Notes under the pieces: model-generated | Told to the model about the DNA's origin: nothing | Databases searched by the model: none | What the model saw: the letters and a program-made list of their open reading frames with translations, nothing else | Translations under genes and position numbers: made by a program | Assembly: GCA_016705125.1 (NCBI GenBank) | Contig: JADIYW010000036.1 | Span: 147,195-211,194, forward strand | DNA length: 64,000 nt | Origin: Bacteroidota bacterium | GTDB lineage: Bacteria; Bacteroidota; Bacteroidia; Chitinophagales; JADIYW01 | Reading direction: 5' to 3' | Shown: positions 1 to 64,000 of the stretch, piece by piece | Numbering within the stretch: the first letter of the stretch is position 1 | How the letters are laid out: the number at the start of each line of letters is the position of its first letter

Positions 1-1596
1 TTCCTCCATTTTTTTGGAGAAATCATCCATATCTTTTTTGGCTTCTGACAAATTGTCTTTAATCTCTTCATTATTATTTTCTTCCTTTTCTTTCAAATCT
101 TGCTTACTCGATTTTTGATATGAATATATGGAAGACCGAGCCATTTTCGGGCCATGAATGGCATCATTATCCCAAACATCGAAAAAGTATTGAATTTTGT
201 CGCCTGGCAATAAATTGATATTACTTGCATCAAACACTTGATCGAAATCTAAAATTGGTGCTTTACCAACTGGGATTCTAATTAATTTATTTACTTTTAA
301 CTTCCCCTTTTCATCTAATATTTGATAATGAAATTCCAATCTACTAAAACCATAATCGTCGGATGCATTTCCTACAAAATAATTATAATCAAGGTTTGTG
401 CTATCCGTTATTTTGTCCACCATTATTAAAGGTGCCTTGTCTTCTAAAACACTTACATTGAAAGCAACAGAATCAATTGATTCTTCATCGGCATTAGAAT
501 AATGGATAGAACAAGAAGTATTTTTTAAAAATTTTTGACTAAAAGAAAACCTATTTTTCTTTATTTGATTCGCTTTAAGCATTATATTGCCTACTCTAAA
601 TTTTAGTTGCTCCGTGTTTTCAGTCTTCAATTGCCAATCGACCAAAGTTCCTTCAGGCAAGTATAAATCGCTTGTATTTTCAATCTGCTCTTTTTGTTTA
701 CCAGTATAAGCAGGATATGTTATTATAGCGTTTAGGCCAGTAATTAAAGCCTTGGGCAATACTTTTACATTGTGTTCAATTGAATTAAAACCACTTGCAT
801 TGAAATTAAATTTAAAATTTTCTTGAACATTGGAGAATACATAAGCAAAACTATTTGCTGATTTTTTCTCCATTTTAATGGACTTTCCATTCAATTGAAT
901 AAAAACATCTTTTGGCAAAACGCTTCCATCAACTTTTAATTCAATTGGCAGGTTTTCAAACTGACTGATTTTCAATTTTTTGTTTTGCAAATAAAATTCG
1001 AAAGGTGCTTTTTTAGCAAAAACGGTATTTGGATTTGACAATCTTAAATTGCTTTCCTTTAAAATGCTTGGAGCAGCAACCAATAAAAACAATAAAGCAC
1101 CGATTGGTGGCAATGCATATTTGAGGTATTTTTTGTTTTTCGACAAATCGATTGCATTTGAAAAAGGCACCAATTTTATATTGTCAATTTTTTGATTGAT
1201 ACTTGCTTCTAATAATCCAGAATTGTCCTCTTCCGATTTTTGCTTGAGCTGCAATGCATTTAATAATTTGTCTTTAATGTCTGTAAAGTGTGTGCCAATA
1301 ATAGCTGCTGCTTGTTCATGAGAAATTGTTTTTCCGAGCCGAAACAAAGCAATAAGTGGTTTTACAATCCAAACAAAACCTGAGATAGAAAATAGAGACA
1401 CAAAACCAAATGCAATTAACTTTCTGATATTGGTTGAAAAGTATAATTTATATTCAGTTAGACTTATAATTAAATAGGTAGCTAAAATTAAACCTACAAA
1501 ATACAAGCTACCTTTCAACAATTTATTTAGGTAAAATTTCCTAATAAACTGATCTAGTTTTTGAATTAATAGCCTGTAATTAGAATTCAATTCCAT
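1..1596 (-). CDS. Large membrane-anchored protein, N-terminal 532 codons only (gene runs off the left edge); possibly DUF4175-like
   Basis: Own translation of the minus strand. ATG at 1596..1594 gives MELNSNYRLLIQKLDQFIRKFYLNKLLKGSLYFVGLILATYLI..., with two N-terminal hydrophobic segments. The frame stays open to base 1 (...KDNLSEAKKDMDDFSKKMEE). It is absent from the ORF track, presumably because it is edge-truncated, and no competing ORF is listed in 1-1613. The family name is from memory only. Confidence 0.6.
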   Translation of the reverse strand, partial: MELNSNYRLLIQKLDQFIRKFYLNKLLKGSLYFVGLILATYLIISLTEYKLYFSTNIRKLIAFGFVSLFSISGFVWIVKPLIALFRLGKTISHEQAAAIIGTHFTDIKDKLLNALQLKQKSEEDNSGLLEASINQKIDNIKLVPFSNAIDLSKNKKYLKYALPPIGALLFLLVAAPSILKESNLRLSNPNTVFAKKAPFEFYLQNKKLKISQFENLPIELKVDGSVLPKDVFIQLNGKSIKMEKKSANSFAYVFSNVQENFKFNFNASGFNSIEHNVKVLPKALITGLNAIITYPAYTGKQKEQIENTSDLYLPEGTLVDWQLKTENTEQLKFRVGNIMLKANQIKKNRFSFSQKFLKNTSCSIHYSNADEESIDSVAFNVSVLEDKAPLIMVDKITDSTNLDYNYFVGNASDDYGFSRLEFHYQILDEKGKLKVNKLIRIPVGKAPILDFDQVFDASNINLLPGDKIQYFFDVWDNDAIHGPKMARSSIYSYQKSSKQDLKEKEENNNEEIKDNLSEAKKDMDDFSKKMEE

Positions 1597-1613
1597 CTTA
1601 ACAATTTGCGTTT

Positions 1614-3338
1614 TTATTTAGGGACTTTATAGGCACGTCGAAAATCGCGGTGTTCAATTGGATTTTGAGGGCATCCTTTTAAGTTTTTTTGCAAAATTCT
1701 ATAATCTATATCATAAGTAATAGGCAGAACAACAGCATCATCAATTACAATTTGGTCGGCTTTTGCATAATATTCATTTCTCAGTTTTTCATCAGGTGTT
1801 GCAAGCGCCAATCTGAACCATTTGTCGAATTCAGGATTTTTATACCTAAAAGAATTAATATATGTTTTGGTAGACAATTCTTCAGGAACATATTTACTAT
1901 CGAAAAGATTTAGGAAATTTTCGGGATCAGGATAATCTGCCACCCAACCTAAACGATAAAATTCCGTCTTAGCCGACTCAATAGATTCGCTGTGTTGAGC
2001 CCAAGGTACTGTTAATATTTCGACTTTAATATTTAATACTTCTTGTATCATTTTTTGGATGGCCTCAGCAATTTGAGCATTTCTACCTCCACCACTATTG
2101 ATTTGGAGCGTTACTTTAGGGAAACCAGCACCTTTTGGAAAGCCAGCCGCAGCCAATAAGCCTTGAGCCTTTACTGGATCAAAAGTATATCCTTTAACTT
2201 TTGTAGGGTCATAAGTTCCACATCCCGGAGGTACAAATCCATATTTAGCTGGCACACCAGAGCCTTTGTAAGTGAAAGTTGCAATCTTCTCCCTATCTAC
2301 AGCATAACAAAAAGCTTGTCTTACTCTTTTATCATTAAATATTTTACCCGGGTGTAAAAATCCATAATATTGAATAGTTAATGAATTTAAAAATTGTAAT
2401 TCAAAACTAGAATATGCTGGTCTTAAAACATTTTTCACATCAACTACCTCTTCTTTCATTTCGAGTGGCAAACGATAAATCAAATCAATGTCTCCTTTTT
2501 TAAATGCTTCTAATTCAGCCTTTTTCTCTTTAATAAAAGTAATTTTTATAAAATCTAAGTAAGGCAATTTGTTCCCAAACTCGTCAACATCCCAATAATC
2601 AGGATTTCTTTCTAAGAAAACTAATTCATTTTCCTTTAAGGTTTTTATTTTAAAAGGACCAGTTCCAACGCAGTGTGTTCGCATGTCGGAACCATATTTT
2701 TCATAAGCTTCCTTAGCATAAATTGCAGTTTGAGGCAATGCCAATCTATCAATAAAAACAGAGAATGGTTTTGTTAAAGAGATTTCAAGAGTTGAATCAT
2801 TCAAAACCACAATACCTGATACACCAGAATTGTCTTTTGGATCCTTTGCAGTTTTTTCAGTATATTCATTTGCACCAACTACCAAATCTTTAAATAACCA
2901 ACCTGCTTGTATTTCTGTTGGTTTACTGTAAGAAATTCTGTCAAAACAATATTTTATATCTTTTGCTGTTAGCGTTCTGCCTTTACCATCTGGAAAACAA
3001 GGGTCATCTGTAAATTTTATTCCTGACCTTAAATGGAAAACAAATTTCTTTCCACCATCGGAAATATCCCAACTTTTAGCAATACATGGTTCGATTGCCA
3101 ATGTTTTTACATTAAAACGAACAAGACCTTCATAAATATTATTGTCAATTCTTTGCCCAGTAACCTCTGTTATATTTGGTGGATAAAGCGATTTTAAATA
3201 TTCTTCTTCATTCAATTTTAAAATGCCACCAATGAAAACGCCACCTTTTCCTTCGCGAGCTTCGGAAGCTGTTTTGCTTCCACCTCCACAAGACCAAAAT
3301 AAACAAACAGAAACAAGAGCAATTAATAAATTTTTCAT
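1614..3338 (-). CDS. ABC-transporter substrate-binding lipoprotein, family 5 (peptide/oligopeptide DppA/OppA type)
   Basis: 574-aa ORF with a lipoprotein signal (MKNLLIALVSVCLFWSCGGG). Length and motifs such as GPFKIKTLKENELVFLERNPDYWD are typical of SBP_bac_5. It ends 17 nt upstream of the 1..1596 gene, so co-transcription is likely. Confidence 0.85.
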   Translation of the reverse strand: MKNLLIALVSVCLFWSCGGGSKTASEAREGKGGVFIGGILKLNEEEYLKSLYPPNITEVTGQRIDNNIYEGLVRFNVKTLAIEPCIAKSWDISDGGKKFVFHLRSGIKFTDDPCFPDGKGRTLTAKDIKYCFDRISYSKPTEIQAGWLFKDLVVGANEYTEKTAKDPKDNSGVSGIVVLNDSTLEISLTKPFSVFIDRLALPQTAIYAKEAYEKYGSDMRTHCVGTGPFKIKTLKENELVFLERNPDYWDVDEFGNKLPYLDFIKITFIKEKKAELEAFKKGDIDLIYRLPLEMKEEVVDVKNVLRPAYSSFELQFLNSLTIQYYGFLHPGKIFNDKRVRQAFCYAVDREKIATFTYKGSGVPAKYGFVPPGCGTYDPTKVKGYTFDPVKAQGLLAAAGFPKGAGFPKVTLQINSGGGRNAQIAEAIQKMIQEVLNIKVEILTVPWAQHSESIESAKTEFYRLGWVADYPDPENFLNLFDSKYVPEELSTKTYINSFRYKNPEFDKWFRLALATPDEKLRNEYYAKADQIVIDDAVVLPITYDIDYRILQKNLKGCPQNPIEHRDFRRAYKVPK

Positions 3339-3371
3339 ACTTTTTTAATTAATAACGATTTCAAAAACAAA

Positions 3372-4148
3372 TTAAAACAAAATTTCTAAATAAATGGGAC
3401 AATGGTCGGAATGTTTAACATCTGGATGAATCTTTGCATCCACTAAATTGGACTCCAAACCTGCTGAAACTGCATTATAATCAATTCTCCAGCCTTTGTT
3501 ATTGCCTCTTGCTCCAGCTCTATAACTCCACCAAGAATAGTGATGAGGGTCTGTATTCAAGTGCCGAAAAGAATCGATAAATCCAGCCTCAAAAAATTTA
3601 GTCATCCATGCTCTTTCCTCTGGCAAAAAACCCGATGAATCCTTATTTCCTTTGGGATCATGAATGTCAATTGCTTGATGACAAATATTATAATCGCCAG
3701 AAACAATTAAATGCTTTTTTGTTGCTTTAAGTTCGTTTATCCAAACAAAAAAATCATCTAAAAATTCCATTTTTACACTCTGCCTTTCTCCGCCACTTGA
3801 GCCACTTGGAAAGTATGCGTTAACAATTGTTAAATCTCCAATATCAACGCTTATAACCCTGCCTTCTCTGTCATGCTTATCGATGCCCATTCCTTTTCTG
3901 ATGGCATCAAATGGCAATTTAGAAATTATGCCTGTTCCACTATAGCCTTTCTTTTCGGCGGAGAACCAAGTATGATACACATATCCCAAATCATTAAATA
4001 TTTCTTTAGGCACGTCCAACTCATTGGCTTTTATTTCTTGAAATAAATAGACGTCATATTGCGTTTCTTTTATCCAATCTGCTAATCCTTTTGAAACTGC
4101 AGAACGAATTCCATTTAAATTATAGCTTATAATTTTTAATTGTGGCAT
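3372..4148 (-). CDS. xth: Exodeoxyribonuclease III
   Basis: 258-aa ORF. The start MPQLKIISYNLNGIRSA and the motifs LFQEIKA, SGDYNI and SDHCPI match the ExoIII/AP-endonuclease family signature. Confidence 0.9.
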   Translation of the reverse strand: MPQLKIISYNLNGIRSAVSKGLADWIKETQYDVYLFQEIKANELDVPKEIFNDLGYVYHTWFSAEKKGYSGTGIISKLPFDAIRKGMGIDKHDREGRVISVDIGDLTIVNAYFPSGSSGGERQSVKMEFLDDFFVWINELKATKKHLIVSGDYNICHQAIDIHDPKGNKDSSGFLPEERAWMTKFFEAGFIDSFRHLNTDPHHYSWWSYRAGARGNNKGWRIDYNAVSAGLESNLVDAKIHPDVKHSDHCPIYLEILF

Positions 4149-4221
4149 TGAATTTGAATGATTTTACTAAATTTAGACCTTAAAAAACCAAAGGTACAAT
4201 TTTCTCCTTTTCAAATTAATA

Positions 4222-6699
4222 ATGAGCGCTATCAGAATTCAAGTTTTATTTTATTTTTGTTCTTTAATTTGTCTGTTGGCTCAAGGTCAATCCCTTACCA
4301 TAAGTGGAAAAATAATAGATGCAAACAGCAAAGAACCCATTTCATTTGCAAGCGTTTATGTAAAAAATACAGCTTATGGCTCTATTTCAGATTCGGCAGG
4401 AAACTATGTTTTAACCCTTCCAAAATTGTACGACACGCTCTCCGTTTTTTTTACTGGATATAAAGAAAAAAACATTGTCATACCTAAAAAAAGCAACATA
4501 ATAATTGATATAAGTTTGGAACCGGAATCAAATTCGTTGTCAGAGGTAGTAGTTTTCGCCAAAAGAGAACCGATTGAGGAAATCATTTTAAGGCACATTT
4601 TAGAAAATAAGGACAAAAACAATAAAGAAAATTTCACCAATTATAGTCACGAATTATACAATAAAATTGAAATAGATTTAAAAAATTTGAATCATAAAAT
4701 ATTTGACTCCAAACTTGCCAAGCCTTTTCAATTTATATTTGACAATGTAGATAGCACTACCGACGAAAGTCCTTTTCTGCCTTTATTTATTACAGAATCA
4801 ATTTCTGACTTTTATTACCAAGCCTCGCCAAAAAAGAATCGTGAAGTAATTAAAGCCTCAAAAATATCGGGTGTACAGAACGATTACCTTACTCAATATT
4901 TGGGAAATATGTATGCAGATGTAAACATTTACAACAATTTTGTAGGTATAATGCTTAAAGAATTTGTAAGTCCAATTGCCAATAGTTGTCGATTTTTTTA
5001 TAATTACAAAGTAACCGATACAATATACAGAAGTGATGGAGTTTATTATAAAATGACATTTGAACCAAACACCAAGGCAGACAACACTTTTTTTGGTGAC
5101 CTTTTAGTAGATGATCAAAAATTTGCGATAAAAGAAATTAGAATGAGCATGGCACCGCATGTAAATATCAATTTTGTAAAAAGAATTGAAATAGTACAAG
5201 AATTTATGGGTGTAAATGATTCACTAAATTTACTTAAATCGGACAAAACTATAATTGAATTTGCCCCCTTAGAAAAATTGCCCGCCTTAATAGGTAGAAA
5301 AACTACTTCGTATGAGGATATAATTGTAAATGGGCCACCAATAGACACCATTATAGATAAATACAAAGATGAAATCACAGTTGTAAAAGGAAGTTTTGAA
5401 AAATCTGATTCATTTTGGTTAACAGAGCGACATTTGTCTCTCAGTAAAAATGAGTCCAATATTTATGGACTTATTGACTCCGTTAAAAGAACACCTGCAT
5501 ACAAAAAATATAATGCAGCCCTTTATTTTTTATCTAGTGGCTATGTGAAAATTAATAAATTCGATATTGGTTCATTATATAGCTTATTGGTATTGAATCC
5601 AGTAGAAGGTTTGAAATTTAATATTGGAGGCAGAACAAATTATTCATTTAGCAAAGTATTTAAGTTATCGGGCAATATCGGATATGGTTTAAAATCAAAA
5701 TTGGTAACTGGAAGTGGAGAAGTAGAATGGTTATTTAAAAAAGACCCAAGACAAATAATAGGCATTTCATATATTCACGATATAAAAACGCAAACTTCAA
5801 GCACAGATGTTATTCCATCAGATAATATTTTAACAAGGTTATTTAGACGAAAAGTAGACCTTAAATTACTTTTGCTTGACCAAGCCCGAATTTCGTATGA
5901 ACGCGAATGGAAACCCGGTATTTCAAGCAAAATTACATTTCAAAATCGAAGAGTGGAACCTCTAACGTTGCCTTTTAACTATTTAAGATTTAATACAGAA
6001 AAAAGCACCTACGATACTTTAAAAAAACTTAACCAAAGTGAATTTGTATTGAATTTAAGATTTGCGCCTAAGGAAAAATTTATGTCCAATACCATTTATA
6101 GAACTAGTTTAGGCACATCATTGCCAGTAGTAGAAGTGGAATACGCTTTGGGTTTAAAAAATTTATTTAAAAGTCAATTTACCTACCATAAGATATCAGG
6201 AATTATTTCAGATGATTTTCCGATAAGCCCAATTGGCTTTATGAAATACAAATTATGGGGCGGCAAGGTATTTGGTAATGTTCCCTTTTTATTATCCAAT
6301 ATTCCAGATGGAAATGAAACCTATTTTTACAATAATGGCAGAATGACCTTTAACCTAATGAATGATTATGAATTTTATAGCGATGCCTGGATAGGATTAT
6401 CATTAGATCATCACTTTGATGGTTTCTTTTTCAATAGAATACCAGGATTTAGAAAACTAAAATGGCGAGAAGTTATTGAGACCAAAATGCTATGGGGCAA
6501 AACTGGAAAAAAAGCTCTAGAGCAAAATATTGGTAGCACCATAGTTGCATTAAATGGAAAACCCTATATAGAAGTAGGATTTGGAATTGAAAATATATTT
6601 AAATTCTTCAAAATTGATTTCCTTTGGCGTGCCACATACAGAGAAAATCCAAATGTTCCAAAATTTGGAGCCCTATTGGGCATGGAATTTAGGTTATAA
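4222..6699 (+). CDS. Carboxypeptidase-regulatory-like domain protein with DUF5686-type C-terminal region (probable outer-membrane protein)
   Basis: 825-aa ORF with a signal peptide. The N-terminal SGKIIDANSKEPISFASVYVKNTAYGSISDSAGNYVL is a CarboxypepD_reg-like fold, and the C-terminal part is long and beta-rich. Confidence 0.65.
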   Translation: MSAIRIQVLFYFCSLICLLAQGQSLTISGKIIDANSKEPISFASVYVKNTAYGSISDSAGNYVLTLPKLYDTLSVFFTGYKEKNIVIPKKSNIIIDISLEPESNSLSEVVVFAKREPIEEIILRHILENKDKNNKENFTNYSHELYNKIEIDLKNLNHKIFDSKLAKPFQFIFDNVDSTTDESPFLPLFITESISDFYYQASPKKNREVIKASKISGVQNDYLTQYLGNMYADVNIYNNFVGIMLKEFVSPIANSCRFFYNYKVTDTIYRSDGVYYKMTFEPNTKADNTFFGDLLVDDQKFAIKEIRMSMAPHVNINFVKRIEIVQEFMGVNDSLNLLKSDKTIIEFAPLEKLPALIGRKTTSYEDIIVNGPPIDTIIDKYKDEITVVKGSFEKSDSFWLTERHLSLSKNESNIYGLIDSVKRTPAYKKYNAALYFLSSGYVKINKFDIGSLYSLLVLNPVEGLKFNIGGRTNYSFSKVFKLSGNIGYGLKSKLVTGSGEVEWLFKKDPRQIIGISYIHDIKTQTSSTDVIPSDNILTRLFRRKVDLKLLLLDQARISYEREWKPGISSKITFQNRRVEPLTLPFNYLRFNTEKSTYDTLKKLNQSEFVLNLRFAPKEKFMSNTIYRTSLGTSLPVVEVEYALGLKNLFKSQFTYHKISGIISDDFPISPIGFMKYKLWGGKVFGNVPFLLSNIPDGNETYFYNNGRMTFNLMNDYEFYSDAWIGLSLDHHFDGFFFNRIPGFRKLKWREVIETKMLWGKTGKKALEQNIGSTIVALNGKPYIEVGFGIENIFKFFKIDFLWRATYRENPNVPKFGALLGMEFRL

Positions 6700-6780
6700 A
6701 AACTTAATTAAACATTTGTTTATTATTAAAGTGTTTCATTTAGGCAACAATTCCTTTTCTTTACAAAAATAATTTAGTTA

Positions 6781-7536
6781 ATGGCTTTTGCAGTAAAAGA
6801 AAAAGGGGGATTTAAATTAATCGACGAGGGAGAAGGCGAACCACTTATACTATTGCATGGATTATTTGGCGGCTTAGCTAATTTTGACACCGTAGTAAGC
6901 TATTTTTCCAAAAATTACAGAACAATCGTTCCAATACTTCCACTTTACGACTTGCCTATTAGAGAAACAACCGTAATAGGTTTGGTTGATTATTTGAAAA
7001 AATTAATTTCACATTTAGAATTAAAGGAGATAAACCTACTTGGCAATAGCCTAGGAGGCCATGTAGCGTTGGTATATACTTTAGAAAATTTATCAAATGT
7101 AAAATCACTAATCCTAACGGGTAGTTCGGGGCTTTATGAAAAAGCCTTTGGAGATACAATTCCAAAAAGAGGTGATTATGATTATTTAAAAGAAAAAACA
7201 GAACAAACGTTTTACAACCCCAAAATTGCTACAAAAGAACTTGTTGATGAAATCTTTGAAACCGTTTCAGACAGAGAAAAAGCAATAAGAGTAATATCAA
7301 TGGCTAAATCTGCGGTTAGACATAATTTGTCAGAAGAATTGAATCAGATAAATTGTCCCACCTTTTTAATTTGGGGAATAAATGACACAATAACTCCGCT
7401 TTATGTGGGCGAGGAATTTAAACGGCTAATAAATGGAGCTCAATTGGTTACCATCGACAAATGTGGACATGCACCGATGATGGAGCATCCCGAAACGTTT
7501 AATAAACTTTTAGCCGAATTTTTACGTTCCATATAA
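6781..7536 (+). CDS. Alpha/beta-fold hydrolase
   Basis: 251-aa ORF with an HG oxyanion motif (LLHGLFGG), a nucleophile elbow GNSLGG and a C-terminal CGHAPMMEHP. Confidence 0.8.
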   Translation: MAFAVKEKGGFKLIDEGEGEPLILLHGLFGGLANFDTVVSYFSKNYRTIVPILPLYDLPIRETTVIGLVDYLKKLISHLELKEINLLGNSLGGHVALVYTLENLSNVKSLILTGSSGLYEKAFGDTIPKRGDYDYLKEKTEQTFYNPKIATKELVDEIFETVSDREKAIRVISMAKSAVRHNLSEELNQINCPTFLIWGINDTITPLYVGEEFKRLINGAQLVTIDKCGHAPMMEHPETFNKLLAEFLRSI

Positions 7537-7539
7537 TAA

Positions 7540-8202
7540 ATGTTTGCTAACCAATATATCGACAATTCATTTCCTCACTTAAAAAGTAGTGACACTATTG
7601 CTTTTGCTTTAGATTTAATGGAGGAAAATGGCATTCATTTTTTGCCAGTAGTAAAAAATGGAAAATATATAGGAATGGCCACTGAGAGCATTCTATATGA
7701 ACATCCCAATTCAAGCATTGAATTAGGCACTATTGACCTTCCATTTGAGAAAGCAAGTTGCGGTTATATGGAGCATTTATTTATGGTACTAAAAGAAATG
7801 ACAAAAAATAAATTGTCAATTCTTCCAATTTTAAATGAGAAAAAAAAGTTTTTGGGTACTGCTACAGCCGCTAAAATAATAGATGTATTTGCCAACAACT
7901 CTTCCATTGAAGACCCAGGTGGTATTTTGGTAATTGAAACCGAATATCGCGATTATTCACTTACAGAAATTTCTAAAATTGTTGAATCAGACGGCGCATT
8001 AATTTTACATTCCTATGTGTCACAAATCCCTAAATCTTCTAGGATTCTAGTTACCATCAAAACCAACAAGACAGACATTTCACCCATTATTCAAAGTTTT
8101 GAACGATATAATTACGAAATAAAAGCAGCATTCAACAAATCTATTATTGATAATCAATTGAAAGAAAGACTTGATGGATTACTCATGTATTTAAATATAT
8201 GA
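7540..8202 (+). CDS. CBS-domain protein
   Basis: 220-aa ORF with tandem CBS-like segments (HFLPVVKNGKYIGM, LSILPILNEKKKFLG). It holds the conserved position upstream of nadK seen in Bacteroidota. Confidence 0.7.
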   Translation: MFANQYIDNSFPHLKSSDTIAFALDLMEENGIHFLPVVKNGKYIGMATESILYEHPNSSIELGTIDLPFEKASCGYMEHLFMVLKEMTKNKLSILPILNEKKKFLGTATAAKIIDVFANNSSIEDPGGILVIETEYRDYSLTEISKIVESDGALILHSYVSQIPKSSRILVTIKTNKTDISPIIQSFERYNYEIKAAFNKSIIDNQLKERLDGLLMYLNI

Positions 8203-8234
8203 TAAATACGAATATTTCTTCATAATTTTAGCCA

Positions 8235-9650
8235 GTGCAATTGATCGTCATTTTTAGAAAAATAATTTTACTGTCACTAGTTTTGGTTTTTTTTGAAGGA
8301 AAAAGTCAAGACACACAAACCCCTGTAACTATCAGGCAAATTACAATTGAAGGAAACAAACATACAAAAGAACCAATAATTTTAAGAGAATTATCCTTTA
8401 ATGAAGGCGACACAATTAGTGGTGAAATGTTATCTCATAAAATTGAAAAAAGTAGAACAAACCTAATCAACTTAAACCTTTTTGGAAAAATCGTTTTTAA
8501 TATAAAAAATTGGGAAAACGACAGTTTAGATATCGTAATAAGCTTAACCGAACGCAATAGGTTTAAGTTTGCACCAATATTTAATTTGGCAGATCGAAAT
8601 TTTAACATTTGGTGGACCGACCAAAATCGAAGCTTTAAAAGGGTTCAAGGAGGTGCTTTAATTCGATTTAATAACGCTTTTGGGCTCAATCACACCATAA
8701 TAGGGACAGCCACTTTTGGTTTTGCTCAAATATTTGGTTTAGAATATCGAATGCCTTACATAAATAAATCAAAAACACTTGGTGCTCAATACATCTTTGA
8801 GTTTTCGCAAAGTAAGCAAGTTCAATATGGAACCACCAATGATAAGCAAGATTTTTTTGAAGGGGAGAAATTTGTAAATAGAAAAATTGAATTGGGCACT
8901 AAATTAGTTTTAAGACCAAAAATTCACAATACAAATACATTTACTGCCAGCTATTTACATTATGAAGTAGATAATACTTTAGCCAATCAACACCCAACTT
9001 ATTTATTAAATGGTCGCACCACCGTAAATTTTTTCCAAATAGGATACATGTATGAAATTGATTTAAGAGATTTTAGATATTTTCCAAAAAAAGGGCTTTA
9101 CTTTCGGGGCGAACTTCAAAGAAATGGATTCGGAATTTTTAAAAATGATATTAATCTTACTCGATTTAGTTTGTCGCTAAGCAAATATGAACAAATTGGA
9201 AAATCTCAAAAACATTTATTTAGTCATGCCGCCAAAATAATGCTTTCAGGACCCGAGTATCAACCATATGTGATTCAACGAGGAATGGGTTTTAAACAAG
9301 ACTTTGTGCGTGGCAACGAACTATTTCAAATTGATGGACAACGGTTTTTACTAATTAAAAATGAATATAAATATGCCCTTTTAGATGTAAAACTTAATTA
9401 TTTGAAAAAATTAAAAGGCAAAAAGTTGGGCTATATGCCATTATCATTATACTTGGGTGGTCATTTCGATTGTGGGGTTGTAACAGACAAAGCTAATAGT
9501 TCAACAAATTCGCTCAGAAACAAATTAATTTATGGATATGGAATCGGCTTAAATATGGTAACCTTCTACGACAAAGTTTTACGTTTAGAATATTCATTCA
9601 ATCAAGACTTTAATAAAGGATTTTATATACATTTTGAAGTTCCGATTTAA
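8235..9650 (+). CDS. Omp85/BamA-TamA-family outer-membrane protein (POTRA plus beta-barrel)
   Basis: 471-aa ORF with a GTG start and a signal peptide. It has a POTRA-like IRQITIEGNKHTKEPIILRELSFNEGD and a C-terminal beta-barrel with alternating aromatic residues. Confidence 0.7.
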   Translation: MQLIVIFRKIILLSLVLVFFEGKSQDTQTPVTIRQITIEGNKHTKEPIILRELSFNEGDTISGEMLSHKIEKSRTNLINLNLFGKIVFNIKNWENDSLDIVISLTERNRFKFAPIFNLADRNFNIWWTDQNRSFKRVQGGALIRFNNAFGLNHTIIGTATFGFAQIFGLEYRMPYINKSKTLGAQYIFEFSQSKQVQYGTTNDKQDFFEGEKFVNRKIELGTKLVLRPKIHNTNTFTASYLHYEVDNTLANQHPTYLLNGRTTVNFFQIGYMYEIDLRDFRYFPKKGLYFRGELQRNGFGIFKNDINLTRFSLSLSKYEQIGKSQKHLFSHAAKIMLSGPEYQPYVIQRGMGFKQDFVRGNELFQIDGQRFLLIKNEYKYALLDVKLNYLKKLKGKKLGYMPLSLYLGGHFDCGVVTDKANSSTNSLRNKLIYGYGIGLNMVTFYDKVLRLEYSFNQDFNKGFYIHFEVPI

Positions 9651-9741
9651 TTCAAAAAAACGCAAAATGATAAAAAGAAATTTCTAATAGGATTTTTAAT
9701 AAAAGGAATAGTAAATTAGCAAATAAATAAAGGCTTAAAAA

Positions 9742-10623
9742 ATGAACATTGGCATATATAGCAGGTTGTTGAAAAAAGAACATCGTCCATTTATTCAAGA
9801 ATTGTTTAAATTATTGGCTGAAAAAAATTACAATATTTTCATTTATGATGAGTATCTAAAGTCATTAAAAACAGAACTAAAATTTCTATCTCAATACGAC
9901 GCTTTCGCCACTTATGAAGACGTAAAAAAGTTAGAATTAGATCTCCTAATTTCTCTTGGCGGTGACGGCACCTTACTGGATACTGTAGGCTTGGTTAGGG
10001 ATAGCGGCATACCTGTGGCGGGTGTAAATATGGGAAGACTTGGTTTTTTAGCAGATATTCACAAAGAAGAAATTTCAAGTTTAATAAATGCAATAGAACA
10101 AAATACATATACAATCGAAGATCGTTCATTAATACATATAGAAACAAACAAACCACTATTTGGTGATAATAATTTTGGATTAAATGAATTCTCGATACTA
10201 AAAACAGAATCTTCTTCAATGATTACCATTCATGTTTACCTTAATGGAGAATTTTTATCTACCTATTGGGCAGATGGATTAATCGTAGCCACTCCTACTG
10301 GTTCCACTGCCTATTCATTAAGTTGTGGCGGACCAATTATTTTCCCCGATGCTGGCAATTTTGTACTTACACCCATTGCTCCACACAATCTAAATGCCCG
10401 TCCGATAGTAATTCCTGACAATACCGTGGTTTCTTTTGAAGTAGAATGTAGGAGTAAATATTTTTTGTGTGCCATTGACTCGAGAAATAAAAAGGCGGAC
10501 AAGTCGTTCCAAATTGCTATCCGAAAAGAGCAATTTCCTTTTAAATTGTTTCGAATGCCAGAAAATCATTATCTAAAAACCCTACGTGAAAAGCTAAATT
10601 GGGGGGAGGACGCAAGAAATTAA
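9742..10623 (+). CDS. nadK: NAD kinase
   Basis: 293-aa ORF with GGDGT (SLGGDGTLL), the NE motif and TPTGSTAYSLSCGGPI, which together form the NAD-kinase signature. Confidence 0.9.
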   Translation: MNIGIYSRLLKKEHRPFIQELFKLLAEKNYNIFIYDEYLKSLKTELKFLSQYDAFATYEDVKKLELDLLISLGGDGTLLDTVGLVRDSGIPVAGVNMGRLGFLADIHKEEISSLINAIEQNTYTIEDRSLIHIETNKPLFGDNNFGLNEFSILKTESSSMITIHVYLNGEFLSTYWADGLIVATPTGSTAYSLSCGGPIIFPDAGNFVLTPIAPHNLNARPIVIPDNTVVSFEVECRSKYFLCAIDSRNKKADKSFQIAIRKEQFPFKLFRMPENHYLKTLREKLNWGEDARN

Positions 10624-10701
10624 AAGCCTAAATTAGAATTTATAAAGGTTTTTTAACTTTTGACATTTAATACCAATAGTTTATATTTCACGTTATTTCG
10701 C

Positions 10702-10709
10702 TATCTTTG
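10702..10709 (+). promoter_or_regulatory. Bacteroidota -7 promoter box TATCTTTG (TAnnTTTG)
   Basis: Exact match to TAnnTTTG. It lies inside the 5' part of the tracked ORF 10660..11580, which argues for a downstream start codon. Confidence 0.35.
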
Positions 10710-10734
10710 CCATTCGTTTAAAAAAAATACGGAT

Positions 10735-11580
10735 TTGGACCGTTTATTTAAAAATAGATACATATTGTTTGCTTGCCTTTTTTTCATGGGTTTTTCATTA
10801 AATGCCCAAGAAAAAGAGTTCGGTGTATTTGTGGGCGGATCGAATTATTTTGGCGATTTAAATCCCAGTTATTCCTTCAAAGAAACAAGACCAGCAACAA
10901 GTATTTTTTATCGTTACAATTTTAATCCCCGTATGTCATTTCGGGCAGCAATGGGTTATTATTGGGTAACTGCATCCGATAACAAACAAAAAAAATACCC
11001 TTACCTACTCGCTCGGAATCTGAATTTTTCAAATCAAATAATAGAAGTTTCGGGTACTTATGAACTGAATTTTTTCAAATTTAATCCATTAAAGAAAAAA
11101 GATCGTTTTTCGCCTTACATATTTGTTGGAGCGAGTATTTTTTATTTCCAACCAACCACTAAATTTAATGGCAAAAAATATAGGCTACAAGAAATAGGAA
11201 CAGAAGGACAAAAAGGATATGATGAAGAAGTAGATAATGGATACAATACCTTTTCATTGGCAATTCCTTTTGGAGGTGGTATAAAATGGGCAATAAATAA
11301 AAAATTATCTCTTAATGTAGAATTTAATAGTCGAAAAACATTTACCGATTGGCTTGATGATGTCAGCGGCAATTATCCCGACCCTGAATCATTGTTTTTA
11401 GTGGATGAAAATGGCTCAATTGCATCTATTTTAAGCGACCGCTCTCCAGAAACAGGCATAGACCCAATTGCTGTAAATGGCAAACAAAGAGGAACTAGCA
11501 AGGATAAAGATCGTTTCAATTTTTTTGGAATAGGACTAACCTATACCATTTTTAATCCTAAATGCCCAAGACCATATTAA
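10735..11580 (+). CDS. Outer-membrane beta-barrel protein (DUF6089-like)
   Basis: Same frame as ORF 10660..11580. The start is moved to the in-frame TTG at 10735, giving the signal peptide (M)DRLFKNRYILFACLFFMGFSLNAQ. The mature part begins EFGVFVGGSNYFGDLN. The start codon remains uncertain. Confidence 0.6.
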   Translation: MDRLFKNRYILFACLFFMGFSLNAQEKEFGVFVGGSNYFGDLNPSYSFKETRPATSIFYRYNFNPRMSFRAAMGYYWVTASDNKQKKYPYLLARNLNFSNQIIEVSGTYELNFFKFNPLKKKDRFSPYIFVGASIFYFQPTTKFNGKKYRLQEIGTEGQKGYDEEVDNGYNTFSLAIPFGGGIKWAINKKLSLNVEFNSRKTFTDWLDDVSGNYPDPESLFLVDENGSIASILSDRSPETGIDPIAVNGKQRGTSKDKDRFNFFGIGLTYTIFNPKCPRPY

Positions 11581-11582
11581 AA

Positions 11583-12347
11583 ATGGAACAGACAATTGAA
11601 CAAATTTCTTATAAAGAATTACTTGCTTTGGATCATTTGCCTCAACATATTGCTATTATAATGGATGGAAATGGGCGATGGGCAAAAACACAAGGAAAGC
11701 ATAGAATATTTGGTCACAAAAATGGGGTAAAAGCAGTAAGAGAGGCAAGTGAGGGCTGTGCCGAAATAGGAGTTAAACATCTTACTTTATACGCTTTTTC
11801 AACCGAAAATTGGAATAGACCACAAATGGAAGTTTCGGCTCTAATGGAATTATTAATAATGACCATTGGTAAAGAAGTAAAGACACTACAAAAAAACAAC
11901 ATAAAACTAAATGCAATTGGACACATAAGTCTATTGCCCGATTCCTGTCAGAAAGCATTAAAAAAGGCTATAAACGAAACAAGCAACAATACTGGCCTTA
12001 CCCTTACCCTAGCATTAAGTTATAGCTCAAGAGTAGAAATTACTGATATGGTTCGGACCATAGCCCAAAAAGTAAAAAATGGACAATTAGAACCCAGCGA
12101 AATTACACCAGATATAATTGGAAACCACTTATATACACACAATATTCCCGACCCAGAATTACTTATCCGAACCAGTGGAGAAATGAGAATAAGCAATTTT
12201 CTGCTTTGGCAAATAGCCTATGCAGAGCTTTGCTTTATTGAAAAATATTGGCCCGATTTTACTAAAAATGATCTTTTTAAAGCAATTTATGATTTCCAAA
12301 ATACCGAAAGAAGATTTGGAATGACTAGCGAACAAATAACCAATTGA
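11583..12347 (+). CDS. uppS: Isoprenyl transferase (undecaprenyl-diphosphate synthase)
   Basis: Contains HIAIIMDGNGRWA, LTLYAFSTENWNRP and IRTSGEMRISNFLLWQ. The ATG at 11583 was chosen because the tracked start at 11562 overlaps the upstream gene. Confidence 0.9.
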   Translation: MEQTIEQISYKELLALDHLPQHIAIIMDGNGRWAKTQGKHRIFGHKNGVKAVREASEGCAEIGVKHLTLYAFSTENWNRPQMEVSALMELLIMTIGKEVKTLQKNNIKLNAIGHISLLPDSCQKALKKAINETSNNTGLTLTLALSYSSRVEITDMVRTIAQKVKNGQLEPSEITPDIIGNHLYTHNIPDPELLIRTSGEMRISNFLLWQIAYAELCFIEKYWPDFTKNDLFKAIYDFQNTERRFGMTSEQITN

Positions 12348-14998
12348 TGAAAAAAATTCTAATTATAAATTTATTCCTAATTTTTTGTCTTCAAAAAGGA
12401 CATAGTCAATCTAGAATTGATTCAGTAAATGTTGATTATGCCAAACCAGGTACTTTTATTTTGGCAGGTTATGACATAACAGGTACAAACTTTTTAGATA
12501 AATCCATTATTAAATCTCTAACGGGATTAGTAATTGGCGAAGAAATTGAAATCCCTGGAGAAGAGATATCCAAAGCAATTAGAAATTTATGGAAACAAGG
12601 TTTATTCTCAGATGTTTCAGTATATCTTACAGAGGTTGAAGGTCAAAATGCTTACTTAACCATTCAAGTAACCGAAAAACCTAAATTATCTGGATTCAAA
12701 TATGAAGCACGCAAATTAAAAAAAGGAGATATTGAGGATTACAATAAAAAATTAGATGCATTAAAAGGAAAACCAATTACCGAATCCTTAAAATTGAACG
12801 CTAAAAACATTTTAGAAGACCATTTTTCAGAAAAGAAATTCCTTTATCCTTCCATTGTAATCACCGAAGAAAAAGATAGTCTTTTGCCAAATGGAAGTTT
12901 TTTAAATTTAAAAATTGATAAAGGACCAAAAGTTAAAATTGACGAAATTACCTTTGAAGGGATTGAAATAGGTGATGAAAGAAAGATAAGAAAAGCAATG
13001 AAAGGCACTAAAGCAAAAACTAGTGTAAAATTTATTAAACCAGAAGATAAAGAAATTTTTACTGATAAAACCAAAAGACGCAATTTCTTATATACTATTG
13101 CCAATTTAAATTGGAGATCAGTAAGAGATTTTTTTAGTGACAGAGTTAGACTTTCTATTTTTAAAGCCTCAAAGTTCCAAGAAGAAACCTACGAAACCGA
13201 CAAAAGAGCTGTTATTGATTATTATAATAGCATGGGTCATCGAGATGCAACAATTACATTCGACACTGTATATCGTTCATCAAATAATGGCTTAAAAATA
13301 GAAGTCAAAATTAATGAAGGCAAAAAATACTATTTCAGAAATATCGATTATAGAGGTAATGCAAAATATTCGAACGAACAACTTTCGAAAATAGTAGGCA
13401 TTAAAAAAGGAGATGTTTATAATGCTCAATTATTGCAAAAAAAATTATCCCTTGACCCCAATGGAACCGATGTTTCTACCTTATATTATGATGATGGTTA
13501 TTTATTTTTCTCAATTAATCCAACTGAAACTGCAATTGTTGGAGATTCAATTGACTTGGAAATAAGAATAAATGAAGGACCACAAGCAACCATTAAAAAT
13601 ATAATCATTGTCGGTAATGACAAAACGAATGAAAATGTAATAAGAAGAGAATTACGAACATTACCTGGTAATAAATTTAGTCGAACAGACCTAATTCGGT
13701 CGCAAAGGGAAATTGCTAACTTAGGATTTTTTGATGCTGAAAAAATTGAAGTCAATCCAATTCCACATCCTGAAGATGGTACTGTGGATATTGAATACAA
13801 AGTGGTAGAAAAATCTGCCGACCAAGTAGAGCTTTCAGCTGGCTGGGGTGGATCTCAAGGTTTAATTGGCACATTAGGCCTTTCATTCAATAACTTTTCA
13901 ATAAAAAACATGTTTAAAAAAGGTGCTTGGTCACCACTTCCAACAGGTGATGGTCAGAAACTAAGCATAAGAGCACAAAGTAATGGTAAAAGATATCAAA
14001 CTTACAATTTCTCGTTTACTGAGCCTTGGCTTGGTGGGCACAAACCAAATTCATTTTCAGTAAGTGCTTTCAGCTCCCGTTTTCAAGAAATAAATAGTGA
14101 TAGAACTGTAACTGGTAAGCAAATAACCAACGGATTTTCAATCGGCTTGGGCACAAGATTAAAAAGACCAGATGATTATTTTATTCTTCAAAGTTCATTT
14201 AATTTCCAAAATTATAACCTTAAAAACTTCAAACAATTTATTGGAAATAATGGCGAATTTATTTCAAATGGAAGTTTTAATAATATGAATCTTAAGCTTT
14301 CTTTATCTCGAAACTCCATCGACCAACCCATTTTTCCTACTAGTGGTGCAAACATTGAACTTACAGGTCAATTTACACCACCTTATTCTGTTATTAAAAA
14401 AAGGGACTATTCTGAACCTATTCCTGCTGATGAAAAATATCAATGGATTGAATACCACAAATGGCGTTTCAATGTAGATTGGTATCAATCATTAGGTAAA
14501 AAATTCGTTTTAAGAACTGCAGCAAAATTTGGTTTCCTAGGAACATATAATAAGAAAAATGGATTATCTCCATTTGAAAGATATGAAGTAGGTGGTAACG
14601 GATTACCTGGAAATGTGCAATTATTTGGTACAGATATCATTTCCCATAGAGGTTATAATGTATATTCTCCTTCAGGTGGAGCAGCATTATTCAACAAATT
14701 TACGGTAGAACTTAGGTATCCTTTCTCTCTTAATCCACAAGCCTCTGTTTGGGCTACAGCATTTTATGAATCTGGTAATTCTTGGAATGGATTTAAAGAA
14801 TATAATCCTTTCAAACTTAACCGAAGTGTTGGTATGGGTATAAGAGCTATGCTACCAATGTTTGGTCTTTTGGGTGTTGATTACGGTGTTCGATTTGACT
14901 CCCAACCAGGAAGCTTAATAACTCCAGCTAAAGGATTTTTTGATTACATAGGAAAAAATGGAGAATTTACAATAATTTTAGGGTTTGAACCAGAATAA
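12344..14998 (+). CDS. bamA: Outer-membrane protein assembly factor BamA
   Basis: 884-aa ORF with a signal peptide, repeated POTRA segments and a C-terminal Omp85 barrel. Its ATGA start overlaps the uppS stop, and it is followed by two ompH genes, the classic synteny. Confidence 0.92.
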   Translation: MMKKILIINLFLIFCLQKGHSQSRIDSVNVDYAKPGTFILAGYDITGTNFLDKSIIKSLTGLVIGEEIEIPGEEISKAIRNLWKQGLFSDVSVYLTEVEGQNAYLTIQVTEKPKLSGFKYEARKLKKGDIEDYNKKLDALKGKPITESLKLNAKNILEDHFSEKKFLYPSIVITEEKDSLLPNGSFLNLKIDKGPKVKIDEITFEGIEIGDERKIRKAMKGTKAKTSVKFIKPEDKEIFTDKTKRRNFLYTIANLNWRSVRDFFSDRVRLSIFKASKFQEETYETDKRAVIDYYNSMGHRDATITFDTVYRSSNNGLKIEVKINEGKKYYFRNIDYRGNAKYSNEQLSKIVGIKKGDVYNAQLLQKKLSLDPNGTDVSTLYYDDGYLFFSINPTETAIVGDSIDLEIRINEGPQATIKNIIIVGNDKTNENVIRRELRTLPGNKFSRTDLIRSQREIANLGFFDAEKIEVNPIPHPEDGTVDIEYKVVEKSADQVELSAGWGGSQGLIGTLGLSFNNFSIKNMFKKGAWSPLPTGDGQKLSIRAQSNGKRYQTYNFSFTEPWLGGHKPNSFSVSAFSSRFQEINSDRTVTGKQITNGFSIGLGTRLKRPDDYFILQSSFNFQNYNLKNFKQFIGNNGEFISNGSFNNMNLKLSLSRNSIDQPIFPTSGANIELTGQFTPPYSVIKKRDYSEPIPADEKYQWIEYHKWRFNVDWYQSLGKKFVLRTAAKFGFLGTYNKKNGLSPFERYEVGGNGLPGNVQLFGTDIISHRGYNVYSPSGGAALFNKFTVELRYPFSLNPQASVWATAFYESGNSWNGFKEYNPFKLNRSVGMGIRAMLPMFGLLGVDYGVRFDSQPGSLITPAKGFFDYIGKNGEFTIILGFEPE

Positions 14999-15081
14999 CA
15001 ATTGTAAAAATATGCTAATTTTTATTTAATTTATTTTTTTGGCATACCGTTTGAAACTTAACTATTAAAATAAGAAAAAAA

Positions 15082-15594
15082 ATGAAAAAAATATTATTAA
15101 TCGCTTTAATTTTTATAGGTGCATTTAATGCTTCAGCACAAAGATTTGCCTATGTGGATACAGATTATATTCTGAAGAAATTGCCTGCTTATTCTGAGGC
15201 TCAAAAAAAATTAGATGCTACTGCTGCTACTTGGAAAGAAGAAATTGATTTAAAGTTTCAGAATGTAGCTAAGTTGTATGAGAAATTCCAACAAGAGAAG
15301 TTTTTGCTTACCGAGGAAATGAAAACTAAAAGAGAAGAAGAAATAGTTGCTAAAGAGGCAGAAGCGAACAAACTACAAAAGGACAGATTTGGTTTTGAAG
15401 GAGAATTATACAAAAAAAGAAAAGAATTAGTACAACCAATACAAGACAAAGTCTTTGATGCTATTCAAAAATTAGCAACCACAAGAGGATACGATTTTAT
15501 TTTCGACAAATCAAGTGGCGGATCAAGTATGCTATATTCAAATCCAACTTACGACTTAAGCGACCAAATATTAAAAAATCTCGGAATTAATTAA
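15082..15594 (+). CDS. OmpH/Skp-family periplasmic chaperone
   Basis: 170-aa ORF with a signal peptide and a K/E-rich coiled-coil core. It lies immediately downstream of bamA. Confidence 0.85.
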   Translation: MKKILLIALIFIGAFNASAQRFAYVDTDYILKKLPAYSEAQKKLDATAATWKEEIDLKFQNVAKLYEKFQQEKFLLTEEMKTKREEEIVAKEAEANKLQKDRFGFEGELYKKRKELVQPIQDKVFDAIQKLATTRGYDFIFDKSSGGSSMLYSNPTYDLSDQILKNLGIN

Positions 15595-15635
15595 AATTAT
15601 TATTTTTGCACCTAGTTATTTAAAAAAAAATTGAA

Positions 15636-16154
15636 ATGAAAAAAATTTTATTAGTGATTGTAGTTGTGTTAGCCTTGGGAACAAAGGCGAATGCACAAAT
15701 GAAAGTGAACAAATTAGGATACATCAACTCTCTAGAATTATTGAGTTTAATGCCTGAAACAAAAGTAGCTGATGAAAAGCTTGAAAAGTATGGCAAAGAT
15801 TTGGAAGGACTTTACGATCAAATGATTAAAGAAGGACAAACCAAAGCAGCTGAGTTTGAAAAAATTAGCCGTGACTCTACTGTTAATGATGTAACACTAC
15901 AATTTAAATATGAAGAATTGATGTCTTTACAAAAAAAAGTAGGTGATTTTGAAGCCTCTATCAATGAGAAAATTGGCGCAAAAAGAGAAGAGTTCTATGC
16001 ACCAATTGTAGAGAAAGCAAACAATGCAATTAAGGCAGTTGCAAAAGAAAATGGCTTTACTTATATCTTTGATGCAAGTGCAGGTTCTATTGTTTATGCA
16101 GACGAAACTGACGATGTGTTGCCATTGGTAAAGAAAAAATTAGCGATTCAATAA
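15636..16154 (+). CDS. OmpH/Skp-family periplasmic chaperone (second paralog)
   Basis: 172-aa ORF with the same architecture as the preceding gene. Confidence 0.85.
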   Translation: MKKILLVIVVVLALGTKANAQMKVNKLGYINSLELLSLMPETKVADEKLEKYGKDLEGLYDQMIKEGQTKAAEFEKISRDSTVNDVTLQFKYEELMSLQKKVGDFEASINEKIGAKREEFYAPIVEKANNAIKAVAKENGFTYIFDASAGSIVYADETDDVLPLVKKKLAIQ

Positions 16155-16165
16155 AAACTGAACCA

Positions 16166-16978
16166 TTGATTGATTCAGAAAAATCGATTGGAATATTTGA
16201 TTCAGGAATTGGCGGCCTTACGGTCGCCAATGCTGTTTTAAGGGAATTGCCAAACGAAAATCTCATTTATTTTGGCGACACAGCCCACCTTCCCTATGGC
16301 GATAAATCGCCCGAAACAATACAATTTTTCTCAAAAACGATAGGCGAATTCTTGCTTTTCAAAGATTGTAAGTTAATCATAATTGCTTGCAATACCGCCT
16401 CCTCAGTAGCTTACGAACTATTACAGGAAATGGCCATTGATAAAGCCATTGTGGTAGATGTTATTAATCCTGTGGTAGACTATACCATTAATAAGGGATT
16501 CAAAAAAGTTGGCATAATTGGCACTCAAGGAACAATAAACACTGGCGCCTATCAAAAGAAAATAAACGAAAAAAATCCTAACATAGACGTAGTTAGCCTT
16601 GCTACACCGCTACTTGCACCAATGATTGAAAGCGGTTTTTCAAATGGACAAATAAGCAAACTAGTAATTGAAGAATACCTCAAAAATCCAATGTTTATTG
16701 GTATAGATGCTTTGATTCTTGGTTGCACGCATTACCCATTAATAAAAAAAGAAGTAGAAGAATTTTTCCATAACAACAAAATTGAAATATTAGCAACCAA
16801 TGAAATTATTGGCCAACATGTAAAAAAAATAATTGAAGAAAAAAACTTAAATAGGAAAGGAAGTGGCGGAAAACATAAGTTTTATGTTTCTGACTATACT
16901 GAAAATTTTGCCAAAGCCACTAAATTATTTTATGGAGAATCGGTTGATTTGGTTAAACTTCAGATTACAAAAGAATAA
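16166..16978 (+). CDS. murI: Glutamate racemase
   Basis: 270-aa ORF with a TTG start. It carries IGIFDSGIGGLTV, ACNTAS and GCTHYP, which are the catalytic-cysteine motifs. Confidence 0.9.
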   Translation: MIDSEKSIGIFDSGIGGLTVANAVLRELPNENLIYFGDTAHLPYGDKSPETIQFFSKTIGEFLLFKDCKLIIIACNTASSVAYELLQEMAIDKAIVVDVINPVVDYTINKGFKKVGIIGTQGTINTGAYQKKINEKNPNIDVVSLATPLLAPMIESGFSNGQISKLVIEEYLKNPMFIGIDALILGCTHYPLIKKEVEEFFHNNKIEILATNEIIGQHVKKIIEEKNLNRKGSGGKHKFYVSDYTENFAKATKLFYGESVDLVKLQITKE

Positions 16979-16981
16979 AAT

Positions 16982-18142
16982 TTAAACCTTAAAAAGTAGA
17001 TTTATTGCTTCTCTCAATTTGTCTTCAGTAGTCACACTATTCAAACTTTCAACTTCTTCAAAATAATTGATAGCCTCATTTAAGTCAAGAGATGCCTGTG
17101 TTGCAAATTTCGCAACGCCTTTTCTATCCAATTCAACAGCCAAATATTCCTGCTCAGTTTGACCAGGAGTTGGCACAAAAAATGCCTTTTTCCCGATTGC
17201 ATTTAAATCCATAACGGTACTATAACCCGACCGACATAAAATTCCTTTTGCATAAAACATGTAATTATACAAGTCTTGGCCATATAGGTGGCTAATATTT
17301 ATAAAATTTCCAACCGCTTTTTTTTGATTCAATTCAGGCTTTCCCTCAATTATAACAAATTTTTTATCCGTTTTTTCTGCTTGTGCTTCTATTATTTTTT
17401 GAAAAATACTTCTCTGTGGTTCAGGCCCTGAAAGTAAAACCAAAATATATTCGTAAGGAATCGGTCTTTCAGTCGGTTTCATTTTAGCAAATCGGCTTAG
17501 CACGCCTATAAAATTGGCCTTTTGGGGCAATGTATAATCATGGGTAAGACCACCACTCAAATTTAGTCGACCTTCATTATCAGGAATCCAAATTTGCTGA
17601 AAAGGCTTCATAAAACTCAGATGGAAATTATACAACCACTTACGACCAAATTTTAGTTGACTCGGCACCATTAACGCCATTTGATGACAAACAAAAATAT
17701 TCTGTGCAGTGAAACAAAAAACGCCGTATCTATTATCCGAAATGATTAAATCAAATTTTTCCTTTAGCTGCAATTCACGCACAAATTTCTTTTCAACTCC
17801 GATTCTCCTTATCACTTTAGGCACTTGTTTCAGCGCTGCCCACACCATTCCATTCCCTGATGGGTATTCAAAATCATACCCTGGAATTTCGATACACCTC
17901 AAATTGGGAAAAGTGGCTTTTAACAAATCAAGCGATCTACCATTAGAACCCAAAACCACTTCCACGTTTTTTTCCAAAAATGCCTCCACAATCGGAATAC
18001 ACCGTGTGGCATGCCCCAAACCCCAATCAAGCGGAGCAATGAGTATCTTTTTAATATCTATAGGAAAATCTGACAATTTTTTTTTACCTTTAACACTACA
18101 AAGGAAAATAATTTTTCCCAATAATCGTTTTAATAAATACAA
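16982..18142 (-). CDS. Glycosyltransferase (MurG/GT28-like family)
   Basis: Contains ILIAPLDWGLGHATRCIPIV and a C-terminal GYSTVMDL...FVPTPGQTEQE. The tracked start is a TTG at 18142. The real start may be the in-frame TTG near 18076, giving (M)SDFPIDIKKILIAPL. Confidence 0.7.
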   Translation of the reverse strand: MYLLKRLLGKIIFLCSVKGKKKLSDFPIDIKKILIAPLDWGLGHATRCIPIVEAFLEKNVEVVLGSNGRSLDLLKATFPNLRCIEIPGYDFEYPSGNGMVWAALKQVPKVIRRIGVEKKFVRELQLKEKFDLIISDNRYGVFCFTAQNIFVCHQMALMVPSQLKFGRKWLYNFHLSFMKPFQQIWIPDNEGRLNLSGGLTHDYTLPQKANFIGVLSRFAKMKPTERPIPYEYILVLLSGPEPQRSIFQKIIEAQAEKTDKKFVIIEGKPELNQKKAVGNFINISHLYGQDLYNYMFYAKGILCRSGYSTVMDLNAIGKKAFFVPTPGQTEQEYLAVELDRKGVAKFATQASLDLNEAINYFEEVESLNSVTTEDKLREAINLLFKV

Positions 18143-18291
18143 TGAAACAAAAATTGATTTTGGCCACCCTTTTGATAATAAGCCTTTCGCTTACAAGTTG
18201 CTCTGGTTCCAAACGAGCTGCCAAAAAATGTGGTTGTCCTCATTGGGGTAAATTAGATGACCACAAAGGGGAAAAGACAATAGAAAACTAG
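18142..18291 (+). CDS. Small predicted lipoprotein (49 aa)
   Basis: Own translation: MKQKLILATLLIISLSLTSCSGSKRAAKKCGCPHWGKLDDHKGEKTIEN, ending in a stop. It has a clean signal peptide with lipobox L-T-S-C. It is below the ORF-track size cut-off. No homology evidence is available to me. Confidence 0.35.
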   Translation: MKQKLILATLLIISLSLTSCSGSKRAAKKCGCPHWGKLDDHKGEKTIEN

Positions 18292-18301
18292 GTACATAAA
18301 A

Positions 18302-19309
18302 TTAGTTCGACACCAACTCCTCCACTCCAATTCCAGCATATTCCGATAGTATTTTATCAAAAATAGCTTCTATTTCATGTATTTCATCGGTTGTTACCAA
18401 TTGAATTCTAAATGGCTTTACATTTGGTAAATTTTTTAAATAATTGGCATAATGCGGTCTCATTTCCATAACACCTACTTTATCCCCTTTCCAATCTAAG
18501 CTTTTTCTAAAATGTTCGCGCACAGCTGCTATCCTTTCTTCAATAGTTGGTGGAAGCAATATGGTACCATCCTTTAAAAAGGCTTTTATTTCTCTAAAAA
18601 CCCACGGATAGCCTATCGCAGCCCTTCCAATCATTATTCCATCTATGCCGTATCTATTTTTATATTCCAATGCCTTTTGTGGCGAATTAATATCCCCATT
18701 TCCAAAAATCGGAATTTTCATGCGAGGATTATTTTTTACTGCTCCAATCAAAGTCCAATCGGCTTCTCCCTTATACATTTGCATCCTTGTACGTCCATGA
18801 ATCGAAAGTGCTTGCACGCCAATATCTTGTAAGCGCTCTGCCACTTCTACAATATTTTTGGTACTTTCGTCCCAGCCAAGTCGTGTTTTAACAGTAACTG
18901 GCTTATTCGTTGATTTTATTACGCCTTCTGTCAGTTTTATCATCAGCGGTATATCTTTCAATATCCCAGCGCCTGCCATTTTACACACTACTTTCTTTAC
19001 CGGACAGCCATAATTTATATCAATCAAATCTGGATTTGCTTCATCGGCAATTCTGGTTGCTCCCGACATCGACTCCAATTCGCCCCCAAACAATTGTATT
19101 CCAATAGGGCGTTCATAATCATATACATCTAGTTTCTGTAGACTTTTTTGAGCATCGCGAACCAAACCCTCTGACGATATAAACTCAGTATACATCAAAT
19201 CGGCACCCATTTTTTTACACACCGACCTAAACGGCGGATCACTCACATCCTCCATCGGAGCAAGCAATAATGGAAATTCACCTAATTCTATCGAACCAAT
19301 TTTTATCAC
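18302..19309 (-). CDS. dusB: tRNA-dihydrouridine synthase B
   Basis: Contains LLLAPMEDVSDPPFR, INYGCPVKKV and VTVKTRLGWD. The start is set at GTG 19309, giving (M)IKIGSIELGEF. The 39-codon N-terminal extension of the tracked ORF overlaps the divergent gene and its promoter box. Confidence 0.88.
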   Translation of the reverse strand: MIKIGSIELGEFPLLLAPMEDVSDPPFRSVCKKMGADLMYTEFISSEGLVRDAQKSLQKLDVYDYERPIGIQLFGGELESMSGATRIADEANPDLIDINYGCPVKKVVCKMAGAGILKDIPLMIKLTEGVIKSTNKPVTVKTRLGWDESTKNIVEVAERLQDIGVQALSIHGRTRMQMYKGEADWTLIGAVKNNPRMKIPIFGNGDINSPQKALEYKNRYGIDGIMIGRAAIGYPWVFREIKAFLKDGTILLPPTIEERIAAVREHFRKSLDWKGDKVGVMEMRPHYANYLKNLPNVKPFRIQLVTTDEIHEIEAIFDKILSEYAGIGVEELVSN

Positions 19310-19323
19310 TACTAAAAAAAATG

Positions 19324-19331
19324 TATTTTTG
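19324..19331 (+). promoter_or_regulatory. -7 promoter box TATTTTTG for the CPBP protease gene
   Basis: Exact TAnnTTTG match 18 nt upstream of ATG 19349. Confidence 0.4.
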
Positions 19332-19333
19332 TG

Positions 19334-19341
19334 CAAATATA
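19334..19341 (-). promoter_or_regulatory. -7 promoter box TATATTTG for dusB
   Basis: Exact TAnnTTTG on the minus strand (plus strand reads caaatata), about 25 nt upstream of the proposed GTG start at 19309. Confidence 0.4.
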
Positions 19342-19348
19342 CAACCAA

Positions 19349-20317
19349 ATGACCGAAAGTGATAATAATCGAAAAATTGAAAGACAATTTCATTCGCCGA
19401 TGGAGGAATGGGATCCTGTTGGTCAATTTATCTTTCTAATTGGAATGTTTATTTTTATGGCTATACTCTTGGGCTTCTTTAGTCAAGTTGTTTTAAAACA
19501 AATATACGGTGAGGCTTTTAGTATCGGCATGTCCGATTTTATTCAAACTCACCCCAAAGACCTAAATGCTATTCGATTAGTACAAATCATAAGCACGATT
19601 TGTACTTTTTTAATTCCTGCATTGCTTTTTAGCAAATTAAAAACTGGCAATTCATTCATATATATATTAGGCAATCAAAAACCAACCCTACGTCTTTTGG
19701 GTTTTATACCAGGCATCGTTTTATTTTTTCTTCCTTTAGCTTTCATAATCCACGAATTAAATACCAATATTGAATTTATTAACCCAAACATAGAAAAAGA
19801 ATTAAGGAACATTACAAAACAAGGAGAAGAAATTATAAATGCATTATTAAACAACAAATCTCCCCTGGTTTTTTGTATTAATTTTTTAATGATTGCTATT
19901 TTGCCTGCTTTTTGTGAGGAAATTTTCTTTCGAGGTGCATTACAAAAATTAATCATTGATCAATCAAAGAATATACATGTCGGCATTTTAATAAGTGCCC
20001 TAATTTTTAGCATAATCCATGGTGATTTTTATGGCTTCTTCCCTCGTGCCGCCTTAGGTGTCATTTTTGGTTATTTAGTGGTTTGGGGTGGCAGTATTTG
20101 GTACAGTATTTTTGCGCATTTTATTTTCAATGGTTTACAAGCCGCCTTTATGTATTATGCATTATTTAATAAAAACATCAATATTGAATCGACTGACACG
20201 AATTCTATTTCACCAACAAATACGGTGCTTTTTACTGTTTTTTTTCTTATTTTAATGTTTACCTTTCATTCTATTTCAAAACAACAAAATGAAAATTATG
20301 AGCGAACAATGGATTAA
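19349..20317 (+). CDS. CPBP-family intramembrane glutamic endopeptidase (CAAX protease family)
   Basis: Multi-pass membrane protein with CEEIFFRG and FSIIHG...FFPR motifs. ATG 19349 was chosen because the tracked GTG 19331 lies inside the promoter box. Confidence 0.75.
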   Translation: MTESDNNRKIERQFHSPMEEWDPVGQFIFLIGMFIFMAILLGFFSQVVLKQIYGEAFSIGMSDFIQTHPKDLNAIRLVQIISTICTFLIPALLFSKLKTGNSFIYILGNQKPTLRLLGFIPGIVLFFLPLAFIIHELNTNIEFINPNIEKELRNITKQGEEIINALLNNKSPLVFCINFLMIAILPAFCEEIFFRGALQKLIIDQSKNIHVGILISALIFSIIHGDFYGFFPRAALGVIFGYLVVWGGSIWYSIFAHFIFNGLQAAFMYYALFNKNINIESTDTNSISPTNTVLFTVFFLILMFTFHSISKQQNENYERTMD

Positions 20318-20504
20318 AATAGCAGCATTCAAAGAGGATTACAAGGCTGAAATGGTAAAATCATTTTTAGAAGAGGAGGAAATTTTATGTAAAATATTGA
20401 ATAAAAAAGATGCCGCTTATGTAATGATCGGCGAAATTGAAATTTTAGTACTACAATCAGACATAATAAGAGCAACTCAAATCATCCAAAATTTAGCATT
20501 ATGA
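20289..20504 (+). CDS. DUF2007-like small protein (putative signal-transducing protein fold)
   Basis: 71-aa ORF. WIKIAAFKEDYKAEMVKSFLEEEEILCKILNKKD...IEILV resembles the DUF2007 family. It overlaps the end of the upstream gene, and the true start may be the ATG at 20298. Confidence 0.5.
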   Translation: MKIMSEQWIKIAAFKEDYKAEMVKSFLEEEEILCKILNKKDAAYVMIGEIEILVLQSDIIRATQIIQNLAL

Positions 20505-21346
20505 ATAATATAACTCAAAGATTGATAACAGGTATTTTTTTTGTGGGCATCATCATTAGTGCTGTCGTTTGGAATCAATTTTCTTTCATCGCCTTATTTT
20601 CACTCATTACCGTGTTATGCATTCGCGAATATCAACAAATCATCGAAAGTCGATTAAGTTCTTCTGATGGATGGAAAAAAGCATATAAATTTATAAATAC
20701 AACATTTGCATTAATGATTATAGGTGTGGTTTTTTTGGTAGCTGCTAAAATTATTCCTATGGTGTATATGTCTGTAGTTGCCGCATTCCCTTTAGCTTGG
20801 TTTATCATCGAGATGTATACCAAAGCACCCACACCATTTACAAATACCGTTTTCAATGCAATGGGTTTATTCTATCTCGCTGTTCCGCTCAGCTCAGCTA
20901 GTTTTTTGGTTTTTAGAGGTGGCGGCTACGAATACAAATATCTTTTGTCCATTCTATTTTTTGCTTGGGCTAATGACAGTTGGGCCTATTTAATTGGAAA
21001 GTATTTTGGTAAAACAAAATTATTTGAAAGAATTTCTCCTAAAAAAACTTGGGAAGGTTTTATAGGTGGATTTGTGTTCACTATTCTTTTTGCTTTTTTA
21101 GCACATTGGATAATGCCACTTATTGGTCAAAAAGAAGTGAGCTTAATTCATTATATAGCCATGGCAATTATTACTTCTATACTAAGTACTTATGGCGATT
21201 TGGCCGAATCGATGATAAAAAGAAACTTACAAATTAAAGATAGTGGCAACGCATTGCCTGGACATGGTGGTTTTTTAGACCGTTTTGATGGGCTTTTGTT
21301 TGCATTGCCAGCAAATACATTATATATCACTATATTTGCTCTATAA
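20501..21346 (+). CDS. cdsA: Phosphatidate cytidylyltransferase
   Basis: 281-aa polytopic protein with SPKKTWEGFIGG and the C-terminal GHGGFLDRFD signature. Confidence 0.88.
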   Translation: MNNITQRLITGIFFVGIIISAVVWNQFSFIALFSLITVLCIREYQQIIESRLSSSDGWKKAYKFINTTFALMIIGVVFLVAAKIIPMVYMSVVAAFPLAWFIIEMYTKAPTPFTNTVFNAMGLFYLAVPLSSASFLVFRGGGYEYKYLLSILFFAWANDSWAYLIGKYFGKTKLFERISPKKTWEGFIGGFVFTILFAFLAHWIMPLIGQKEVSLIHYIAMAIITSILSTYGDLAESMIKRNLQIKDSGNALPGHGGFLDRFDGLLFALPANTLYITIFAL

Positions 21347-21420
21347 CAGCAAACATTTTACAAAATGGTATGTTATCGTTTAGATAAAATAACAATATTT
21401 ACTTTATAACTTAAAAATCT

Positions 21421-21428
21421 TAGTTTTG
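21421..21428 (+). promoter_or_regulatory. -7 promoter box TAGTTTTG, 4 nt upstream of the psd ATG
   Basis: Exact TAnnTTTG. The local sequence is TAGTTTTGCATAATG. Confidence 0.4.
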
Positions 21429-21432
21429 CATA

Positions 21433-22098
21433 ATGAATTTTACTTATATACATAAAGAAGGTAGGAAAATAGTTATTACCACATTTTTAGCTTTATTGCT
21501 TATAAATGTTCTACTGATTAAAATATTAGACATTAACAAATGGATTGAAAATGGATTCTTGGCTTGGTCCATCTTTTTCTTTTGCTTTGTTTTGTATTTT
21601 TTCAGAAATCCAAAAAGAAATATTATAACAGACGACAACAAAATAATTGCTCCTGCTGACGGAAAAGTAGTGGTAATTGAAGAGGTAGATGTAGACGAAT
21701 ATTTTTCAGAAAAAAAAATCCAAGTTTCAATATTTATGTCGCCTTCAAATGTGCATGTAAACAGAACTCCCATTGGTGGTGAGGTAAAATATACTGCCTA
21801 CCATCCAGGTAAATATTTGGTAGCTTGGCATCCAAAATCATCTACCGAAAACGAAAGAACAACGATTGTAATCGACAATGGAACCGTTGAAGTAATGATG
21901 CGACAAATTGCTGGAAAAGTTGCCCGACGAATTGTATACAATTTGGAAGAAGGTGATGACGTGAAGCAAGGTTTAGATTTTGGATTTATTAAATTTGGCT
22001 CGCGTGTTGACCTTTTTCTTCCTTTAGACACAAAAATAAATGTGAAATTAGGACAGAAAGTAAAAGGCGGAATAACTGTTGTAGGTGAGTGGGATTAA
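21433..22098 (+). CDS. psd: Phosphatidylserine decarboxylase proenzyme
   Basis: 221-aa ORF with N-terminal TM segments and a GFIKFGSRVD (G-S-R/T cleavage-type) motif. It sits next to cdsA. Confidence 0.9.
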   Translation: MNFTYIHKEGRKIVITTFLALLLINVLLIKILDINKWIENGFLAWSIFFFCFVLYFFRNPKRNIITDDNKIIAPADGKVVVIEEVDVDEYFSEKKIQVSIFMSPSNVHVNRTPIGGEVKYTAYHPGKYLVAWHPKSSTENERTTIVIDNGTVEVMMRQIAGKVARRIVYNLEEGDDVKQGLDFGFIKFGSRVDLFLPLDTKINVKLGQKVKGGITVVGEWD

Positions 22099-22162
22099 TA
22101 ATTCCCTCGAAACAAACTTTCGGTACAATAATTGCATAATTGTTAATATATTTAAACTTTAA

Positions 22163-22609
22163 ATGTATTTTGCTATGAAAATTTTAATTGCACTTATTCT
22201 AGCCCTATTTTCTTTTCAAAGTTTTGCGCAAGAACCAGACCAATATGCCACAGAAGAAGCATTCCGCAATTTAGTATTGGGTGTTACCTCTGATAGTTTG
22301 GAATTATTGCAAGCATTTCCAAAAAATGTATTGTGCAATACCGAAAATTCACCAAGGAGATGGAAAGAGACACTCGATTTAAGTATTGATGAGGATAAAG
22401 CATATTATGATATACTTGGAATCCGAATCCGAGATATGGCAAGCGACCCAAATTATAAAATAGCAGCATTTGCCAAAGAACGAATGGGCAAAAATGATTG
22501 GTACACACTAAGAGTTGAATATATATCGGCAGAAGACAATACAGCAAAAGTGATTTTCTTTTCCTTTTTTAAATTAAATGGAAAATTACTACTCGCCGAT
22601 TTAGGTTAA
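22163..22609 (+). CDS. Hypothetical secreted protein
   Basis: 148-aa ORF with a signal peptide (ILIALILALFSFQSFAQ). No family recognised. Confidence 0.45.
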   Translation: MYFAMKILIALILALFSFQSFAQEPDQYATEEAFRNLVLGVTSDSLELLQAFPKNVLCNTENSPRRWKETLDLSIDEDKAYYDILGIRIRDMASDPNYKIAAFAKERMGKNDWYTLRVEYISAEDNTAKVIFFSFFKLNGKLLLADLG

Positions 22610-22784
22610 TTTTTTTGTCAAATTTTCATTTCTTACTACAAATTCCGCATAAAGCATTCAAATGCTTGTCAATTTGTCAGCAAATAATGCTTGGCATATC
22701 TTTTGAACTTGGTTGCCTAAACCATTTATTTATATCATAATTTATTTAAAATAAATCTATTCTAAAAAATCGAAAGGCAATACT

Positions 22785-24646
22785 ATGGAAAAAGGTACAA
22801 TTAATGTTCAGTCGGAAAACATATTCCCAATTATCAAAAAATTTCTATACTCTGATCACGAGATTTTTCTTCGTGAATTAGTTTCAAATGCGGTAGATGC
22901 TACTCAAAAACTCAAAGGCCTCGCTTCAATGGGCGAATTCAAAGGGGAATTGGCCGATATAAATGTAAAAGTAAAAATCAATAAAGAGCTTAAAACACTT
23001 ACCATTTCTGACAGTGGAATTGGTATGACTGCCGATGAAATTAAAAAATACATCAATCAAATTGCATTTTCAAGTGCGGGCGAATTTTTGGAAAAATTCA
23101 AAGGTGTTGAAGATGGAAAAACAATAATTGGTCATTTTGGATTGGGGTTTTATTCCTCCTTCATGGTTTCAGAAAAGGTGGAAATATTCTCAAAATCACA
23201 CAAAGACGAACCAGCAGTAAGGTGGGAATGTGATGGAAGCCCAGAATTTCAATTAGAAGAAATAGAAAAAGCAGAAAGAGGGACAGACATCGTTTTGCAT
23301 ATAAATGAGGAATCGATAGAATTTTTGGAAGAGCACAGAATCAAAACATTGCTTACCAAATATTGTAAATTTTTACCTATTCCTATCGAATTCGGCACAA
23401 AATATCAATCAGAAGAAGATAAAAAAGCAGAAAAACCAGTTGAACCAGAGATAATTAATAATACTGAACCCGCTTGGACAAAAGCGCCTAGCACCCTAAC
23501 GGACGAGGATTATTTAAAATTCTATAAAGAATTATATCCTTTTTCTAACGACCCCTTGTTTTGGATTCATTTAAATGTAGATTATCCTTTCAACCTGACA
23601 GGTATACTTTATTTTCCAAAATTAAACCAATCTTATCAAGTAGAAAAAATAAAATACACCTTTATTCAAATCAAGTATTTGTAACCGATAATGTAGGAGA
23701 AATTGTTCCAGAATACCTTACTTTATTGCACGGAGTAATCGATTCGCCTGATATTCCATTAAATGTATCGAGAAGTTATTTGCAAAGTGATGGTAACGTA
23801 AAAAAAATAAATAGCCATATTTCAAAAAAAGTATCTGATAAATTACAGGAGTTATTTAATAGCGACCGAAAAGCTTTTGAAGAGAAATGGAATGACATTG
23901 GTCTTTTTGTCAAATATGGCATGTTGAGCGATGAAAAATTTTATGGGCGCTCAAATGGTTTCTGCTTGCTTGAAAATACCGACAAACAATTCCAAACTAT
24001 TGAGGAATATAAAACAAAAATTGCCCCTCTTCAAACCGATAAAAATGGCGATTTGATTATTCTTTATACCGTTGATCCTGAACATCAACACAGTTATGTT
24101 CAAAATGTAAAAGAAAGCGGTTACGATGTTTTGAAATTTGATACTGTTATCGACAATCATTTTATACAACAAATGGAGTCTAAACTTGAAAAAACTCGTT
24201 TTAAAAGAGTAGATGCCGACATCGTAGATAATTTAATCGAAAAAGACGAAAAAAGAGAATCCATTTTAACCGAAGATCAACAAAATCTGCTTAAAGAGAC
24301 TTTTGAAAAAAGCGTTGATAAAAACACTATTAATGTAGAACTAAAACCGCTTTCACCAAGTGATTCACCAGTAATGATTACTCGAGATGAATTTATGCGT
24401 AGAATGAAGGAAATGCAAGCTTCAGGTGGAAATAATATGTTTATGATGGGCGATTTTCCAGAAAAATTCAATTTAATAATCAACTCAAATCACCCTATAA
24501 ATATTGCGCTTCTAGAAAAAGATGACGTTGAAAAACAACGACTTACAAAGCAATTATACGATCTAGCAATGCTATCACAAAACATGCTAAAAGGAGAGGA
24601 TCTAACAAATTTTGTTAAAAGAAGTTTTGAGATTGTTGCAAATTAA
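22785..24646 (+). pseudogene. htpG: Molecular chaperone HtpG (Hsp90), interrupted by a single +/-1 frameshift in an A6 run
   Basis: ORF 22785..23684 carries the N-terminal GHKL ATPase (LVSNAVDA, ISDSGIGMT, GHFGLGFYS). ORF 23561..24646 carries the rest from ...NKIHLYSNQVFVTDNVGEIVPEYLTLLHGVIDSPDIPLNVSRSYLQ. The frames join at GTAGAAAAAATAAAATAC, where the A6 run is 23644..23649. One extra A would give ...YQVEKNKIHLYSNQ. Confidence 0.9.
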
Positions 24647-24668
24647 GTAAATTCGAGAAATATTATTC

Positions 24669-25232
24669 TTGAAAAAGCTTTTTTTACTTTCTATTTGCCT
24701 AATTCCACTTTTCGTATTTGGTCAAGATACCATTGTTCCTAAACGACCAAAAACAACTATTGGCGTTTTTATTGGAGCTGGAAATAATGGACTTGCCAAA
24801 TCGGCAGGCTTTGATTTTAATGGCTTCGTAGAACGGCAATTGACCGAAAAAATCGATTTCTTATTCAAACATGGCGTGGTGCATAGTAGCCAATTCAATA
24901 AAGAGGAGGACGAAAACTATTTATTGGTAAAACGATATTTATTCCAAAAAACGAATGCTTCTATTTATTATGTGCCAATACGAAAGCCAAAACATGAATT
25001 TCAGATTGGCGGTGGACCACAATTTGCCTACTTATTCAGAAAAAAAGGACCAAACATTTTTGAAAAAGACAAATCCATTGCAGCTGGATTAGTTGCCTCC
25101 TGTATGTACGAGGCACGCCCATGGGAAAAAATAACGGTCGGTATGTATTTAAATTACGAACCCATGTTTGGTAAAAACAAAAATGGAGTTGGAAATACTT
25201 TTTTTGGTGTAGTAGTTGGGAGTAATTTTTAG
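24669..25232 (+). CDS. Small outer-membrane beta-barrel protein (porin-family-like)
   Basis: 187-aa ORF with a TTG start, a signal peptide (LFLLSICLIPLFVFGQ) and a C-terminal aromatic residue (F). Confidence 0.5.
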   Translation: MKKLFLLSICLIPLFVFGQDTIVPKRPKTTIGVFIGAGNNGLAKSAGFDFNGFVERQLTEKIDFLFKHGVVHSSQFNKEEDENYLLVKRYLFQKTNASIYYVPIRKPKHEFQIGGGPQFAYLFRKKGPNIFEKDKSIAAGLVASCMYEARPWEKITVGMYLNYEPMFGKNKNGVGNTFFGVVVGSNF

Positions 25233-25322
25233 CTTATGTAATCTAATTTTCATACTCTAATTTTTATAATTTTCCTTATTTTACAACGATTACAACAAAT
25301 TTATTAATTGCTAATTAGAAAA

Positions 25323-26364
25323 TCATTTCGTTACTCTCGGTTTATAACCCGAACCTTCCAAAATTGCTCTTGAATTATCCATTTTCATCAATTCACTCAA
25401 ACTGACATTTGGGTTTTCCTGCATGTATTTCCTCACGATCATCCATCCAGTCCAAACGCCTACCTTGCCCGGGGCACCTGCAGGCATTCCTGAGGTGGTA
25501 GGTGCGTCCTCCAAATACTTTTTAAAATCTAACATACCTGGACTAAATAATAATTCTTTTCCAACAAAAACTCCCAAATTCTGCCTTCATTTAATTCGCA
25601 CCATTCCCAATTTTCCTTAGAATAATTAATCAATTCATATTGCTTCCTAAAAGGCAATATTTTTTCCATAAAATAACACGACTTGCCATAATAAATCATA
25701 TGATCTAACAAAAACCATTTTGAGGCAATTCAGTCATTAAATCAGTAGACATCACGTTTACAGCATTTATAACCATATTTTTGGGGTAAATCGCTCCACC
25801 ATAAAAGCAGGAAAATTCAAATCTGATGACTTATAGTACGGATAATCAACACCTAAATACATGTCAATTCCAACACCCAAGCATTTTTCAAAAGTAAATG
25901 CTTGATTTCCAAATTCTGAAATAAAAGTATAAATAGTAGGCACCGTACTATCTGGAAAATGCTTAACATAGTTTTTCATAGCTTTATTCATTTCCGATTC
26001 AAACTGTTTTAAATCTGGAAAATGAGATTGTGTCGTATCATAAAGTCCTTTAACGTATTTATTTGTTAAAAAATCGAGCACTAAAGGCGTATAACTATTA
26101 TAATCTCCAGCATTTGATGTTACTTGCAATACGCGCTCAAAATAAATATCATAAAAATCAGGATTCTTCTTTCTTAATGCCTGTAATCCTTCTAGCAAAT
26201 TATTGGGTGCTATTTTAAACAACTCTTCTTCAAATCTCAATTTTTACTGATTTAAAATCCTCAGCTGTGCCCGTATTAATTTGACCATTCTCTTTACCTC
26301 CAAACCATTTGCAAGAAGAAATGCTTAATAAAAATATAAAAAAATACTTGCTCTTATAAAATAT
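25323..26364 (-). pseudogene. gldB: Gliding-motility lipoprotein GldB, fragmented into at least 4 frame segments
   Basis: Fragments 25767..26240, 25529..25711 and 25323..25577, plus an upstream lipoprotein signal (FYKSKYFFIFLLSISSC) in another frame. The family-typical strings HMIYYGKSCYF, NWEWCELNEGRIW and VGVWTGWMIVRKYM...YKPR match my memory of GldB. The first junction lies in an A5 run (plus-strand T5 at 26241..26245). The position expected for the start codon reads ATA (26364..26362), with no in-frame ATG. Confidence 0.65.
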
Positions 26365-26395
26365 GAATTATGTATCAACATTTAAGTTAATTGAT

Positions 26396-26403
26396 TAAAT
26401 TTG
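26396..26403 (+). promoter_or_regulatory. -7 promoter box TAAATTTG upstream of the porin-family gene
   Basis: Exact TAnnTTTG 25 nt upstream of ATG 26428. Confidence 0.35.
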
Positions 26404-26427
26404 TAAAATAATTACAAAAATACATTT

Positions 26428-27205
26428 ATGAAACGAATACTTTTTATTTTAATTGCTATTTTTTCTTTACAAATTGTTAAAGGACAAAACGAAAATTTGA
26501 GATTTGGATTCACTGCAAGCCCTGGTCTTACTTGGTGGAAACCTGATAATACAGCTCACGAAAGCGGTGGAGCACGATTCGCCCTGAATTATGGTGTATT
26601 AATTGATTATAAGTTTGGTAACAATTCACGATATGCTCTTTCTACAGGTTTACTTTTAACTTTAGATGGCGGTAAATTAGTTGGCACTGGCACACAAGAC
26701 GAAATAATCGACCTTGGTGGTGGTGGAGAGAGATTTGGGATTTTTAATAATAATACCTTCCGACTTCCTCCATTTGACACCATAACCCGTAATATTGTAA
26801 CTACAATGACAACCAAAACTCAACATTTACAAATACCAATGGCCCTCAAATTGCGTTCTAATGAGGTTGGATACATTACCTATTATGGTTCTTTAGGAGT
26901 CATTCCTGCTTTTACAATTAGAAGAAGAGCCGATTTAACAAAATCAATTGATGATGTTGTAATTATAAATGAAGAAAATATTGATGCCAAAAATTTAGAT
27001 TTTTTATCCAAATAAAATTAAAAATATCAATCCATTCGATTTAGGTTTGTCTTTCGAAGCTGGTTTAGAATATTCAATGACAGAAAATACTGCCTTAGTT
27101 GGTGGCTTATTTTTCACCAATGGTTTCATTAATCAATTAGATGATGATGATAAAGAAAGAGTAGCTACTCGTAATTTCGGAATCAGAATTGGTGTTTTAT
27201 TTTAA
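26428..27205 (+). pseudogene. Outer-membrane beta-barrel (porin/PorT-like family) gene with one frameshift
   Basis: ORF 26428..27015 has a signal peptide and starts FGFTASPGLTWWKP. The last ~60 codons continue in another frame (…NINPFDLGLSFEAGLEYSMTENTALVGGLFFTNGF…IRIGVLF, then stop at 27203..27205). The switch is at a T6 run, 27000..27005. Confidence 0.6.
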
Positions 27206-27238
27206 TCGCAAAATGAAGATTATAATACATAATTAATC

Positions 27239-27258
27239 CCGCCTATGCGGATTTTTTT
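27239..27258 (+). terminator. Rho-independent terminator (CCGC-CTAT-GCGG followed by A and T7)
   Basis: GC hairpin followed by a T-run, 34 nt after the stop of the porin-family gene. Confidence 0.55.
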
Positions 27259-27275
27259 ATACTTTTTAATTAAAA

Positions 27276-28919
27276 ATGAAAATGAAAATAGCAATTGCAC
27301 AACTTAACCCTTTCATTGGAGACTTTGAAGGCACCTACAAAAACATCACCAATGCAATAAACACAAGCGATTACAGGGAATGCCGACCTCATTGTATTTC
27401 CTGAACTTTCAGTATGTGGTTATCCAACAAGAGATTTTCTAGACTATAAGCAATTCACAAAAGTGGCTTTACAAACTGTAGATAGAATTGCACAATTTGC
27501 AAATCGAAAAATTGGTGTTATTGTTGGTTCCCCTTCATTCAATCCAAATATTCAAGGTAAAGATTTATACAATTCTGCTTTTCTTTTAGATGGTGGAAAA
27601 ATAATTCATACTGCTAATAAGGCTTATTGCCAACTTACGATATATTCGATGAATACCGTTATTTTGAACCTGCTACCGAATTTTCAACCGTAGAATATAA
27701 AGGCATAAAAATCGCTATAACTATTTGTGAAGACATTTGGAATATTGGTAATGAAAACCCACTTTATACCGTTTGCCCAATGGATGAGCTGGCAAAACAA
27801 GGTCCCGATATAATGATTAATCTTTCGGCTTCACCATTCACTTATAGCCATGCTGCTGAAAGAATTGACATTGTAAAAGCAAATGCATTAAGGTATAAAA
27901 CACCATTTTTTACGCCAACCAAGTAGGTGCTCAAACCGATATTATTTTTGATGGAGGTTCGTTAGTCGTTGATAAACAAGGAAATATAATTAGAGAAATG
28001 CTTTATTTCGAAGAATGTATAGAAATATTCGATTTAAATAAAATTCAAAATGGAAATCATCCAATTTCTGCTCAACAACCTAAAGAAAAGTATCAATTAA
28101 TAAAAGATGCCATAGTAATAGGCATTAGGATTATTTCAAAAACTAGGCTTTAAAAAAGCAATTGTCGGCTTATCAGGCGGTGTAGATTCGGCGCTTACCG
28201 TAGCCTTCACTTCGAAGCATTAGGATCCGAAAATGTGCTTTCTGTGTTAAATGCCTTCGCAATACAGCTCCAACCATTCGGTAGATGATTCGATGGAATT
28301 GGTTAAAAATTTGAATTCCCCTTACAAGATAATTCCGATTAAAGACGTATATGATGCTTATGAAAAATGCTAAACCCACATTTTGAAAATCTTCCGCCCA
28401 ACGTAAACGGAAGAAAATATACAAGCACGTATCAGAGGAAATTATTTGATGGCATTGAGTAATAAATTTGGCTATATCCCTACTAAATACAACGAATAAG
28501 AGCGAAGCAGCAGTTGGCTATGGCACTTTGTATGGCGATTTGTGTGGTGGCATTGGTGTATTGGCGATGTATATAAAACAGAAGTTTACAAAGTATGTGA
28601 GGTAATAAATAAAGAAAAAACAATTATTCCAACACATTTTACACAGCACCAAGTGCAGAATTGCGACTATCCAAAAAGATTCGGATTCCTACCCGAATAT
28701 TCAATTTTAGACCCATTATTGTACGATTACATAGAAAATGAACTTGGACTAGATGAGCTTATAGAAAAAGGTTATGAACCTGCTTTGGTGCAACGCGTAT
28801 TGAAAATGGTAAACCGTGCCGAATTCAAACGTTATCAAACACCACCAATGATACGTGTATCTCAAAAAGCCTTTGGCATGGGCCGCAGATTGCCAATTGT
28901 AGGCAAGTATTTGGATTAG
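27276..28919 (+). pseudogene. nadE: Glutamine-dependent NAD+ synthetase (CN-hydrolase plus NAD-synthase domains), about 8-10 frameshifts
   Basis: Reconstructed by hand across frames: MKMKIAIAQLNP...NADLIVFPELSVCGYP...KALLPTYDIFDEYRYFEP...ICEDIW...FYANQVGAQTDIIFDGGS...GLSGGVDSAL...MPSQYSS...[15 protein letters not shown]...PSAEL...DSLP...FKRYQ. The tracked ORFs cover only pieces (27463.., 27627.., 28542..). One example junction is the T6 run at 27906..27911. Confidence 0.85.
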
Positions 28920-29138
28920 AAAAAGCAACAAACAAAACGATTACAAGCGATTATTCCAGTTTTAAAAGTGCCAAAATGATTTTTTTAATCCCAGCAATAT
29001 AAATCAGCAATTTATACCCGAACTGCTTTAAAACAAGGAATAAAAGAACCTTAATCTTCATTATAAGCCAGCATGCAGGATTAACTTTTTCAACTTACAC
29101 TTTATAGGGTAGGTTCGTAAAAACAAAAACTATATTCT

Positions 29139-29876
29139 TCAATACTCGATTTTTCTATCCAAGCGTAACTCCATCGGCAATAATACCTTTTGCCAATCGC
29201 CTCTTCTTTCGCATATATATACTTTCAACCCTTTTGGAAATTGAACAACATTATTCGACAATAAATGGGCTTGCTCTTTCAAAATCGTTGATTTTATTAC
29301 AATTGCACTTTTTGTATTTTGTTCTATTTGGTATGTTTTATACGTTAAATTAAATACAAAAAAATAGCCAATATAAAAAGTAAAATACTTAAACAATAAA
29401 ATATAACTTTTCGCTCTTTAAGATTTGACTTTATAGCTAAATATAAAAACAAGACACTACACCAAAAAACTATTATCAATAAATAAGTAAAGGAATTTGA
29501 ATGATTTGGCAATATGTTTCCTATTAAACTGTTTAAAATAATCGAATCCTTTATATCGGTCTTATACGATAAATTAATTAATTCTAAGGTTTCCAAATTT
29601 TTTCTAGCATCATTATTACTTGGATTTATATTTAATGCCCTTTCAAAAATACAATATGCTTCTTGTTGTATCTCCCTAATTTTAAATAGGCATTTGCCAT
29701 ATTATAAAATACAATATCGTTGTTATTCAGCTGTTTATACAATTGGAGAGAAGTTGCATATTCTCCTTTATCATAAGCATCATTGGCTTGTTTAAAAATG
29801 GCTGCATCTCCTTTTCATTTCCATATACAAATAGAAAAAGGAAATTCAAAACGATAAAAACAATTGATTTACGCAT
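29139..29876 (-). pseudogene. batE: BatE-like protein (TPR, TM and C-terminal SH3), frameshifted
   Basis: ATG at 29876 (MRKSIVFIVLNFLFLFVYG). TPR-like ...FKQANDAYDKGEYATSLQLYKQL...NMANAYLKLG appears in shifted frames. The TM fragment is ORF 29345..29596. The SH3-like C-terminus is in ORF 29139..29396 (KGLKVYICERRGDWQKVLLP). Boundaries are approximate. Confidence 0.55.
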
Positions 29877-29879
29877 TTT

Positions 29880-31676
29880 CTAGCTTTTAAATTGTTCATC
29901 CAAATGCTCCAGTAAATTAAGCGCTTCCACATATAATCCATTCATTCCAACCCTTGTCACTTAAAAGGTGAAAACAAAGCCCGTTCACATTGCTCCAAAA
30001 TGGCAATGTATTTATTTTTTACTATCCACATCAAGTTCAAATTTTGCAAACAATTCCATCATCTTTTCTTTGCTTATTACATAAAAAGTGGTGCCAGTTT
30101 TAGTTGTCATGTATCCCAACATTGCCTCGCTAATGGCTTTATAAAATGGTTTTTCTTCTTGCTGGTCTAAGTGCTTCTTTGCTTCTGCCAATTCTTTGTA
30201 ATCGTTTATTTTACTAGCATTTTTGTTTATATTCTTATTGCTTTTTTATTTCCATTTTAACCAAAAGCCTAGAAATAATAAAATTGGCAAAACCATTGCA
30301 ACATAAAACCAATTGATCCAAAAATGATGTAGACCCACTTTTTTGTTTAGAAAACAATTTTTCTATTCTTTTGAGCACTCGACTTTTTCTTTCCTTTTCG
30401 CCCTCATCCAAATCATCCTTTCCTCTTCATTCCACATTACAACTACTTTTATTGTTTCTCAGGAAAAACGACTCTATTATAATCCTGTTTTCCATCAAAA
30501 TAAGATATGGAATAGCTTGGAATCGTATAATTTCCTGCCTTTTGTGGCAAAACGAGGTATTCAAATTGTTTCATCCCGACAACATCACCTGTTTGGGTAT
30601 TTATTTCTTCTTTTATTTTTGGATTATACACTTCAAATTCAGCTGGAAAAACAGGTTTTTGCAAATTCAACAATTTTATATTGCCCTTTCCTCGTACTTT
30701 CACTGAATAGTTTAAAGGCTCGCCCGCTTTCACTTCATCTTTATCAAATTCGGCAATAAAAGAAAATTTTCCGATTCCTCCACAAAAATCATCTGGTTTT
30801 ATTCCATTGCCCAAGGGTTTAACTCGGATGGTAATGGGCTCACTTTGAATTTTAACTTTAAAGTCTTGGATTTTAAAACCAGCAGGACCAATCATTATTG
30901 GAATAACACAACTCAATTCAATTGGATCAATTACAAAATCACCAGATTTAATAGGAAATAAACCTACTTTCATGAAAGTTTGACAGTTATACAATTTGCC
31001 ATTATACTTTTCTTCGTGTTGTTCTTGTATTGATTTGTCAATTTCCATATCATAGGAATAGAAATTTTTTGAACGATGGATTTTGGCAATTTGTAAATCC
31101 TCCACACGGATTAAATAAAATACCTTAAAAGTCAAAACCACTTGCTGCCCCTTCAAAAACAGATGTTTGTCGACAAATGCCCTTACAAAATATTAGATTT
31201 AACTTGTTCCTCTATCGATTGGTTTTCATCCTCTTTTGATGGCGCATTGCTATTATTATTGGGTTTTGGAGTAGATCATGTATTATTAATTGGCTCGCCT
31301 GACTTACAATGTTTATAGTCAAATCATTGGATTTAAAGGATTTGCCATTTATAATTGCAGTTGCACCTTTATTTTTATCTTTCCAGCTTTAGTTGCCTTT
31401 AGTAAATAAGAGAATGTCTTTTTAAGATATTTTACCATTAATTACCTCATAATTTGAAAATCTACTTAGCCATACAAAAATTTCAAAATGAACACTCCAA
31501 TTTAGTGTTACAAGATCGTAAAGTCTGCATTTTCAATTATATATGCAATTTCAATTTTATCCCCAACACTTATTGTGCTTTTAGATGCAATTGCATAAAA
31601 AACTTACCTGCTGAGGATTTGAAATTTGCGGCATTACAAATACCATAAAATCAATAAATACAACGATTTCAGCCAA
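29880..31676 (-). pseudogene. batD: BatD-family protein, multiple frameshifts
   Basis: The central fragment is ORF 30449..31156. N-terminal (...QQVSFYAIASKSTISVGDKIEIAYIIENADF...) and C-terminal (...HLDQQEEKPFYKAISEAMLGYM...LLEHLDEQFKS, then stop) parts were recovered in other frames. One junction is at the plus-strand A6 run 31597..31602. The start may be the TTG at 31676. Confidence 0.6.
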
Positions 31677-31701
31677 TTTAATTTCGATATGTATTTATAC
31701 T

Positions 31702-32426
31702 TTACCAATCCTTTCCGTTTTTGCCATTTTGTTGTGCCTCCGCATTTCCCTTATATAGTTTTTGTTGAACCTTTTGTTCTTCATTTTTAGGGCTTGCATG
31801 AGTCGCTTCTCCTGCTCTTTATTCATCTTTTGTTGAGGTGTTTCCTTTTCCTTTTGTCATCCTGCTTATCCTTTTTTGCTCTTCCTTTTTGTCTTGATTT
31901 TCCTTGTCTTCGATCCTTTTTTCTTTATCCTTTTGTCTTGGTTTTCCCTTTCTTTTATCTTTTTATCTTGATTCTTTTTATCTTTTTCGTCCTCCTTAGA
32001 TTTCTTTTGTAATCTTTCATAGTCAAAATAAGGTTATACCGAGTGTTTTGATCATTGGGAATCAATTTTAAAGCCGATTTATAAGCAGTTATCGCATTCT
32101 GAAAATCTTTTGATGGTAATAGCATTTCCCCAAATTATGAAATGCCCTTCCTCGATGTGTTAAATCATTCAATCGAATAGTTGCAAGAGTAAAACTACCA
32201 ATTGCATTTTTGTAATCTTTTAATTTATATAATGCAACACCATAATTATTTAAACCAATCGCATTTACAGAGTCCAATTCCAACGCACTTTTGTAATGTT
32301 GTGCAGCGAGTTTGTAATCCTTTTCCTTATAAAATTGATTGCCATTCTTTAAATATTTCAAAATGGCATTTTCTTTCTTATTGCCAAATAATCCAAAAAA
32401 CAAAAACAAACAAAAATTACCCTCAT
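31702..32426 (-). pseudogene. batC: BatC-like TPR protein with K/D/E/Q-rich tail ending ...KDW, frameshifted
   Basis: The TPR fragment is ORF 32089..32409. Later parts (...DFQNAITAYKSALKLIPNDQNTRYNL..., a low-complexity KDK/QDK region, then MNKEQEKRLMQALKNEEQKVQQKL...GKDW and stop at 31702..31704) lie in other frames. Confidence 0.6.
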
Positions 32427-33451
32427 TTCTATTTTTTCTTTTAAACGATTTAAAATGTAGGTATTCAACGATTTGCCAAAGAATGAAAGCATTAAAAAGA
32501 ATAAACCTATTCCAATAAAATATTGGAATTTGCTTACATAGTCAAGGAATAATTTTTCCTTGTACTTTCGTTTCTCCTGTTTGTCAATTGCATCAACAAC
32601 CGCTTTTTTAGTGTTTTTTCTTCCTGTTAAGTGAAATATTCACCGCCACCAGCTTTGGCTATTTCCTTTAATTTTTTCATTTATAATAGAAATTACTTCC
32701 TTTCCATTTTCATCCTTTTAAACTCTATAAAATTATTGTTATCATCATACTCTGGAATTGTGCTTCCTTTCGTTTCTCCTACACCGATAGTGTAAATTCT
32801 TGTTCCATTTTTTAAAAGCTGCCTTTGCCTTTTTAAGCGCTTCTTTATTAAAAGTTTCTCCATCCGAAATTAATAATAAGGTTTTAAAATTTTTATCTCC
32901 ACTTACAAATGCATGCTCTGACACGTCAATGGCAGCTCCAATATCGGTTCCTTGGTTCTGAATTAGGGAGGGAACTGCATTTTCTAAATACATATTAAAT
33001 GCACTATAATCAACGGTTAGCGGCATTTGCAAATAAGCATTTCCCGCAAATACAACAAAACCGACACGATGTCCATGAAACTGATCTATTATGCTAGAAA
33101 CCAACGCCTTTGCCCGTTCAAGTCTGTTAGGTTTAATATCTTCCGCCATCATACTTTTGAAATATCTAAGGCAATTATCACATCAACACCTGTATTGGCA
33201 ATCGTTGATTCTTTTTACCCATTCGAGGATTTGCTAATCCTAAAATAAAAAATATAAGAGCAAGTAGAAACAAAATTGTCCTTATAAATAAGGTTTTATC
33301 TTTTTTCCAATAAATAGATTCTCACCAAATCTTTGTCACCAATAGCCTCTAATTTCAAACGCTGTCTTCGCAAAAAATCGAAAGACACCCACCATAGTAT
33401 TGGAATTAACCAAAGAAGTACAAAATATGCCGGTTTTTCGAATTGCATCAT
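32427..33451 (-). pseudogene. batB: BatB-like von Willebrand factor A (vWA) membrane protein, frameshifted
   Basis: The N-terminus MMQFEKPAYFVLLWLIPILW starts at 33451. The vWA core is in ORF 32745..33152 (...RVGFVVFAGNAYLQMPLT...LLLISDGE). The C-terminal TM segment is in a further frame. The 3' boundary is approximate. Confidence 0.6.
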
Positions 33452-34422
33452 AGTGTATTTGGTAAAAGATATTTTAATTAAAAACAATAAAATCAAACAA
33501 AAATACCCAAACCCACAAAAGGAAAAAAATAATTCTTCTTTTGTTCATAGCTTTCCATTTTAATTTTAGATTTTTCTAGATTGTCGATATTGTGATATAT
33601 TTCTTAAGCTTATTGCCATCAGTTGCTCTAAAATATTTTCCATTAGTTGATTCAGCCACTTTTTTTAAAAGTTCTTCATCTATTTGCACATCCATTTTTC
33701 TATAATATATTTCCCCAAAAGCGTCCATTTCAGGATAAAGTGCTTTTCCCTTCGAACCTATACCAATGGTATATACCCTTACTCCGTTTGATTTTGCTAA
33801 TTCTATCGCCGAAATAGGATCGATATATCCTGCATTATTAATTCCATCCGTCATCAAAATCACTACTTTGCTTTTCGCTTTGCTATCCACTAAGCGGGTA
33901 CTGCAGTAGCCAAACCCATACCAATAGCGGTGCCATCATCCACTATCCTACTTTGTATATTTCGAAATAAGTTTATCAATACATCATGGTCGGTTGTAAT
34001 GGGACACTGGGTAAAACTTTCGCCAGCAAAAACAACCAATCCAATTCTATCATTTTGGTCGGCCGGCGATAAAACTTTTTAGCCACCTGTTTAGCTGCTT
34101 CCAACCTGTCAGGTTTAAAATCTTTAGCCAACATACTACTAGAAATATCGAGAGACAGCACAATATCAATGCCTTCTGAATTTACACTATTGCCACTCAT
34201 CGATTTTTGCGGCCTTGCCAAGGCGATTACCATCAACACAAAAGCCATTAACCATAGGACATCGTGTATTTTCAACAACTTAAATTTCCAGCTACTAGTA
34301 TCACTTTGAAATTGTTTTATATTCGATAATTTTAGCTGAATTCCACTTGTTGCTTTGGTTTTATTTAATTTATATAAATAAAAAGCACTAAAATAAGCAA
34401 CAGAAAAACCATGGATGGGCAA
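33452..34422 (-). pseudogene. batA: BatA-like vWA membrane protein, multiple frameshifts
   Basis: ORF 33976..34422 contains ...ALARPQ...EGIDIVLSLDISSSMLAKDFKPDRLEAAK. ORF 33576..33890 contains KVVILMTDGINNAG...VYTIGIG. The intervening DRIGLVVFAGESFTQCP-type segment is recoverable only by switching frames. Boundaries are approximate. Confidence 0.65.
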
Positions 34423-34440
34423 AACTAAAATTACTAAACA

Positions 34441-35343
34441 CTTTGATTCTCATTTAAGTCGTTAATAAATTTAATTCCATCGGTAATTATCGATAGATGA
34501 TACTCTTCTTCAGGTAATGCTTTTGCAAATTTTACTTTATCAGACAAATTCAATAATCCTTTAATTCTTCCAAGTTATTTTGACCAAAACCTCTTTTTTC
34601 AAAATCAAACAATATATCTGTTGAAGACCGTTCAATTGTTTTTATTGACTTCGCCTCTTTTAGATATATTCTTATAATATCCGATACTTGAGTATAAAAA
34701 TATTTCTCCCCTTTTGTAAGCCACGATTTTTCAATAGACAATGCTTCAAATGCATTAATTGCTTTTTGATAAGGAGAAATTAAAATTGAATCTTTTTTAG
34801 ATTCTATTTTAACTGATTTTTTTCTAATCGTAATAAAATAAACGATTACAGCCATTATTGAAAAAATAATTAAGCCCAATAAAACCCATTTTACCCATCC
34901 GTATTTAGGCATTTCAACACCAATTGGCGATTTTATTACTTTCAATCCTTTGGTTGTGTCTACCGAATTGTCCCTATAAAAACAGGTATTTTGTTTGTTT
35001 TTAGATAACTAGAAGAAGAATCATTTGTTTGTGAAAAATTAAAAGACGGAATTTCTTGCCATCCTGTATCATAGCAAGTAAGAATTACTCTTTGTGTGTA
35101 TTTATTAAAATTACCCTGAATGCTTGTATCTATTTTATCCAAATAAACGGTATCAAAACTTGTGTTATTCATTTTAAAATCCGTCCAAGTCAATGACTCA
35201 TTTTTTGGCACTTCGGCCGTAAAGGTAAGTGTTATCCAGTCTGCAATAAGGTGATTAGCGGTATCCAACTTTACCCTAATCGTTTGACTATCTACCATTA
35301 AGGGTATCATTATCAAAAATAATATGGCGTACAATTTAATCAA
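34441..35343 (-). pseudogene. Conserved Bat-operon membrane protein (between DUF58 and batA), at least 2 frameshifts
   Basis: ORFs 34960..35343 (signal peptide) and 34550..34945 (central TM), plus a C-terminal tail LNLSDKVKFAKALPEEEY... in a third frame that ends at TAG 34441..34443. Confidence 0.5.
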
Positions 35344-36247
35344 ACCCTATTTTTGAAAAATTTAATTAATGGTTTTATATAATCTTCTTTAGTAGAAATG
35401 GAAATGGTATCTGCTCCGGCCTTTAAAAATGCATTTTTAAACAAATTAGTGTTGAAAATGAACTGCTTATGATAGTCATATCTTGTTTGAGCATTTGAAG
35501 TATCTATCCATCTTTTTTGACCAGACTCCACATCTAAAATTTCGATTAGGCCAACATCTGGAAGTGTTGCATCTATAGGGTCAAATACTTGAATCCCTAT
35601 CATATCATGTTTTCTTTTAGAATGCGTTAATTGTTTTTCAAAATCAGATGTAAGAAAGTCTGATAAAATAAATACAATGCTTTTTTCTTCACCACATTAT
35701 TTAAAAACTCTAAAGAATTTGCCAAATTGGTTGTCGTTCCTTTGCTTTCGATATTTAACAACTCTCTTATAATCAACAAAATATGTCCTTTCCCTTTTTT
35801 CGGAGGAATATATTTTTCAACTTTATCGCTAAATAACAATAAACCAACTTTGTCATTATTTGCAATTGCTGAAAAAGATAAAACAGCACACAATTCGGTA
35901 ATAAGTTGATTCTTTTGTCTACGAATAGAGCCTAAAAAAGAGAAGCACTTATATCTACCATCAAAACAACGGTTAGTTCTCTTTCCTCCTCAAAAACTTT
36001 AACAAAAGGCGAATTTAATCGGGCAGTTACATTCCAATCGATGTTTTTTATGTCATCACCAAAGGCATAATCTCTTACCTCACTAAAAGACATGCCTTTT
36101 CCCTTAAATGCAGTATGATATTCGCCTGCAAATAAATGATTAGACAATCCTTTAGATTTTATCTCAATCTTTCTTACGCCCTTTAAAAGTTCTTTAAATC
36201 CACTAATAAATTTTAATAATGCAACAAATACAACGATTACAGTCCAT
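35340..36247 (-). pseudogene. DUF58-family protein (MoxR-associated), fragmented
   Basis: Three fragments: 35932..36147 (GEYHTAFKGKGMSFSEVRDYAFGDDIKNIDWNVTAR), 35627..35893 and 35340..35603. The ATG at 36247 is in yet another frame. Confidence 0.7.
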
Positions 36248-36248
36248 A

Positions 36249-37239
36249 TTAAGGCACATTTACCTTGTTTAGAATTTGAGAAATAATATCATCACTATTT
36301 ATATTTTCTGCTTCAGCTTCATAAGTAATCCCTATTCTATGGCGAAGCACATCATAGCAAATAGCACGAACATCTTCTGGAATTACGAAACCTCTTTTTT
36401 GCATAAATGCATGCGCCTTTGCTGCCATAGCTAAATTTATAGAAGCACGTGGCGAACCACCATAGCTTATTAGGGGCATTAAATCTTTCAATCCATAATT
36501 TTCTGGCCTACGACTACAAAAACCAAATGCAATATATACTGTTCAATTTTTTCATCCATATACACTTTTTTACCAAAGTTCTTGCGGCAATTAATTGTTT
36601 AGCATTTACTACAGGATTTATTTTACTTTCTATACCCAAAACATTTTGTCTCATAATTTGTCGCTCTTCTTCAAACTCTGGATAGCTAATTTTTATTTTT
36701 AGCATAAACCTATCCACCTGAGCTTCAGGCAAAGGATAAGTTCCCTCTTGTTCGATTGGATTTTGAGTGGCCATAACCATAAAAGGTTCTTCTAACTTAA
36801 AAGTTTCATTACCAATAGTAATTACCTTTTCTTGCATAGCTTGCAATAATGCACTTTGTACTTTGGCTGGAGCTCGGTTTATTTCGTCTGCTAAAATAAA
36901 ATTTGAAAATATAGGTCCTTTTCTAACTTCGAAATTACCCTTTCCTTGATTATAAATCATGGTGCCAATAATATCAGCAGGCAATAAATCTGGGGTAAAC
37001 TGAATTCTACTAAAACCAACAGAAACAGCATCTGAGAGTGATTTAATGGCTAAAGTTTTGGCCAATCCGGGTACGCCTTCCAATAAAATATGGCCCTGAC
37101 ATAATAGTGCCAACAAAAGTCTATCGGTCATGTATTTCTGACCAATAATATTTTTTCCAACTTCCTCCTTTATTAAATCTAAAAAACTACTCTCTTGTTT
37201 TATTTGATCATTTAAGATTCCAATTTCTATATTGTCCAT
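36249..37239 (-). pseudogene. moxR: MoxR-family AAA+ ATPase, 2 frameshifts near the C-terminal third
   Basis: ORF 36514..37239 has Walker A (GVPGLAKT) and Walker B (LADEINRA). The C-terminus is ORF 36249..36491. The joining segment VKKVYMDEKIEQYILHLVF needs a frame change at an A6 run (plus-strand T6 at 36566..36571) and another about 50 nt later. Confidence 0.85.
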
Positions 37240-37367
37240 AATTCCAGAATTTTAGGTTGCGAAATTACATTTTTAAAAAAATAGTCTGAGAATCATTTGG
37301 TTAAAAAATGTTAGATAATCCAAAACAAATTGTTTAATTTTATTGTTTAAAATTCAAAATCATATAT

Positions 37368-38762
37368 ATGAAAATCAAATCTTTACTCCTAATCGTTATT
37401 TTTTGTTTTTTGCAAAAAGAAATTTCTGCTCAAGCAAGTTCCAAAATTTTAAAAATTGACAAAAGACTCCGGTCTTTTATCGTTTATAAACCATCAAATT
37501 ATAGCGAAGGAATGCCTTTGGTGCTAAATTTACATGGCTTTACCTTAACAGGAAGTGCCCAAATGTCGTATACCAATTTCAATAGATTTGCTGATTCCGT
37601 GGGTTGCATGGTTGTTTACCCAACAGGCATTCAGAAAAGATGGGGTGCTGGCACTTTTATGGGCGTCGATAACAAGGTTGATGATGTGAGCTTTTTGGGT
37701 CAATTGATCGATTATATGGCCATTAATTATGCAGTTGATTTAACAAGAGTATATTCAATTGGATATTCGGCTGGGGGATTTATGAGTTATAGATTAGCCT
37801 GTGATTTATCTGGTAGAATTGCTGCAATTAGTCCAGTTGCATCGAGCATGACTCAAGAAGTATTTAGCGATTGCAATCCAACAAGACGTATTCCGATATT
37901 GTGTATGAATGGCACTAGCGACCCAGTGGTAAGTTATTATGGTATTCCGGGGCAATTTCCATCTACAAAAAAAGTTGTTGAATTTTGGACTAAAGATAAT
38001 TTATGCGACCCAATTGTAATTGAAGATACCTTACCAAACCTTGCTGTAAATGACAATAGCAGAGTAACTAAAACAGTTTATCTGGGTTGTGGTGCGAATG
38101 CCCCATTTGAGTTTTATAAAATACTTTATGGCGGTCATACCTGGCCAGGAGCTAAGCCTTTTGGAATATTAGGCAATACCAATCAGGACATCAACGCAAA
38201 CAAAATAATATGGGATTTCTTATCGCAATACGATATTCCTCAAGAAATGGTTTGCGTCAAACCTAGCAATTTATCCAGCAATATCAACGACTGCAGCGCT
38301 ATTCTATCATGGAATTCTGTAGGAGGCACAACAGGTTATCGAATTTCAATTATAGACAATACTGCTAAAGAAATGAAGATATATCAATCAAATACTAATT
38401 CACTTTCTATTCCTACAATTAGTGGCAACAATTACAGTTGGGGAGTTGCAGCCAATTGTGATGGCAATTTTTTCAACTTAGCTGAAGGCCCTTCTTTTAA
38501 TTCATGTGGAAATGGGATTTCAAATAAACTAGCAAAAGACAATTCTTTTAACTTGTTTCCAAACCCAACACGAGACATATTGTATTTTCAATTTGACAAA
38601 ATAATCGGTAATGAATTGGTTCAAATCGTTGATATTGTTGGGCGAAACATAAAAGAATTCAATTTAATCGAAGGACAAAATCAAATTCTTGTTGCTGATT
38701 TAGAAGTTGGAATGTATTTTATCAAAACTTCCTTTGGAAGTTTTGGATTTGTTAAGCAATAA
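37368..38762 (+). CDS. Secreted esterase of the PHB-depolymerase/LpqC family with a T9SS C-terminal sorting domain
   Basis: 464-aa intact ORF with a signal peptide, LNLHGF..., a GYSAGG nucleophile elbow and a middle Fn3-like segment. The C-terminal FNLFPNPTRDILYFQF...VGMYFIKT... matches the type-A Por secretion tail. Confidence 0.8.
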   Translation: MKIKSLLLIVIFCFLQKEISAQASSKILKIDKRLRSFIVYKPSNYSEGMPLVLNLHGFTLTGSAQMSYTNFNRFADSVGCMVVYPTGIQKRWGAGTFMGVDNKVDDVSFLGQLIDYMAINYAVDLTRVYSIGYSAGGFMSYRLACDLSGRIAAISPVASSMTQEVFSDCNPTRRIPILCMNGTSDPVVSYYGIPGQFPSTKKVVEFWTKDNLCDPIVIEDTLPNLAVNDNSRVTKTVYLGCGANAPFEFYKILYGGHTWPGAKPFGILGNTNQDINANKIIWDFLSQYDIPQEMVCVKPSNLSSNINDCSAILSWNSVGGTTGYRISIIDNTAKEMKIYQSNTNSLSIPTISGNNYSWGVAANCDGNFFNLAEGPSFNSCGNGISNKLAKDNSFNLFPNPTRDILYFQFDKIIGNELVQIVDIVGRNIKEFNLIEGQNQILVADLEVGMYFIKTSFGSFGFVKQ

Positions 38763-38793
38763 AAAAAGTCATGCATAAATACATGACTTTTTT
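38761..38793. terminator. Bidirectional rho-independent terminator (A7, then GTCATG-N8-CATGAC, then T6)
   Basis: A perfect 6-bp stem flanked by an A-run and a T-run. It lies directly after the esterase stop on the plus strand and 3 nt after the tRNA-like gene on the minus strand. Confidence 0.7.
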
Positions 38794-38796
38794 AAG

Positions 38797-38951
38797 CTGT
38801 AAGGGAAGGAGTCGAACCTCCAAAGAGCGATTAGGAATCAGACAAAAGTTGGTGGTCAACCCCTGCCCATTAAAGGGCTCTATCCAATCTTTATTTCGTG
38901 ATCTCCACCCCCGAGACAAGAGGGCATGGCTGCCAGTTTCATCACCTCACA
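38797..38951 (-). ncRNA. Unclassified 155-nt tRNA-like RNA (acceptor, D-like, anticodon-like GUC and T arms) with an ~86-nt insertion between the anticodon arm and the T arm
   Basis: A GC-enriched island in an AT-rich spacer. The acceptor pairs UGUGAGG (38951-38945) with CCUUACA (38804-38798). The anticodon-like arm is CCCUC-UUGUCUC-GGGGG (38924-38908). The T arm is GGAGG-UUCGACU-CCUUC (38821-38805). It has its own promoter and terminator. It is not a canonical tRNA and no known family was recognised. Confidence 0.5.
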
Positions 38952-38966
38952 ATAATAAGAACGCCA

Positions 38967-38997
38967 CAAAGGTAATGAATATATCTATTTCTTGCAA
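38967..38997 (-). promoter_or_regulatory. Bacteroidota-type promoter TTG-N20-TACCTTTG for the tRNA-like RNA
   Basis: On the minus strand, TTG (38997-38995), a 20-nt spacer, then TACCTTTG (38974-38967). The -7 box ends 15 nt upstream of the first acceptor nucleotide. Confidence 0.45.
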
Positions 38998-39106
38998 TAT
39001 GCTTAATAAATATTTAATATTATTATCATAAATTCAAAAATAAAAGAACATTGTTGACAAAAAGAAAAAATTAAGGACTAAAAAGCAGAATAATTTTGCG
39101 AATAAA

Positions 39107-39520
39107 TCAATGTGGCAATTTATCCTTTAACAAACCATAGCAAAAGGTACCCAATAATGCACCAGCCAAAACCACCAAAAAAGGATAAAAACCAGCGCCT
39201 ATTAAAATAAATATTGGACCTGGACATGCACCAACCAAAGCCCAGCCTAATCCAAAAATAATACCACCAATAATATACCGTTTCCAGCCTTTTTCTTTTT
39301 CTTCTACTATAATTTCATTGCCATCTATTGATTTAAGTCGAATACGTTTAATTATTTGAATAAAAATAATCCCGAGCACCACTGCGCTTCCTATAATGCC
39401 ATACATGTGAAAAGATTCAAAACGAAACATCTCATATATTCTATACCATGACAAAACTTCTGCTTTTGTTAAAATTACCCCAAACAAGAATCCAAGTAAA
39501 AGAAATTTAAAATACTTCAT
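39107..39520 (-). CDS. YeeE/YedE-family sulfur-compound transport protein (small half)
   Basis: 137-aa polytopic protein. GACPGP and GxxxG-rich helices are typical of the YeeE/YedE (DUF395) family. Confidence 0.75.
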   Translation of the reverse strand: MKYFKFLLLGFLFGVILTKAEVLSWYRIYEMFRFESFHMYGIIGSAVVLGIIFIQIIKRIRLKSIDGNEIIVEEKEKGWKRYIIGGIIFGLGWALVGACPGPIFILIGAGFYPFLVVLAGALLGTFCYGLLKDKLPH

Positions 39521-39521
39521 T

Positions 39522-40067
39522 TTAAAAAATAAATGGGATGATGAAATGAGTCATAATCAGGCCTCCTATAAAAAAGCCAATTACAGCAATTAATGATGGC
39601 AACTGTAAATTGGATAAACCACTAATAGCATGTCCTGAGGTACACCCATTAGCATACCTTGTTCCAAAGCCAATTAAAAAACCTCCAACTAATAAAATTA
39701 AAATGCCTTTTATTGATTTTAATCCATCTAAGATAAAAGAAGGTAAGTAGTTATTTTGATCAATACCAATTTCTTTTAAGGCTTCATTGGTTTTAGCCGA
39801 TAATAAAATATCATGAGTTTCCGTTAAATAATTATATGCAAAAAATCCTCCAAGTATAGTACCTAAAACAAAAACAAGGTTCCAAATATCTTGTTTCCAA
39901 TCAAAATTAAAAAAAGAAGAAAATTTTCCGGCACCACCGATGGCACACATGGTTCTTAAATTTGAACTAAGCCCAAATTTTTTCCCAAAATATAATAACA
40001 AAAACAAAATAACACTAATGGCAGGACCAGCAACATACCAAGGCCAAGGAGAAAGTAAAAATTCCAT
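39522..40067 (-). CDS. YeeE/YedE-family sulfur-compound transport protein (large half)
   Basis: 181-aa polytopic protein with an NGCTSGH motif. Its stop is 1 nt from the start of the next gene. Confidence 0.75.
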   Translation of the reverse strand: MEFLLSPWPWYVAGPAISVILFLLLYFGKKFGLSSNLRTMCAIGGAGKFSSFFNFDWKQDIWNLVFVLGTILGGFFAYNYLTETHDILLSAKTNEALKEIGIDQNNYLPSFILDGLKSIKGILILLVGGFLIGFGTRYANGCTSGHAISGLSNLQLPSLIAVIGFFIGGLIMTHFIIPFIF

Positions 40068-40070
40068 AAT

Positions 40071-40379
40071 TTAATAATAAATTTCCCAAGCTAGCATACC
40101 GCCTTTCAAATTAAACAACTTTGAAAAACCATTATTCGCCATAAATGCACAAGCTTTTCCGCTTCTATTGCCACTCCTACAATACATGAAATAGGATTTA
40201 TCCTTATCCAATTCCATAATTTTATCAGGAAAATTTGGACTAAAGGCATTGATCAAAATATGCCCTTCAATTGAGTTTTCAGCTTCTTCATCCGGTGTTC
40301 TAACGTCAATTAATATAGCATCATTTGTTGACTCCAGCAATTCTTTAAATTCTTCAGGCTCTAAATCTTCGTACATTTT
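40071..40379 (-). CDS. Rhodanese-domain sulfurtransferase
   Basis: Contains LIDVRTPDE and the active-site loop CRSGNRS. The start is set at the internal ATG (MYEDLEPEEF), and the longer tracked N-terminus looks non-coding. Confidence 0.8.
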   Translation of the reverse strand, partial: KMYEDLEPEEFKELLESTNDAILIDVRTPDEEAENSIEGHILINAFSPNFPDKIMELDKDKSYFMYCRSGNRSGKACAFMANNGFSKLFNLKGGMLAWEIYY

Positions 40380-40608
40380 AAAATATTTATAGTATAAAAA
40401 TACAATTATATTTAAAAAACAGTCTTTAAATATAAAGCATAAAGCAAAGTTTAACAAATTTAAAATAAAATAAAATTATTAGTCGTTCATTTTCAACTAT
40501 TAGCAAAAATAAGACATTAAAAAATTCAACCAAAACTCAAAAAAAACTTTTAAATGCATTAAAAATTAAAATAAAATCATACCTTAGAAAATAAGAATTT
40601 AGAGTTTA

Positions 40609-41844
40609 GTGGAAACGTTCAAAAAGACACCAACGGCAGAAATTACTTTGGAAAACTTCCAAAGGGAACAATTACGTACCATTTTAAAATTAACCCAAGC
40701 AATTAATGATAATATCCATGCGCCTGATTTATACCACCAATTTTTTCAAATTCTAAAAAACCAACTAGGAACAGATCAAGTAGGTATCTATAAATTTGAC
40801 CAAACATGGCAAAAAGAATTATTGGAAACAAATGGAAAACCTGCTCCTAGTTTGCGTCAAATAGAAAATTTCGTTAAAGACTTTTCAACCTTTGAAAGTC
40901 CTAAATCGTTGGAAATAAACTTTTTAGAAGGCTTTACGCATGTAATACCCGTTTATCATAAATTTCAGATTTTAGCCATTATTCTAATTGGAGAAAGCCA
41001 ACTCTTGTCCATTCTCAAGCCAAAAGAAATACTTGAGTATATTCAGATATTGGCTAATATTATAATAGTTGCTATAGAAAACAAAAGACTATACAAGCGG
41101 GAAGTAGAAAAAAAACAATTGGATAAAGATATTGACCTGGCATCAAAAATCCAAAACATGTTGATTCCCAACAATTTGCCTAAAAATAAATTGTATGAAT
41201 TTTCTGGTTTATATCTTCCATTTAAAGGCATTGGTGGCGATTACTACGACGTAATTCATATCAACAAAAATGAGTTTTTATTTTGCATAGCAGATATTTC
41301 AGGCAAGGGGATTGCCGCTGCCCTTGTAATGGCAAACCTTCAAGCTTCTTTGAGTGCTTTAGTTGGCCTAAACCTTAACCCAATTGATATGTGGAAGCGG
41401 TTGAATCGAAAAATATACTCCATAACGAAAGGTGATAGTTTTATTACCCTCTTTGCAGCTAAATACAATATATTAACTCGAACCCTAGAATACTTAAATG
41501 CTGGACATAATCCTCCCGTTTTAATAAGTGCTGATGGGAAACAGAAATTTCTGAAAACTGGGTGCACTTTACTTGGCGCTTTTGAAGAGCTACCAAAAAT
41601 TGAACTTGGACAAGAAATAATTGGATCAAATACTACAATTCTGTGTTATACTGATGGTCTTACTGAGTTGGAAAACAACGATTTAGAACAATACGGAATG
41701 GATAGATTAAGCAAATTCTGTCAAAAAAATCACAAATATGGCACAGATATTTTCATTAAAATTTTGCATGAAGATATAAGCAAATTTAAAGAAAATCGTT
41801 TATTCAATGATGACATTAGTGTGTTGGCTTGTAAATTCCTATAA
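40609..41844 (+). CDS. SpoIIE/PP2C-family serine phosphatase with N-terminal GAF-like sensor domain
   Basis: 411-aa ORF with a GTG start. GGDYYD, ADISGKGIAAAL and YTDGLTE match the RsbU/SpoIIE phosphatase signature. Confidence 0.8.
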   Translation: METFKKTPTAEITLENFQREQLRTILKLTQAINDNIHAPDLYHQFFQILKNQLGTDQVGIYKFDQTWQKELLETNGKPAPSLRQIENFVKDFSTFESPKSLEINFLEGFTHVIPVYHKFQILAIILIGESQLLSILKPKEILEYIQILANIIIVAIENKRLYKREVEKKQLDKDIDLASKIQNMLIPNNLPKNKLYEFSGLYLPFKGIGGDYYDVIHINKNEFLFCIADISGKGIAAALVMANLQASLSALVGLNLNPIDMWKRLNRKIYSITKGDSFITLFAAKYNILTRTLEYLNAGHNPPVLISADGKQKFLKTGCTLLGAFEELPKIELGQEIIGSNTTILCYTDGLTELENNDLEQYGMDRLSKFCQKNHKYGTDIFIKILHEDISKFKENRLFNDDISVLACKFL

Positions 41845-41845
41845 A

Positions 41846-43288
41846 CTAATTTGCCTCCAAAAGTTGCTTTGACTTGATGTCCCAATTTACAAGAATTGCT
41901 GCCATAATAAAAAACAAAGGTGCTAATTTATTAGCCTCTAGCAAATCGGAAAAAAGGTTATTTATTAAAAAAACACAAGCACATAGCAGTGCTCCCATTA
42001 CAATCCACTTATCTTTATTTGTTTTTTGTTGGTGAAAAATTCGTTCTGCATAGGTAAGCAAAACAAAAACCCAAAAGGCAAAGATTAGCATACCAGGAAT
42101 ACCTTGTTCGGCCAACAGTAAAATAAAATAATTGTGGACAGTTGAATTTTCTTCATTCCTACTAATATAAGTTACAAAACTATTTACCGTATAACTTTTA
42201 TAGTTTTTGACAAAAGTATTAGGCCCGAACCCAAATAAAGGCTTTTCTCCAACCATATTAAATGCAGCCACCCATCTATAAAATCGTTCCATGGTTGACA
42301 TATCTTGCCCAGAAAAAGTAGACACAAGATGATCTTTTAGATTAGCGTGGTAAATGGTTCTTTCGTAATTAGGAGCAAATCTTAAATAATTTTGATTGCT
42401 TATTAAATATCCAAAAAACAAAGTGACACTTATGGCTGAAACCATCAGAACCTGTTTCATTTTTTCCCTTTTTACAATAAAATAAATGATTGGGCATGCC
42501 AAAAGTGCTAGCCAAGCTCCACGTGTATATGTAAAATAAATACCGACAAGAGTTATAATTATTCCTAAATCCCAAATTAAGCGAATGATACTCCCTTTTT
42601 TATACCAAAACCTACCCATTACCATCAAAGGCACTAGCATAGTAATAAAAACACCATAATTAACGTGGTTTCTATAAATCGGCACAACAGCCTTGTTAAT
42701 GTATTCAAACAGGTAACCAAAATTAGAATGTCTTTCCATAATAACCACAATTCCAACAATAGTTGGGATAAAGATTATCCAAATTATGGCTCTAAGAATT
42801 CTTTCATTAATTATTATCAAACCAGTTAAAAAATAGAAAACACTTAAATACCAAAATTTAGAAAGCAAAAACTTAAGGGACAAGACAAAATCAGTTGAAA
42901 ATATACTTGAAGATAAAATCCAACCAAAATGAATGACAAGCAAAATAGAAATTGGATGCATAAAAAAATCTCCCTTTAAAATGGTTGGATTTAAAAAAGC
43001 AGTAAATACAAATACCAACATCAAACCAATAACGATGGGTTCAGTGGGCAAGTCGGTGCTAAAACCACCAGGTAAACTTACCTCAATAGACAAGGGCATT
43101 ACTAGAATAAGTAAAAAATACAACCATTTAAAATCGTAAAATCCTATTGCTACAAAAAGCAATAAAACAGGTGCAAAAAAGGCAGCCCATTGATTAAATA
43201 ATAAACCAAAAGCTAGTGCAATTAAAACTATAAAACCATATCCAAAAAATATTAAAGTACTATATTTTTGGACAAAATCTTTAAGCAT
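41846..43288 (-). CDS. O-antigen ligase/polymerase-family membrane protein (Wzy_C)
   Basis: 480-aa protein with at least 10 TM segments and a YTRGAWLAL motif in a periplasmic loop. Confidence 0.7.
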   Translation of the reverse strand: MLKDFVQKYSTLIFFGYGFIVLIALAFGLLFNQWAAFFAPVLLLFVAIGFYDFKWLYFLLILVMPLSIEVSLPGGFSTDLPTEPIVIGLMLVFVFTAFLNPTILKGDFFMHPISILLVIHFGWILSSSIFSTDFVLSLKFLLSKFWYLSVFYFLTGLIIINERILRAIIWIIFIPTIVGIVVIMERHSNFGYLFEYINKAVVPIYRNHVNYGVFITMLVPLMVMGRFWYKKGSIIRLIWDLGIIITLVGIYFTYTRGAWLALLACPIIYFIVKREKMKQVLMVSAISVTLFFGYLISNQNYLRFAPNYERTIYHANLKDHLVSTFSGQDMSTMERFYRWVAAFNMVGEKPLFGFGPNTFVKNYKSYTVNSFVTYISRNEENSTVHNYFILLLAEQGIPGMLIFAFWVFVLLTYAERIFHQQKTNKDKWIVMGALLCACVFLINNLFSDLLEANKLAPLFFIMAAILVNWDIKSKQLLEAN

Positions 43289-44144
43289 TACTTATACTTT
43301 CTTTTTTAAAGAAATCAATTAAAATAGCCAAAACGCTCATTAAAATAAAGGAAATAATGGCCGTTGCAGCCAAAATCAACCATCTTACTGGTTTTGATTT
43401 TTTATCGGCAGGAGAAGGATTTTCAACCATATAAACTGAAGCAAACTTTGAGCTACTAGATATTTCATATTGGCTCAAAAGGCGTTCTAGGCTATTTATT
43501 TCACCCACCAAACCTGCTTGCTTTTGTGCGACCAATTGAGATTTAATTCCACTCAATCCCTTTAATGAATCAGAAAGCAATTCAATTTCCGTTGTTTTTA
43601 GATTTATCTTTTCTTTTAACTCTTCTGCAGTTTTAATTTTATTCTTTTGAATCATGGCCATATTGGTTTCATCTAAATAGGTAACAATATCCTTAACCAT
43701 GGCCGATGCTCTGTATGGATCAGTATCCAAAATATTAATTTCTATAGAGTTTCTGTCTGTTTTAGCAGAAGAATAGTTGTCATCAAACTCTTTTCTAACC
43801 GCATATTTCCATTGCTTTACTTTTGTTGTATCTATATCATACACTTCAAGTAATTTATATTTATCGATTATCAAGCCTGCTAACCCGGAAGACCGAGCCA
43901 ACGAAATAATCCTGTCTATGTCGTCGCTAGAGCCGAAATATGCAATATAGTTTTCTCTTTCGGTGCTAAACAAGGTGTTTCGGTCAATTGCAGATGGGTT
44001 TGCTGGGTAAAATTCTGCCTTAGATGCAAAATAGGGAGGCATTATAGCGGGCAAAGTTACTATGAAACTAACAATAATTGCCAACGAACAAACAATTGCA
44101 ATTTTCCATTTCCACTTAAACCAAATATCAAAAAGTTCTAACAT
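43281..44144 (-). CDS. Polysaccharide chain-length-determinant (Wzz-like) protein
   Basis: 287 aa with one TM segment at each end and a coiled-coil middle. It overlaps the downstream ligase gene by 8 nt. Confidence 0.6.
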   Translation of the reverse strand: MLELFDIWFKWKWKIAIVCSLAIIVSFIVTLPAIMPPYFASKAEFYPANPSAIDRNTLFSTERENYIAYFGSSDDIDRIISLARSSGLAGLIIDKYKLLEVYDIDTTKVKQWKYAVRKEFDDNYSSAKTDRNSIEINILDTDPYRASAMVKDIVTYLDETNMAMIQKNKIKTAEELKEKINLKTTEIELLSDSLKGLSGIKSQLVAQKQAGLVGEINSLERLLSQYEISSSSKFASVYMVENPSPADKKSKPVRWLILAATAIISFILMSVLAILIDFFKKESISNA

Positions 44145-44184
44145 AAAAAAAATTAAGGTGCAAAAATAAAAAAAATAATAAGGA

Positions 44185-45615
44185 TTACGTCATTTTCAGT
44201 TTATTATACATAAATCTAGTGGGAACAACACGAAAAATGAATGATAATAAAAACGAGATAGTAAAAATCAAAAGCATTAATATCCATGAATTAATAGTGA
44301 AATTAAGAGAATTGACAACATAAATTAAAGCGTAAACCAAACAAGCATATCCTAAAAACCTAAGAAAGGATATAATTTTAATTGATAGGGGAAAGTATTT
44401 TTTTAAAACTAAAACATGCAAAAAAGCCATTATTGACTGTGTTGCTAAACTTGAAATAGCTGAGCCTTTAGGGCCATATTTTGGTATAAGCACTACATTT
44501 AAAATAACGTTAACCAAAACGCCAACAAAGACAATTTTATTTAGAACTTTTATTTTTCCAGCAGCTACTAAAAAAGTGCCAATAATATAAATAAAGCCAA
44601 CCGGAAGTATAGAACACATCAAAACACCAAAAACATCATCCGCAGGTGATTTATAAAACAATTCCATTAGCGTGCTACTAAAGCTATTAAAAACCAAAAT
44701 TGAAGGTATGCCAATTGCTACCATCAAACCTAAAGCCAATCGAAGCAAATCTTTAAAATCTTCCTTTTTTGACAATAAAGAAGCGAACATTGGCAAAAGC
44801 AAAACAGAAAACAAATAGGAAAAATTATTTACGGCTTCATAAATTCTATAGCTTTTAGCATACACACCTGCAGCCTCTGTGTTTATCATTCTTTCCAATA
44901 AAAATCCATCTATTCTATAATAAATCGTCATCAAAAAAACGATTAAAGCATAAGGCCAACTTTGCTTTAGAATGATTAAAACAATTTTAAAATTTATAGC
45001 ATTAAAAAGATTGAAATTTAATTTTTTTACGAAATAAAAACTGACTCCAAACGTGATTAAATAAGCAAAAAACTGAATTAGGCAATAATTAAATATAGAT
45101 AATTTCGTTCCAAAAAAAGAACCGAAAATAAGCGTTGAAGCCAAAACGATCATCAACAATTTATCCAAGACTGATAAGAATGCTTCTTGCTTAAAGTTTT
45201 GAAAACCGGTAATAGCAGACCGAAAAAACAATACAAAAGACAATAGTATTTGGCATAAAATAAGAATCACCAAAATAAATTGATATTGCAAATTATAGCC
45301 AATACAATTGGAAATGAAGATGGTAATACCAAGATAAACAAGGGATAAAATGCATTTTAAAACAAATAAATTAGAGAAGTATTTACTCGCAAGCACTTTA
45401 CTTCCTGCAATCATTTTGGTATTAAAATTTTGAATACCAAAGTCTGTCAAAATTGAAAACAAAAGAGAGAAATTTAGAATACTGAAATACATTCCATACG
45501 CCGAGGTGCCCATTTTTAACTGTACGACCCTATCGATTCCAAAAACCCAAAACGGCTTAACCAATAAATTAACAAAAACAAGAAACAATAAGTTGGAAAC
45601 AAAAAAACGCTTCAT
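44185..45615 (-). CDS. Polysaccharide flippase (Wzx/MOP superfamily)
   Basis: 476-aa protein with about 12-14 TM segments, lying in the polysaccharide cluster. Confidence 0.7.
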   Translation of the reverse strand: MKRFFVSNLLFLVFVNLLVKPFWVFGIDRVVQLKMGTSAYGMYFSILNFSLLFSILTDFGIQNFNTKMIAGSKVLASKYFSNLFVLKCILSLVYLGITIFISNCIGYNLQYQFILVILILCQILLSFVLFFRSAITGFQNFKQEAFLSVLDKLLMIVLASTLIFGSFFGTKLSIFNYCLIQFFAYLITFGVSFYFVKKLNFNLFNAINFKIVLIILKQSWPYALIVFLMTIYYRIDGFLLERMINTEAAGVYAKSYRIYEAVNNFSYLFSVLLLPMFASLLSKKEDFKDLLRLALGLMVAIGIPSILVFNSFSSTLMELFYKSPADDVFGVLMCSILPVGFIYIIGTFLVAAGKIKVLNKIVFVGVLVNVILNVVLIPKYGPKGSAISSLATQSIMAFLHVLVLKKYFPLSIKIISFLRFLGYACLVYALIYVVNSLNFTINSWILMLLIFTISFLLSFIFRVVPTRFMYNKLKMT

Positions 45616-45633
45616 CGATTTTAGATTTGAATT

Positions 45634-46827
45634 TTAAACAAATGAATCAATTTCATTAATAGATTCCAAAATAATATCACAAATCAAAATGATTTCTTTA
45701 TCGTTGATTATCAACGGTGGAGCAATTCTTAACGCATTAGGAGCAAATAAAAACCAATCCGTAATAAGACCTTTTTCTATACATCTTTGAATTACTTTTT
45801 GATTAAATTCTGCAGTTTCGAAATGAATGGCCATTAATAAACCTGCATGATTAAATGCATTAATTTTCGGATGCTTTAACAACTTAGAAAACAAGGCTTC
45901 CTTTTTCAAAATGGTTGAAATTAGACTTTCTTGATCTATTGTCTCAAACATTGCCAATGAGGCTGCACAACAAACTGGATTGCCACCAAAAGTGGTAATA
46001 TGGCCCAAAACAGGATTTTCAGTAAAAGTCCACAGGTTTTCTTTAGACGAAATCACTGCGCCTAATGGCAAACCTGCACCTAATCCCTTTGCAAGCAATA
46101 ATATATCGGGGACTATACCATATTTTTCAAAGGCAAACCAAAATCCCGTTCTACCGCATCCAGTTTGAATTTCATCAAAAACCAATAAAGTATTTGTTTC
46201 ATTACATTTTTGGCGTAAAGCAATAACATAATTAATATCAGGAATTACCACACCAGTTTCGGCTTGAATTGGCTCAAAAAATACAGCTGCTGTATTATCG
46301 TCAATTAAAGATAAATCCTTTAAATTATTATACTCTATATGTTTTACCCCTGGCAAAAGAGGCCGAAAAGCTGATTTAAAATATTCATTACCCATCAAAC
46401 TAAGTGCGCCTTGAGTGCTGCCATGATAGGCATTTTTAAAAGCAATAAAATTGGATTTACCAGTTACCCTTTTTGCTAATTTCATTGCTGTTTCAGTAGC
46501 TTCAGCTCCCGAATTAGTAAAATAAACAGATTGTAAATTTGACGGCAAAAGCGAGCAAATAAATTTTGCTAATTGAGTTTGTGGCGATAAAACAAACTCA
46601 CCATACACCATTGCATGCATAAATTTTTTAGATTGCTTGTTTATTGCCTCTACAATATTTGGGTGACAATGTCCTAAGGCACTAACAGCAATACCCGAAA
46701 TTGCGTCAATATATTTATTCCCATTTGGGTCATACAAATAAATTCCCTCACCCCTATCAATCTCTAACATTAAAGCAGAGGGACTAGTTGGTGCTAAAAG
46801 ATGCTGAAATAATTGTCTATTAGTCAT
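45634..46827 (-). CDS. Class-III pyridoxal-phosphate aminotransferase (acetylornithine/ornithine aminotransferase-like)
   Basis: 397-aa ORF with TNSGAEA, FDEIQTGCGRTG and a PLP-lysine context (LLAKGLG). Confidence 0.8.
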   Translation of the reverse strand: MTNRQLFQHLLAPTSPSALMLEIDRGEGIYLYDPNGNKYIDAISGIAVSALGHCHPNIVEAINKQSKKFMHAMVYGEFVLSPQTQLAKFICSLLPSNLQSVYFTNSGAEATETAMKLAKRVTGKSNFIAFKNAYHGSTQGALSLMGNEYFKSAFRPLLPGVKHIEYNNLKDLSLIDDNTAAVFFEPIQAETGVVIPDINYVIALRQKCNETNTLLVFDEIQTGCGRTGFWFAFEKYGIVPDILLLAKGLGAGLPLGAVISSKENLWTFTENPVLGHITTFGGNPVCCAASLAMFETIDQESLISTILKKEALFSKLLKHPKINAFNHAGLLMAIHFETAEFNQKVIQRCIEKGLITDWFLFAPNALRIAPPLIINDKEIILICDIILESINEIDSFV

Positions 46828-46898
46828 AAATTAAAGTGATGTAAATTTATAAACATAAATTTTACAAATACAATGCACGCATTGTTTATTTTTTTTAT

Positions 46899-46906
46899 TA
46901 TATTTG
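46899..46906 (+). promoter_or_regulatory. -7 promoter box TATATTTG, 3 nt upstream of the SDR ATG
   Basis: Exact TAnnTTTG. The local sequence is TATATTTGTTTATG. Confidence 0.35.
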
Positions 46907-46909
46907 TTT

Positions 46910-47728
46910 ATGAAAAATTTAAAAGGTAAAATTGCAGTAGTAACTGGCGCTGGCTCAGGAATGGGTAGGTGTATGACATTACAACTTTTGGAAAAAGGAG
47001 CAATAGTAATTGCAACCGATAAAAATAGCGAAACATTAAATGAAACAAAAAGCATGGCTCCAAATGGAGAAATACATGTATTTACTGTTGATGCAGCAAA
47101 AGAGAATGAAATTAATGCATTTGCAAAAAAAATTATCAAGCAATTTGGTTATATCGACATATTAATCAATAATGCTGGATTTGCTTTAGGCAAAATTGCA
47201 TTAAAAGATGTAAAAATGGAAGATTTTAAACTATTAATGGATGTAAACGTATGGGGAGTTATTAACCATACCAAAGCATTTATAGATGTTTTACTTGAAA
47301 GACCAGAAGCTTCAATCGTTAATATATCGAGCCTTTTTGGTATTACAGGACTTTCGGAGCAAGTGCCATATTGTACAACGAAATTTGCAGTAAGAGGTTT
47401 TTCAGAATCCTTGAGAATGGAAATGATTGGATCAAATGTTGTAGTAACTTGCGTTCACCCTGGAGGAATAAAAACAAATATTGCAAAAAATTCCATTAAT
47501 TACGGACAGGAAGAATTATTGGAAAAATTTGAAAAAAACTTATTACGAATACCAGCAGAAGAGGCAGCAAGACAAATAATCCAATCTATTCAGAAAAAGC
47601 AAGAAAGATTACTTATTGGAATTGAGGTTGAGATTGCTGATAGAATTGTAAGATCATTTCCTGTAAAATACTCAGGCATTATTAAAACCGTTTATGACAA
47701 GATGCTTAATGCTAAGTTAAAAAGTTGA
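46910..47728 (+). CDS. Short-chain dehydrogenase/reductase (SDR)
   Basis: Contains TGAGSGMG, NNAG and YCTTK. The ATG start at 46910 (MKNLKGKIAVVTG) is preferred to the tracked TTG at 46904. Confidence 0.85.
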   Translation: MKNLKGKIAVVTGAGSGMGRCMTLQLLEKGAIVIATDKNSETLNETKSMAPNGEIHVFTVDAAKENEINAFAKKIIKQFGYIDILINNAGFALGKIALKDVKMEDFKLLMDVNVWGVINHTKAFIDVLLERPEASIVNISSLFGITGLSEQVPYCTTKFAVRGFSESLRMEMIGSNVVVTCVHPGGIKTNIAKNSINYGQEELLEKFEKNLLRIPAEEAARQIIQSIQKKQERLLIGIEVEIADRIVRSFPVKYSGIIKTVYDKMLNAKLKS

Positions 47729-47863
47729 TTATCAACTATTTTAATATTCAAGAAACGGAACTAATACAAATTCAAAAATAATAAATTAAAATTGCTGTAC
47801 TTAATTATTGTTACTTTTCAACAAGTATAGGTATAAAAAATTCCTGTACTTTTCAAATTATTT

Positions 47864-47871
47864 TATCTTTG
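47864..47871 (+). promoter_or_regulatory. -7 promoter box TATCTTTG, 4 nt upstream of the glyQS ATG
   Basis: Exact TAnnTTTG. The local sequence TATCTTTGCATAATG has the same TTTGCATAATG string as psd. Confidence 0.4.
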
Positions 47872-47875
47872 CATA

Positions 47876-49399
47876 ATGGAAGAAAAAGAGACACTACAAA
47901 GAATAGTATCACATTGCAAAGAGTATGGGTTTGTATTTCCCTCGAGCGAAATTTATGACAACTTAGGAGCCGTTTATGATTATGGCCCTTTTGGAGTAGA
48001 ATTAAAAAACAATATTAAAGAATATTGGTGGAAAAGCATGGTTCAAATGAACGACAATATTGTCGGCTTAGATGCTGCAATATTTATGCATCCAACCACA
48101 TGGAAAGCATCGGGGCACGTGGATAGCTTTAGTGATCCTTTAATAGACAATAAAGATTCGAAAAAAAGGTATCGTGCAGATGTTTTATTAGAAGAAAAAA
48201 TAGAGAGCTTTAGGATAAAAGGAGAAAAGGAATTGAATAAAAAAGGTATTGCCCTAACAAGTTTACCAGAAGAAAAAGGAAAAGCCAGCCGGGATTATCA
48301 AAAATATTTGAATTTAGAAAAAGCTTATGGAGAGGCAGCTACAGCTGTAGATTTAAAGCGATATAAAGAATTAATAGAGGAGTATGAAATAGCATGTGAA
48401 GTAAGTGGCTCTAAAAATTGGACAGACGTAAGACAATTTAACCTTATGTTTGGTACAAAATTAGGCGCTTTAGACGAGACATCTACAGATTTATACTTAA
48501 GACCTGAAACTGCACAAGGCATATTTGTAAACTTTTTGAATGTGCAGAAATCTGCGAGGATGAAAATACCGTTTGGTATTGCTCAAATTGGGAAAGCATT
48601 TAGGAATGAGATTGTTGCAAGGCAATTTATTTTTAGAATGAGAGAGTTTGAACAAATGGAAATGCAGTTTTTCGTGCGTCCTGGTGAGGAATTAGAGTGG
48701 TTTGAAAAGTGGAAAGCAATTAGATTAAAATGGCATTTAGCTTTAGGAAGCAATCCAGAAGATTTAAGATTCCATGTACACGAGAAATTAGCTCATTATG
48801 CAAATGCTGCAGAGGATATCCAGTTCAAATTTCCTATTGGTTTTAAGGAATTAGAAGGCATTCATAGTAGAACAGATTTTGATTTAACCGAACATCAAAA
48901 ATTTAGTGGCAAAAAATTACAATATTTCGACCCAGAAATCAACCAAAATTATGTACCTTATGTAATTGAAACATCAATTGGATTAGACAGAATGTTTTTG
49001 AGGATACTAAGTGAAAGTTTGAAAGAAGAATCTTTAGAAGGAGGTGAAACAAGAATTGTACTTAATCTTCCACCTGCTTTAGCTCCAATAAAAGTGGCTA
49101 TATTACCTTTATTAAAAAGAGACGGATTGCCAGAAAAAGCAAAAGAAATTTTGGAAAAATTGAGGTTTGTTGGAAAAACATTTTACGAGGAAAAAGATGC
49201 TATTGGAAAGCGTTATAGAAGAATGGATGCAATCGGGACTCCATATTGCATAACAGTTGACCATCAAACACTTGAGGACAATACAGTAACATTAAGAGAA
49301 CGGGATACAATGACACAAGAAAGAGTAGAAATATCAAAATTAGAAGCGTTGATTTTAGAAAAAACAGACATAAATACACTGTTGAGAAAATTAGTTTAA
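47876..49399 (+). CDS. glyQS: Glycine--tRNA ligase (homodimeric class II)
   Basis: 507-aa ORF with FVFPSSEIYDNLGAVYDYGPFG, LRPETAQG, FRNEI and an anticodon-binding C-terminus. Confidence 0.92.
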   Translation: MEEKETLQRIVSHCKEYGFVFPSSEIYDNLGAVYDYGPFGVELKNNIKEYWWKSMVQMNDNIVGLDAAIFMHPTTWKASGHVDSFSDPLIDNKDSKKRYRADVLLEEKIESFRIKGEKELNKKGIALTSLPEEKGKASRDYQKYLNLEKAYGEAATAVDLKRYKELIEEYEIACEVSGSKNWTDVRQFNLMFGTKLGALDETSTDLYLRPETAQGIFVNFLNVQKSARMKIPFGIAQIGKAFRNEIVARQFIFRMREFEQMEMQFFVRPGEELEWFEKWKAIRLKWHLALGSNPEDLRFHVHEKLAHYANAAEDIQFKFPIGFKELEGIHSRTDFDLTEHQKFSGKKLQYFDPEINQNYVPYVIETSIGLDRMFLRILSESLKEESLEGGETRIVLNLPPALAPIKVAILPLLKRDGLPEKAKEILEKLRFVGKTFYEEKDAIGKRYRRMDAIGTPYCITVDHQTLEDNTVTLRERDTMTQERVEISKLEALILEKTDINTLLRKLV

Positions 49400-49418
49400 C
49401 AGTAAAAACAAAACCAAA

Positions 49419-50273
49419 ATGAAGAAAATACTTCTATGTTGTTATATAATAATTAGTCTAATTTATGGCACAAAAGCACAAAATCAGGTTATAAAATCAA
49501 CATTGGTTTTTTCAGTAGATGAAAAAGGGAATTCACAACTAGTAAAGACGATAAATAATAATCAAAGAGGTCTGACAACAAGAACAATTGAATTGAATGC
49601 TATTGGGCTAAAAGACACTACCTTTTATATTTATAATGTTGATAATCAACTATTACAAATAAATTTTCCAAGAAACAGAAAAACTGGCACAATTAATACA
49701 ATTAACAAATTATACGATAATAAAGGTTATCTTATAGAAGAATACTATAGAGACAATACAGATAGCACTAAATCGTATACCATAAAATATTTTAATAACG
49801 AAAGTGGTTTTCCATTAGAGGCTGTAACTTATTACACGAAAGTAAGAATTAGAAAAAACTTTCAATATGACTCATTGAATAAAATCAAGGAAGAACAATA
49901 CGCACAATCCATTTATGAGCCAGAATACAACGATTGGGGACCATACGAGTATCAAAAGAAAGATAAGTATTTTTACAATGAAAAAGGACAATTATATACA
50001 AAAGAACAACAGAGTTGGCAATTTGAGTATATAAATGAAAAAAGGAAAATGATTACTAAGGTAGTTTACCAAACAGTGTATTATTTTAATGAAAAAGGGC
50101 AGATAATTGAAGAAGAAACTAAAGAATTATTACCATCAATAGGCTATAAAAGAACAATGACCACTTTTGATGAACTTGGAAAAGAAAAAAAGAAAAGCAT
50201 TTACAAATTTAACCGAAATTCGGAGAAAAATCCGATTATAGAAACAATAGAATTCAAATACGAATTTTTCTAA
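49419..50273 (+). CDS. Hypothetical secreted protein with YD/MORN-like short repeats
   Basis: 284-aa ORF with a signal peptide and recurring Y-x-(Y/F)-(D/N)-(N/E)-K-G-x-(L/I) units (KLYDNKGYLIEE, YFYNEKGQLYTKE, YYFNEKGQIIEEE). Confidence 0.45.
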   Translation: MKKILLCCYIIISLIYGTKAQNQVIKSTLVFSVDEKGNSQLVKTINNNQRGLTTRTIELNAIGLKDTTFYIYNVDNQLLQINFPRNRKTGTINTINKLYDNKGYLIEEYYRDNTDSTKSYTIKYFNNESGFPLEAVTYYTKVRIRKNFQYDSLNKIKEEQYAQSIYEPEYNDWGPYEYQKKDKYFYNEKGQLYTKEQQSWQFEYINEKRKMITKVVYQTVYYFNEKGQIIEEETKELLPSIGYKRTMTTFDELGKEKKKSIYKFNRNSEKNPIIETIEFKYEFF

Positions 50274-50326
50274 TTTCAATTGAATTAATAGTTAAAAATC
50301 AACTATTCATATTAAAAAAATTACTC

Positions 50327-50722
50327 CTATTGGTGTTGACATAATTCAATTAAAACACCGTTAGTGTCTTTTGGGTGAAAAAAGCAGACCAATTTATTGT
50401 TCGCTCCAACATAGGGTTCTTGCGTAAGTGGGTTAAAACCTTCATTTTTCAATCTTTCCATTTCCGCCTTTATGTCATCAACGATTAGTGCAACATGATG
50501 AATTCCTTCTCCTTTTTTCTCTAAAAACTTAGAAATTGGACTATCGCTTGAAATGGGTTCTAAAAGTTCGAAGGAAGTATCTTCCATTTTAAAAAAGACT
50601 GCAGATAGTTTTTGTGATTCTACACGTTCAAAAGAAAATGGCTTACGATTCAAAATAGTTGAAAATAAAGCACTTGAGACTTCTATATCTTTAACGGCTA
50701 TTCCAATATGATCAATTTTCAT
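50327..50722 (-). CDS. mce: Methylmalonyl-CoA epimerase (VOC/glyoxalase-fold)
   Basis: MKIDHIGIAV...GIHHVAL...GVLIEL matches the epimerase pattern. An internal ATG was chosen because the 15 upstream codons of the tracked ORF look non-coding. Confidence 0.8.
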   Translation of the reverse strand: MKIDHIGIAVKDIEVSSALFSTILNRKPFSFERVESQKLSAVFFKMEDTSFELLEPISSDSPISKFLEKKGEGIHHVALIVDDIKAEMERLKNEGFNPLTQEPYVGANNKLVCFFHPKDTNGVLIELCQHQ

Positions 50723-50821
50723 TTTAATTTTTTTTTCAAAATAAACATATTTACAAGTACAAAACAATAAAAATTAAAAAAAACAGCAAAAATAGTACAT
50801 TTACTAAAGGATAAAACAATT

Positions 50822-51955
50822 ATGATAAAGCCAAACATTTATATGGACAATAACTCAACTACAAAAGTTGATGACTTAGTTCTTGAAGCAATGTTGCCCT
50901 ATTTTACAGAAAAGTATGGAAATAGTTCGAGTAAGCAACATAGCTTTGGTTGGATAGCTGAAGAAGCTGTAAATAAATCTAGAAATCAGGTAGCAGCGCT
51001 TTTAAATTGCGAAGCTGAAGAAATTATTTTTACATCTGGGGCCACAGAATCGATAAACATGGCTTTAATAGGTATTTTTAATGCATACAAAACAAAAGGC
51101 AATGAGATAATTACAACAACAACAGAACATCCTGCGGTATTGGCAACATGCAAGCATCTTGAAAATGAAGGCGCAATAGTCCATTATTTAAATCCTGATA
51201 AAAATGGAATAATTAATCCAGAATTAATTAAATCGGTCATTAGCGATAAAACCATATTAGTTTGTATAATTTTAGCCAATAATGAGACTGGTGTAATACA
51301 ACCCATTTATGAAATAAGCAAAATTGTACATTCTTTAAATAGTATTTTATTTAGTGATGCCACACAGGCTATTGGTAAAATCCCTATAGATGTTAAAGCA
51401 CTTGGAATAGATGTTTTATGTCTTTCGGCACATAAATTTTATGGTCCTAAAGGAATAGGCGCAATATATAAACGACGAAAAAACCCAAGAGTAGCTATAA
51501 AACCAATTATGTTCGGTGGTGGTCAGGAAAACGATTTAAGGTCGGGAACCCTTAATATTCCTGGTATAGTTGGATTAGGCCAAGCTGCTGAGATTGTTAA
51601 AAATGAAATGTCGTTAAATTACGATAAAACAAATTATTTAAGGGAAAATCTCGAAAAAGAACTATTGATTTTAGGTGGAAAAATAAATGGAAAATCAAGT
51701 CAAAGGCTTCCAAATACGATTAGTTTTACTTTCAACAATTTTACAGCTGAAAAATTTATAAAAAAAACCAAGTCCTTTTTAGCTGTTTCAACTGGATCTG
51801 CTTGCGCCTCTACAAAGCAAGGCATAAGTCATGTATTGAAAGCAATGGGTGTATCGGAAGAGGAGGCAAAGTCAACCATTCGATTTAGTTTAGGAAAAAA
51901 CAATACCATTGAAGAAATAAATTACCTTATTGAGCAACTTAATGCTGAAAACTAA
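50822..51955 (+). CDS. Cysteine desulfurase (IscS/NifS class)
   Basis: 377-aa ORF with YMDNNSTT, the PLP-lysine motif SAHKFYGPKG and the catalytic STGSACAS loop. Confidence 0.88.
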   Translation: MIKPNIYMDNNSTTKVDDLVLEAMLPYFTEKYGNSSSKQHSFGWIAEEAVNKSRNQVAALLNCEAEEIIFTSGATESINMALIGIFNAYKTKGNEIITTTTEHPAVLATCKHLENEGAIVHYLNPDKNGIINPELIKSVISDKTILVCIILANNETGVIQPIYEISKIVHSLNSILFSDATQAIGKIPIDVKALGIDVLCLSAHKFYGPKGIGAIYKRRKNPRVAIKPIMFGGGQENDLRSGTLNIPGIVGLGQAAEIVKNEMSLNYDKTNYLRENLEKELLILGGKINGKSSQRLPNTISFTFNNFTAEKFIKKTKSFLAVSTGSACASTKQGISHVLKAMGVSEEEAKSTIRFSLGKNNTIEEINYLIEQLNAEN

Positions 51956-52105
51956 TAAATTTAATTTTTTAGTCCTTTTTAAGGAAATTTTTGTAACAAA
52001 ATTGGCCCGAAAAATGTTATTAAAAAAAAGATAAACAATCAATTCAAATTAAATTGACAGATTTTTATTAAATTTGAAAGAGAAATTAAAAGAAAAGATA
52101 GAAAT

Positions 52106-52432
52106 ATGATTTACATTTCTGAAAATGCAAAAATAAGAGTAGAAAAGTTAATAGTCCAAGAAAATTATAATTCAGATTATTTTATACGAGTTTCCGTAAC
52201 AAGTGGCGGTTGTTCGGGCTTATCTTACAAGATGGATTTTGACAATAAACCCGCTACGAATGATGAAGTATTTATAGACAAAGGAATCAAAATTGTTGTA
52301 GACCCTAAAAGTATTTTATATTTATTTGGAACGACTTTGGATTTTTCTGAGGGCCTTTCAGGAAAAGGATTTTATTTTGACAATCCGAATGCAAGCCGTA
52401 CGTGCAGTTGTGGCGAAAGTTTTTCACTTTAA
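52106..52432 (+). CDS. Iron-sulfur cluster insertion/assembly protein (IscA/ErpA/HesB family)
   Basis: 108 aa with GGCSG and the C-terminal CSCGESF cysteine triad. Confidence 0.85.
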   Translation: MIYISENAKIRVEKLIVQENYNSDYFIRVSVTSGGCSGLSYKMDFDNKPATNDEVFIDKGIKIVVDPKSILYLFGTTLDFSEGLSGKGFYFDNPNASRTCSCGESFSL

Positions 52433-52441
52433 ATTTTCAAT

Positions 52442-53164
52442 ATGTCAGAATTAAGTTGGTTATCAAGGACAACATTATTGATAGGTGATGAAAAATTAAA
52501 TCAACTACAAAAATCACATGTATTAGTAGTAGGGTTAGGAGGTGTTGGTTCTTTTGCAGCAGAATTTTTAGCCAGAGCTGGTGTTGGTACTTTAACAATA
52601 GTAGATGGTGATGTTGTGGATCCAACAAATAGAAACAGACAATTACCAGCATTATCAACGACTCACGGTCAATACAAAGTTGATTTAATGGAAAAGAGGT
52701 TATTGGAAATTAATCCTGCTATTAAATTATTTCCAATTAAAGCCTTTTTATCTCCAGAAATGGCGAGTGCTTTGGTTGAACAAAATTTTGACTATATAAT
52801 AGATGCTATTGATAGCATCACACCAAAATTGAATTTGCTAATTGCTGCATATAGAAAAAAAACGCGCCTGATTAGTTCGGGTGGAGCTGGAGGAAAAATG
52901 GATCCAACTCAAATTATTATAACAGATATTAGCAAAACCTATTTATGTCCATTTTCACGAGTAGTGAGAAAAAGACTAAAACGACATAAGATTTATTCAG
53001 GTATAAAGACTGTTTTCAGTCCTGAATTGCCCCCAAAATCTTCCCTAATAATGACAGATGGAACAAATTATAAACGTTCAGCTTATGGCACCATTTCTTA
53101 TATGCCTGCAGCATTTGGTGGCGCCTGTGCAAGTGCTGTAATTAATGGCTTAATCGGTAAATGA
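52442..53164 (+). CDS. tcdA: tRNA threonylcarbamoyladenosine dehydratase (ThiF/E1-like)
   Basis: 240 aa with VVGLGGVGSFAAEFLARAGVG...DGDVVDPTNRNRQ. Confidence 0.8.
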   Translation: MSELSWLSRTTLLIGDEKLNQLQKSHVLVVGLGGVGSFAAEFLARAGVGTLTIVDGDVVDPTNRNRQLPALSTTHGQYKVDLMEKRLLEINPAIKLFPIKAFLSPEMASALVEQNFDYIIDAIDSITPKLNLLIAAYRKKTRLISSGGAGGKMDPTQIIITDISKTYLCPFSRVVRKRLKRHKIYSGIKTVFSPELPPKSSLIMTDGTNYKRSAYGTISYMPAAFGGACASAVINGLIGK

Positions 53165-53172
53165 CAATAATT

Positions 53173-53292
53173 AGTATTGAGTAACTAGTAATAAGTATAA
53201 AGTAAAGAGATGAGTTATTGGTTATAGGGTTAATGAGTTAGTTTCAAACAAATTACCAATTACTAATTACCATATACTAAATACCCAATACT
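53173..53292. repeat. 120-nt imperfect inverted repeat built from phased heptamers (AGTAnnn x5 ... nnAnTAC x6)
   Basis: Read directly: AGTATTG AGTAACT AGTAATA AGTATAA AGTAAAG ... AAATTAC CAATTAC TAATTAC CATATAC TAAATAC CCAATAC. The outer 7 nt are perfectly complementary. It lies between the convergent genes tcdA and glyA and is followed by an A9 run (53296..53304). Confidence 0.7.
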
Positions 53293-53304
53293 GGTAAAAA
53301 AAAA

Positions 53305-54576
53305 TTAATGCGACAATGGAAAAGAAGACATGTACTCATTTACTTGTTTTTTAATTTCCTCTTGAAGGAAACTATCTTCAGGATTTAGTATCAATTCATC
53401 CATCCAATTTACAATTTTAAGCATATCGTCTTCAATAAGACCTCTTGTTGAAATGGCTGCGGTACCTATCCTTATTCCTGAGGTAACAAATGGAGATTTG
53501 TCATCAAAAGGAACCATGTTTTTATTGATTGTAATATCAGCTTTACCAAGTATTTCTTCTACTTTTTTTCCACTAATATTCTTATTTCTTAGGTCGATAA
53601 GCATTAAATGATTGTCTGTGCCGCCTGAAATAATATCATATCCCCTTTTGGTAAATTCATTGGCCATTACCCTTGCATTTAGCATTACTTGGTCGGTATA
53701 AGTTCCAAATTGAGGAGTTAAAGCTTCACCAAAAGCAACGGCTTTCGCTGCTATAACATGTTCTAATGGTCCACCTTGCATTCCAGGAAAAACACCACCA
53801 TTTAAAACCTGAGACATGAGCTTTACAGTTCCATTTTGCATTGTTTCTCCCCAAGGATTTTCAAAATCCTTGCCCATCATAATAATCCCACCTCTTGGCC
53901 CTCTCAAGGTTTTATGAGTAGTAGAAGTTACTATATGACAATGTGTTATTGGATCATTCAATTTTCCTTTAGCGATTAAACCTGCAGGGTGTGCTATATC
54001 AGCTACTAAAAGTGCGCCTACGCTATCTGCAATTTCTCTAAATCGTTTATAATCCCAATCCCTAGAATAGGCAGATGCTCCACAAATAATCAATTTAGGT
54101 TTGGATTGAAATGCCTTTTCTGCCACCTTATCCATATCAATTAAACCTGTTTCGCGCTCCACGCCATAAAAAACTGGATTATATACTTTACCCGAAAAAT
54201 TAACCAAAGACCCATGAGATAAGTGCCCTCCATGAGATAAGTCGAAACCTAAGGTTGTATCGCCAGGTTTCAAGCAAGCCAAAAATACGGCTGCATTTGC
54301 CTGAGCACCTGAATGCGGTTGAACATTAGCATATTCAGCACCAAATAATTCTTTTAGCCTATCAATAGCCAATTGCTCTATTTGATCTACAATTTCACAA
54401 CCACCATAATACCTTTTACCAGGATAACCTTCGGCATATTTATTAGTCAAACAAGTTCCCATGGCTTCCATTACTTGTTTGGAAGTAAAATTTTCAGATG
54501 CAATTAGTTCAATTCCAACAGTTTGTCTATTTAATTCATCATTAATTAGTGCAAATATTTGCTTATCTCTTTCCAT
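53305..54576 (-). CDS. glyA: Serine hydroxymethyltransferase
   Basis: 423-aa ORF with [19 protein letters not shown] and [13 protein letters not shown]. Confidence 0.95.
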
Positions 54577-54595
54577 TTTATTCTAAATTTTCGTT

Positions 54596-54603
54596 CAAAT
54601 ATA
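54596..54603 (-). promoter_or_regulatory. -7 promoter box TATATTTG for glyA
   Basis: Exact TAnnTTTG on the minus strand, about 20 nt upstream of the glyA ATG. Confidence 0.4.
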
Positions 54604-54680
54604 CAATTTTAAAGAAAGTTATGAATTCATTGTTTATTACTTAAAAGATAATTGTTTAATTTCGAAGAATAATTCTATAA

Positions 54681-55679
54681 ATGAGAGCAATAATTCCTGT
54701 AGCTGGGGCTGGCAAAAATTTACGGCCACATACTTATACCCAACCAAAATCCTTAATTCCGGTAGCGGGAAAGCCAATTTTAGGATTTATTATCGATCAA
54801 TTACTGGAAGTTGGCATAGATGATTTTACTTTTATTATTGGTTATTTAGGTGACAAAATAAAAGAATATGTAGAAAAAGAATACCCTAAAATAAAGAGTA
54901 CATATGTCGTTCAAAACTCAAGAGAAGGACTAGGACATGCCATTTCATTAACAAAAAAGTCCATTCCAGTGGATTCGGAAGTTTTAATTATTTTAGGAGA
55001 CACCATTATAGACACAGATATTAAAAAATTTGTTGATGCTCCGACATCAGTAATTGGGGTAAAACGAGCTACAGACCCTAGAATGTTTGGTGTGGCTGAA
55101 ATGGATGAAAAAGATAATATCCTTAAAGTAGTAGAAAAACCAACAATTCCTAAGTCAAATATGGCTATAGTAGGCATTTATAAAATTAAAGAATTTGGAG
55201 AATTATTGGCTGTTTTAGAAAAAAACGTAAAAACAGGTTATAAGACTACCCAAGAATACACGCTTACCGATGGCCTTCAGGGATTAATAGAAAAGGGCAT
55301 ACACGTTAAAGGATTAAAAGTAGAAAATTGGTATGATTGCGGTCAGAAAGATGTATTGATGCAAATAAATGCATTATTATTAAAACGAAATAGACCAAAA
55401 TTGCCTGAAAATCTTCCCCATTTTGAAAACACCATAATTGTGGAACCAGTATATATCGGTAAAAACACAGTAATTAAAAATTCCATAATTGGTCCGAATG
55501 TTTCCATTGGTGAAAACACACAAATTTCTAATTCAATTGTTCATGACAGCATAATTGGATCTTTCTCTAAAATCAGAGAAATAGTAATGTATAACTCAAT
55601 TATCGGAAGCGATAGCGCTTTAAAAGGATCAGAACAAAAGCTAAACTTAGGAGACAATACAGAATTGGATTTAAGTTAA
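54681..55679 (+). CDS. Sugar-phosphate nucleotidyltransferase with C-terminal left-handed beta-helix domain
   Basis: 332 aa with an N-terminal IPVAGAGKNLRP (G-x-G-T/K-R-L type) motif and a C-terminal run of hexapeptide-like repeats (IGPNVSIGENTQISNSIV...). Confidence 0.75.
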   Translation: MRAIIPVAGAGKNLRPHTYTQPKSLIPVAGKPILGFIIDQLLEVGIDDFTFIIGYLGDKIKEYVEKEYPKIKSTYVVQNSREGLGHAISLTKKSIPVDSEVLIILGDTIIDTDIKKFVDAPTSVIGVKRATDPRMFGVAEMDEKDNILKVVEKPTIPKSNMAIVGIYKIKEFGELLAVLEKNVKTGYKTTQEYTLTDGLQGLIEKGIHVKGLKVENWYDCGQKDVLMQINALLLKRNRPKLPENLPHFENTIIVEPVYIGKNTVIKNSIIGPNVSIGENTQISNSIVHDSIIGSFSKIREIVMYNSIIGSDSALKGSEQKLNLGDNTELDLS

Positions 55680-55705
55680 AATTTGACAATCAACCAAATA
55701 AAAAA

Positions 55706-55735
55706 ATGCTGCCTCAAATTATAGAGACAGCATTC
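55706..55735. terminator. Hairpin terminator between convergent genes (AATGCTGcCTC-N8-GAGaCAGCATT)
   Basis: A 10-bp interrupted stem, preceded by an A7 run and followed by an A/T-rich tract. Confidence 0.45.
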
Positions 55736-55769
55736 GTAAAAATTTTATATTGTTTTTTAAAGAGGAATA

Positions 55770-57131
55770 TTATCTAGCATATGATTCTCCATGTTGACTT
55801 AAGTCTAAGCCTTCTAATTCTTCTTGCTCCGAAACCCTTAGTGGAGAGATAATATCGGTTAATTTTAAAAGCAATAAAGACCCAAAGAATGCAAAAGCAG
55901 AAACACCAATCATTGCTACTAAATGTGTAAAAAACAATTTTGTTTCACCAAAAAACAACCCTTGATCAGCTACTGCACCATTTATTGAAGTTGTTGCAAA
56001 AATACCAGTTAGAATCATTCCACTCATACCACCAACACCATGGCAAGGAAATACATCCAAAGTATCATCTAAGCTTGATTTAGATCTCCATTCTACCAAA
56101 ACATTTGAAATTAAACTAGCAATAAAACCAATAAAAATAGAATGCGGAACCGTTACAAATCCTGCACCCGGAGTAATTGCAACCAATCCTACTACTGCGC
56201 CAATACAAGCACCTAGAGCGGATGGTTTTTTACCTCTTGCTGCATCAAAGAAAATCCAAGCTAAAGCTGCAGTAGCTGATGCAGTATTTGTTGTTGCAAA
56301 AGCTGTAGCTGCTAGGTTACCTGCCCCAACCGCTGAACCAGCATTAAATCCGAACCAACCAAACCATAATAATCCAGTACCTAATACTACATATGGAATA
56401 TTTGCTGGGCTATGACCATTTGATTTTCGACTTTTAAGATAAAGAACAGAAGCTAAAGCAGCCCAACCTGCGCTCATGTGTACAACTGTACCACCTGCAA
56501 AATCCAAAACGCCCAATTTGAATAAAAATCCATCTGGATGCCAAGCCCAATGAGCTAAAGGAGAATAGATTAGCATTGAAAACAAACAGATAAAAAGAAG
56601 ATAAGATGTGAACCTAATTCTCTCAGCAAAAGCACCTGTAATAAGCGCCGGAGTAATGATTGCAAATTTTAATTGAAAAAAAGCAAAAACTGCAAATGGA
56701 ATAGTAGGCGCTAATGACCATGGTGCTCCATCTAATACGCCTTTAAACATAAAAAATGTTGATGGATTTCCAATAAAACCGCCCATGGAATCTCCAAAAG
56801 CTAAGCTAAAACCTACAACCACCCAAAGAACAGAAATTACTGCCATGGCTGCAACACTCTGTAACATTGTCGAAATAATATTTTTGGAAGAAACCATACC
56901 ACCATAGAAAAATGCCAAACCTGGCGTCATCAATAAAACGAAAGCGGCAGCTGTAAGCATCCAAGCGGTATCACCTGTATTAATCGCACCAATTTTGATT
57001 AAATCTTCTGGTGATGGCGTTTTTGGAATACTTGAAAAGAAAAGACTGAATATAGCTAGAGCAGTCAGAACAATAAATGGTGCATAACTTTTAAATTTCA
57101 TGTTATAGTTTTTTAAATGTGAAAAATCCAA
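55770..57131 (-). CDS. amt: Ammonium transporter (Amt family), paralog 2
   Basis: 453-aa ORF with MTPGLAFFYGGM, DFAGGTVVHMSAG, WFGWFGFNAGS and FPCHGVGG. The true start may be the second ATG (MKFKSYAPF...). Confidence 0.9.
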   Translation of the reverse strand: MDFSHLKNYNMKFKSYAPFIVLTALAIFSLFFSSIPKTPSPEDLIKIGAINTGDTAWMLTAAAFVLLMTPGLAFFYGGMVSSKNIISTMLQSVAAMAVISVLWVVVGFSLAFGDSMGGFIGNPSTFFMFKGVLDGAPWSLAPTIPFAVFAFFQLKFAIITPALITGAFAERIRFTSYLLFICLFSMLIYSPLAHWAWHPDGFLFKLGVLDFAGGTVVHMSAGWAALASVLYLKSRKSNGHSPANIPYVVLGTGLLWFGWFGFNAGSAVGAGNLAATAFATTNTASATAALAWIFFDAARGKKPSALGACIGAVVGLVAITPGAGFVTVPHSIFIGFIASLISNVLVEWRSKSSLDDTLDVFPCHGVGGMSGMILTGIFATTSINGAVADQGLFFGETKLFFTHLVAMIGVSAFAFFGSLLLLKLTDIISPLRVSEQEELEGLDLSQHGESYAR

Positions 57132-57154
57132 TCATATTTAAATGATTACAAAGG

Positions 57155-57162
57155 CAAACATA
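57155..57162 (-). promoter_or_regulatory. -7 promoter box TATGTTTG for amt paralog 2
   Basis: Exact TAnnTTTG on the minus strand, about 24 nt upstream of ATG 57131. Confidence 0.35.
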
Positions 57163-57311
57163 AAATATTTATCTCTTATTTTTCATGTTTTTTTGTTCAA
57201 TTAATGTTTTTTTAATAAATTAAACAATAAAATTCGAATGAAATTTCATTTTTCAATGTTTTGGTTACAAAAAAGACACATACAAAAAAATATAATTTAT
57301 TTTTTATGTGC

Positions 57312-57337
57312 AAAAAAAATAGCGACCAATGGTCGCT
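57312..57337 (-). terminator. Rho-independent terminator after amt paralog 1 (AGCGACC-AAT-GGTCGCT followed by T8 on the minus strand)
   Basis: A 7-bp GC-rich stem. The A8 run on the plus strand (57312..57319) becomes the T-tract of the minus-strand transcript. Confidence 0.65.
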
Positions 57338-57363
57338 ATTTAAAATATAATTGATTAACTCAA

Positions 57364-58674
57364 TTATTGTCCAACCCACTCGCCATGTTGACTTTTGTCT
57401 AGTCCAATTAATTCCTCTTCAGGCGAAACCCTCATTGGCACAATTAAATCTGTTATTTTATATAATACCATAGATCCAAAAAAAGCAAAAGAGCCAACAA
57501 TAACAACAACAATTAAGTGTCTGTAAAAAGTAGGATTTGAAGGGTCGTAAATTAATCCTACATCTTTGGCGAAAACACCAGTAAGAATAGTACCAACAAC
57601 ACCTCCCATTCCATGGCAAGGAAATACATCTAAAGTATCATCTAATTTTGATTTGTTTTTAAGGTTAACGGCAAAGTATGAAACAATAGATGCAACAAAC
57701 CCTATAAAAAGTGCTTGGCCCACGTTTACAAAACCACAAGCAGGGGTAATGGCCACTAATCCAACAACAGCACCAATACAACCACCCATAGCAGATGCTT
57801 TATTGCCTCTTAAATTGTCCAAAAACAACCAGGTAAGCATTGCTGAAGCTGCAGCAGTATTGGTCGTCGCAAGTGCCATTGCTGCAGTTCCATTCGCTGC
57901 GAGTGCAGAACCTGCGTTAAATCCATACCAACCAAACCACAATAAGCCAGTTCCAATAATTACTCGTGGTATATTTGATGGCTCATGCGAATGGTTATGA
58001 TCAGACAAAATACTTCTACGACCTAAAAACATTGCACCTGCCAAAGCTGCAAAACCTGCAGACATATGCACTACAGTGCCACCAGCAAAATCAAGAATAC
58101 CCCAATTGCGAAGCAAACCTTGAGGATGCCATGTCATATGAGCCAATGGAGCATAAATAAAAACAATAAACAAACAAATAAACAAAAGGTAAGAGGAAAA
58201 CTTAACCCTTTCTGCAAAGCTTCCCGTAATTAAAGCTGGTGTAATAATTGCAAATTTGAGTTGAAACATTGCATACAAAACCAATGGAATGGTTGGAGAA
58301 AGATTGGTATCTGTGTCATAACCAACATGGTTAAACATAAAAAAAGTACGTGGATCGCCTATAATGCCTCCAATGCTATCGCCAAAACAAAGGCTAAAAC
58401 CCACAAAAACCCAAAGTAAGCTTATAACGCCTAAGCAAACTACACTTTGAAAAACAGTAGAGATAATATTTTTTCTGCTGGCCATTCCACCATAAAAAAA
58501 ACCTAATCCTGGTGTCATAATTAAAACTAATGCTGCAGCCACCATAACCCAGGCAGTATCAGCACCATTTATTGGATCACCTGAATGCAATCCAACGGTG
58601 CTTTGTGGCATAAACAATCCTAAAATACATACGCATGCTACAAGCACAAACGAAACTATAGCTCTTCCTTTCAT
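57364..58674 (-). CDS. amt: Ammonium transporter (Amt family), paralog 1
   Basis: 436-aa ORF with the same signature motifs as paralog 2. By eye the two share roughly 60-65 percent identity. Confidence 0.9.
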   Translation of the reverse strand: MKGRAIVSFVLVACVCILGLFMPQSTVGLHSGDPINGADTAWVMVAAALVLIMTPGLGFFYGGMASRKNIISTVFQSVVCLGVISLLWVFVGFSLCFGDSIGGIIGDPRTFFMFNHVGYDTDTNLSPTIPLVLYAMFQLKFAIITPALITGSFAERVKFSSYLLFICLFIVFIYAPLAHMTWHPQGLLRNWGILDFAGGTVVHMSAGFAALAGAMFLGRRSILSDHNHSHEPSNIPRVIIGTGLLWFGWYGFNAGSALAANGTAAMALATTNTAAASAMLTWLFLDNLRGNKASAMGGCIGAVVGLVAITPACGFVNVGQALFIGFVASIVSYFAVNLKNKSKLDDTLDVFPCHGMGGVVGTILTGVFAKDVGLIYDPSNPTFYRHLIVVVIVGSFAFFGSMVLYKITDLIVPMRVSPEEELIGLDKSQHGEWVGQ

Positions 58675-58938
58675 TTTATAAATAATTAAATATGTTGTTT
58701 GGTTTACAATATTCGATTAAAAGATAAATTTATGAAAAAAAACTCATAGTATTTTTTAATTTGGGGTCATAATAATGTAAAATTAAAACAAAACTGCATA
58801 ACATTACATTGAATTAACATAATAAGGTACAATGAATTATAAACCAAGAAAAGCAATTCTAAATTTAAAAGAAATTGGCATGCTTGTTGGATAATACAGA
58901 ATAGAAAAATTTAATTGCTTTTCATTTAGTTGGTTTGG

Positions 58939-58965
58939 ACCTCGCTCACAAGGCGAGGTTTTTTT
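58939..58965 (+). terminator. Strong rho-independent terminator oriented on the plus strand (ACCTCGC-N7-GCGAGGT followed by T-tract)
   Basis: A 7-bp GC-rich stem followed by a T7 run that overlaps the stop codon of the minus-strand gene 58964..60073. Read on the minus strand, no U-tract follows the hairpin. Confidence 0.6.
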
Positions 58966-60073
58966 ATTTAACATTTCTTGCAGCATCCATAAATGCCTGA
59001 AGACTTAAATCATTGACTTTAGATTCATTTTGATGTGCTATTTGCCATTGTTTAATTTTAACTTGTGTTTTAATTGACTCAATTACTTCACTAATCACTC
59101 CAGTAAAAAGAGACACTTTTAGTCCGTCTTCCTTTTCTTGTGTTAAAAATTGACTGATAATAGCACTTGTAACTTCATCTATACCTCTTTTATTTTTAGC
59201 ATTTTCCAAATCATCCATTATTTGATCAACAATATTAAATGTAATATCGCTAATGGCACTATCCAACATATTAGAAACTAATTTTCCAATACCAGGAACC
59301 AATCTAATATTATCAATTTCTTTATTACTTTTAACTGCATTAGCAACCAAACCTTGTACATATTCTCGTAGTTCATTTTGATGATTAGAATAAGAAATTG
59401 TAATTGCATCACTTACTCTTTCAGATATCCAAGCAGAAATAATTTCACTTTTGGGCAATAGAACTTCTCGTGCAACCTTCTCAACCATAGGTGAGCCTGT
59501 TTGAATTTCGTCTTGTACGCCATCCAATACTTTTACTACCACTCTGTCTGAGACTTCCTCAACAATAATATCCAAATATTTTGCTCCCTTTTTGAATAAA
59601 TAAGTTGTAGTTACATCAATTACCCCTAATCTTTGTAGCCTATAAAACAATGAAAAAATTCGCAACAAACGCAATAAACGAAAGCCGCCACTTAGTGGAA
59701 TACAACCCAAAACATCATACCAATGAATGAAAGGATAAAAAAACCATTTTTCGTAAGTTTTTTTATAAATTGCAATAAACCACCTCAGCAATAACTCAAC
59801 GACAAAAATCGCAACAAATATTAAATCAAATTGATTGGCGTAAGGGTGAATAAAGGCACTATACCATTGTTCAAACCTTGGAAAAATAGATTTCCAAATA
59901 CCTTGAACCCAGTCAAAACTAAACGTCCAATCGAACAAAATGGCAGATAAATTAAATACAACCAAGAACAACATAATAATATCGACAATGATAATACCAT
60001 CGCGCCTGCTATTCTTAAATTTTTCAGCATCGATTTTAAAAAACCTAGCCAGCTTTTTATTAGATGATGCCAT
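58964..60073 (-). CDS. Voltage-sensor-domain (S1-S4) membrane protein without a pore domain, with a ~215-aa soluble C-terminal domain
   Basis: 369-aa ORF with four hydrophobic segments. S2 carries an acidic residue (VVELLLRW), S3 carries D (HWYDVLGCIP), and S4 carries R at every third position (FRLLRLLRIFSLFYR). No further TM segment and no TVGYG-type filter follow. Confidence 0.7.
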   Translation of the reverse strand: MASSNKKLARFFKIDAEKFKNSRRDGIIIVDIIMLFLVVFNLSAILFDWTFSFDWVQGIWKSIFPRFEQWYSAFIHPYANQFDLIFVAIFVVELLLRWFIAIYKKTYEKWFFYPFIHWYDVLGCIPLSGGFRLLRLLRIFSLFYRLQRLGVIDVTTTYLFKKGAKYLDIIVEEVSDRVVVKVLDGVQDEIQTGSPMVEKVAREVLLPKSEIISAWISERVSDAITISYSNHQNELREYVQGLVANAVKSNKEIDNIRLVPGIGKLVSNMLDSAISDITFNIVDQIMDDLENAKNKRGIDEVTSAIISQFLTQEKEDGLKVSLFTGVISEVIESIKTQVKIKQWQIAHQNESKVNDLSLQAFMDAARNVK

Positions 60074-60118
60074 AACTATTTTTTTCTTGGTTAAAAATAA
60101 AACAAAATTACAATTTTC

Positions 60119-60955
60119 TTATTTGGTAGGTTTTCCTAAGTAATACTTTAAAAAAACTACCTCCTTTTCAGATAATGGCCTGTATTTACCACGAGGTAAA
60201 TCCTTTTTTGTTAGTCCAGCATAAATTACCCTATCTAATTTAATGACTTCATAACCGAGATGCTCAAAAATTCTCCTAACAATTCTATTTTTTCCAACAT
60301 GAATTTCAATTCCAATATTCATTTTAGAGTTATCTTCATATTCAAGACCATCAACTTTAACAAGACCATCTTCAAGGGTTAAGCCTTTTACGATTTCCTC
60401 ATAATGTGGAATAGTCAATTTTTTATCCAATTCTACATGATATAATTTAGAAATATTACTGCTTGGATGGGATAATTTTTGAGCCAATTCTCCATCATTA
60501 GTAAGGACAAGCAAGCCAGTAGTATTTCTATCTAATCGACCGATGGGATATATTCTCAACTCTTTAGCCTCTTTAATATAATCCATTACGGTTCGTCTCC
60601 CATTCTCATCCTCGGTAGTGGTGATACAATCTTTGGGTTTATTAAATAAAAAATATACCTTTTTTTCTGAAATAACTCTTTGTCCCTTATATTTCACAAT
60701 ATCTTTGGGCAATACCTTATATCCCATTTCATTAATTACTTCTCCATTTACCGTAACTTCCCCGTTTACAATTAATTCGTCAGCTTTTCTTCGTGCGCAA
60801 ATTCCTGCATTTGCAATAAACTTATTCAATCTAATGCCTTCTGTTAAGTCCTTTTCCTTTTGATCCTTTTCAGCCTTTTCAACCATAAATGGTTTTTTAT
60901 ACGCTTTTTTAGGAGGGAAAGGACTAGTTTTTTTGTTCGATTCCTTCTTTTTCAC
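60119..60955 (-). CDS. rluB: Pseudouridine synthase (RluB/RsuA family) with S4 RNA-binding domain
   Basis: Contains IRLNKFIANAGICARRKADELI (S4 domain) and PIGRLDRNTTGLLVLTNDG (catalytic Asp). The K-rich N-terminus overlaps the end of scpB by 32 nt. An alternative start is the ATG at 60886. Confidence 0.85.
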   Translation of the reverse strand: MKKKESNKKTSPFPPKKAYKKPFMVEKAEKDQKEKDLTEGIRLNKFIANAGICARRKADELIVNGEVTVNGEVINEMGYKVLPKDIVKYKGQRVISEKKVYFLFNKPKDCITTTEDENGRRTVMDYIKEAKELRIYPIGRLDRNTTGLLVLTNDGELAQKLSHPSSNISKLYHVELDKKLTIPHYEEIVKGLTLEDGLVKVDGLEYEDNSKMNIGIEIHVGKNRIVRRIFEHLGYEVIKLDRVIYAGLTKKDLPRGKYRPLSEKEVVFLKYYLGKPTK

Positions 60956-61499
60956 CTATTTGATTTTCTGTTTCTTGAAATTCTCTTAATTTGGGTAATT
61001 CATCCAAATTATTGATGCCAAAATAATCCATAAAGTAGGTAGAAGTCCCATACAAAAGAGGCTTACCTACATCTTCACTTCGTCCTTTTATTTCAACCAA
61101 TTCCTTTTCCATCAACTTTTGTATAGTATAATCAGAACTCACTCCTCTAATTTGTTCAATTTCTGACTTTGCAACTGGTTGTTTATAAGCAATAATTGCA
61201 AGGGTTTCTAATGCAGCCGCTGTCAATTTTTTGTTTGCCTTTCTTTCTTGAAATTCAGCAATTAATAAATGATAATCAGATTTTGTAAGAAATTGAAAAC
61301 CACCTCCTGATAAAAAAAGACCAAATGAAAAACTATCATTGTTGAATTTTTCTTGGATGGAAGAAATTGCAGACAAAACATCTGACTCCTGAACTTGAGC
61401 TGGTTCAATTTTATTAAAAAACATAGTGATTTCATCCACAGTCATCGGTGCCTCTGAAGTAAAAATCAATGCTTCAATCTTACAAACTAAATTTTCCAT
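60924..61499 (-). CDS. scpB: Segregation and condensation protein B
   Basis: Contains IEALIFTSEAPMTVDEI, LETLAIIAYKQPVAKSEIEQIRGV and YGTSTYFMDYFG. The start is set at the second ATG (MENLVCKIE). Confidence 0.85.
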   Translation of the reverse strand: MENLVCKIEALIFTSEAPMTVDEITMFFNKIEPAQVQESDVLSAISSIQEKFNNDSFSFGLFLSGGGFQFLTKSDYHLLIAEFQERKANKKLTAAALETLAIIAYKQPVAKSEIEQIRGVSSDYTIQKLMEKELVEIKGRSEDVGKPLLYGTSTYFMDYFGINNLDELPKLREFQETENQIGEKEGIEQKN

Positions 61500-61515
61500 A
61501 AACAAACCTCAATAT

Positions 61516-61552
61516 AAAAAAAAATTCCAGGCTTTCAAAATAAAACCTGGAA
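61516..61552 (-). terminator. Rho-independent terminator after atpG (TTCCAGG-N14-CCTGGAA followed by T9 on the minus strand)
   Basis: A 7-bp stem. The A9 run on the plus strand (61516..61524) becomes the U-tract. It lies 23 nt downstream of the atpG stop. Confidence 0.6.
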
Positions 61553-61574
61553 CTAAAATATAATAATATTAAAA

Positions 61575-62453
61575 CTAACCTTGAGATAACGCAGCGGCTC
61601 CACTTACAATTTCAGACAATTCTGTTGTAATTGCAGCTTGTCGAGCACGATTATAAGATAATTTCAATCCATTCAACAATTCATTTGCGTTCTCTGTAGC
61701 CTTGTCCATAGCAGTCATACGAGCACCATGTTCAGATGCATTAGAATCCAAAAGGTATCTAAAAAACTGCGTCTTTAAAATTTTAGGCACCAATTCTTCC
61801 AATAATTTTTCTTTTTGAGGTTCAAAAGCATAATCATTATTAGATTTGGATTTAGCTTCACTCAATTTAATTGGCAAAAACTGATCGTGTGTGGCAATTT
61901 GAACGGCAGCGTTTTTAAATTGACCATAAACAACATCCACCTTGTCATAATATCCACCAACAAAAGCATCCATAGCAAATTGAGCTGCTTTAGATGCTTC
62001 CTCAAAATTTAATTTAGTAAAAGTAGCTATGAAATCAGTATTGATATTGATTTTGCTGTTTTTAAAAGCATCGTTCCCTTTTTTACCGACAGCTAAAATA
62101 TCAACTGCGCCTTTATCAACTAAATCTTTATAATCATAAGCAATTAGATTCCTAACAATTTTCACCACATTTGCATTAAATCCGCCACACAGTCCTTTGT
62201 CAGAGGTAACTACAACAATAAGAACCTTCTTAACACTGGATTGTTTTGCATAAGAGATAGAGACATCACCTTGAAGACCACTAGCAATATTTCCAAGAAC
62301 GTTAGATAATTGTTCAGAATATGGTCTTATTTGTACAATTCTATCCGTTGCTTTTTTAAATTTAGCTGCCGAAACCATTTTCATGGCTTTGGTTATCTGT
62401 ATCGTTGAATTTACAGATGCTATCCTATTTCTTACTTCTTTTAAATTAGCCAT
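61575..62453 (-). CDS. atpG: F0F1 ATP synthase subunit gamma
   Basis: 292-aa ORF with N-terminal MANLKEVRNRIASVNSTIQITKAMKMVSAAKF and C-terminal RQAAITTELSEIVSGA. Confidence 0.93.
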   Translation of the reverse strand: MANLKEVRNRIASVNSTIQITKAMKMVSAAKFKKATDRIVQIRPYSEQLSNVLGNIASGLQGDVSISYAKQSSVKKVLIVVVTSDKGLCGGFNANVVKIVRNLIAYDYKDLVDKGAVDILAVGKKGNDAFKNSKININTDFIATFTKLNFEEASKAAQFAMDAFVGGYYDKVDVVYGQFKNAAVQIATHDQFLPIKLSEAKSKSNNDYAFEPQKEKLLEELVPKILKTQFFRYLLDSNASEHGARMTAMDKATENANELLNGLKLSYNRARQAAITTELSEIVSGAAALSQG

Positions 62454-62474
62454 TTTGAATTAAAGCCTTTTTGC

Positions 62475-64000
<1,526 letters not shown>

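Follow-up and report, generated by a model that had tools for sequence, protein, structure and literature searches.

In the 64,000-nucleotide window (the whole stretch of DNA analysed here), eleven consecutive genes from gldB to moxR (positions 25323–37239) are shattered by ~100 indels of 1–3 bp. We assign a probability of about 94% to this 11-kb block being uncorrected Oxford Nanopore R9.4.1 consensus left inside a hybrid-polished metagenome-assembled genome (MAG), because other assemblies of the same species keep the genes intact. The organism's own copies of these genes are most likely intact.

Extent and indel spectrum of the block

Lists of open reading frames (ORFs) contain only short ORFs at 25.3–37.2 kb and long ORFs in both flanks, including one for bamA at 12344–14998 (884 codons). 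We called private indels from an alignment of the window against 36 loci from conspecific contigs and obtained 100 window-private events of 1–3 bp, 99 of them within 25565–36565 and the other at 23643 (binomial P = 1.6e-74 for the clustering; Table 1). From 25 to 36 kb, the counts per kb were 3, 4, 6, 15, 8, 13, 20, 8, 11, 6, 2 and 3, and every remaining kb of the window had none apart from the single event at 23643. Intergenic DNA inside the patch was struck to the same extent as the genes. An earlier reading of this DNA from sequence alone (the sequence-only reading) had described twelve broken genes with ~30 junctions, set in a window with a single further frameshift in htpG. The sharp localization and the lone htpG frameshift are both borne out and the affected genes do form a consecutive block; however, eleven genes are broken, the twelfth gene found in relatives (a secreted protein of 518–521 aa between nadE and batE) is absent from the window, and the junctions number ~100.

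Table 1. Features of the window. Indel events per gene were counted against an Illumina reference.
Feature	Position	Strand	Length in relatives	Observation in the window
htpG	22785..24646	+		one 1-bp deletion at 23643 (A7 to A6), 1.9 kb left of the patch
Error patch	25565..36565			99 private 1–3 bp indels (~9 per kb at a median spacing of 56 bp); also ~30 error-like substitutions
gldB, gliding-motility lipoprotein	25323..26381	-	354 aa	5 indel events
Outer-membrane beta-barrel protein (PF13568)	26428..27205	+	258 aa	1 indel event
nadE, glutamine-dependent NAD+ synthase	27282..28920	+	548 aa	16 indel events
Short allele of strain-hypervariable locus	28921..29129			209 bp, ~100 bp of it matching no other variant
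batE-like TPR protein	29130..29876	-	248 aa	10 indel events
batD (PF13584)	29869..31646	-	598–619 aa	31 indel events, plus a private nonsense substitution
batC-like TPR protein	31702..32426	-	243 aa	13 indel events
batB (VWA domain)	32429..33451	-	343–345 aa	9 indel events
batA (VWA domain)	33448..34453	-	336 aa	11 indel events
Bat-operon membrane protein	34434..35298	-	288–300 aa, no Pfam match	2 indel events
DUF58 protein	35340..36203	-	288 aa	3 indel events
moxR AAA+ ATPase (PF20030, PF07726)	36249..37239	-	330 aa	2 indel events (36517 -A, 36565 -T)

The gene identities first proposed (gldB, an outer-membrane protein, nadE, batE to batA, DUF58 and moxR) proved correct in domain and family matches of the intact orthologs. 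The gldB ortholog scored 206.5 bits against TIGR03514 GldB_lipoprot (cutoff 190) and the nadE ortholog 651.5 bits against NF010588 (cutoff 479), and intact orthologs matched the Pfam families BatD, BatA/VWA, TPR, DUF58 and bpMoxR/AAA_3. They fell short of the cut-offs of the Leptospira-specific NCBIfam models for Bat proteins, which is what 'exception' models would be expected to give. In the intact orthologs, the order is moxR (AAA_3/bpMoxR), DUF58, membrane protein, two VWA proteins, TPR, BatD and TPR, which matches the Bacteroides fragilis Bat operon in gene order and domains. Set against the MoxR-DUF58-BatA-BatB-BatC-BatD-BatE operon of Bacteroidota, the species has an ordinary intact operon and only the copy in this assembly is garbled. 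The gldB start codon, thought to have become ATA, is a normal ATG at 26381–26379.

Of the 100 private indels, 65 removed and 22 added a single base, and the other 13 were 2–3 bp long; deletions made up 77% and the largest event was 3 bp. Inside the patch, the homopolymer miscall rate depended on run length (0.2%, 0.8%, 2.6%, 3.1%, 20%, 36%, 58% and 67% for lengths of 1 to ≥8), with runs mostly shortened. Outside it, a single miscall was found among 680 runs of length 5, 6, 7 and ≥8 (395, 181, 70 and 34 runs, respectively). All five junctions that had been located by hand were recovered: +T at 27000, -T at 27904 (the 27906–27911 run), +A at 31597, -T at 36565 (the 36566–36571 run) and -CA at 26237, adjoining the T5 at 26241. 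The accompanying statement that junctions lie mostly in homopolymers holds for about half of the indels, which are in runs of ≥5, while the others are in shorter runs or mixed-base sequence. Programmed frameshifting and phase variation were considered and rejected, as the ~100 events are spread over 11 genes and intergenic DNA without a recurring motif.

Intact genes in conspecific assemblies

All eleven genes are intact in over 15 independent conspecific assemblies (97–98.5% nucleotide identity), Illumina-only ones among them. Intact versions are found in the MEGAHIT/SPAdes Illumina assemblies ERZ27258455, ERZ27258477, ERZ27258471 and ERZ22158435, and the full set is unbroken in the Illumina assemblies as in most sister MAGs; the comparison with close relatives that the sequence-only reading had suggested finds an intact ortholog for every broken gene. 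All 99 patch indels are private to the window. A 53-mer of the window spanning four private indels had no exact match in genome or metagenome collections, and its corrected form was present in two further independent metagenome contigs. A BatD protein query against the genome-contig collection returned no match.

Sister Nanopore MAGs of the species show indel patches at this locus too, each with a set of its own, whereas Illumina assemblies have almost none. In MAG JADKCJ there are 38 private small indels across ~17 kb, and in MAG JADKKU a cluster of 9. The window and JADKCJ have 4 indels in common, against 2.7–3.0 expected at error-prone runs (P = 0.24–0.34); shared ancestry of the two sets was rejected, since the overlap is at chance level.

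The balance of indels and substitutions distinguishes the patch further. Relative to an Illumina reference, the patch has a ratio of small indels to substitutions of 0.42 (103/247) and the window flanks one of 0.008 (3/363); among Illumina assemblies and well-polished Nanopore MAGs of the species it is 0.000–0.01, so that the patch stands at ~50 times the natural ratio in this species. At the patch margins (25–27 and 35–37 kb), there are 0–2 substitutions per kb relative to the nearest strain, yet 2–4 frameshifting indels per kb.

Private substitutions and the case for gene decay

Private substitutions are also concentrated in the patch, with 73 in these 11 kb and 21 in the remaining 53 kb (~10-fold enrichment), and some form clusters, for example at 27803–27946 and 34219–34303. 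By class, the patch substitutions include 31 synonymous, 28 non-synonymous and 1 nonsense change, where random changes would give 20%, 74% and 5%, respectively. The nonsense change, in batD, contradicts the initial impression that no substitution-type nonsense codon was present. About half of the private patch substitutions look like genuine strain differences and are mostly synonymous, which makes the patch a truly distinct haplotype as well. When the frame-corrected genes are counted in the manner of dN/dS, the private substitutions come out as a roughly half-and-half mix, selected-looking and random-looking, a result that by itself does not separate error from neutral decay.

These observations bear on genuine recent pseudogenisation, in which relaxed selection and slippage indels would have deprived the strain of the MoxR/Bat operon, of gliding (gldB) and of NAD amidation (nadE). 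The indels are contiguous over dispensable-looking genes, private substitutions are enriched among them together with the one nonsense codon, and homopolymer slippage is a real mutational mode too. Nevertheless, we consider this origin very improbable. Neutral bacterial decay yields roughly one indel per 5–20 substitutions in mutation-accumulation and pseudogene studies, a ratio that would need 5–15% private divergence where ~0.7% is observed, and the patch instead has 99 indels against 73 private substitutions with a single nonsense codon. Real decay also has a tail of larger deletions, whereas no indel here exceeds 3 bp. In the patch, 58–67% of runs of ≥7 are struck, against none in the flanking genes, and nadE, normally an essential gene, is among the casualties. 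The lesions appear in no other assembly, they extend equally into intergenic DNA, and sister Nanopore MAGs differ in their indels at the same place. We therefore reject the relaxed-selection reading offered earlier, given that the genes are intact elsewhere in the species and that indels exceed what the substitutions justify by ~50-fold.

Pseudogene blocks are known from reductive evolution in Mycobacterium leprae, Sodalis and host-restricted Bacteroidota, and the patch resembles them in having consecutive frameshifted genes that are still family-like. In those blocks, however, substitutions, nonsense codons and larger deletions occur in proportion, and lesions are common to related strains and scattered genome-wide; in the window, the indel-to-substitution ratio is 0.42, events are ≤3 bp, and everything is private to one assembly and one patch. 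The parallel with host-restricted Bacteroidota that had been drawn finds no support in the organism, which belongs to an abundant activated-sludge lineage of Chitinophagales with a genome of ~3.3 Mb.

A local hypermutation or mutator effect in this segment only, arising from mismatch-repair deficiency or a slippage-prone replication context, would account for a spectrum of 1-bp homopolymer indels like that of mismatch-repair-deficient bacteria. Such a defect would act genome-wide, yet only 1 of the 680 runs of ≥5 in the other 53 kb has changed, and we know of no mechanism that would confine it to 11 kb. In addition, long homopolymers account for only about half of the events and 23% are short-run insertions, as is typical of low-depth Nanopore consensus, and at this locus other Nanopore MAGs show indels that differ from these, Illumina assemblies none. 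We regard this explanation as the most remote of those considered.

Probable polishing failure at a strain-variable locus

The window very probably derives from MAG AalE_18-Q3-R2-46_BATAC.579 (JADIYW, Chitinophagales midas_s_108); two of its proteins are deposited at NCBI as MBK6340828.1 and MBK6340818.1. Residual homopolymer indel errors in Nanopore assemblies reportedly fragment gene calls, as Watson and Warr are said to have described in 2019. The MAG was sequenced with Nanopore R9.4.1 chemistry (raw reads under PRJNA629478, sample AalE_18-Q3-R2-46) and has coverages of 14.1 for Illumina (ilmcov) and 16.2 for Nanopore (npcov), with a polymorphic rate of 0.0176. In its source pipeline, Nanopore reads were assembled with CANU, polished with Racon and medaka and then corrected with Illumina reads using 'Racon --include-unpolished' (Singleton et al., PMC8012365). 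R9.4.1 consensus is known to retain gene-fragmenting homopolymer indels in the absence of short-read polishing, above all at depths under 40x (Sereika et al. 2022, PMC9262707). With such assemblies, the patch has in common 1-bp deletion-biased indels, homopolymer-length dependence and frameshifted, truncated ORFs, and its source pipeline is of the matching type, residual R9.4.1 errors being corrected only by short-read polishing and worst at low coverage. It differs from them in that errors are confined to one 11-kb stretch beside a strain-variable locus, with the other 53 kb essentially clean. Such confinement to one patch implies a polishing failure that would have been local, not global. 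The alternative proposed in the sequence-only reading, a low-quality or unpolished long-read stretch, is strongly supported by indels that are private, 1–3 bp long, deletion-biased and homopolymer-dependent.

The stretch between nadE and batE is hypervariable among strains, with at least four structural alleles; in relatives it is occupied by the 518–521 aa secreted protein or by other gene sets, and the allele at this locus is the only large difference between the window and its relatives. Searches with Pfam and PADLOC for a function of the proteins at this locus gave no matches, and a search for a tRNA integration site there found none. Indels within the hypervariable gene are also seen in Nanopore MAGs that are otherwise clean.

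We infer that the patch spans this locus with the assembly holding a rare short allele, such that local contig support would come only from minor-haplotype reads and Nanopore depth would fall far short of the 16x mean. On the Illumina side, either too few reads would be available or they would map to the contig of a sibling strain, and the last short-read correction would then leave stretches untouched. Error density, at 3–6 per kb at the edges and 13–20 per kb in the centre, tapers in a way that fits a coverage dip near the variable locus. As a counterpoint to polishing failure, a mean Illumina depth of 14x should normally suffice, and 150-bp reads would still map at 1–2% error.

A different kind of artefact is also conceivable, namely a consensus of at least two diverged strain haplotypes (a collapsed bubble at the hypervariable locus) or a raw long-read bridge. 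The position of the patch astride a locus with so many alleles, the 1.8% polymorphic rate of the MAG, the clustering of private substitutions and the indels in the hypervariable gene of even clean Nanopore MAGs would all fit. Substitution-level differences alone would not yield homopolymer-length-dependent deletions, however, and we regard this origin as possible but on the unlikely side. There is only a slim chance that the frameshifts are real in a minor midas_s_108 strain, through slippage decay beside the hypervariable locus, or, in a weaker form, that a biological property of the locus, such as extreme strain microdiversity or local DNA modification, repeatedly defeats Nanopore consensus in independent MAGs.

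Under the preferred reading of uncorrected Nanopore consensus, the block holds no new biology and its value is mainly as a warning. The JADIYW MAG is the species representative in its source study, and annotation would render its entire MoxR/Bat operon, along with gldB and nadE, as pseudogenes or fragments; one such product is already deposited, as the +T at 27000 shortens the outer-membrane beta-barrel protein to 195 aa (NCBI annotation MBK6340818.1). Trait or metabolic inference from this genome would therefore miss these functions and score them, wrongly, as absent from the organism. Homopolymer-length dependence, the indel-to-substitution ratio and conspecific short-read contigs together provide a test of error patch against gene decay that needs no reads. 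The case also suggests that, in metagenome assemblies, long-read error patches tend to gather near strain-variable loci. Lastly, the deletion in htpG is a stray residual error of the kind found in the patch: all 10 of 10 relatives covering position 23643 have A7 and a 620-aa HtpG.

Fragmentation of the gldB–moxR block and its intact orthologs

The six-frame ORF list contains only short ORFs at ~25.3–37.2 kb of the window and long ORFs on both sides, confirming the gene block fragmentation described in the sequence-only reading; GC content is unchanged across the block, at about 0.30–0.36. Eleven genes are broken rather than the twelve first counted, and the junctions number about 100 rather than about 30, with all five of the individually named junctions borne out. 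Family models (NCBIfam and Pfam) applied to orthologs upheld the proposed gene names: GldB and NadE orthologs score above NCBIfam cut-offs, and Pfam BatD, BatA/VWA, TPR, DUF58 and bpMoxR/AAA_3 match the orthologs. Start codons are intact in every broken gene, including gldB, for which the reported ATA was a register error and ATG is present at 26381–26379.

Relatives were found by exact-sequence look-up of intact proteins flanking the block (a 187-aa protein at 24669–25229, the Sulf_transp protein at 39525–40067 and others at 9742, 20501 and 54681), which returned many same-species contigs at 97–98.5% nucleotide identity. These include eight NCBI MAGs (JADJ/JADK accessions), GCA_963851685, Illumina MEGAHIT/SPAdes assemblies (ERZ27258455, ERZ27258477, ERZ27258471, ERZ22158435 and ERZ22158310) and several JGI metagenome contigs. 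Comparison with these close relatives, a check that had been suggested from sequence, found the genes whole in virtually every one. One 53-mer from the window that carries four private indels (differences of the window from conspecific contigs) had no exact match in genome or metagenome collections; its frame-intact version does not differ between Illumina and Nanopore relatives and is also present in two further independent metagenome contigs.

Broken genes and neighboring features of the window, with positions or forms in relatives (L-numbers, aligned relative loci) and indel events relative to the Illumina reference
Feature	Window position	Position in relatives	Form	Indel events in window
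gldB			354 aa in relatives	5
OMP_b-brl_2 protein			258 aa in relatives	1
nadE			548 aa in relatives	16
batE-like TPR			248 aa in relatives	10
batD			598–619 aa in relatives	31
batC-like TPR			243 aa in relatives	13
batB			343–345 aa in relatives	9
batA			336 aa in relatives	11
Membrane protein without Pfam match			288–300 aa in relatives	2
DUF58			288 aa in relatives	3
moxR			330 aa in relatives	2
htpG	22785–24646 (+)		620 aa, split in window	
nadE–batE hypervariable locus		L007:14305–15861; L004:14494–16809; L044:18367–20295		
Allele, most strains			518–521-aa secreted protein with signal peptide	
Allele, other strains			alternative set: four or five small ORFs	
Allele, one strain			IS (DDE_Tnp_1) and PIN_3 gene disrupting nadE	
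Allele, window	28921–29129		209-bp spacer, about 100 bp of it unique sequence	
464-aa protein	37368–38762 (+)		intact, borders patch	
~4.7-kb island	equivalent to ~38.8–39.1 kb	L012:11447–15815; L020:11447–12377	present in two strains	
Second variable spot	~17–19.5 kb	L021; L022; L027:18693–20882		

Indel signature of an 11-kb patch

The whole window was aligned to 36 loci, and a difference was kept as private if at least three contigs covered it and ≥70% of the other covering contigs agreed against the window. Among 100 private indels, 99 fall within 25565–36565 (the patch; P = 1.6e-74 for this concentration), at densities from 25 to 36 kb of 3, 4, 6, 15, 8, 13, 20, 8, 11, 6, 2 and 3 per kb. 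The remaining one, at 23643, agrees with the earlier observation that htpG holds the sole frameshift outside the block: a 1-bp deletion splits the gene by reducing to A6 a run that is A7 in 10/10 relatives. This error, 1.9 kb from the patch, is of the kind found within it and may represent a thin left tail of the patch. Private indels are of 1 bp (n = 87), 2 bp (n = 11) or 3 bp (n = 2), none being larger, and comprise 77 deletions and 23 insertions.

True homopolymer runs in the patch were counted after reverting the private indels. Runs of length 1, 2, 3 and 4 were miscalled in 0.2, 0.8, 2.6 and 3.1% of cases and runs of 5, 6, 7 and 8 or more in 20, 36, 58 and 67%, almost all long-run miscalls being under-calls. 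In the other 53 kb, a single discrepancy occurs among 395 runs of 5, 181 of 6, 70 of 7 and 34 of 8 or more bases. No known mutation regime alters more than half of the 7-mers in 11 kb and spares 680 adjacent long runs; a mutator effect, which could produce such indels, cannot be confined to 11 kb. The patch instead resembles documented Nanopore R9.4.1 consensus, in which homopolymer indels persist and fragment gene calls (PMC9262707).

Each assembly was also compared with an Illumina reference contig, with the hypervariable locus left out. The patch carries 103 small indels per 247 substitutions (ratio 0.42), compared with 3 per 363 in the window flanks (0.008) and ratios of 0.000–0.01 in Illumina assemblies and well-polished sister MAGs. 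At the patch margins, 0–2 substitutions per kb separate the window from its nearest strain, versus 2–4 frameshifting indels per kb. Real pseudogenisation, one of two explanations initially offered for the broken frames, would with 99 indels require 5–15% private divergence, larger deletions and some lesions common to related strains, none of which was seen, and it is rejected. The other, a locally low-quality or unpolished long-read stretch, is supported by the homopolymer signature, the indel:substitution ratio and the intact relatives: the broken block is not a biological feature. A collapsed mixed-haplotype consensus may contribute, which would still be an artefact.

Private substitutions number 73 in the patch versus 21 elsewhere in the window. 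Coding ones in the patch are 31 synonymous, 28 non-synonymous and 1 nonsense (in batD, the only private nonsense substitution); random expectation is 20, 74 and 5%, respectively, and in flanking genes about 80% of substitutions are synonymous. This composition suggests that about half of the private patch substitutions reflect real differences between strains and that substitution errors account for about 30, which would bring total patch error to roughly 1.2% (about Q19), a plausible rate for very low-depth R9.4.1 consensus.

Source assembly and sister MAGs

The window very probably derives from a low-coverage Nanopore MAG. The JADJ/JADK MAGs come from Singleton et al. 2021 (PMC8012365), in which CANU assembly of Nanopore reads was followed by Racon, two rounds of medaka (r941 model) and a last Illumina pass with 'Racon --include-unpolished'. 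In that study, JADJMC is a member of the Chitinophagales assigned to midas_s_108 (Supplementary Data 3), a lineage with 12 MAGs; the three entries covered here give Illumina coverage of 8–14x, Nanopore coverage of 8–25x and polymorphic rates of 1.6–2.4%; AalE_18-Q3-R2-46_BATAC.579 (JADIYW000000000; ilmcov 14.1, npcov 16.2) is listed there as species representative for the lineage. The patch matters only because it leaves eleven genes misreported in a species-representative MAG. Window proteins deposited at NCBI (MBK6340828.1 and MBK6340818.1) are the 464-aa T9SS-tail protein and a 195-aa truncated OMP, which owes its existence solely to the +T at 27000.

Sister MAGs carry patches as well. JADKCJ (loci L044 and L015), which has an IS (DDE_Tnp_1) in nadE, has a ~17-kb stretch, overlapping the patch of the window, with 38 small private indels; JADKKU has a nine-indel cluster at the gldB 3' end; and in otherwise 'clean' Nanopore MAGs the hypervariable 518-aa gene is split, at differing points. 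Illumina assemblies have essentially no such indels. Shared ancestry of the window and JADKCJ indels was rejected, since the two have 4 deletions at long runs in common versus 2.7–3.0 expected by chance (P = 0.24–0.34); overlap at chance level indicates independent errors. Scattered unpolished patches seem to characterise this species' Nanopore MAG set as a whole.

Both large patches (window and JADKCJ) straddle the nadE–batE locus, for which four or more structural alleles are seen; the secreted protein of the commonest has no Pfam or PADLOC match. With 1.8% polymorphic sites in the metagenome, only reads of the rare-allele haplotype may have been laid out across this locus. Long-read depth would then drop locally at the rare allele, short reads there would be few or recruited to a sibling contig, and the final Racon pass would leave under-covered stretches uncorrected. 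The taper in error density towards the patch edges fits such a dip in depth.

Other variable spots

A ~4.7-kb island that separates the DUF6691/Sulf_transp gene from the T9SS-tail protein in two strains holds several unknown ORFs along with genes for a tyrosine integrase and an HTH_17 protein; the island is absent from the window, and no tRNA gene occurs anywhere in the window. The second variable spot has the highest SNP density in the window (80–114 polymorphic sites per kb). There, downstream of the Glyco_tran_28_C gene, an 847-aa unknown protein replaces dus and an Rce1-like gene in some strains, and in L027 it is interrupted by an rve-type IS. Gene calls are missing or split elsewhere in further Nanopore MAGs of the species, L033 (GCA_016706485, JADJJN), L017 (JADJGP) and L014 (JADKKU): for example, an aminotransferase and atpA are not called, and OSCP, Wzy_C and adh_short are split. 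The 464-aa protein has a T9SS C-terminal sorting domain (PF18962), is named 'polyhydroxybutyrate depolymerase' at JGI and may thus act as a secreted esterase or PHB depolymerase. Its sequence varies among strains; comparison with the Illumina reference gives 19 synonymous and 7 non-synonymous differences.

Follow-up and report, generated by a model that had tools for sequence, protein, structure and literature searches.

A conserved tRNA-shaped RNA gene with an enlarged variable arm in Bacteroidota and their viruses

What kind of RNA has the acceptor stem, anticodon-type arm and T arm of a tRNA, and 86 nt between the last two? The question is raised by a tRNA-like gene of 155 nt (38951-38797, minus strand, from position 1 to the discriminator G73) in the window, the whole stretch of 64,000 nt of Bacteroidota DNA analysed here. 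A previous reading of the sequence alone had left several possibilities standing, among them a tRNA with a novel insertion or a tRNA-derived scaffold RNA, which are supported by the comparative analysis, and a disrupted tRNA(Asp)-like pseudogene, which is rejected by conservation and covariation. The gene belongs to a conserved, real family of RNA genes of tRNA shape that is present in many Bacteroidota and in their viruses.

The gene and its parts

Rereading of the DNA returned the sequence and coordinates of the 155-nt gene as they had been claimed, with all features on the minus strand. The acceptor stem, consisting of six Watson-Crick pairs and one G-U, joins UGUGAGG (38951-38945) to CCUUACA (38804-38798, assigned from pairing and covariation) and is followed by an unpaired discriminator G (G73, 38797) and C74 (38796), with no CCA encoded. 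U8 is present, and the T arm reads GGAGG-UUCGACU-CCUUC (38821-38805, from pairing and covariation). The anticodon-type arm (38924-38908) features the stem CCCUC/GGGGG and the loop UUGUCUC (38919-38913), in which GUC occupies 38917-38915, U37 38914 and C38 38913. All these landmarks had been described correctly, and the GC-enriched island was likewise borne out, with a GC content of 0.45-0.52 in the RNA gene island against 0.18-0.27 in the flanks. The D arm (38942-38926) had to be redrawn, as the proposed 4-bp stem is actually one of 3 bp (AUG/CAU, 38942-38940 with 38928-38926) closing the loop AAACUGGCAGC, which contains A14, A15, G18 and G19.

The stretch of about 86 nt noted between the anticodon-type arm and the T arm is indeed there (38907-38822) and constitutes an enlarged variable arm of 86 nt. 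It comprises a base stem (38906-38903 with 38827-38824, from covariation and RNAalifold), a 3-bp stem (38898-38896 with 38830-38828, RNAalifold), the internal loop AAUAAAG/UCCUA above the latter, a long stem (38888-38883 with 38842-38837, covariation and RNAalifold) and two hairpins from RNAalifold, GCCC-UUUAAU-GGGC (38878-38865) and GGGG-UUGA-CC-A-CC (38863-38851). Three hairpins had been proposed for the insert, and only GCCC-UUUAAU-GGGC survived: GAUC/GAUU was paired in 31.8% of cells, GGUGG/CCACC gave the same value in observed and shuffled data, and neither showed covariation.

A family in Bacteroidota and their viruses

In all, 222 distinct homologues were collected, with lengths of 94-194 nt. 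They come from 115 genome loci of Bacteroidota and from uncultivated viral contigs, of which more than 150 contributed, and members were found in Bacteroidota and viral contigs only. A stretch of 156 nt is identical across 10 independent assemblies. In relatives in which the neighbouring YeeE is only 78% identical, the RNA is still about 98% identical; only four positions differ, two of which turn G-U into A-U within a predicted stem. Conservation among relatives ends exactly at ...CUUACAGC. Cultured carriers include Chitinophaga pinensis, Dyadobacter, Spirosoma luteum and Persicobacter diffluens, the last with five intact tandem copies, the highest number seen, and they open the question of function to bench work. 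The family is a vertically conserved host gene, which looks ancient and widely distributed in Chitinophagales, Cytophagales and Saprospirales. Many uncultivated phages carry the RNA as well. A blastn search of GenBank phages with the window RNA and with a phage copy gave no match, and a full-text literature search returned no description of the RNA family. Degenerate neighbour copies are present in some genomes.

Covariation and fold

Covariation was assessed in 146 non-redundant homologues with 500 shuffles as control. Overall, 95.6% of cells were paired compared with 80.1% after shuffling, and the covariation score of 0.399 stood against 0.138 for shuffled alignments (reached by 0/500) and 0.08-0.10 for slid partners. 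The acceptor, anticodon and T stems, previously drawn from a single sequence, all covary in these relatives. The acceptor stem (7 bp) was paired in 99.9% of cells and the T stem (5 bp) in 99.7%, percentages inflated for both helices because extraction of the homologues demanded their pairing; covariation is not inflated in this way, and both sides had changed at 6/7 and 4/5 pairs, respectively. The D stem was paired in 97.7% of cells, with AU/UA/GC/CG exchanges, and position 4 of the anticodon stem covaried as well (UG 106, UA 19, AU 12, CG 6, GC 2). Within the acceptor stem, pairs 1-3 together with G73 are fixed (U1-A72 in 145/146 and G2-C71 in 146/146) and pairs 4-7 covary freely.

Across the family, the length of the variable arm lies between about 25 and about 110 nt. 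Its base stem was paired in 100% of cells, with changes on both sides at three of four pairs, and the next long stem in 83.7%. RNAalifold on 41 sequences independently gave the acceptor, anticodon and T stems and every variable-arm helix, with compensatory changes at 22 of 42 pairs. The insert thus described starts with a base stem and continues through a 3-bp stem, an internal loop that is conserved and a stem of 6-9 bp to a three-way junction. A tRNA variable arm can thus be the expansion site for a structured domain of about 100 nt. A kissing dimer through a conserved GGUYGACC loop was considered and rejected, since RNAalifold offers a simpler account of this segment, a GGG-UYGA-CC(A)C hairpin, and changes at the fourth base of the loop go uncompensated. 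Folding energy by itself is uninformative for the window RNA: the single-sequence minimum free energy (MFE) fold differs from the cloverleaf and is unremarkable (z = -0.64), and the comparative structure has -33.0 kcal/mol versus -47.7 for the MFE.

tRNA character and detection

In the family the acceptor/T branch is 7/5, the D stem has 3 bp, and a 5-bp anticodon stem closes a loop of 7 nt. U8, G9, A14, A15, G18, G19, U54, U55, C56 and A58 are invariant in the 146 members, as is G53-C61, and U48 occurs in 145/146; part of the invariance in the D loop and anticodon arm reflects ascertainment, as the patterns used to gather most members fixed some of the bases there. One pattern contained the D-loop TGGCA; the T loop, U8, A14/A15 and U48 did not belong to the search patterns. 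The family is a class II tRNA with a tRNA-Leu-type D arm, an enlarged D loop and a hypertrophied, base-paired variable arm that emerges between positions 45 and 48, and a foreign insert in a type I tRNA is rejected.

Standard tools detect this relationship for some members only. ARAGORN called neither a tRNA nor a tmRNA in the 64-kb window, Rfam 15 at the gathering threshold gave no match over the whole window, and its sensitive mode (38700-39100, E<=10) returned only noise with E>3 on the terminator, so that these checks matched the window copy to no known family. Short members of 94-96 nt are called tRNA-Asp(GUC) by ARAGORN, and one locus, L081, matched the Rfam tRNA model over its full length in sensitive mode, scoring 41.7 bits where the threshold is 29; the default filters had missed it. 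The recovery of tmRNAs by ARAGORN in L029 and L283 indicates that the tool works on such material. The window copy and most of the longer members tested were undetected by both programs, and longer members are thus presumably unannotated in many genomes; a covariance model of the family would improve the annotation of tRNAs, non-coding RNAs and prophage boundaries in Bacteroidota. The earlier impression that the architecture fits no class holds insofar as the window copy escapes ARAGORN and Rfam; it fails insofar as the structure is that of a class II tRNA and ARAGORN reports the short members as tRNA-Asp(GUC).

Anticodon loop and identity elements

Positions 34-38 were fixed in two of the search patterns and free in separate searches used as independent checks. 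With the loop left free, GUCUC (Y-N-G-U-C-U-C) was found in 100 of 119 matches and GUU in 5, and U37 occurred in 105 of 111 loops of GUC/GUU type. Position 33 is U in 79% of family members. Among ordinary tRNAs of these loci, position 37 is a purine in 773/785 cases (98.5%) and position 33 is U in 771/785 (98.2%), and the family departs from this U33-plus-purine-37 rule for ordinary anticodon loops; the U at position 37, singled out as an oddity in the sequence-only reading, turned out to be a family hallmark. A rare sister group has the loop GUUUC, in which C36 is changed to U, and 12 phage variants present a second GUCUC in a hairpin inserted into the D loop. A Q-family ('GUN') anticodon series was ruled out, as neither GUA nor GUG versions were found in the viral contigs, where GUU versions occurred in only 7.

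The determinants of aspartate identity are G73, G34, U35, C36 and C38, with G2-C71 as a minor element (PMC9976931), and the family carries the entire set. Canonical tRNA-Asp in the same loci has the loop CUGUCAC, mostly G1-C72 and a length of 73-77 nt; it accompanies the family RNA in one locus from Dyadobacter and in phages, where at least 25 loci have both. The two share G73, G34, U35, C36, C38 and G2-C71 (PMC9976931), whereas the family differs in U1-A72 instead of G1-C72, in U37 instead of A37, in its class II body and in a variable arm of 25-110 nt where tRNA-Asp has a short loop of 4-5 nt. The aspartate identity set is thereby combined with features almost never seen in ordinary decoding tRNAs, which raises the question of what use a cell makes of a seemingly chargeable tRNA that is not built to read codons.

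Promoter, ends and terminator

A promoter-like pair, correctly noted before, is present 16 nt upstream of the RNA, namely a candidate -33 element TTG (38997-38995, minus strand) lying 20 nt upstream of the box TACCTTTG (38974-38967, minus strand), called a -7 box from its agreement with the Bacteroidetes promoter consensus TAnnTTTG. Many of the bacterial family members are likewise preceded by TAnnTTTG-like boxes, at a distance of 15-50 nt. The short 5' leader (38966-38952, minus strand), whose end was placed by acceptor pairing, is predicted to be removed by RNase P; A stands at -2 and -4 in 88-89% of bacterial copies (n=91). In phage arrays, the family RNA begins 4-6 nt past the preceding tRNA.

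At the other end, the terminator claimed 3 nt downstream was substantiated as an intrinsic-terminator-like hairpin followed by a T run (38793-38762, minus strand), with 14 pairs where 0.2 such sites would be expected by chance in the region. All 146 family members have G73 and C74, and 689 of 783 ordinary tRNA genes of the same loci (88%) also end at N73-C74 without CCA.

Neighbourhoods and attachment site

A divergent Lrp/AsnC-type regulator gene adjoins the RNA in 74 of 115 bacterial loci, and in most bacteria the RNA gene lies next to this gene and suf genes, not YeeE. The window copy has no AsnC neighbour. A functional tie to YeeE/rhodanese was rejected, as L019, the nearest relative beyond the species group, has YeeE but lacks the RNA and most bacteria carry the RNA elsewhere. 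In phages the family RNA resides within tRNA arrays, 4-6 nt from the adjacent tRNAs, and in small phages it adjoins the terminase gene outside such arrays. Terminase, exonuclease, PhoH-like and unknown ORFs recur among the phage neighbours, none of them specific as a partner protein.

No integrases resembling that of L008, a nearly identical genome, were found near other family copies. In L008 itself, the 3' end of the RNA evidently is an integrase attachment site: a 23-nt attachment core, GTTCGACTCCTTCCCTTACAGCT (38817-38795, minus strand in the window), flanks an integrative element there, a 4.7-kb insert whose start is a tyrosine integrase gene.

Proposed function and alternatives

The best explanation, which we regard as about evenly poised between right and wrong, is that the window RNA is a functional, non-canonical class II tRNA gene, proposed to provide an aminoacyl carrier or adaptor outside normal elongation. 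The gene's own promoter would drive transcription, RNase P would generate the 5' end of the RNA, and the 3' end would be trimmed after G73-C74 and then supplied with CCA, as presumably happens to the products of the neighbouring ordinary tRNA genes. A sequence-specific partner would recognise the acceptor end and the GUCUC loop, with the conserved base of the variable arm as a docking site for this putative partner. The family RNA is most likely aminoacylated, with aspartate as the probable first choice, given the fixed aspartate identity set, and serine as the second, given that serine identity is taken as a long variable arm plus G73 (PMC5389517). Charging with aspartate would be disfavoured by the U1-A72 of the family, compared with the G1-C72 that is strictly conserved in bacterial tRNA-Asp and helps to place the 3' end in aspartyl-tRNA synthetase (AspRS) (PMC9976931).

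A further obstacle may be steric. Class II synthetases approach the tRNA from the variable-loop side, and a large variable arm could therefore hinder AspRS. Routine decoding by the family RNA seems improbable in view of the fixed U37, the unfixed position 33, U1-A72 and the coexisting canonical tRNA-Asp, and these features lead to the proposal of a dedicated carrier or adaptor outside the elongation cycle. More specifically, and only tentatively, a non-decoding aminoacyl-tRNA following aspartate (or serine) rules might feed a tRNA-dependent reaction or signalling step in Bacteroidota and their phages; U37, U1-A72 and the protein-docking module of the variable arm would keep such a carrier off the ribosome, and an infecting phage would bring a copy of its own. 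If this were true, the family would add a functional class to the tRNAs that is new and ranks with tRNA-Sec or the cell-wall tRNA-Gly species.

In a rather unlikely alternative that has several observations on its side, the RNA would mimic a tRNA without being charged, serve as regulator or decoy and owe its stability and processing to the tRNA body. The GUCUC loop and the variable-arm module would titrate or guide a tRNA-binding protein, for instance a synthetase, an anticodon nuclease or an enzyme of tRNA modification, and the phage copy would manipulate the same target. The loop motif is fixed although position 37 holds U and U33 varies, the sister group tolerates the change of C36 to U, and 12 phage variants have the second GUCUC in their D-loop hairpins. 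In view of these variants and of the GUUUC sister group, GUCUC may have nothing to do with aspartate and instead bind a protein or an RNA. The occurrence in hosts and phages, including small phages with the RNA beside the terminase gene, fits as well, and the divergent Lrp/AsnC-type regulator in 74/115 bacterial loci suggests regulated over constitutive expression. However, strict conservation of G73 and acceptor pairs 1-3 is expected of an RNA whose 3' end is used, the complete set of tertiary nucleotides is retained, and no candidate target was found. It is less probable still that the RNA decodes as a missense tRNA, an allo-tRNA-like substrate of seryl-tRNA synthetase that would insert low levels of serine (or another non-cognate amino acid) at GAC/GAU. 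Allo-tRNAs have a long variable arm, G73 or U73 and GUC among the predominant anticodons, and occur in bacteria and phages (PMC5389517), and the family shares their class II geometry and G73 and sits in phage tRNA arrays. Set against this are the fixed U37 and variable position 33, where nearby decoders have 98% purine-37 and U33, an anticodon essentially fixed where those of allo-tRNAs are diverse, and a 7/5 branch that is neither 8/4 nor 9/3; given the vertical conservation across Bacteroidota orders, constitutive Asp-to-Ser mistranslation would moreover have to be a core trait, and this seems improbable.

A platform for tRNA-dependent asparagine synthesis, a non-decoding carrier that AspRS would charge with Asp, GatCAB would convert to the Asn form and the neighbouring AsnC-type regulator would control, appears very improbable. 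U1-A72, present in 145/146 members, confers amidation specificity, and G1-C72 blocks amidation (PMC9976931); the anticodon series is restricted to Asp/Asn, and an Lrp/AsnC-family gene adjoins 74/115 loci. Transamidation was nevertheless set aside, as gatCAB is missing from 12 of 14 surveyed Bacteroidetes genomes (PMC3927822). The large Leu-type D loop has extra 20a/20b nucleotides, and a surplus base in the D loop acts as an antideterminant towards the amidotransferase (PMC9976931); the window copy is without an AsnC neighbour, and a phage's need for an Asn platform is hard to explain. The reading as a dead or disrupted tRNA(Asp), whether through a mobile insertion or as a relic retained only as an integration site, is effectively refuted and given next to no credence. 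It could appeal to the failure of ARAGORN and Rfam to call the window copy, the unremarkable single-sequence folding, the attachment site at the 3' end and the degenerate neighbour copies of some genomes; yet the RNA is identical or nearly so across strains and species while its flanks diverge, every stem of the 146 homologues, those of the insert included, shows compensatory changes, a promoter and a terminator of its own are predicted, and up to five tandem copies are intact.

Comparison with known systems

Class II tRNAs (tRNA-Leu, tRNA-Ser and tRNA-Tyr; RF00005) share with the family the 7/5 branch, the 3-bp D stem, a stem-loop variable arm and the full tertiary nucleotides, and the Leu-type D loop GRAAYUGGCAKAC is also found in ordinary phage tRNA-Leu genes. 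Their variable regions normally reach about 20 nt, in contrast to the 25-110 nt of the family, which has a conserved internal loop and, in the window copy, a three-way junction. The family further differs in its anticodon GUC, which comes from a class I tRNA family instead of Leu, Ser or Tyr, and in U37, the unfixed position 33 and U1-A72. A tRNA with a group I intron was excluded: such an intron would exceed 200 nt and sit in the anticodon loop, whereas the insert has 86 nt and lies between the anticodon and T arms, and an Rfam intron match is absent.

Allo-tRNAs and selC-like tRNAs resemble the family in the long variable arm, G73 and an anticodon mismatching the likely charging identity (PMC5389517). 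The allo-tRNAs described by Mukai et al. in 2017 feature an 8/4 or 9/3 branch, a tRNA-Sec-like long D stem with a tetraloop and highly diverse anticodons for 35 codons, GUC being among the predominant ones, and were reported in Clostridia, Proteobacteria and Acidobacteria, in bacterial genomes and phage tRNA clusters (PMC5389517). The family, in contrast, has a 7/5 branch, a 3-bp D stem and a fixed loop, and is confined to Bacteroidota and viral contigs in this analysis.

Bacterial Y RNAs such as YrlA likewise combine a tRNA-mimicking module with a second structured module and occur in bacteria and phages. The ends of YrlA reportedly form a Ro-binding stem that replaces the anticodon stem, whereas those of the family pair as a genuine acceptor stem, with the additional module in place of the variable loop; the window RNA had no Rfam match and no Ro60 gene was noted nearby. 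Phage T4 species 1 and 2 (rnaC, rnaD), whose genes lie in the tRNA cluster of T4, are stable RNAs that have about 120-140 nt, lack an assigned function and mature along with the tRNAs. Neither is known to have a host homologue, unlike the family, a vertically conserved host gene. The tRNA-like domain of tmRNA shares the acceptor stem, the T arm and tRNA-type processing, which is predicted for the family, and tmRNA is a classical integrase target gene that also occurs in large phages, as the family does. The family differs from tmRNA in having full D and anticodon arms and no reading frame, resume codon or pseudoknot series, and the window RNA, at 155 nt, is shorter than a tmRNA of about 350-400 nt, of which ARAGORN finds none in the window.

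The RNA gene and its detection

Structurally, the 155-nt RNA encoded on the minus strand of the window (38951-38797) is a tRNA, reading UGUGAGG-UG-AUG-AAACUGGCAGC-CAU-G-CCCUC-UUGUCUC-GGGGG-[86 nt]-GGAGG-UUCGACU-CCUUC-CCUUACA-G. The cloverleaf landmarks described in the sequence-only reading were recovered, with a D stem of 3 bp rather than 4, as were the 86-nt spacing between the anticodon and T arms (38907-38822), the GC island (0.45-0.52 in the RNA region versus 0.18-0.27 in both flanks) and the terminator-like hairpin (38793-38762, minus strand) 3 nt past the RNA 3' end, while a promoter-like pair, TTG at 38997-38995 and TACCTTTG at 38974-38967 on the same strand, was read in the upstream sequence.

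ARAGORN called no tRNA or tmRNA anywhere in the 64-kb window, Rfam 15 gave no match in it at gathering thresholds, and the sensitive mode returned only noise (E>3) for the RNA region, the window copy being matched by neither of these two tools. Single-sequence folding was uninformative (z = -0.64). The smallest members of the family, which comprises homologues in Bacteroidota genomes and uncultivated viral contigs, are called tRNA-Asp(GUC) by ARAGORN, and one short member has a full-length Rfam tRNA match (41.7 bits versus a threshold of 29). Neither an Rfam model detecting the window copy nor, in a full-text literature search, a description of the RNA or its family was found, and no tested family combines a class II body with the Asp identity set, U37/U1-A72, a variable arm reaching ~110 nt and occurrence in both host and phage.

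Upstream of the RNA on the same strand lie genes for a rhodanese and two YeeE/YedE halves, its convergent neighbour encodes an esterase with a T9SS sorting domain, and the remainder of the window, with BamA-like, Dus, class II aaRS, SHMT, Amt and ATP synthase genes, is ordinary bacterial chromosome. An 86-aa ATG ORF (38771-39031, plus strand) covers the entire RNA gene on the opposite strand; given the RNA-type conservation of the locus this ORF is almost certainly not a real gene, and gene callers could be misled by it. Elsewhere, window 33158-36571 carries 21 single-base indels relative to the 99.1%-identical MAG contig L001, all within 3.4 kb, and MoxR, DUF58 and VWA (Bat-like) genes that are whole in L001 are split there into 60-148-aa ORFs, reflecting either a local assembly error or pseudogenisation.

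Close relatives and integration at the 3' end

Ten near-identical metagenome-assembled contigs were retrieved with the neighbouring YeeE protein as query, and in all ten the 156 nt are identical to those of the window. Among relatives with a YeeE identity of 96% or 78%, the RNA differs at just four positions while the flanks have diverged, bearing out the conservation in related Bacteroidota that had been put forward as a check; similarity ends exactly after ...CUUACAGC, and two of the four changes convert G-U to A-U pairs in one insert stem. The RNA is not tied to YeeE, since a Chitinophagales relative with a 72%-identical YeeE has no RNA at the corresponding spot; in the window lineage it was relocated beside the rhodanese and YeeE genes.

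In contig L008, a 4.7-kb element (6727-11420) is inserted immediately 3' of the RNA, its first gene encoding a tyrosine integrase with Phage_integrase and SAM-like domains. On both sides the element is flanked by a 23-nt direct repeat, GTTCGACTCCTTCCCTTACAGCT, which covers the T loop in its 3' half, the acceptor strand and G73-C74. Contig L004 has a 1,051-bp AT-rich remnant (20% GC; 6727-7777) that shares the element's left end. Integration at the 3' end is classical behaviour of tRNA and tmRNA genes. No integrase similar to that of L008 was found beside the other RNA copies examined. The L008 element further encodes an HTH_17 gene and several ORFs of no assigned family.

Distribution in phages and Bacteroidota

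Scanning IMG/VR with the 3' 21-mer of the RNA gave 14 contigs, each with a full-length homologue of 158-172 nt sharing the 5' end, the TGGCA D loop, the CCCNC-YYGUCUC-GNGGG hairpin and blocks inside the insert, and most of these sit within arrays of up to 23 tRNA genes. A second viral scan with a degenerate D-loop/anticodon-arm pattern yielded at least 120 matches, a bacterial scan of one genome per species yielded at least 120 records, and GenBank phage genomes gave no match. Among the 120 bacterial matches listed, all are Bacteroidota, chiefly Chitinophagales, Cytophagales and Saprospirales with a few Flavobacteriales or Bacteroidaceae; cultured carriers include Chitinophaga pinensis, Dyadobacter psychrophilus, Spirosoma luteum, Algoriphagus alkaliphilus and Persicobacter diffluens. 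At least 222 distinct RNAs (87 + 135) of 94-194 nt were extracted. On smaller phage contigs the RNA often has a 170-aa ORF on one side and the gene for the terminase large subunit on the other. Phage tmRNA genes occur near the RNA in two viral contigs (L029, 5947-6345; L283, 5027-5396).

In 74 of the 115 bacterial loci among the matches listed, the RNA has an Lrp/AsnC-family regulator gene upstream of it in divergent orientation, often with sufB and sufC beyond that gene (loci L152-L271). That the arrangement is shared across orders speaks for old, vertical inheritance and may point to amino-acid-responsive control of the RNA. Sulfur trafficking marks both recurrent contexts (rhodanese and YeeE halves at window 39107-40457, the suf operon in most other genomes), which may be coincidence. 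A gene for TrmB, the m7G46 methyltransferase, lies directly downstream in 8 bacterial loci among the matches listed; the names TrmB, SufB and SufC are our presumed assignments from reading the sequences, not from a domain scan.

Two or more distinct copies are present in at least 18 bacterial loci among the matches listed. Persicobacter diffluens has five tandem intact copies spaced at 172 nt (L244, 6436-7247), and degenerate neighbouring copies occur in a few further loci, those of L158 and L223 having damaged 5' halves and adjoining an intact one. In L156 (6859-6950), from a public MAG, misassembly has fused an Illumina adapter (GTGCTCTTCCGATCT) to a partial copy at the contig end.

Fold and class II architecture

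Covariation was assessed on 146 representatives of <90% identity in the sequence-only alignment A2, with the cloverleaf and insert stems hand-drawn. Standard pairs fill 95.6% of cells versus 80.1% in shuffled controls, and the covariation score is 0.399 versus 0.138 (reached by 0 of 500 shuffles) and versus 0.08-0.10 for partners displaced by 1-3 columns. The acceptor (99.9% of cells) and T (99.7%) stems were required to pair at extraction, and four of the five anticodon-stem pairs (99.9%) were fixed by the search pattern; no constraint was placed on the D stem (97.7%), on the variable-arm stems or on the bases that make up the covarying pairs. Double changes occur in six of the seven acceptor pairs and in three of the four pairs of the variable-arm base stem (100% paired), and the next long variable-arm stem is paired in 83.7% of cells even with the sequence-only alignment. 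RNAalifold on 41 members of the window subtype independently predicted the acceptor, anticodon and T stems. In the insert it placed a base stem of 4 bp, further stems of 3 and 9 bp, one variable hairpin and a conserved GGG-UYGA-CC(A)C hairpin, and 22 of the 42 predicted pairs show compensatory changes. The homologues thus covary in the tRNA stems and in insert stems, as the sequence-only reading had suggested checking, and lend no support to its GAUC/GAUU and GGUGG/CCACC hairpins.

U8, G9, A14, A15, G18, G19, G53-C61, U54, U55, C56 and A58 are invariant in the 146 representatives and U48 nearly so (145), and the D arm (3-bp stem, loop RAAY-UGGCAKA) follows the pattern of ordinary phage tRNA-Leu genes. 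In the smallest members the variable arm consists of a 5-bp stem capped by a loop of 11-13 nt, within which larger members have extra helices while keeping a conserved internal loop of G-R-A-U-A-A-A-S opposite C-U-A-A-S. The insert is a class II variable arm, and on these features the window RNA is a class II tRNA in which that arm is hypertrophied; it is no type I tRNA split by foreign DNA. Another earlier proposal, a disrupted tRNA(Asp)-like pseudogene, is effectively excluded.

A D-loop hairpin is inserted between GAAA and UGGCA in 28 of 83 viral variants (e.g. L024, L026, L037, L042), 12 of which bear a second GUCUC motif in it. Distal variable-arm hairpins of viral RNAs (e.g. L026, L046, L050, L084) very often have palindromic tips (UUGCAA, CCGGCCGG, GCGCGC, CUAGCUAG), which could serve loop-loop dimerisation or form a DNA-level site.

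Anticodon loop, acceptor end and possible function

In a search that left the anticodon loop unconstrained, 100 of 119 matches had Y-N-G-U-C-U-C and five had GUUUC (Asn-type), the others comprising four with single deviations, two unclassable by eye and eight ordinary tRNA-Leu-type genes or chance matches. In the viral contigs searched, GUA or GUG versions were absent and GUU was confined to seven. The copies in these large phage contigs (L275, L281, L283, L304, L323, L339, L340) form a rare sister group with a short variable arm that keeps the D arm, U1-A72, G73, U37 and C38; ARAGORN calls them tRNA-Asn (89-98 nt), and L283 and L323 additionally have a normal 76-nt tRNA-Asn.

Position 37 is U in the family and position 33 is U (79%), C (14%) or G (7%); among 785 ordinary tRNA genes of the same loci, 98.5% have a purine at 37 and 98.2% have U33, and the canonical tRNA-Asp genes have CUGUCAC loops and mostly G1-C72. 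At the acceptor end, G2-C71, G73 and C74 are found in 146/146, U1-A72 in 145/146 and U3-A70 in 141/146, with pairs 4-7 covarying freely. A normal tRNA-Asp is also encoded in no fewer than 25 of the phage loci and in a Dyadobacter locus, indicating that the family RNA is an extra species.

TAnnTTTG-type boxes lie 15-50 nt upstream of bacterial copies, implying leaders that must be removed, and 88-89% of these copies have A at -2 and -4; within phage arrays, the start of the RNA is 4-6 nt past the preceding tRNA, and a G73-C74 end without CCA is the local norm (689 of 783 tRNA genes). Given these boxes, the array spacing and the local N73-C74 ends, the economical assumption is that RNase P would cleave the RNA, with its 3' end then being trimmed and CCA added.

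The fixed elements G73, G34, U35, C36 and C38 (plus G2-C71) coincide with the aspartate identity set (PMC9976931). For allo-tRNAs, among which GUC is one predominant anticodon, a long variable arm with G73 is the rule for inferring serine identity (PMC5389517). That the discriminator and acceptor pairs 1-3 are conserved would be expected if the 3' end is used, and U37, U1-A72 and the relaxation at position 33 speak against routine decoding. On these sequence features, the favoured reading, to which we give roughly even confidence as a whole package, is that the RNA would be aminoacylated yet kept out of decoding, acting as a carrier or adaptor whose putative docking site would be the variable-arm base. 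An uncharged mimic or decoy, the main rival, seems rather unlikely beside the conserved acceptor end, and the second GUCUC hairpin of some phages speaks for it. Low-level missense decoding sits poorly with U37 and position 33, and we regard it as improbable. A GatCAB-dependent Asp-to-Asn platform would fit U1-A72 and the AsnC-type neighbour, but gatCAB is absent from 12 of 14 surveyed Bacteroidetes genomes (PMC3927822), which makes it very improbable.
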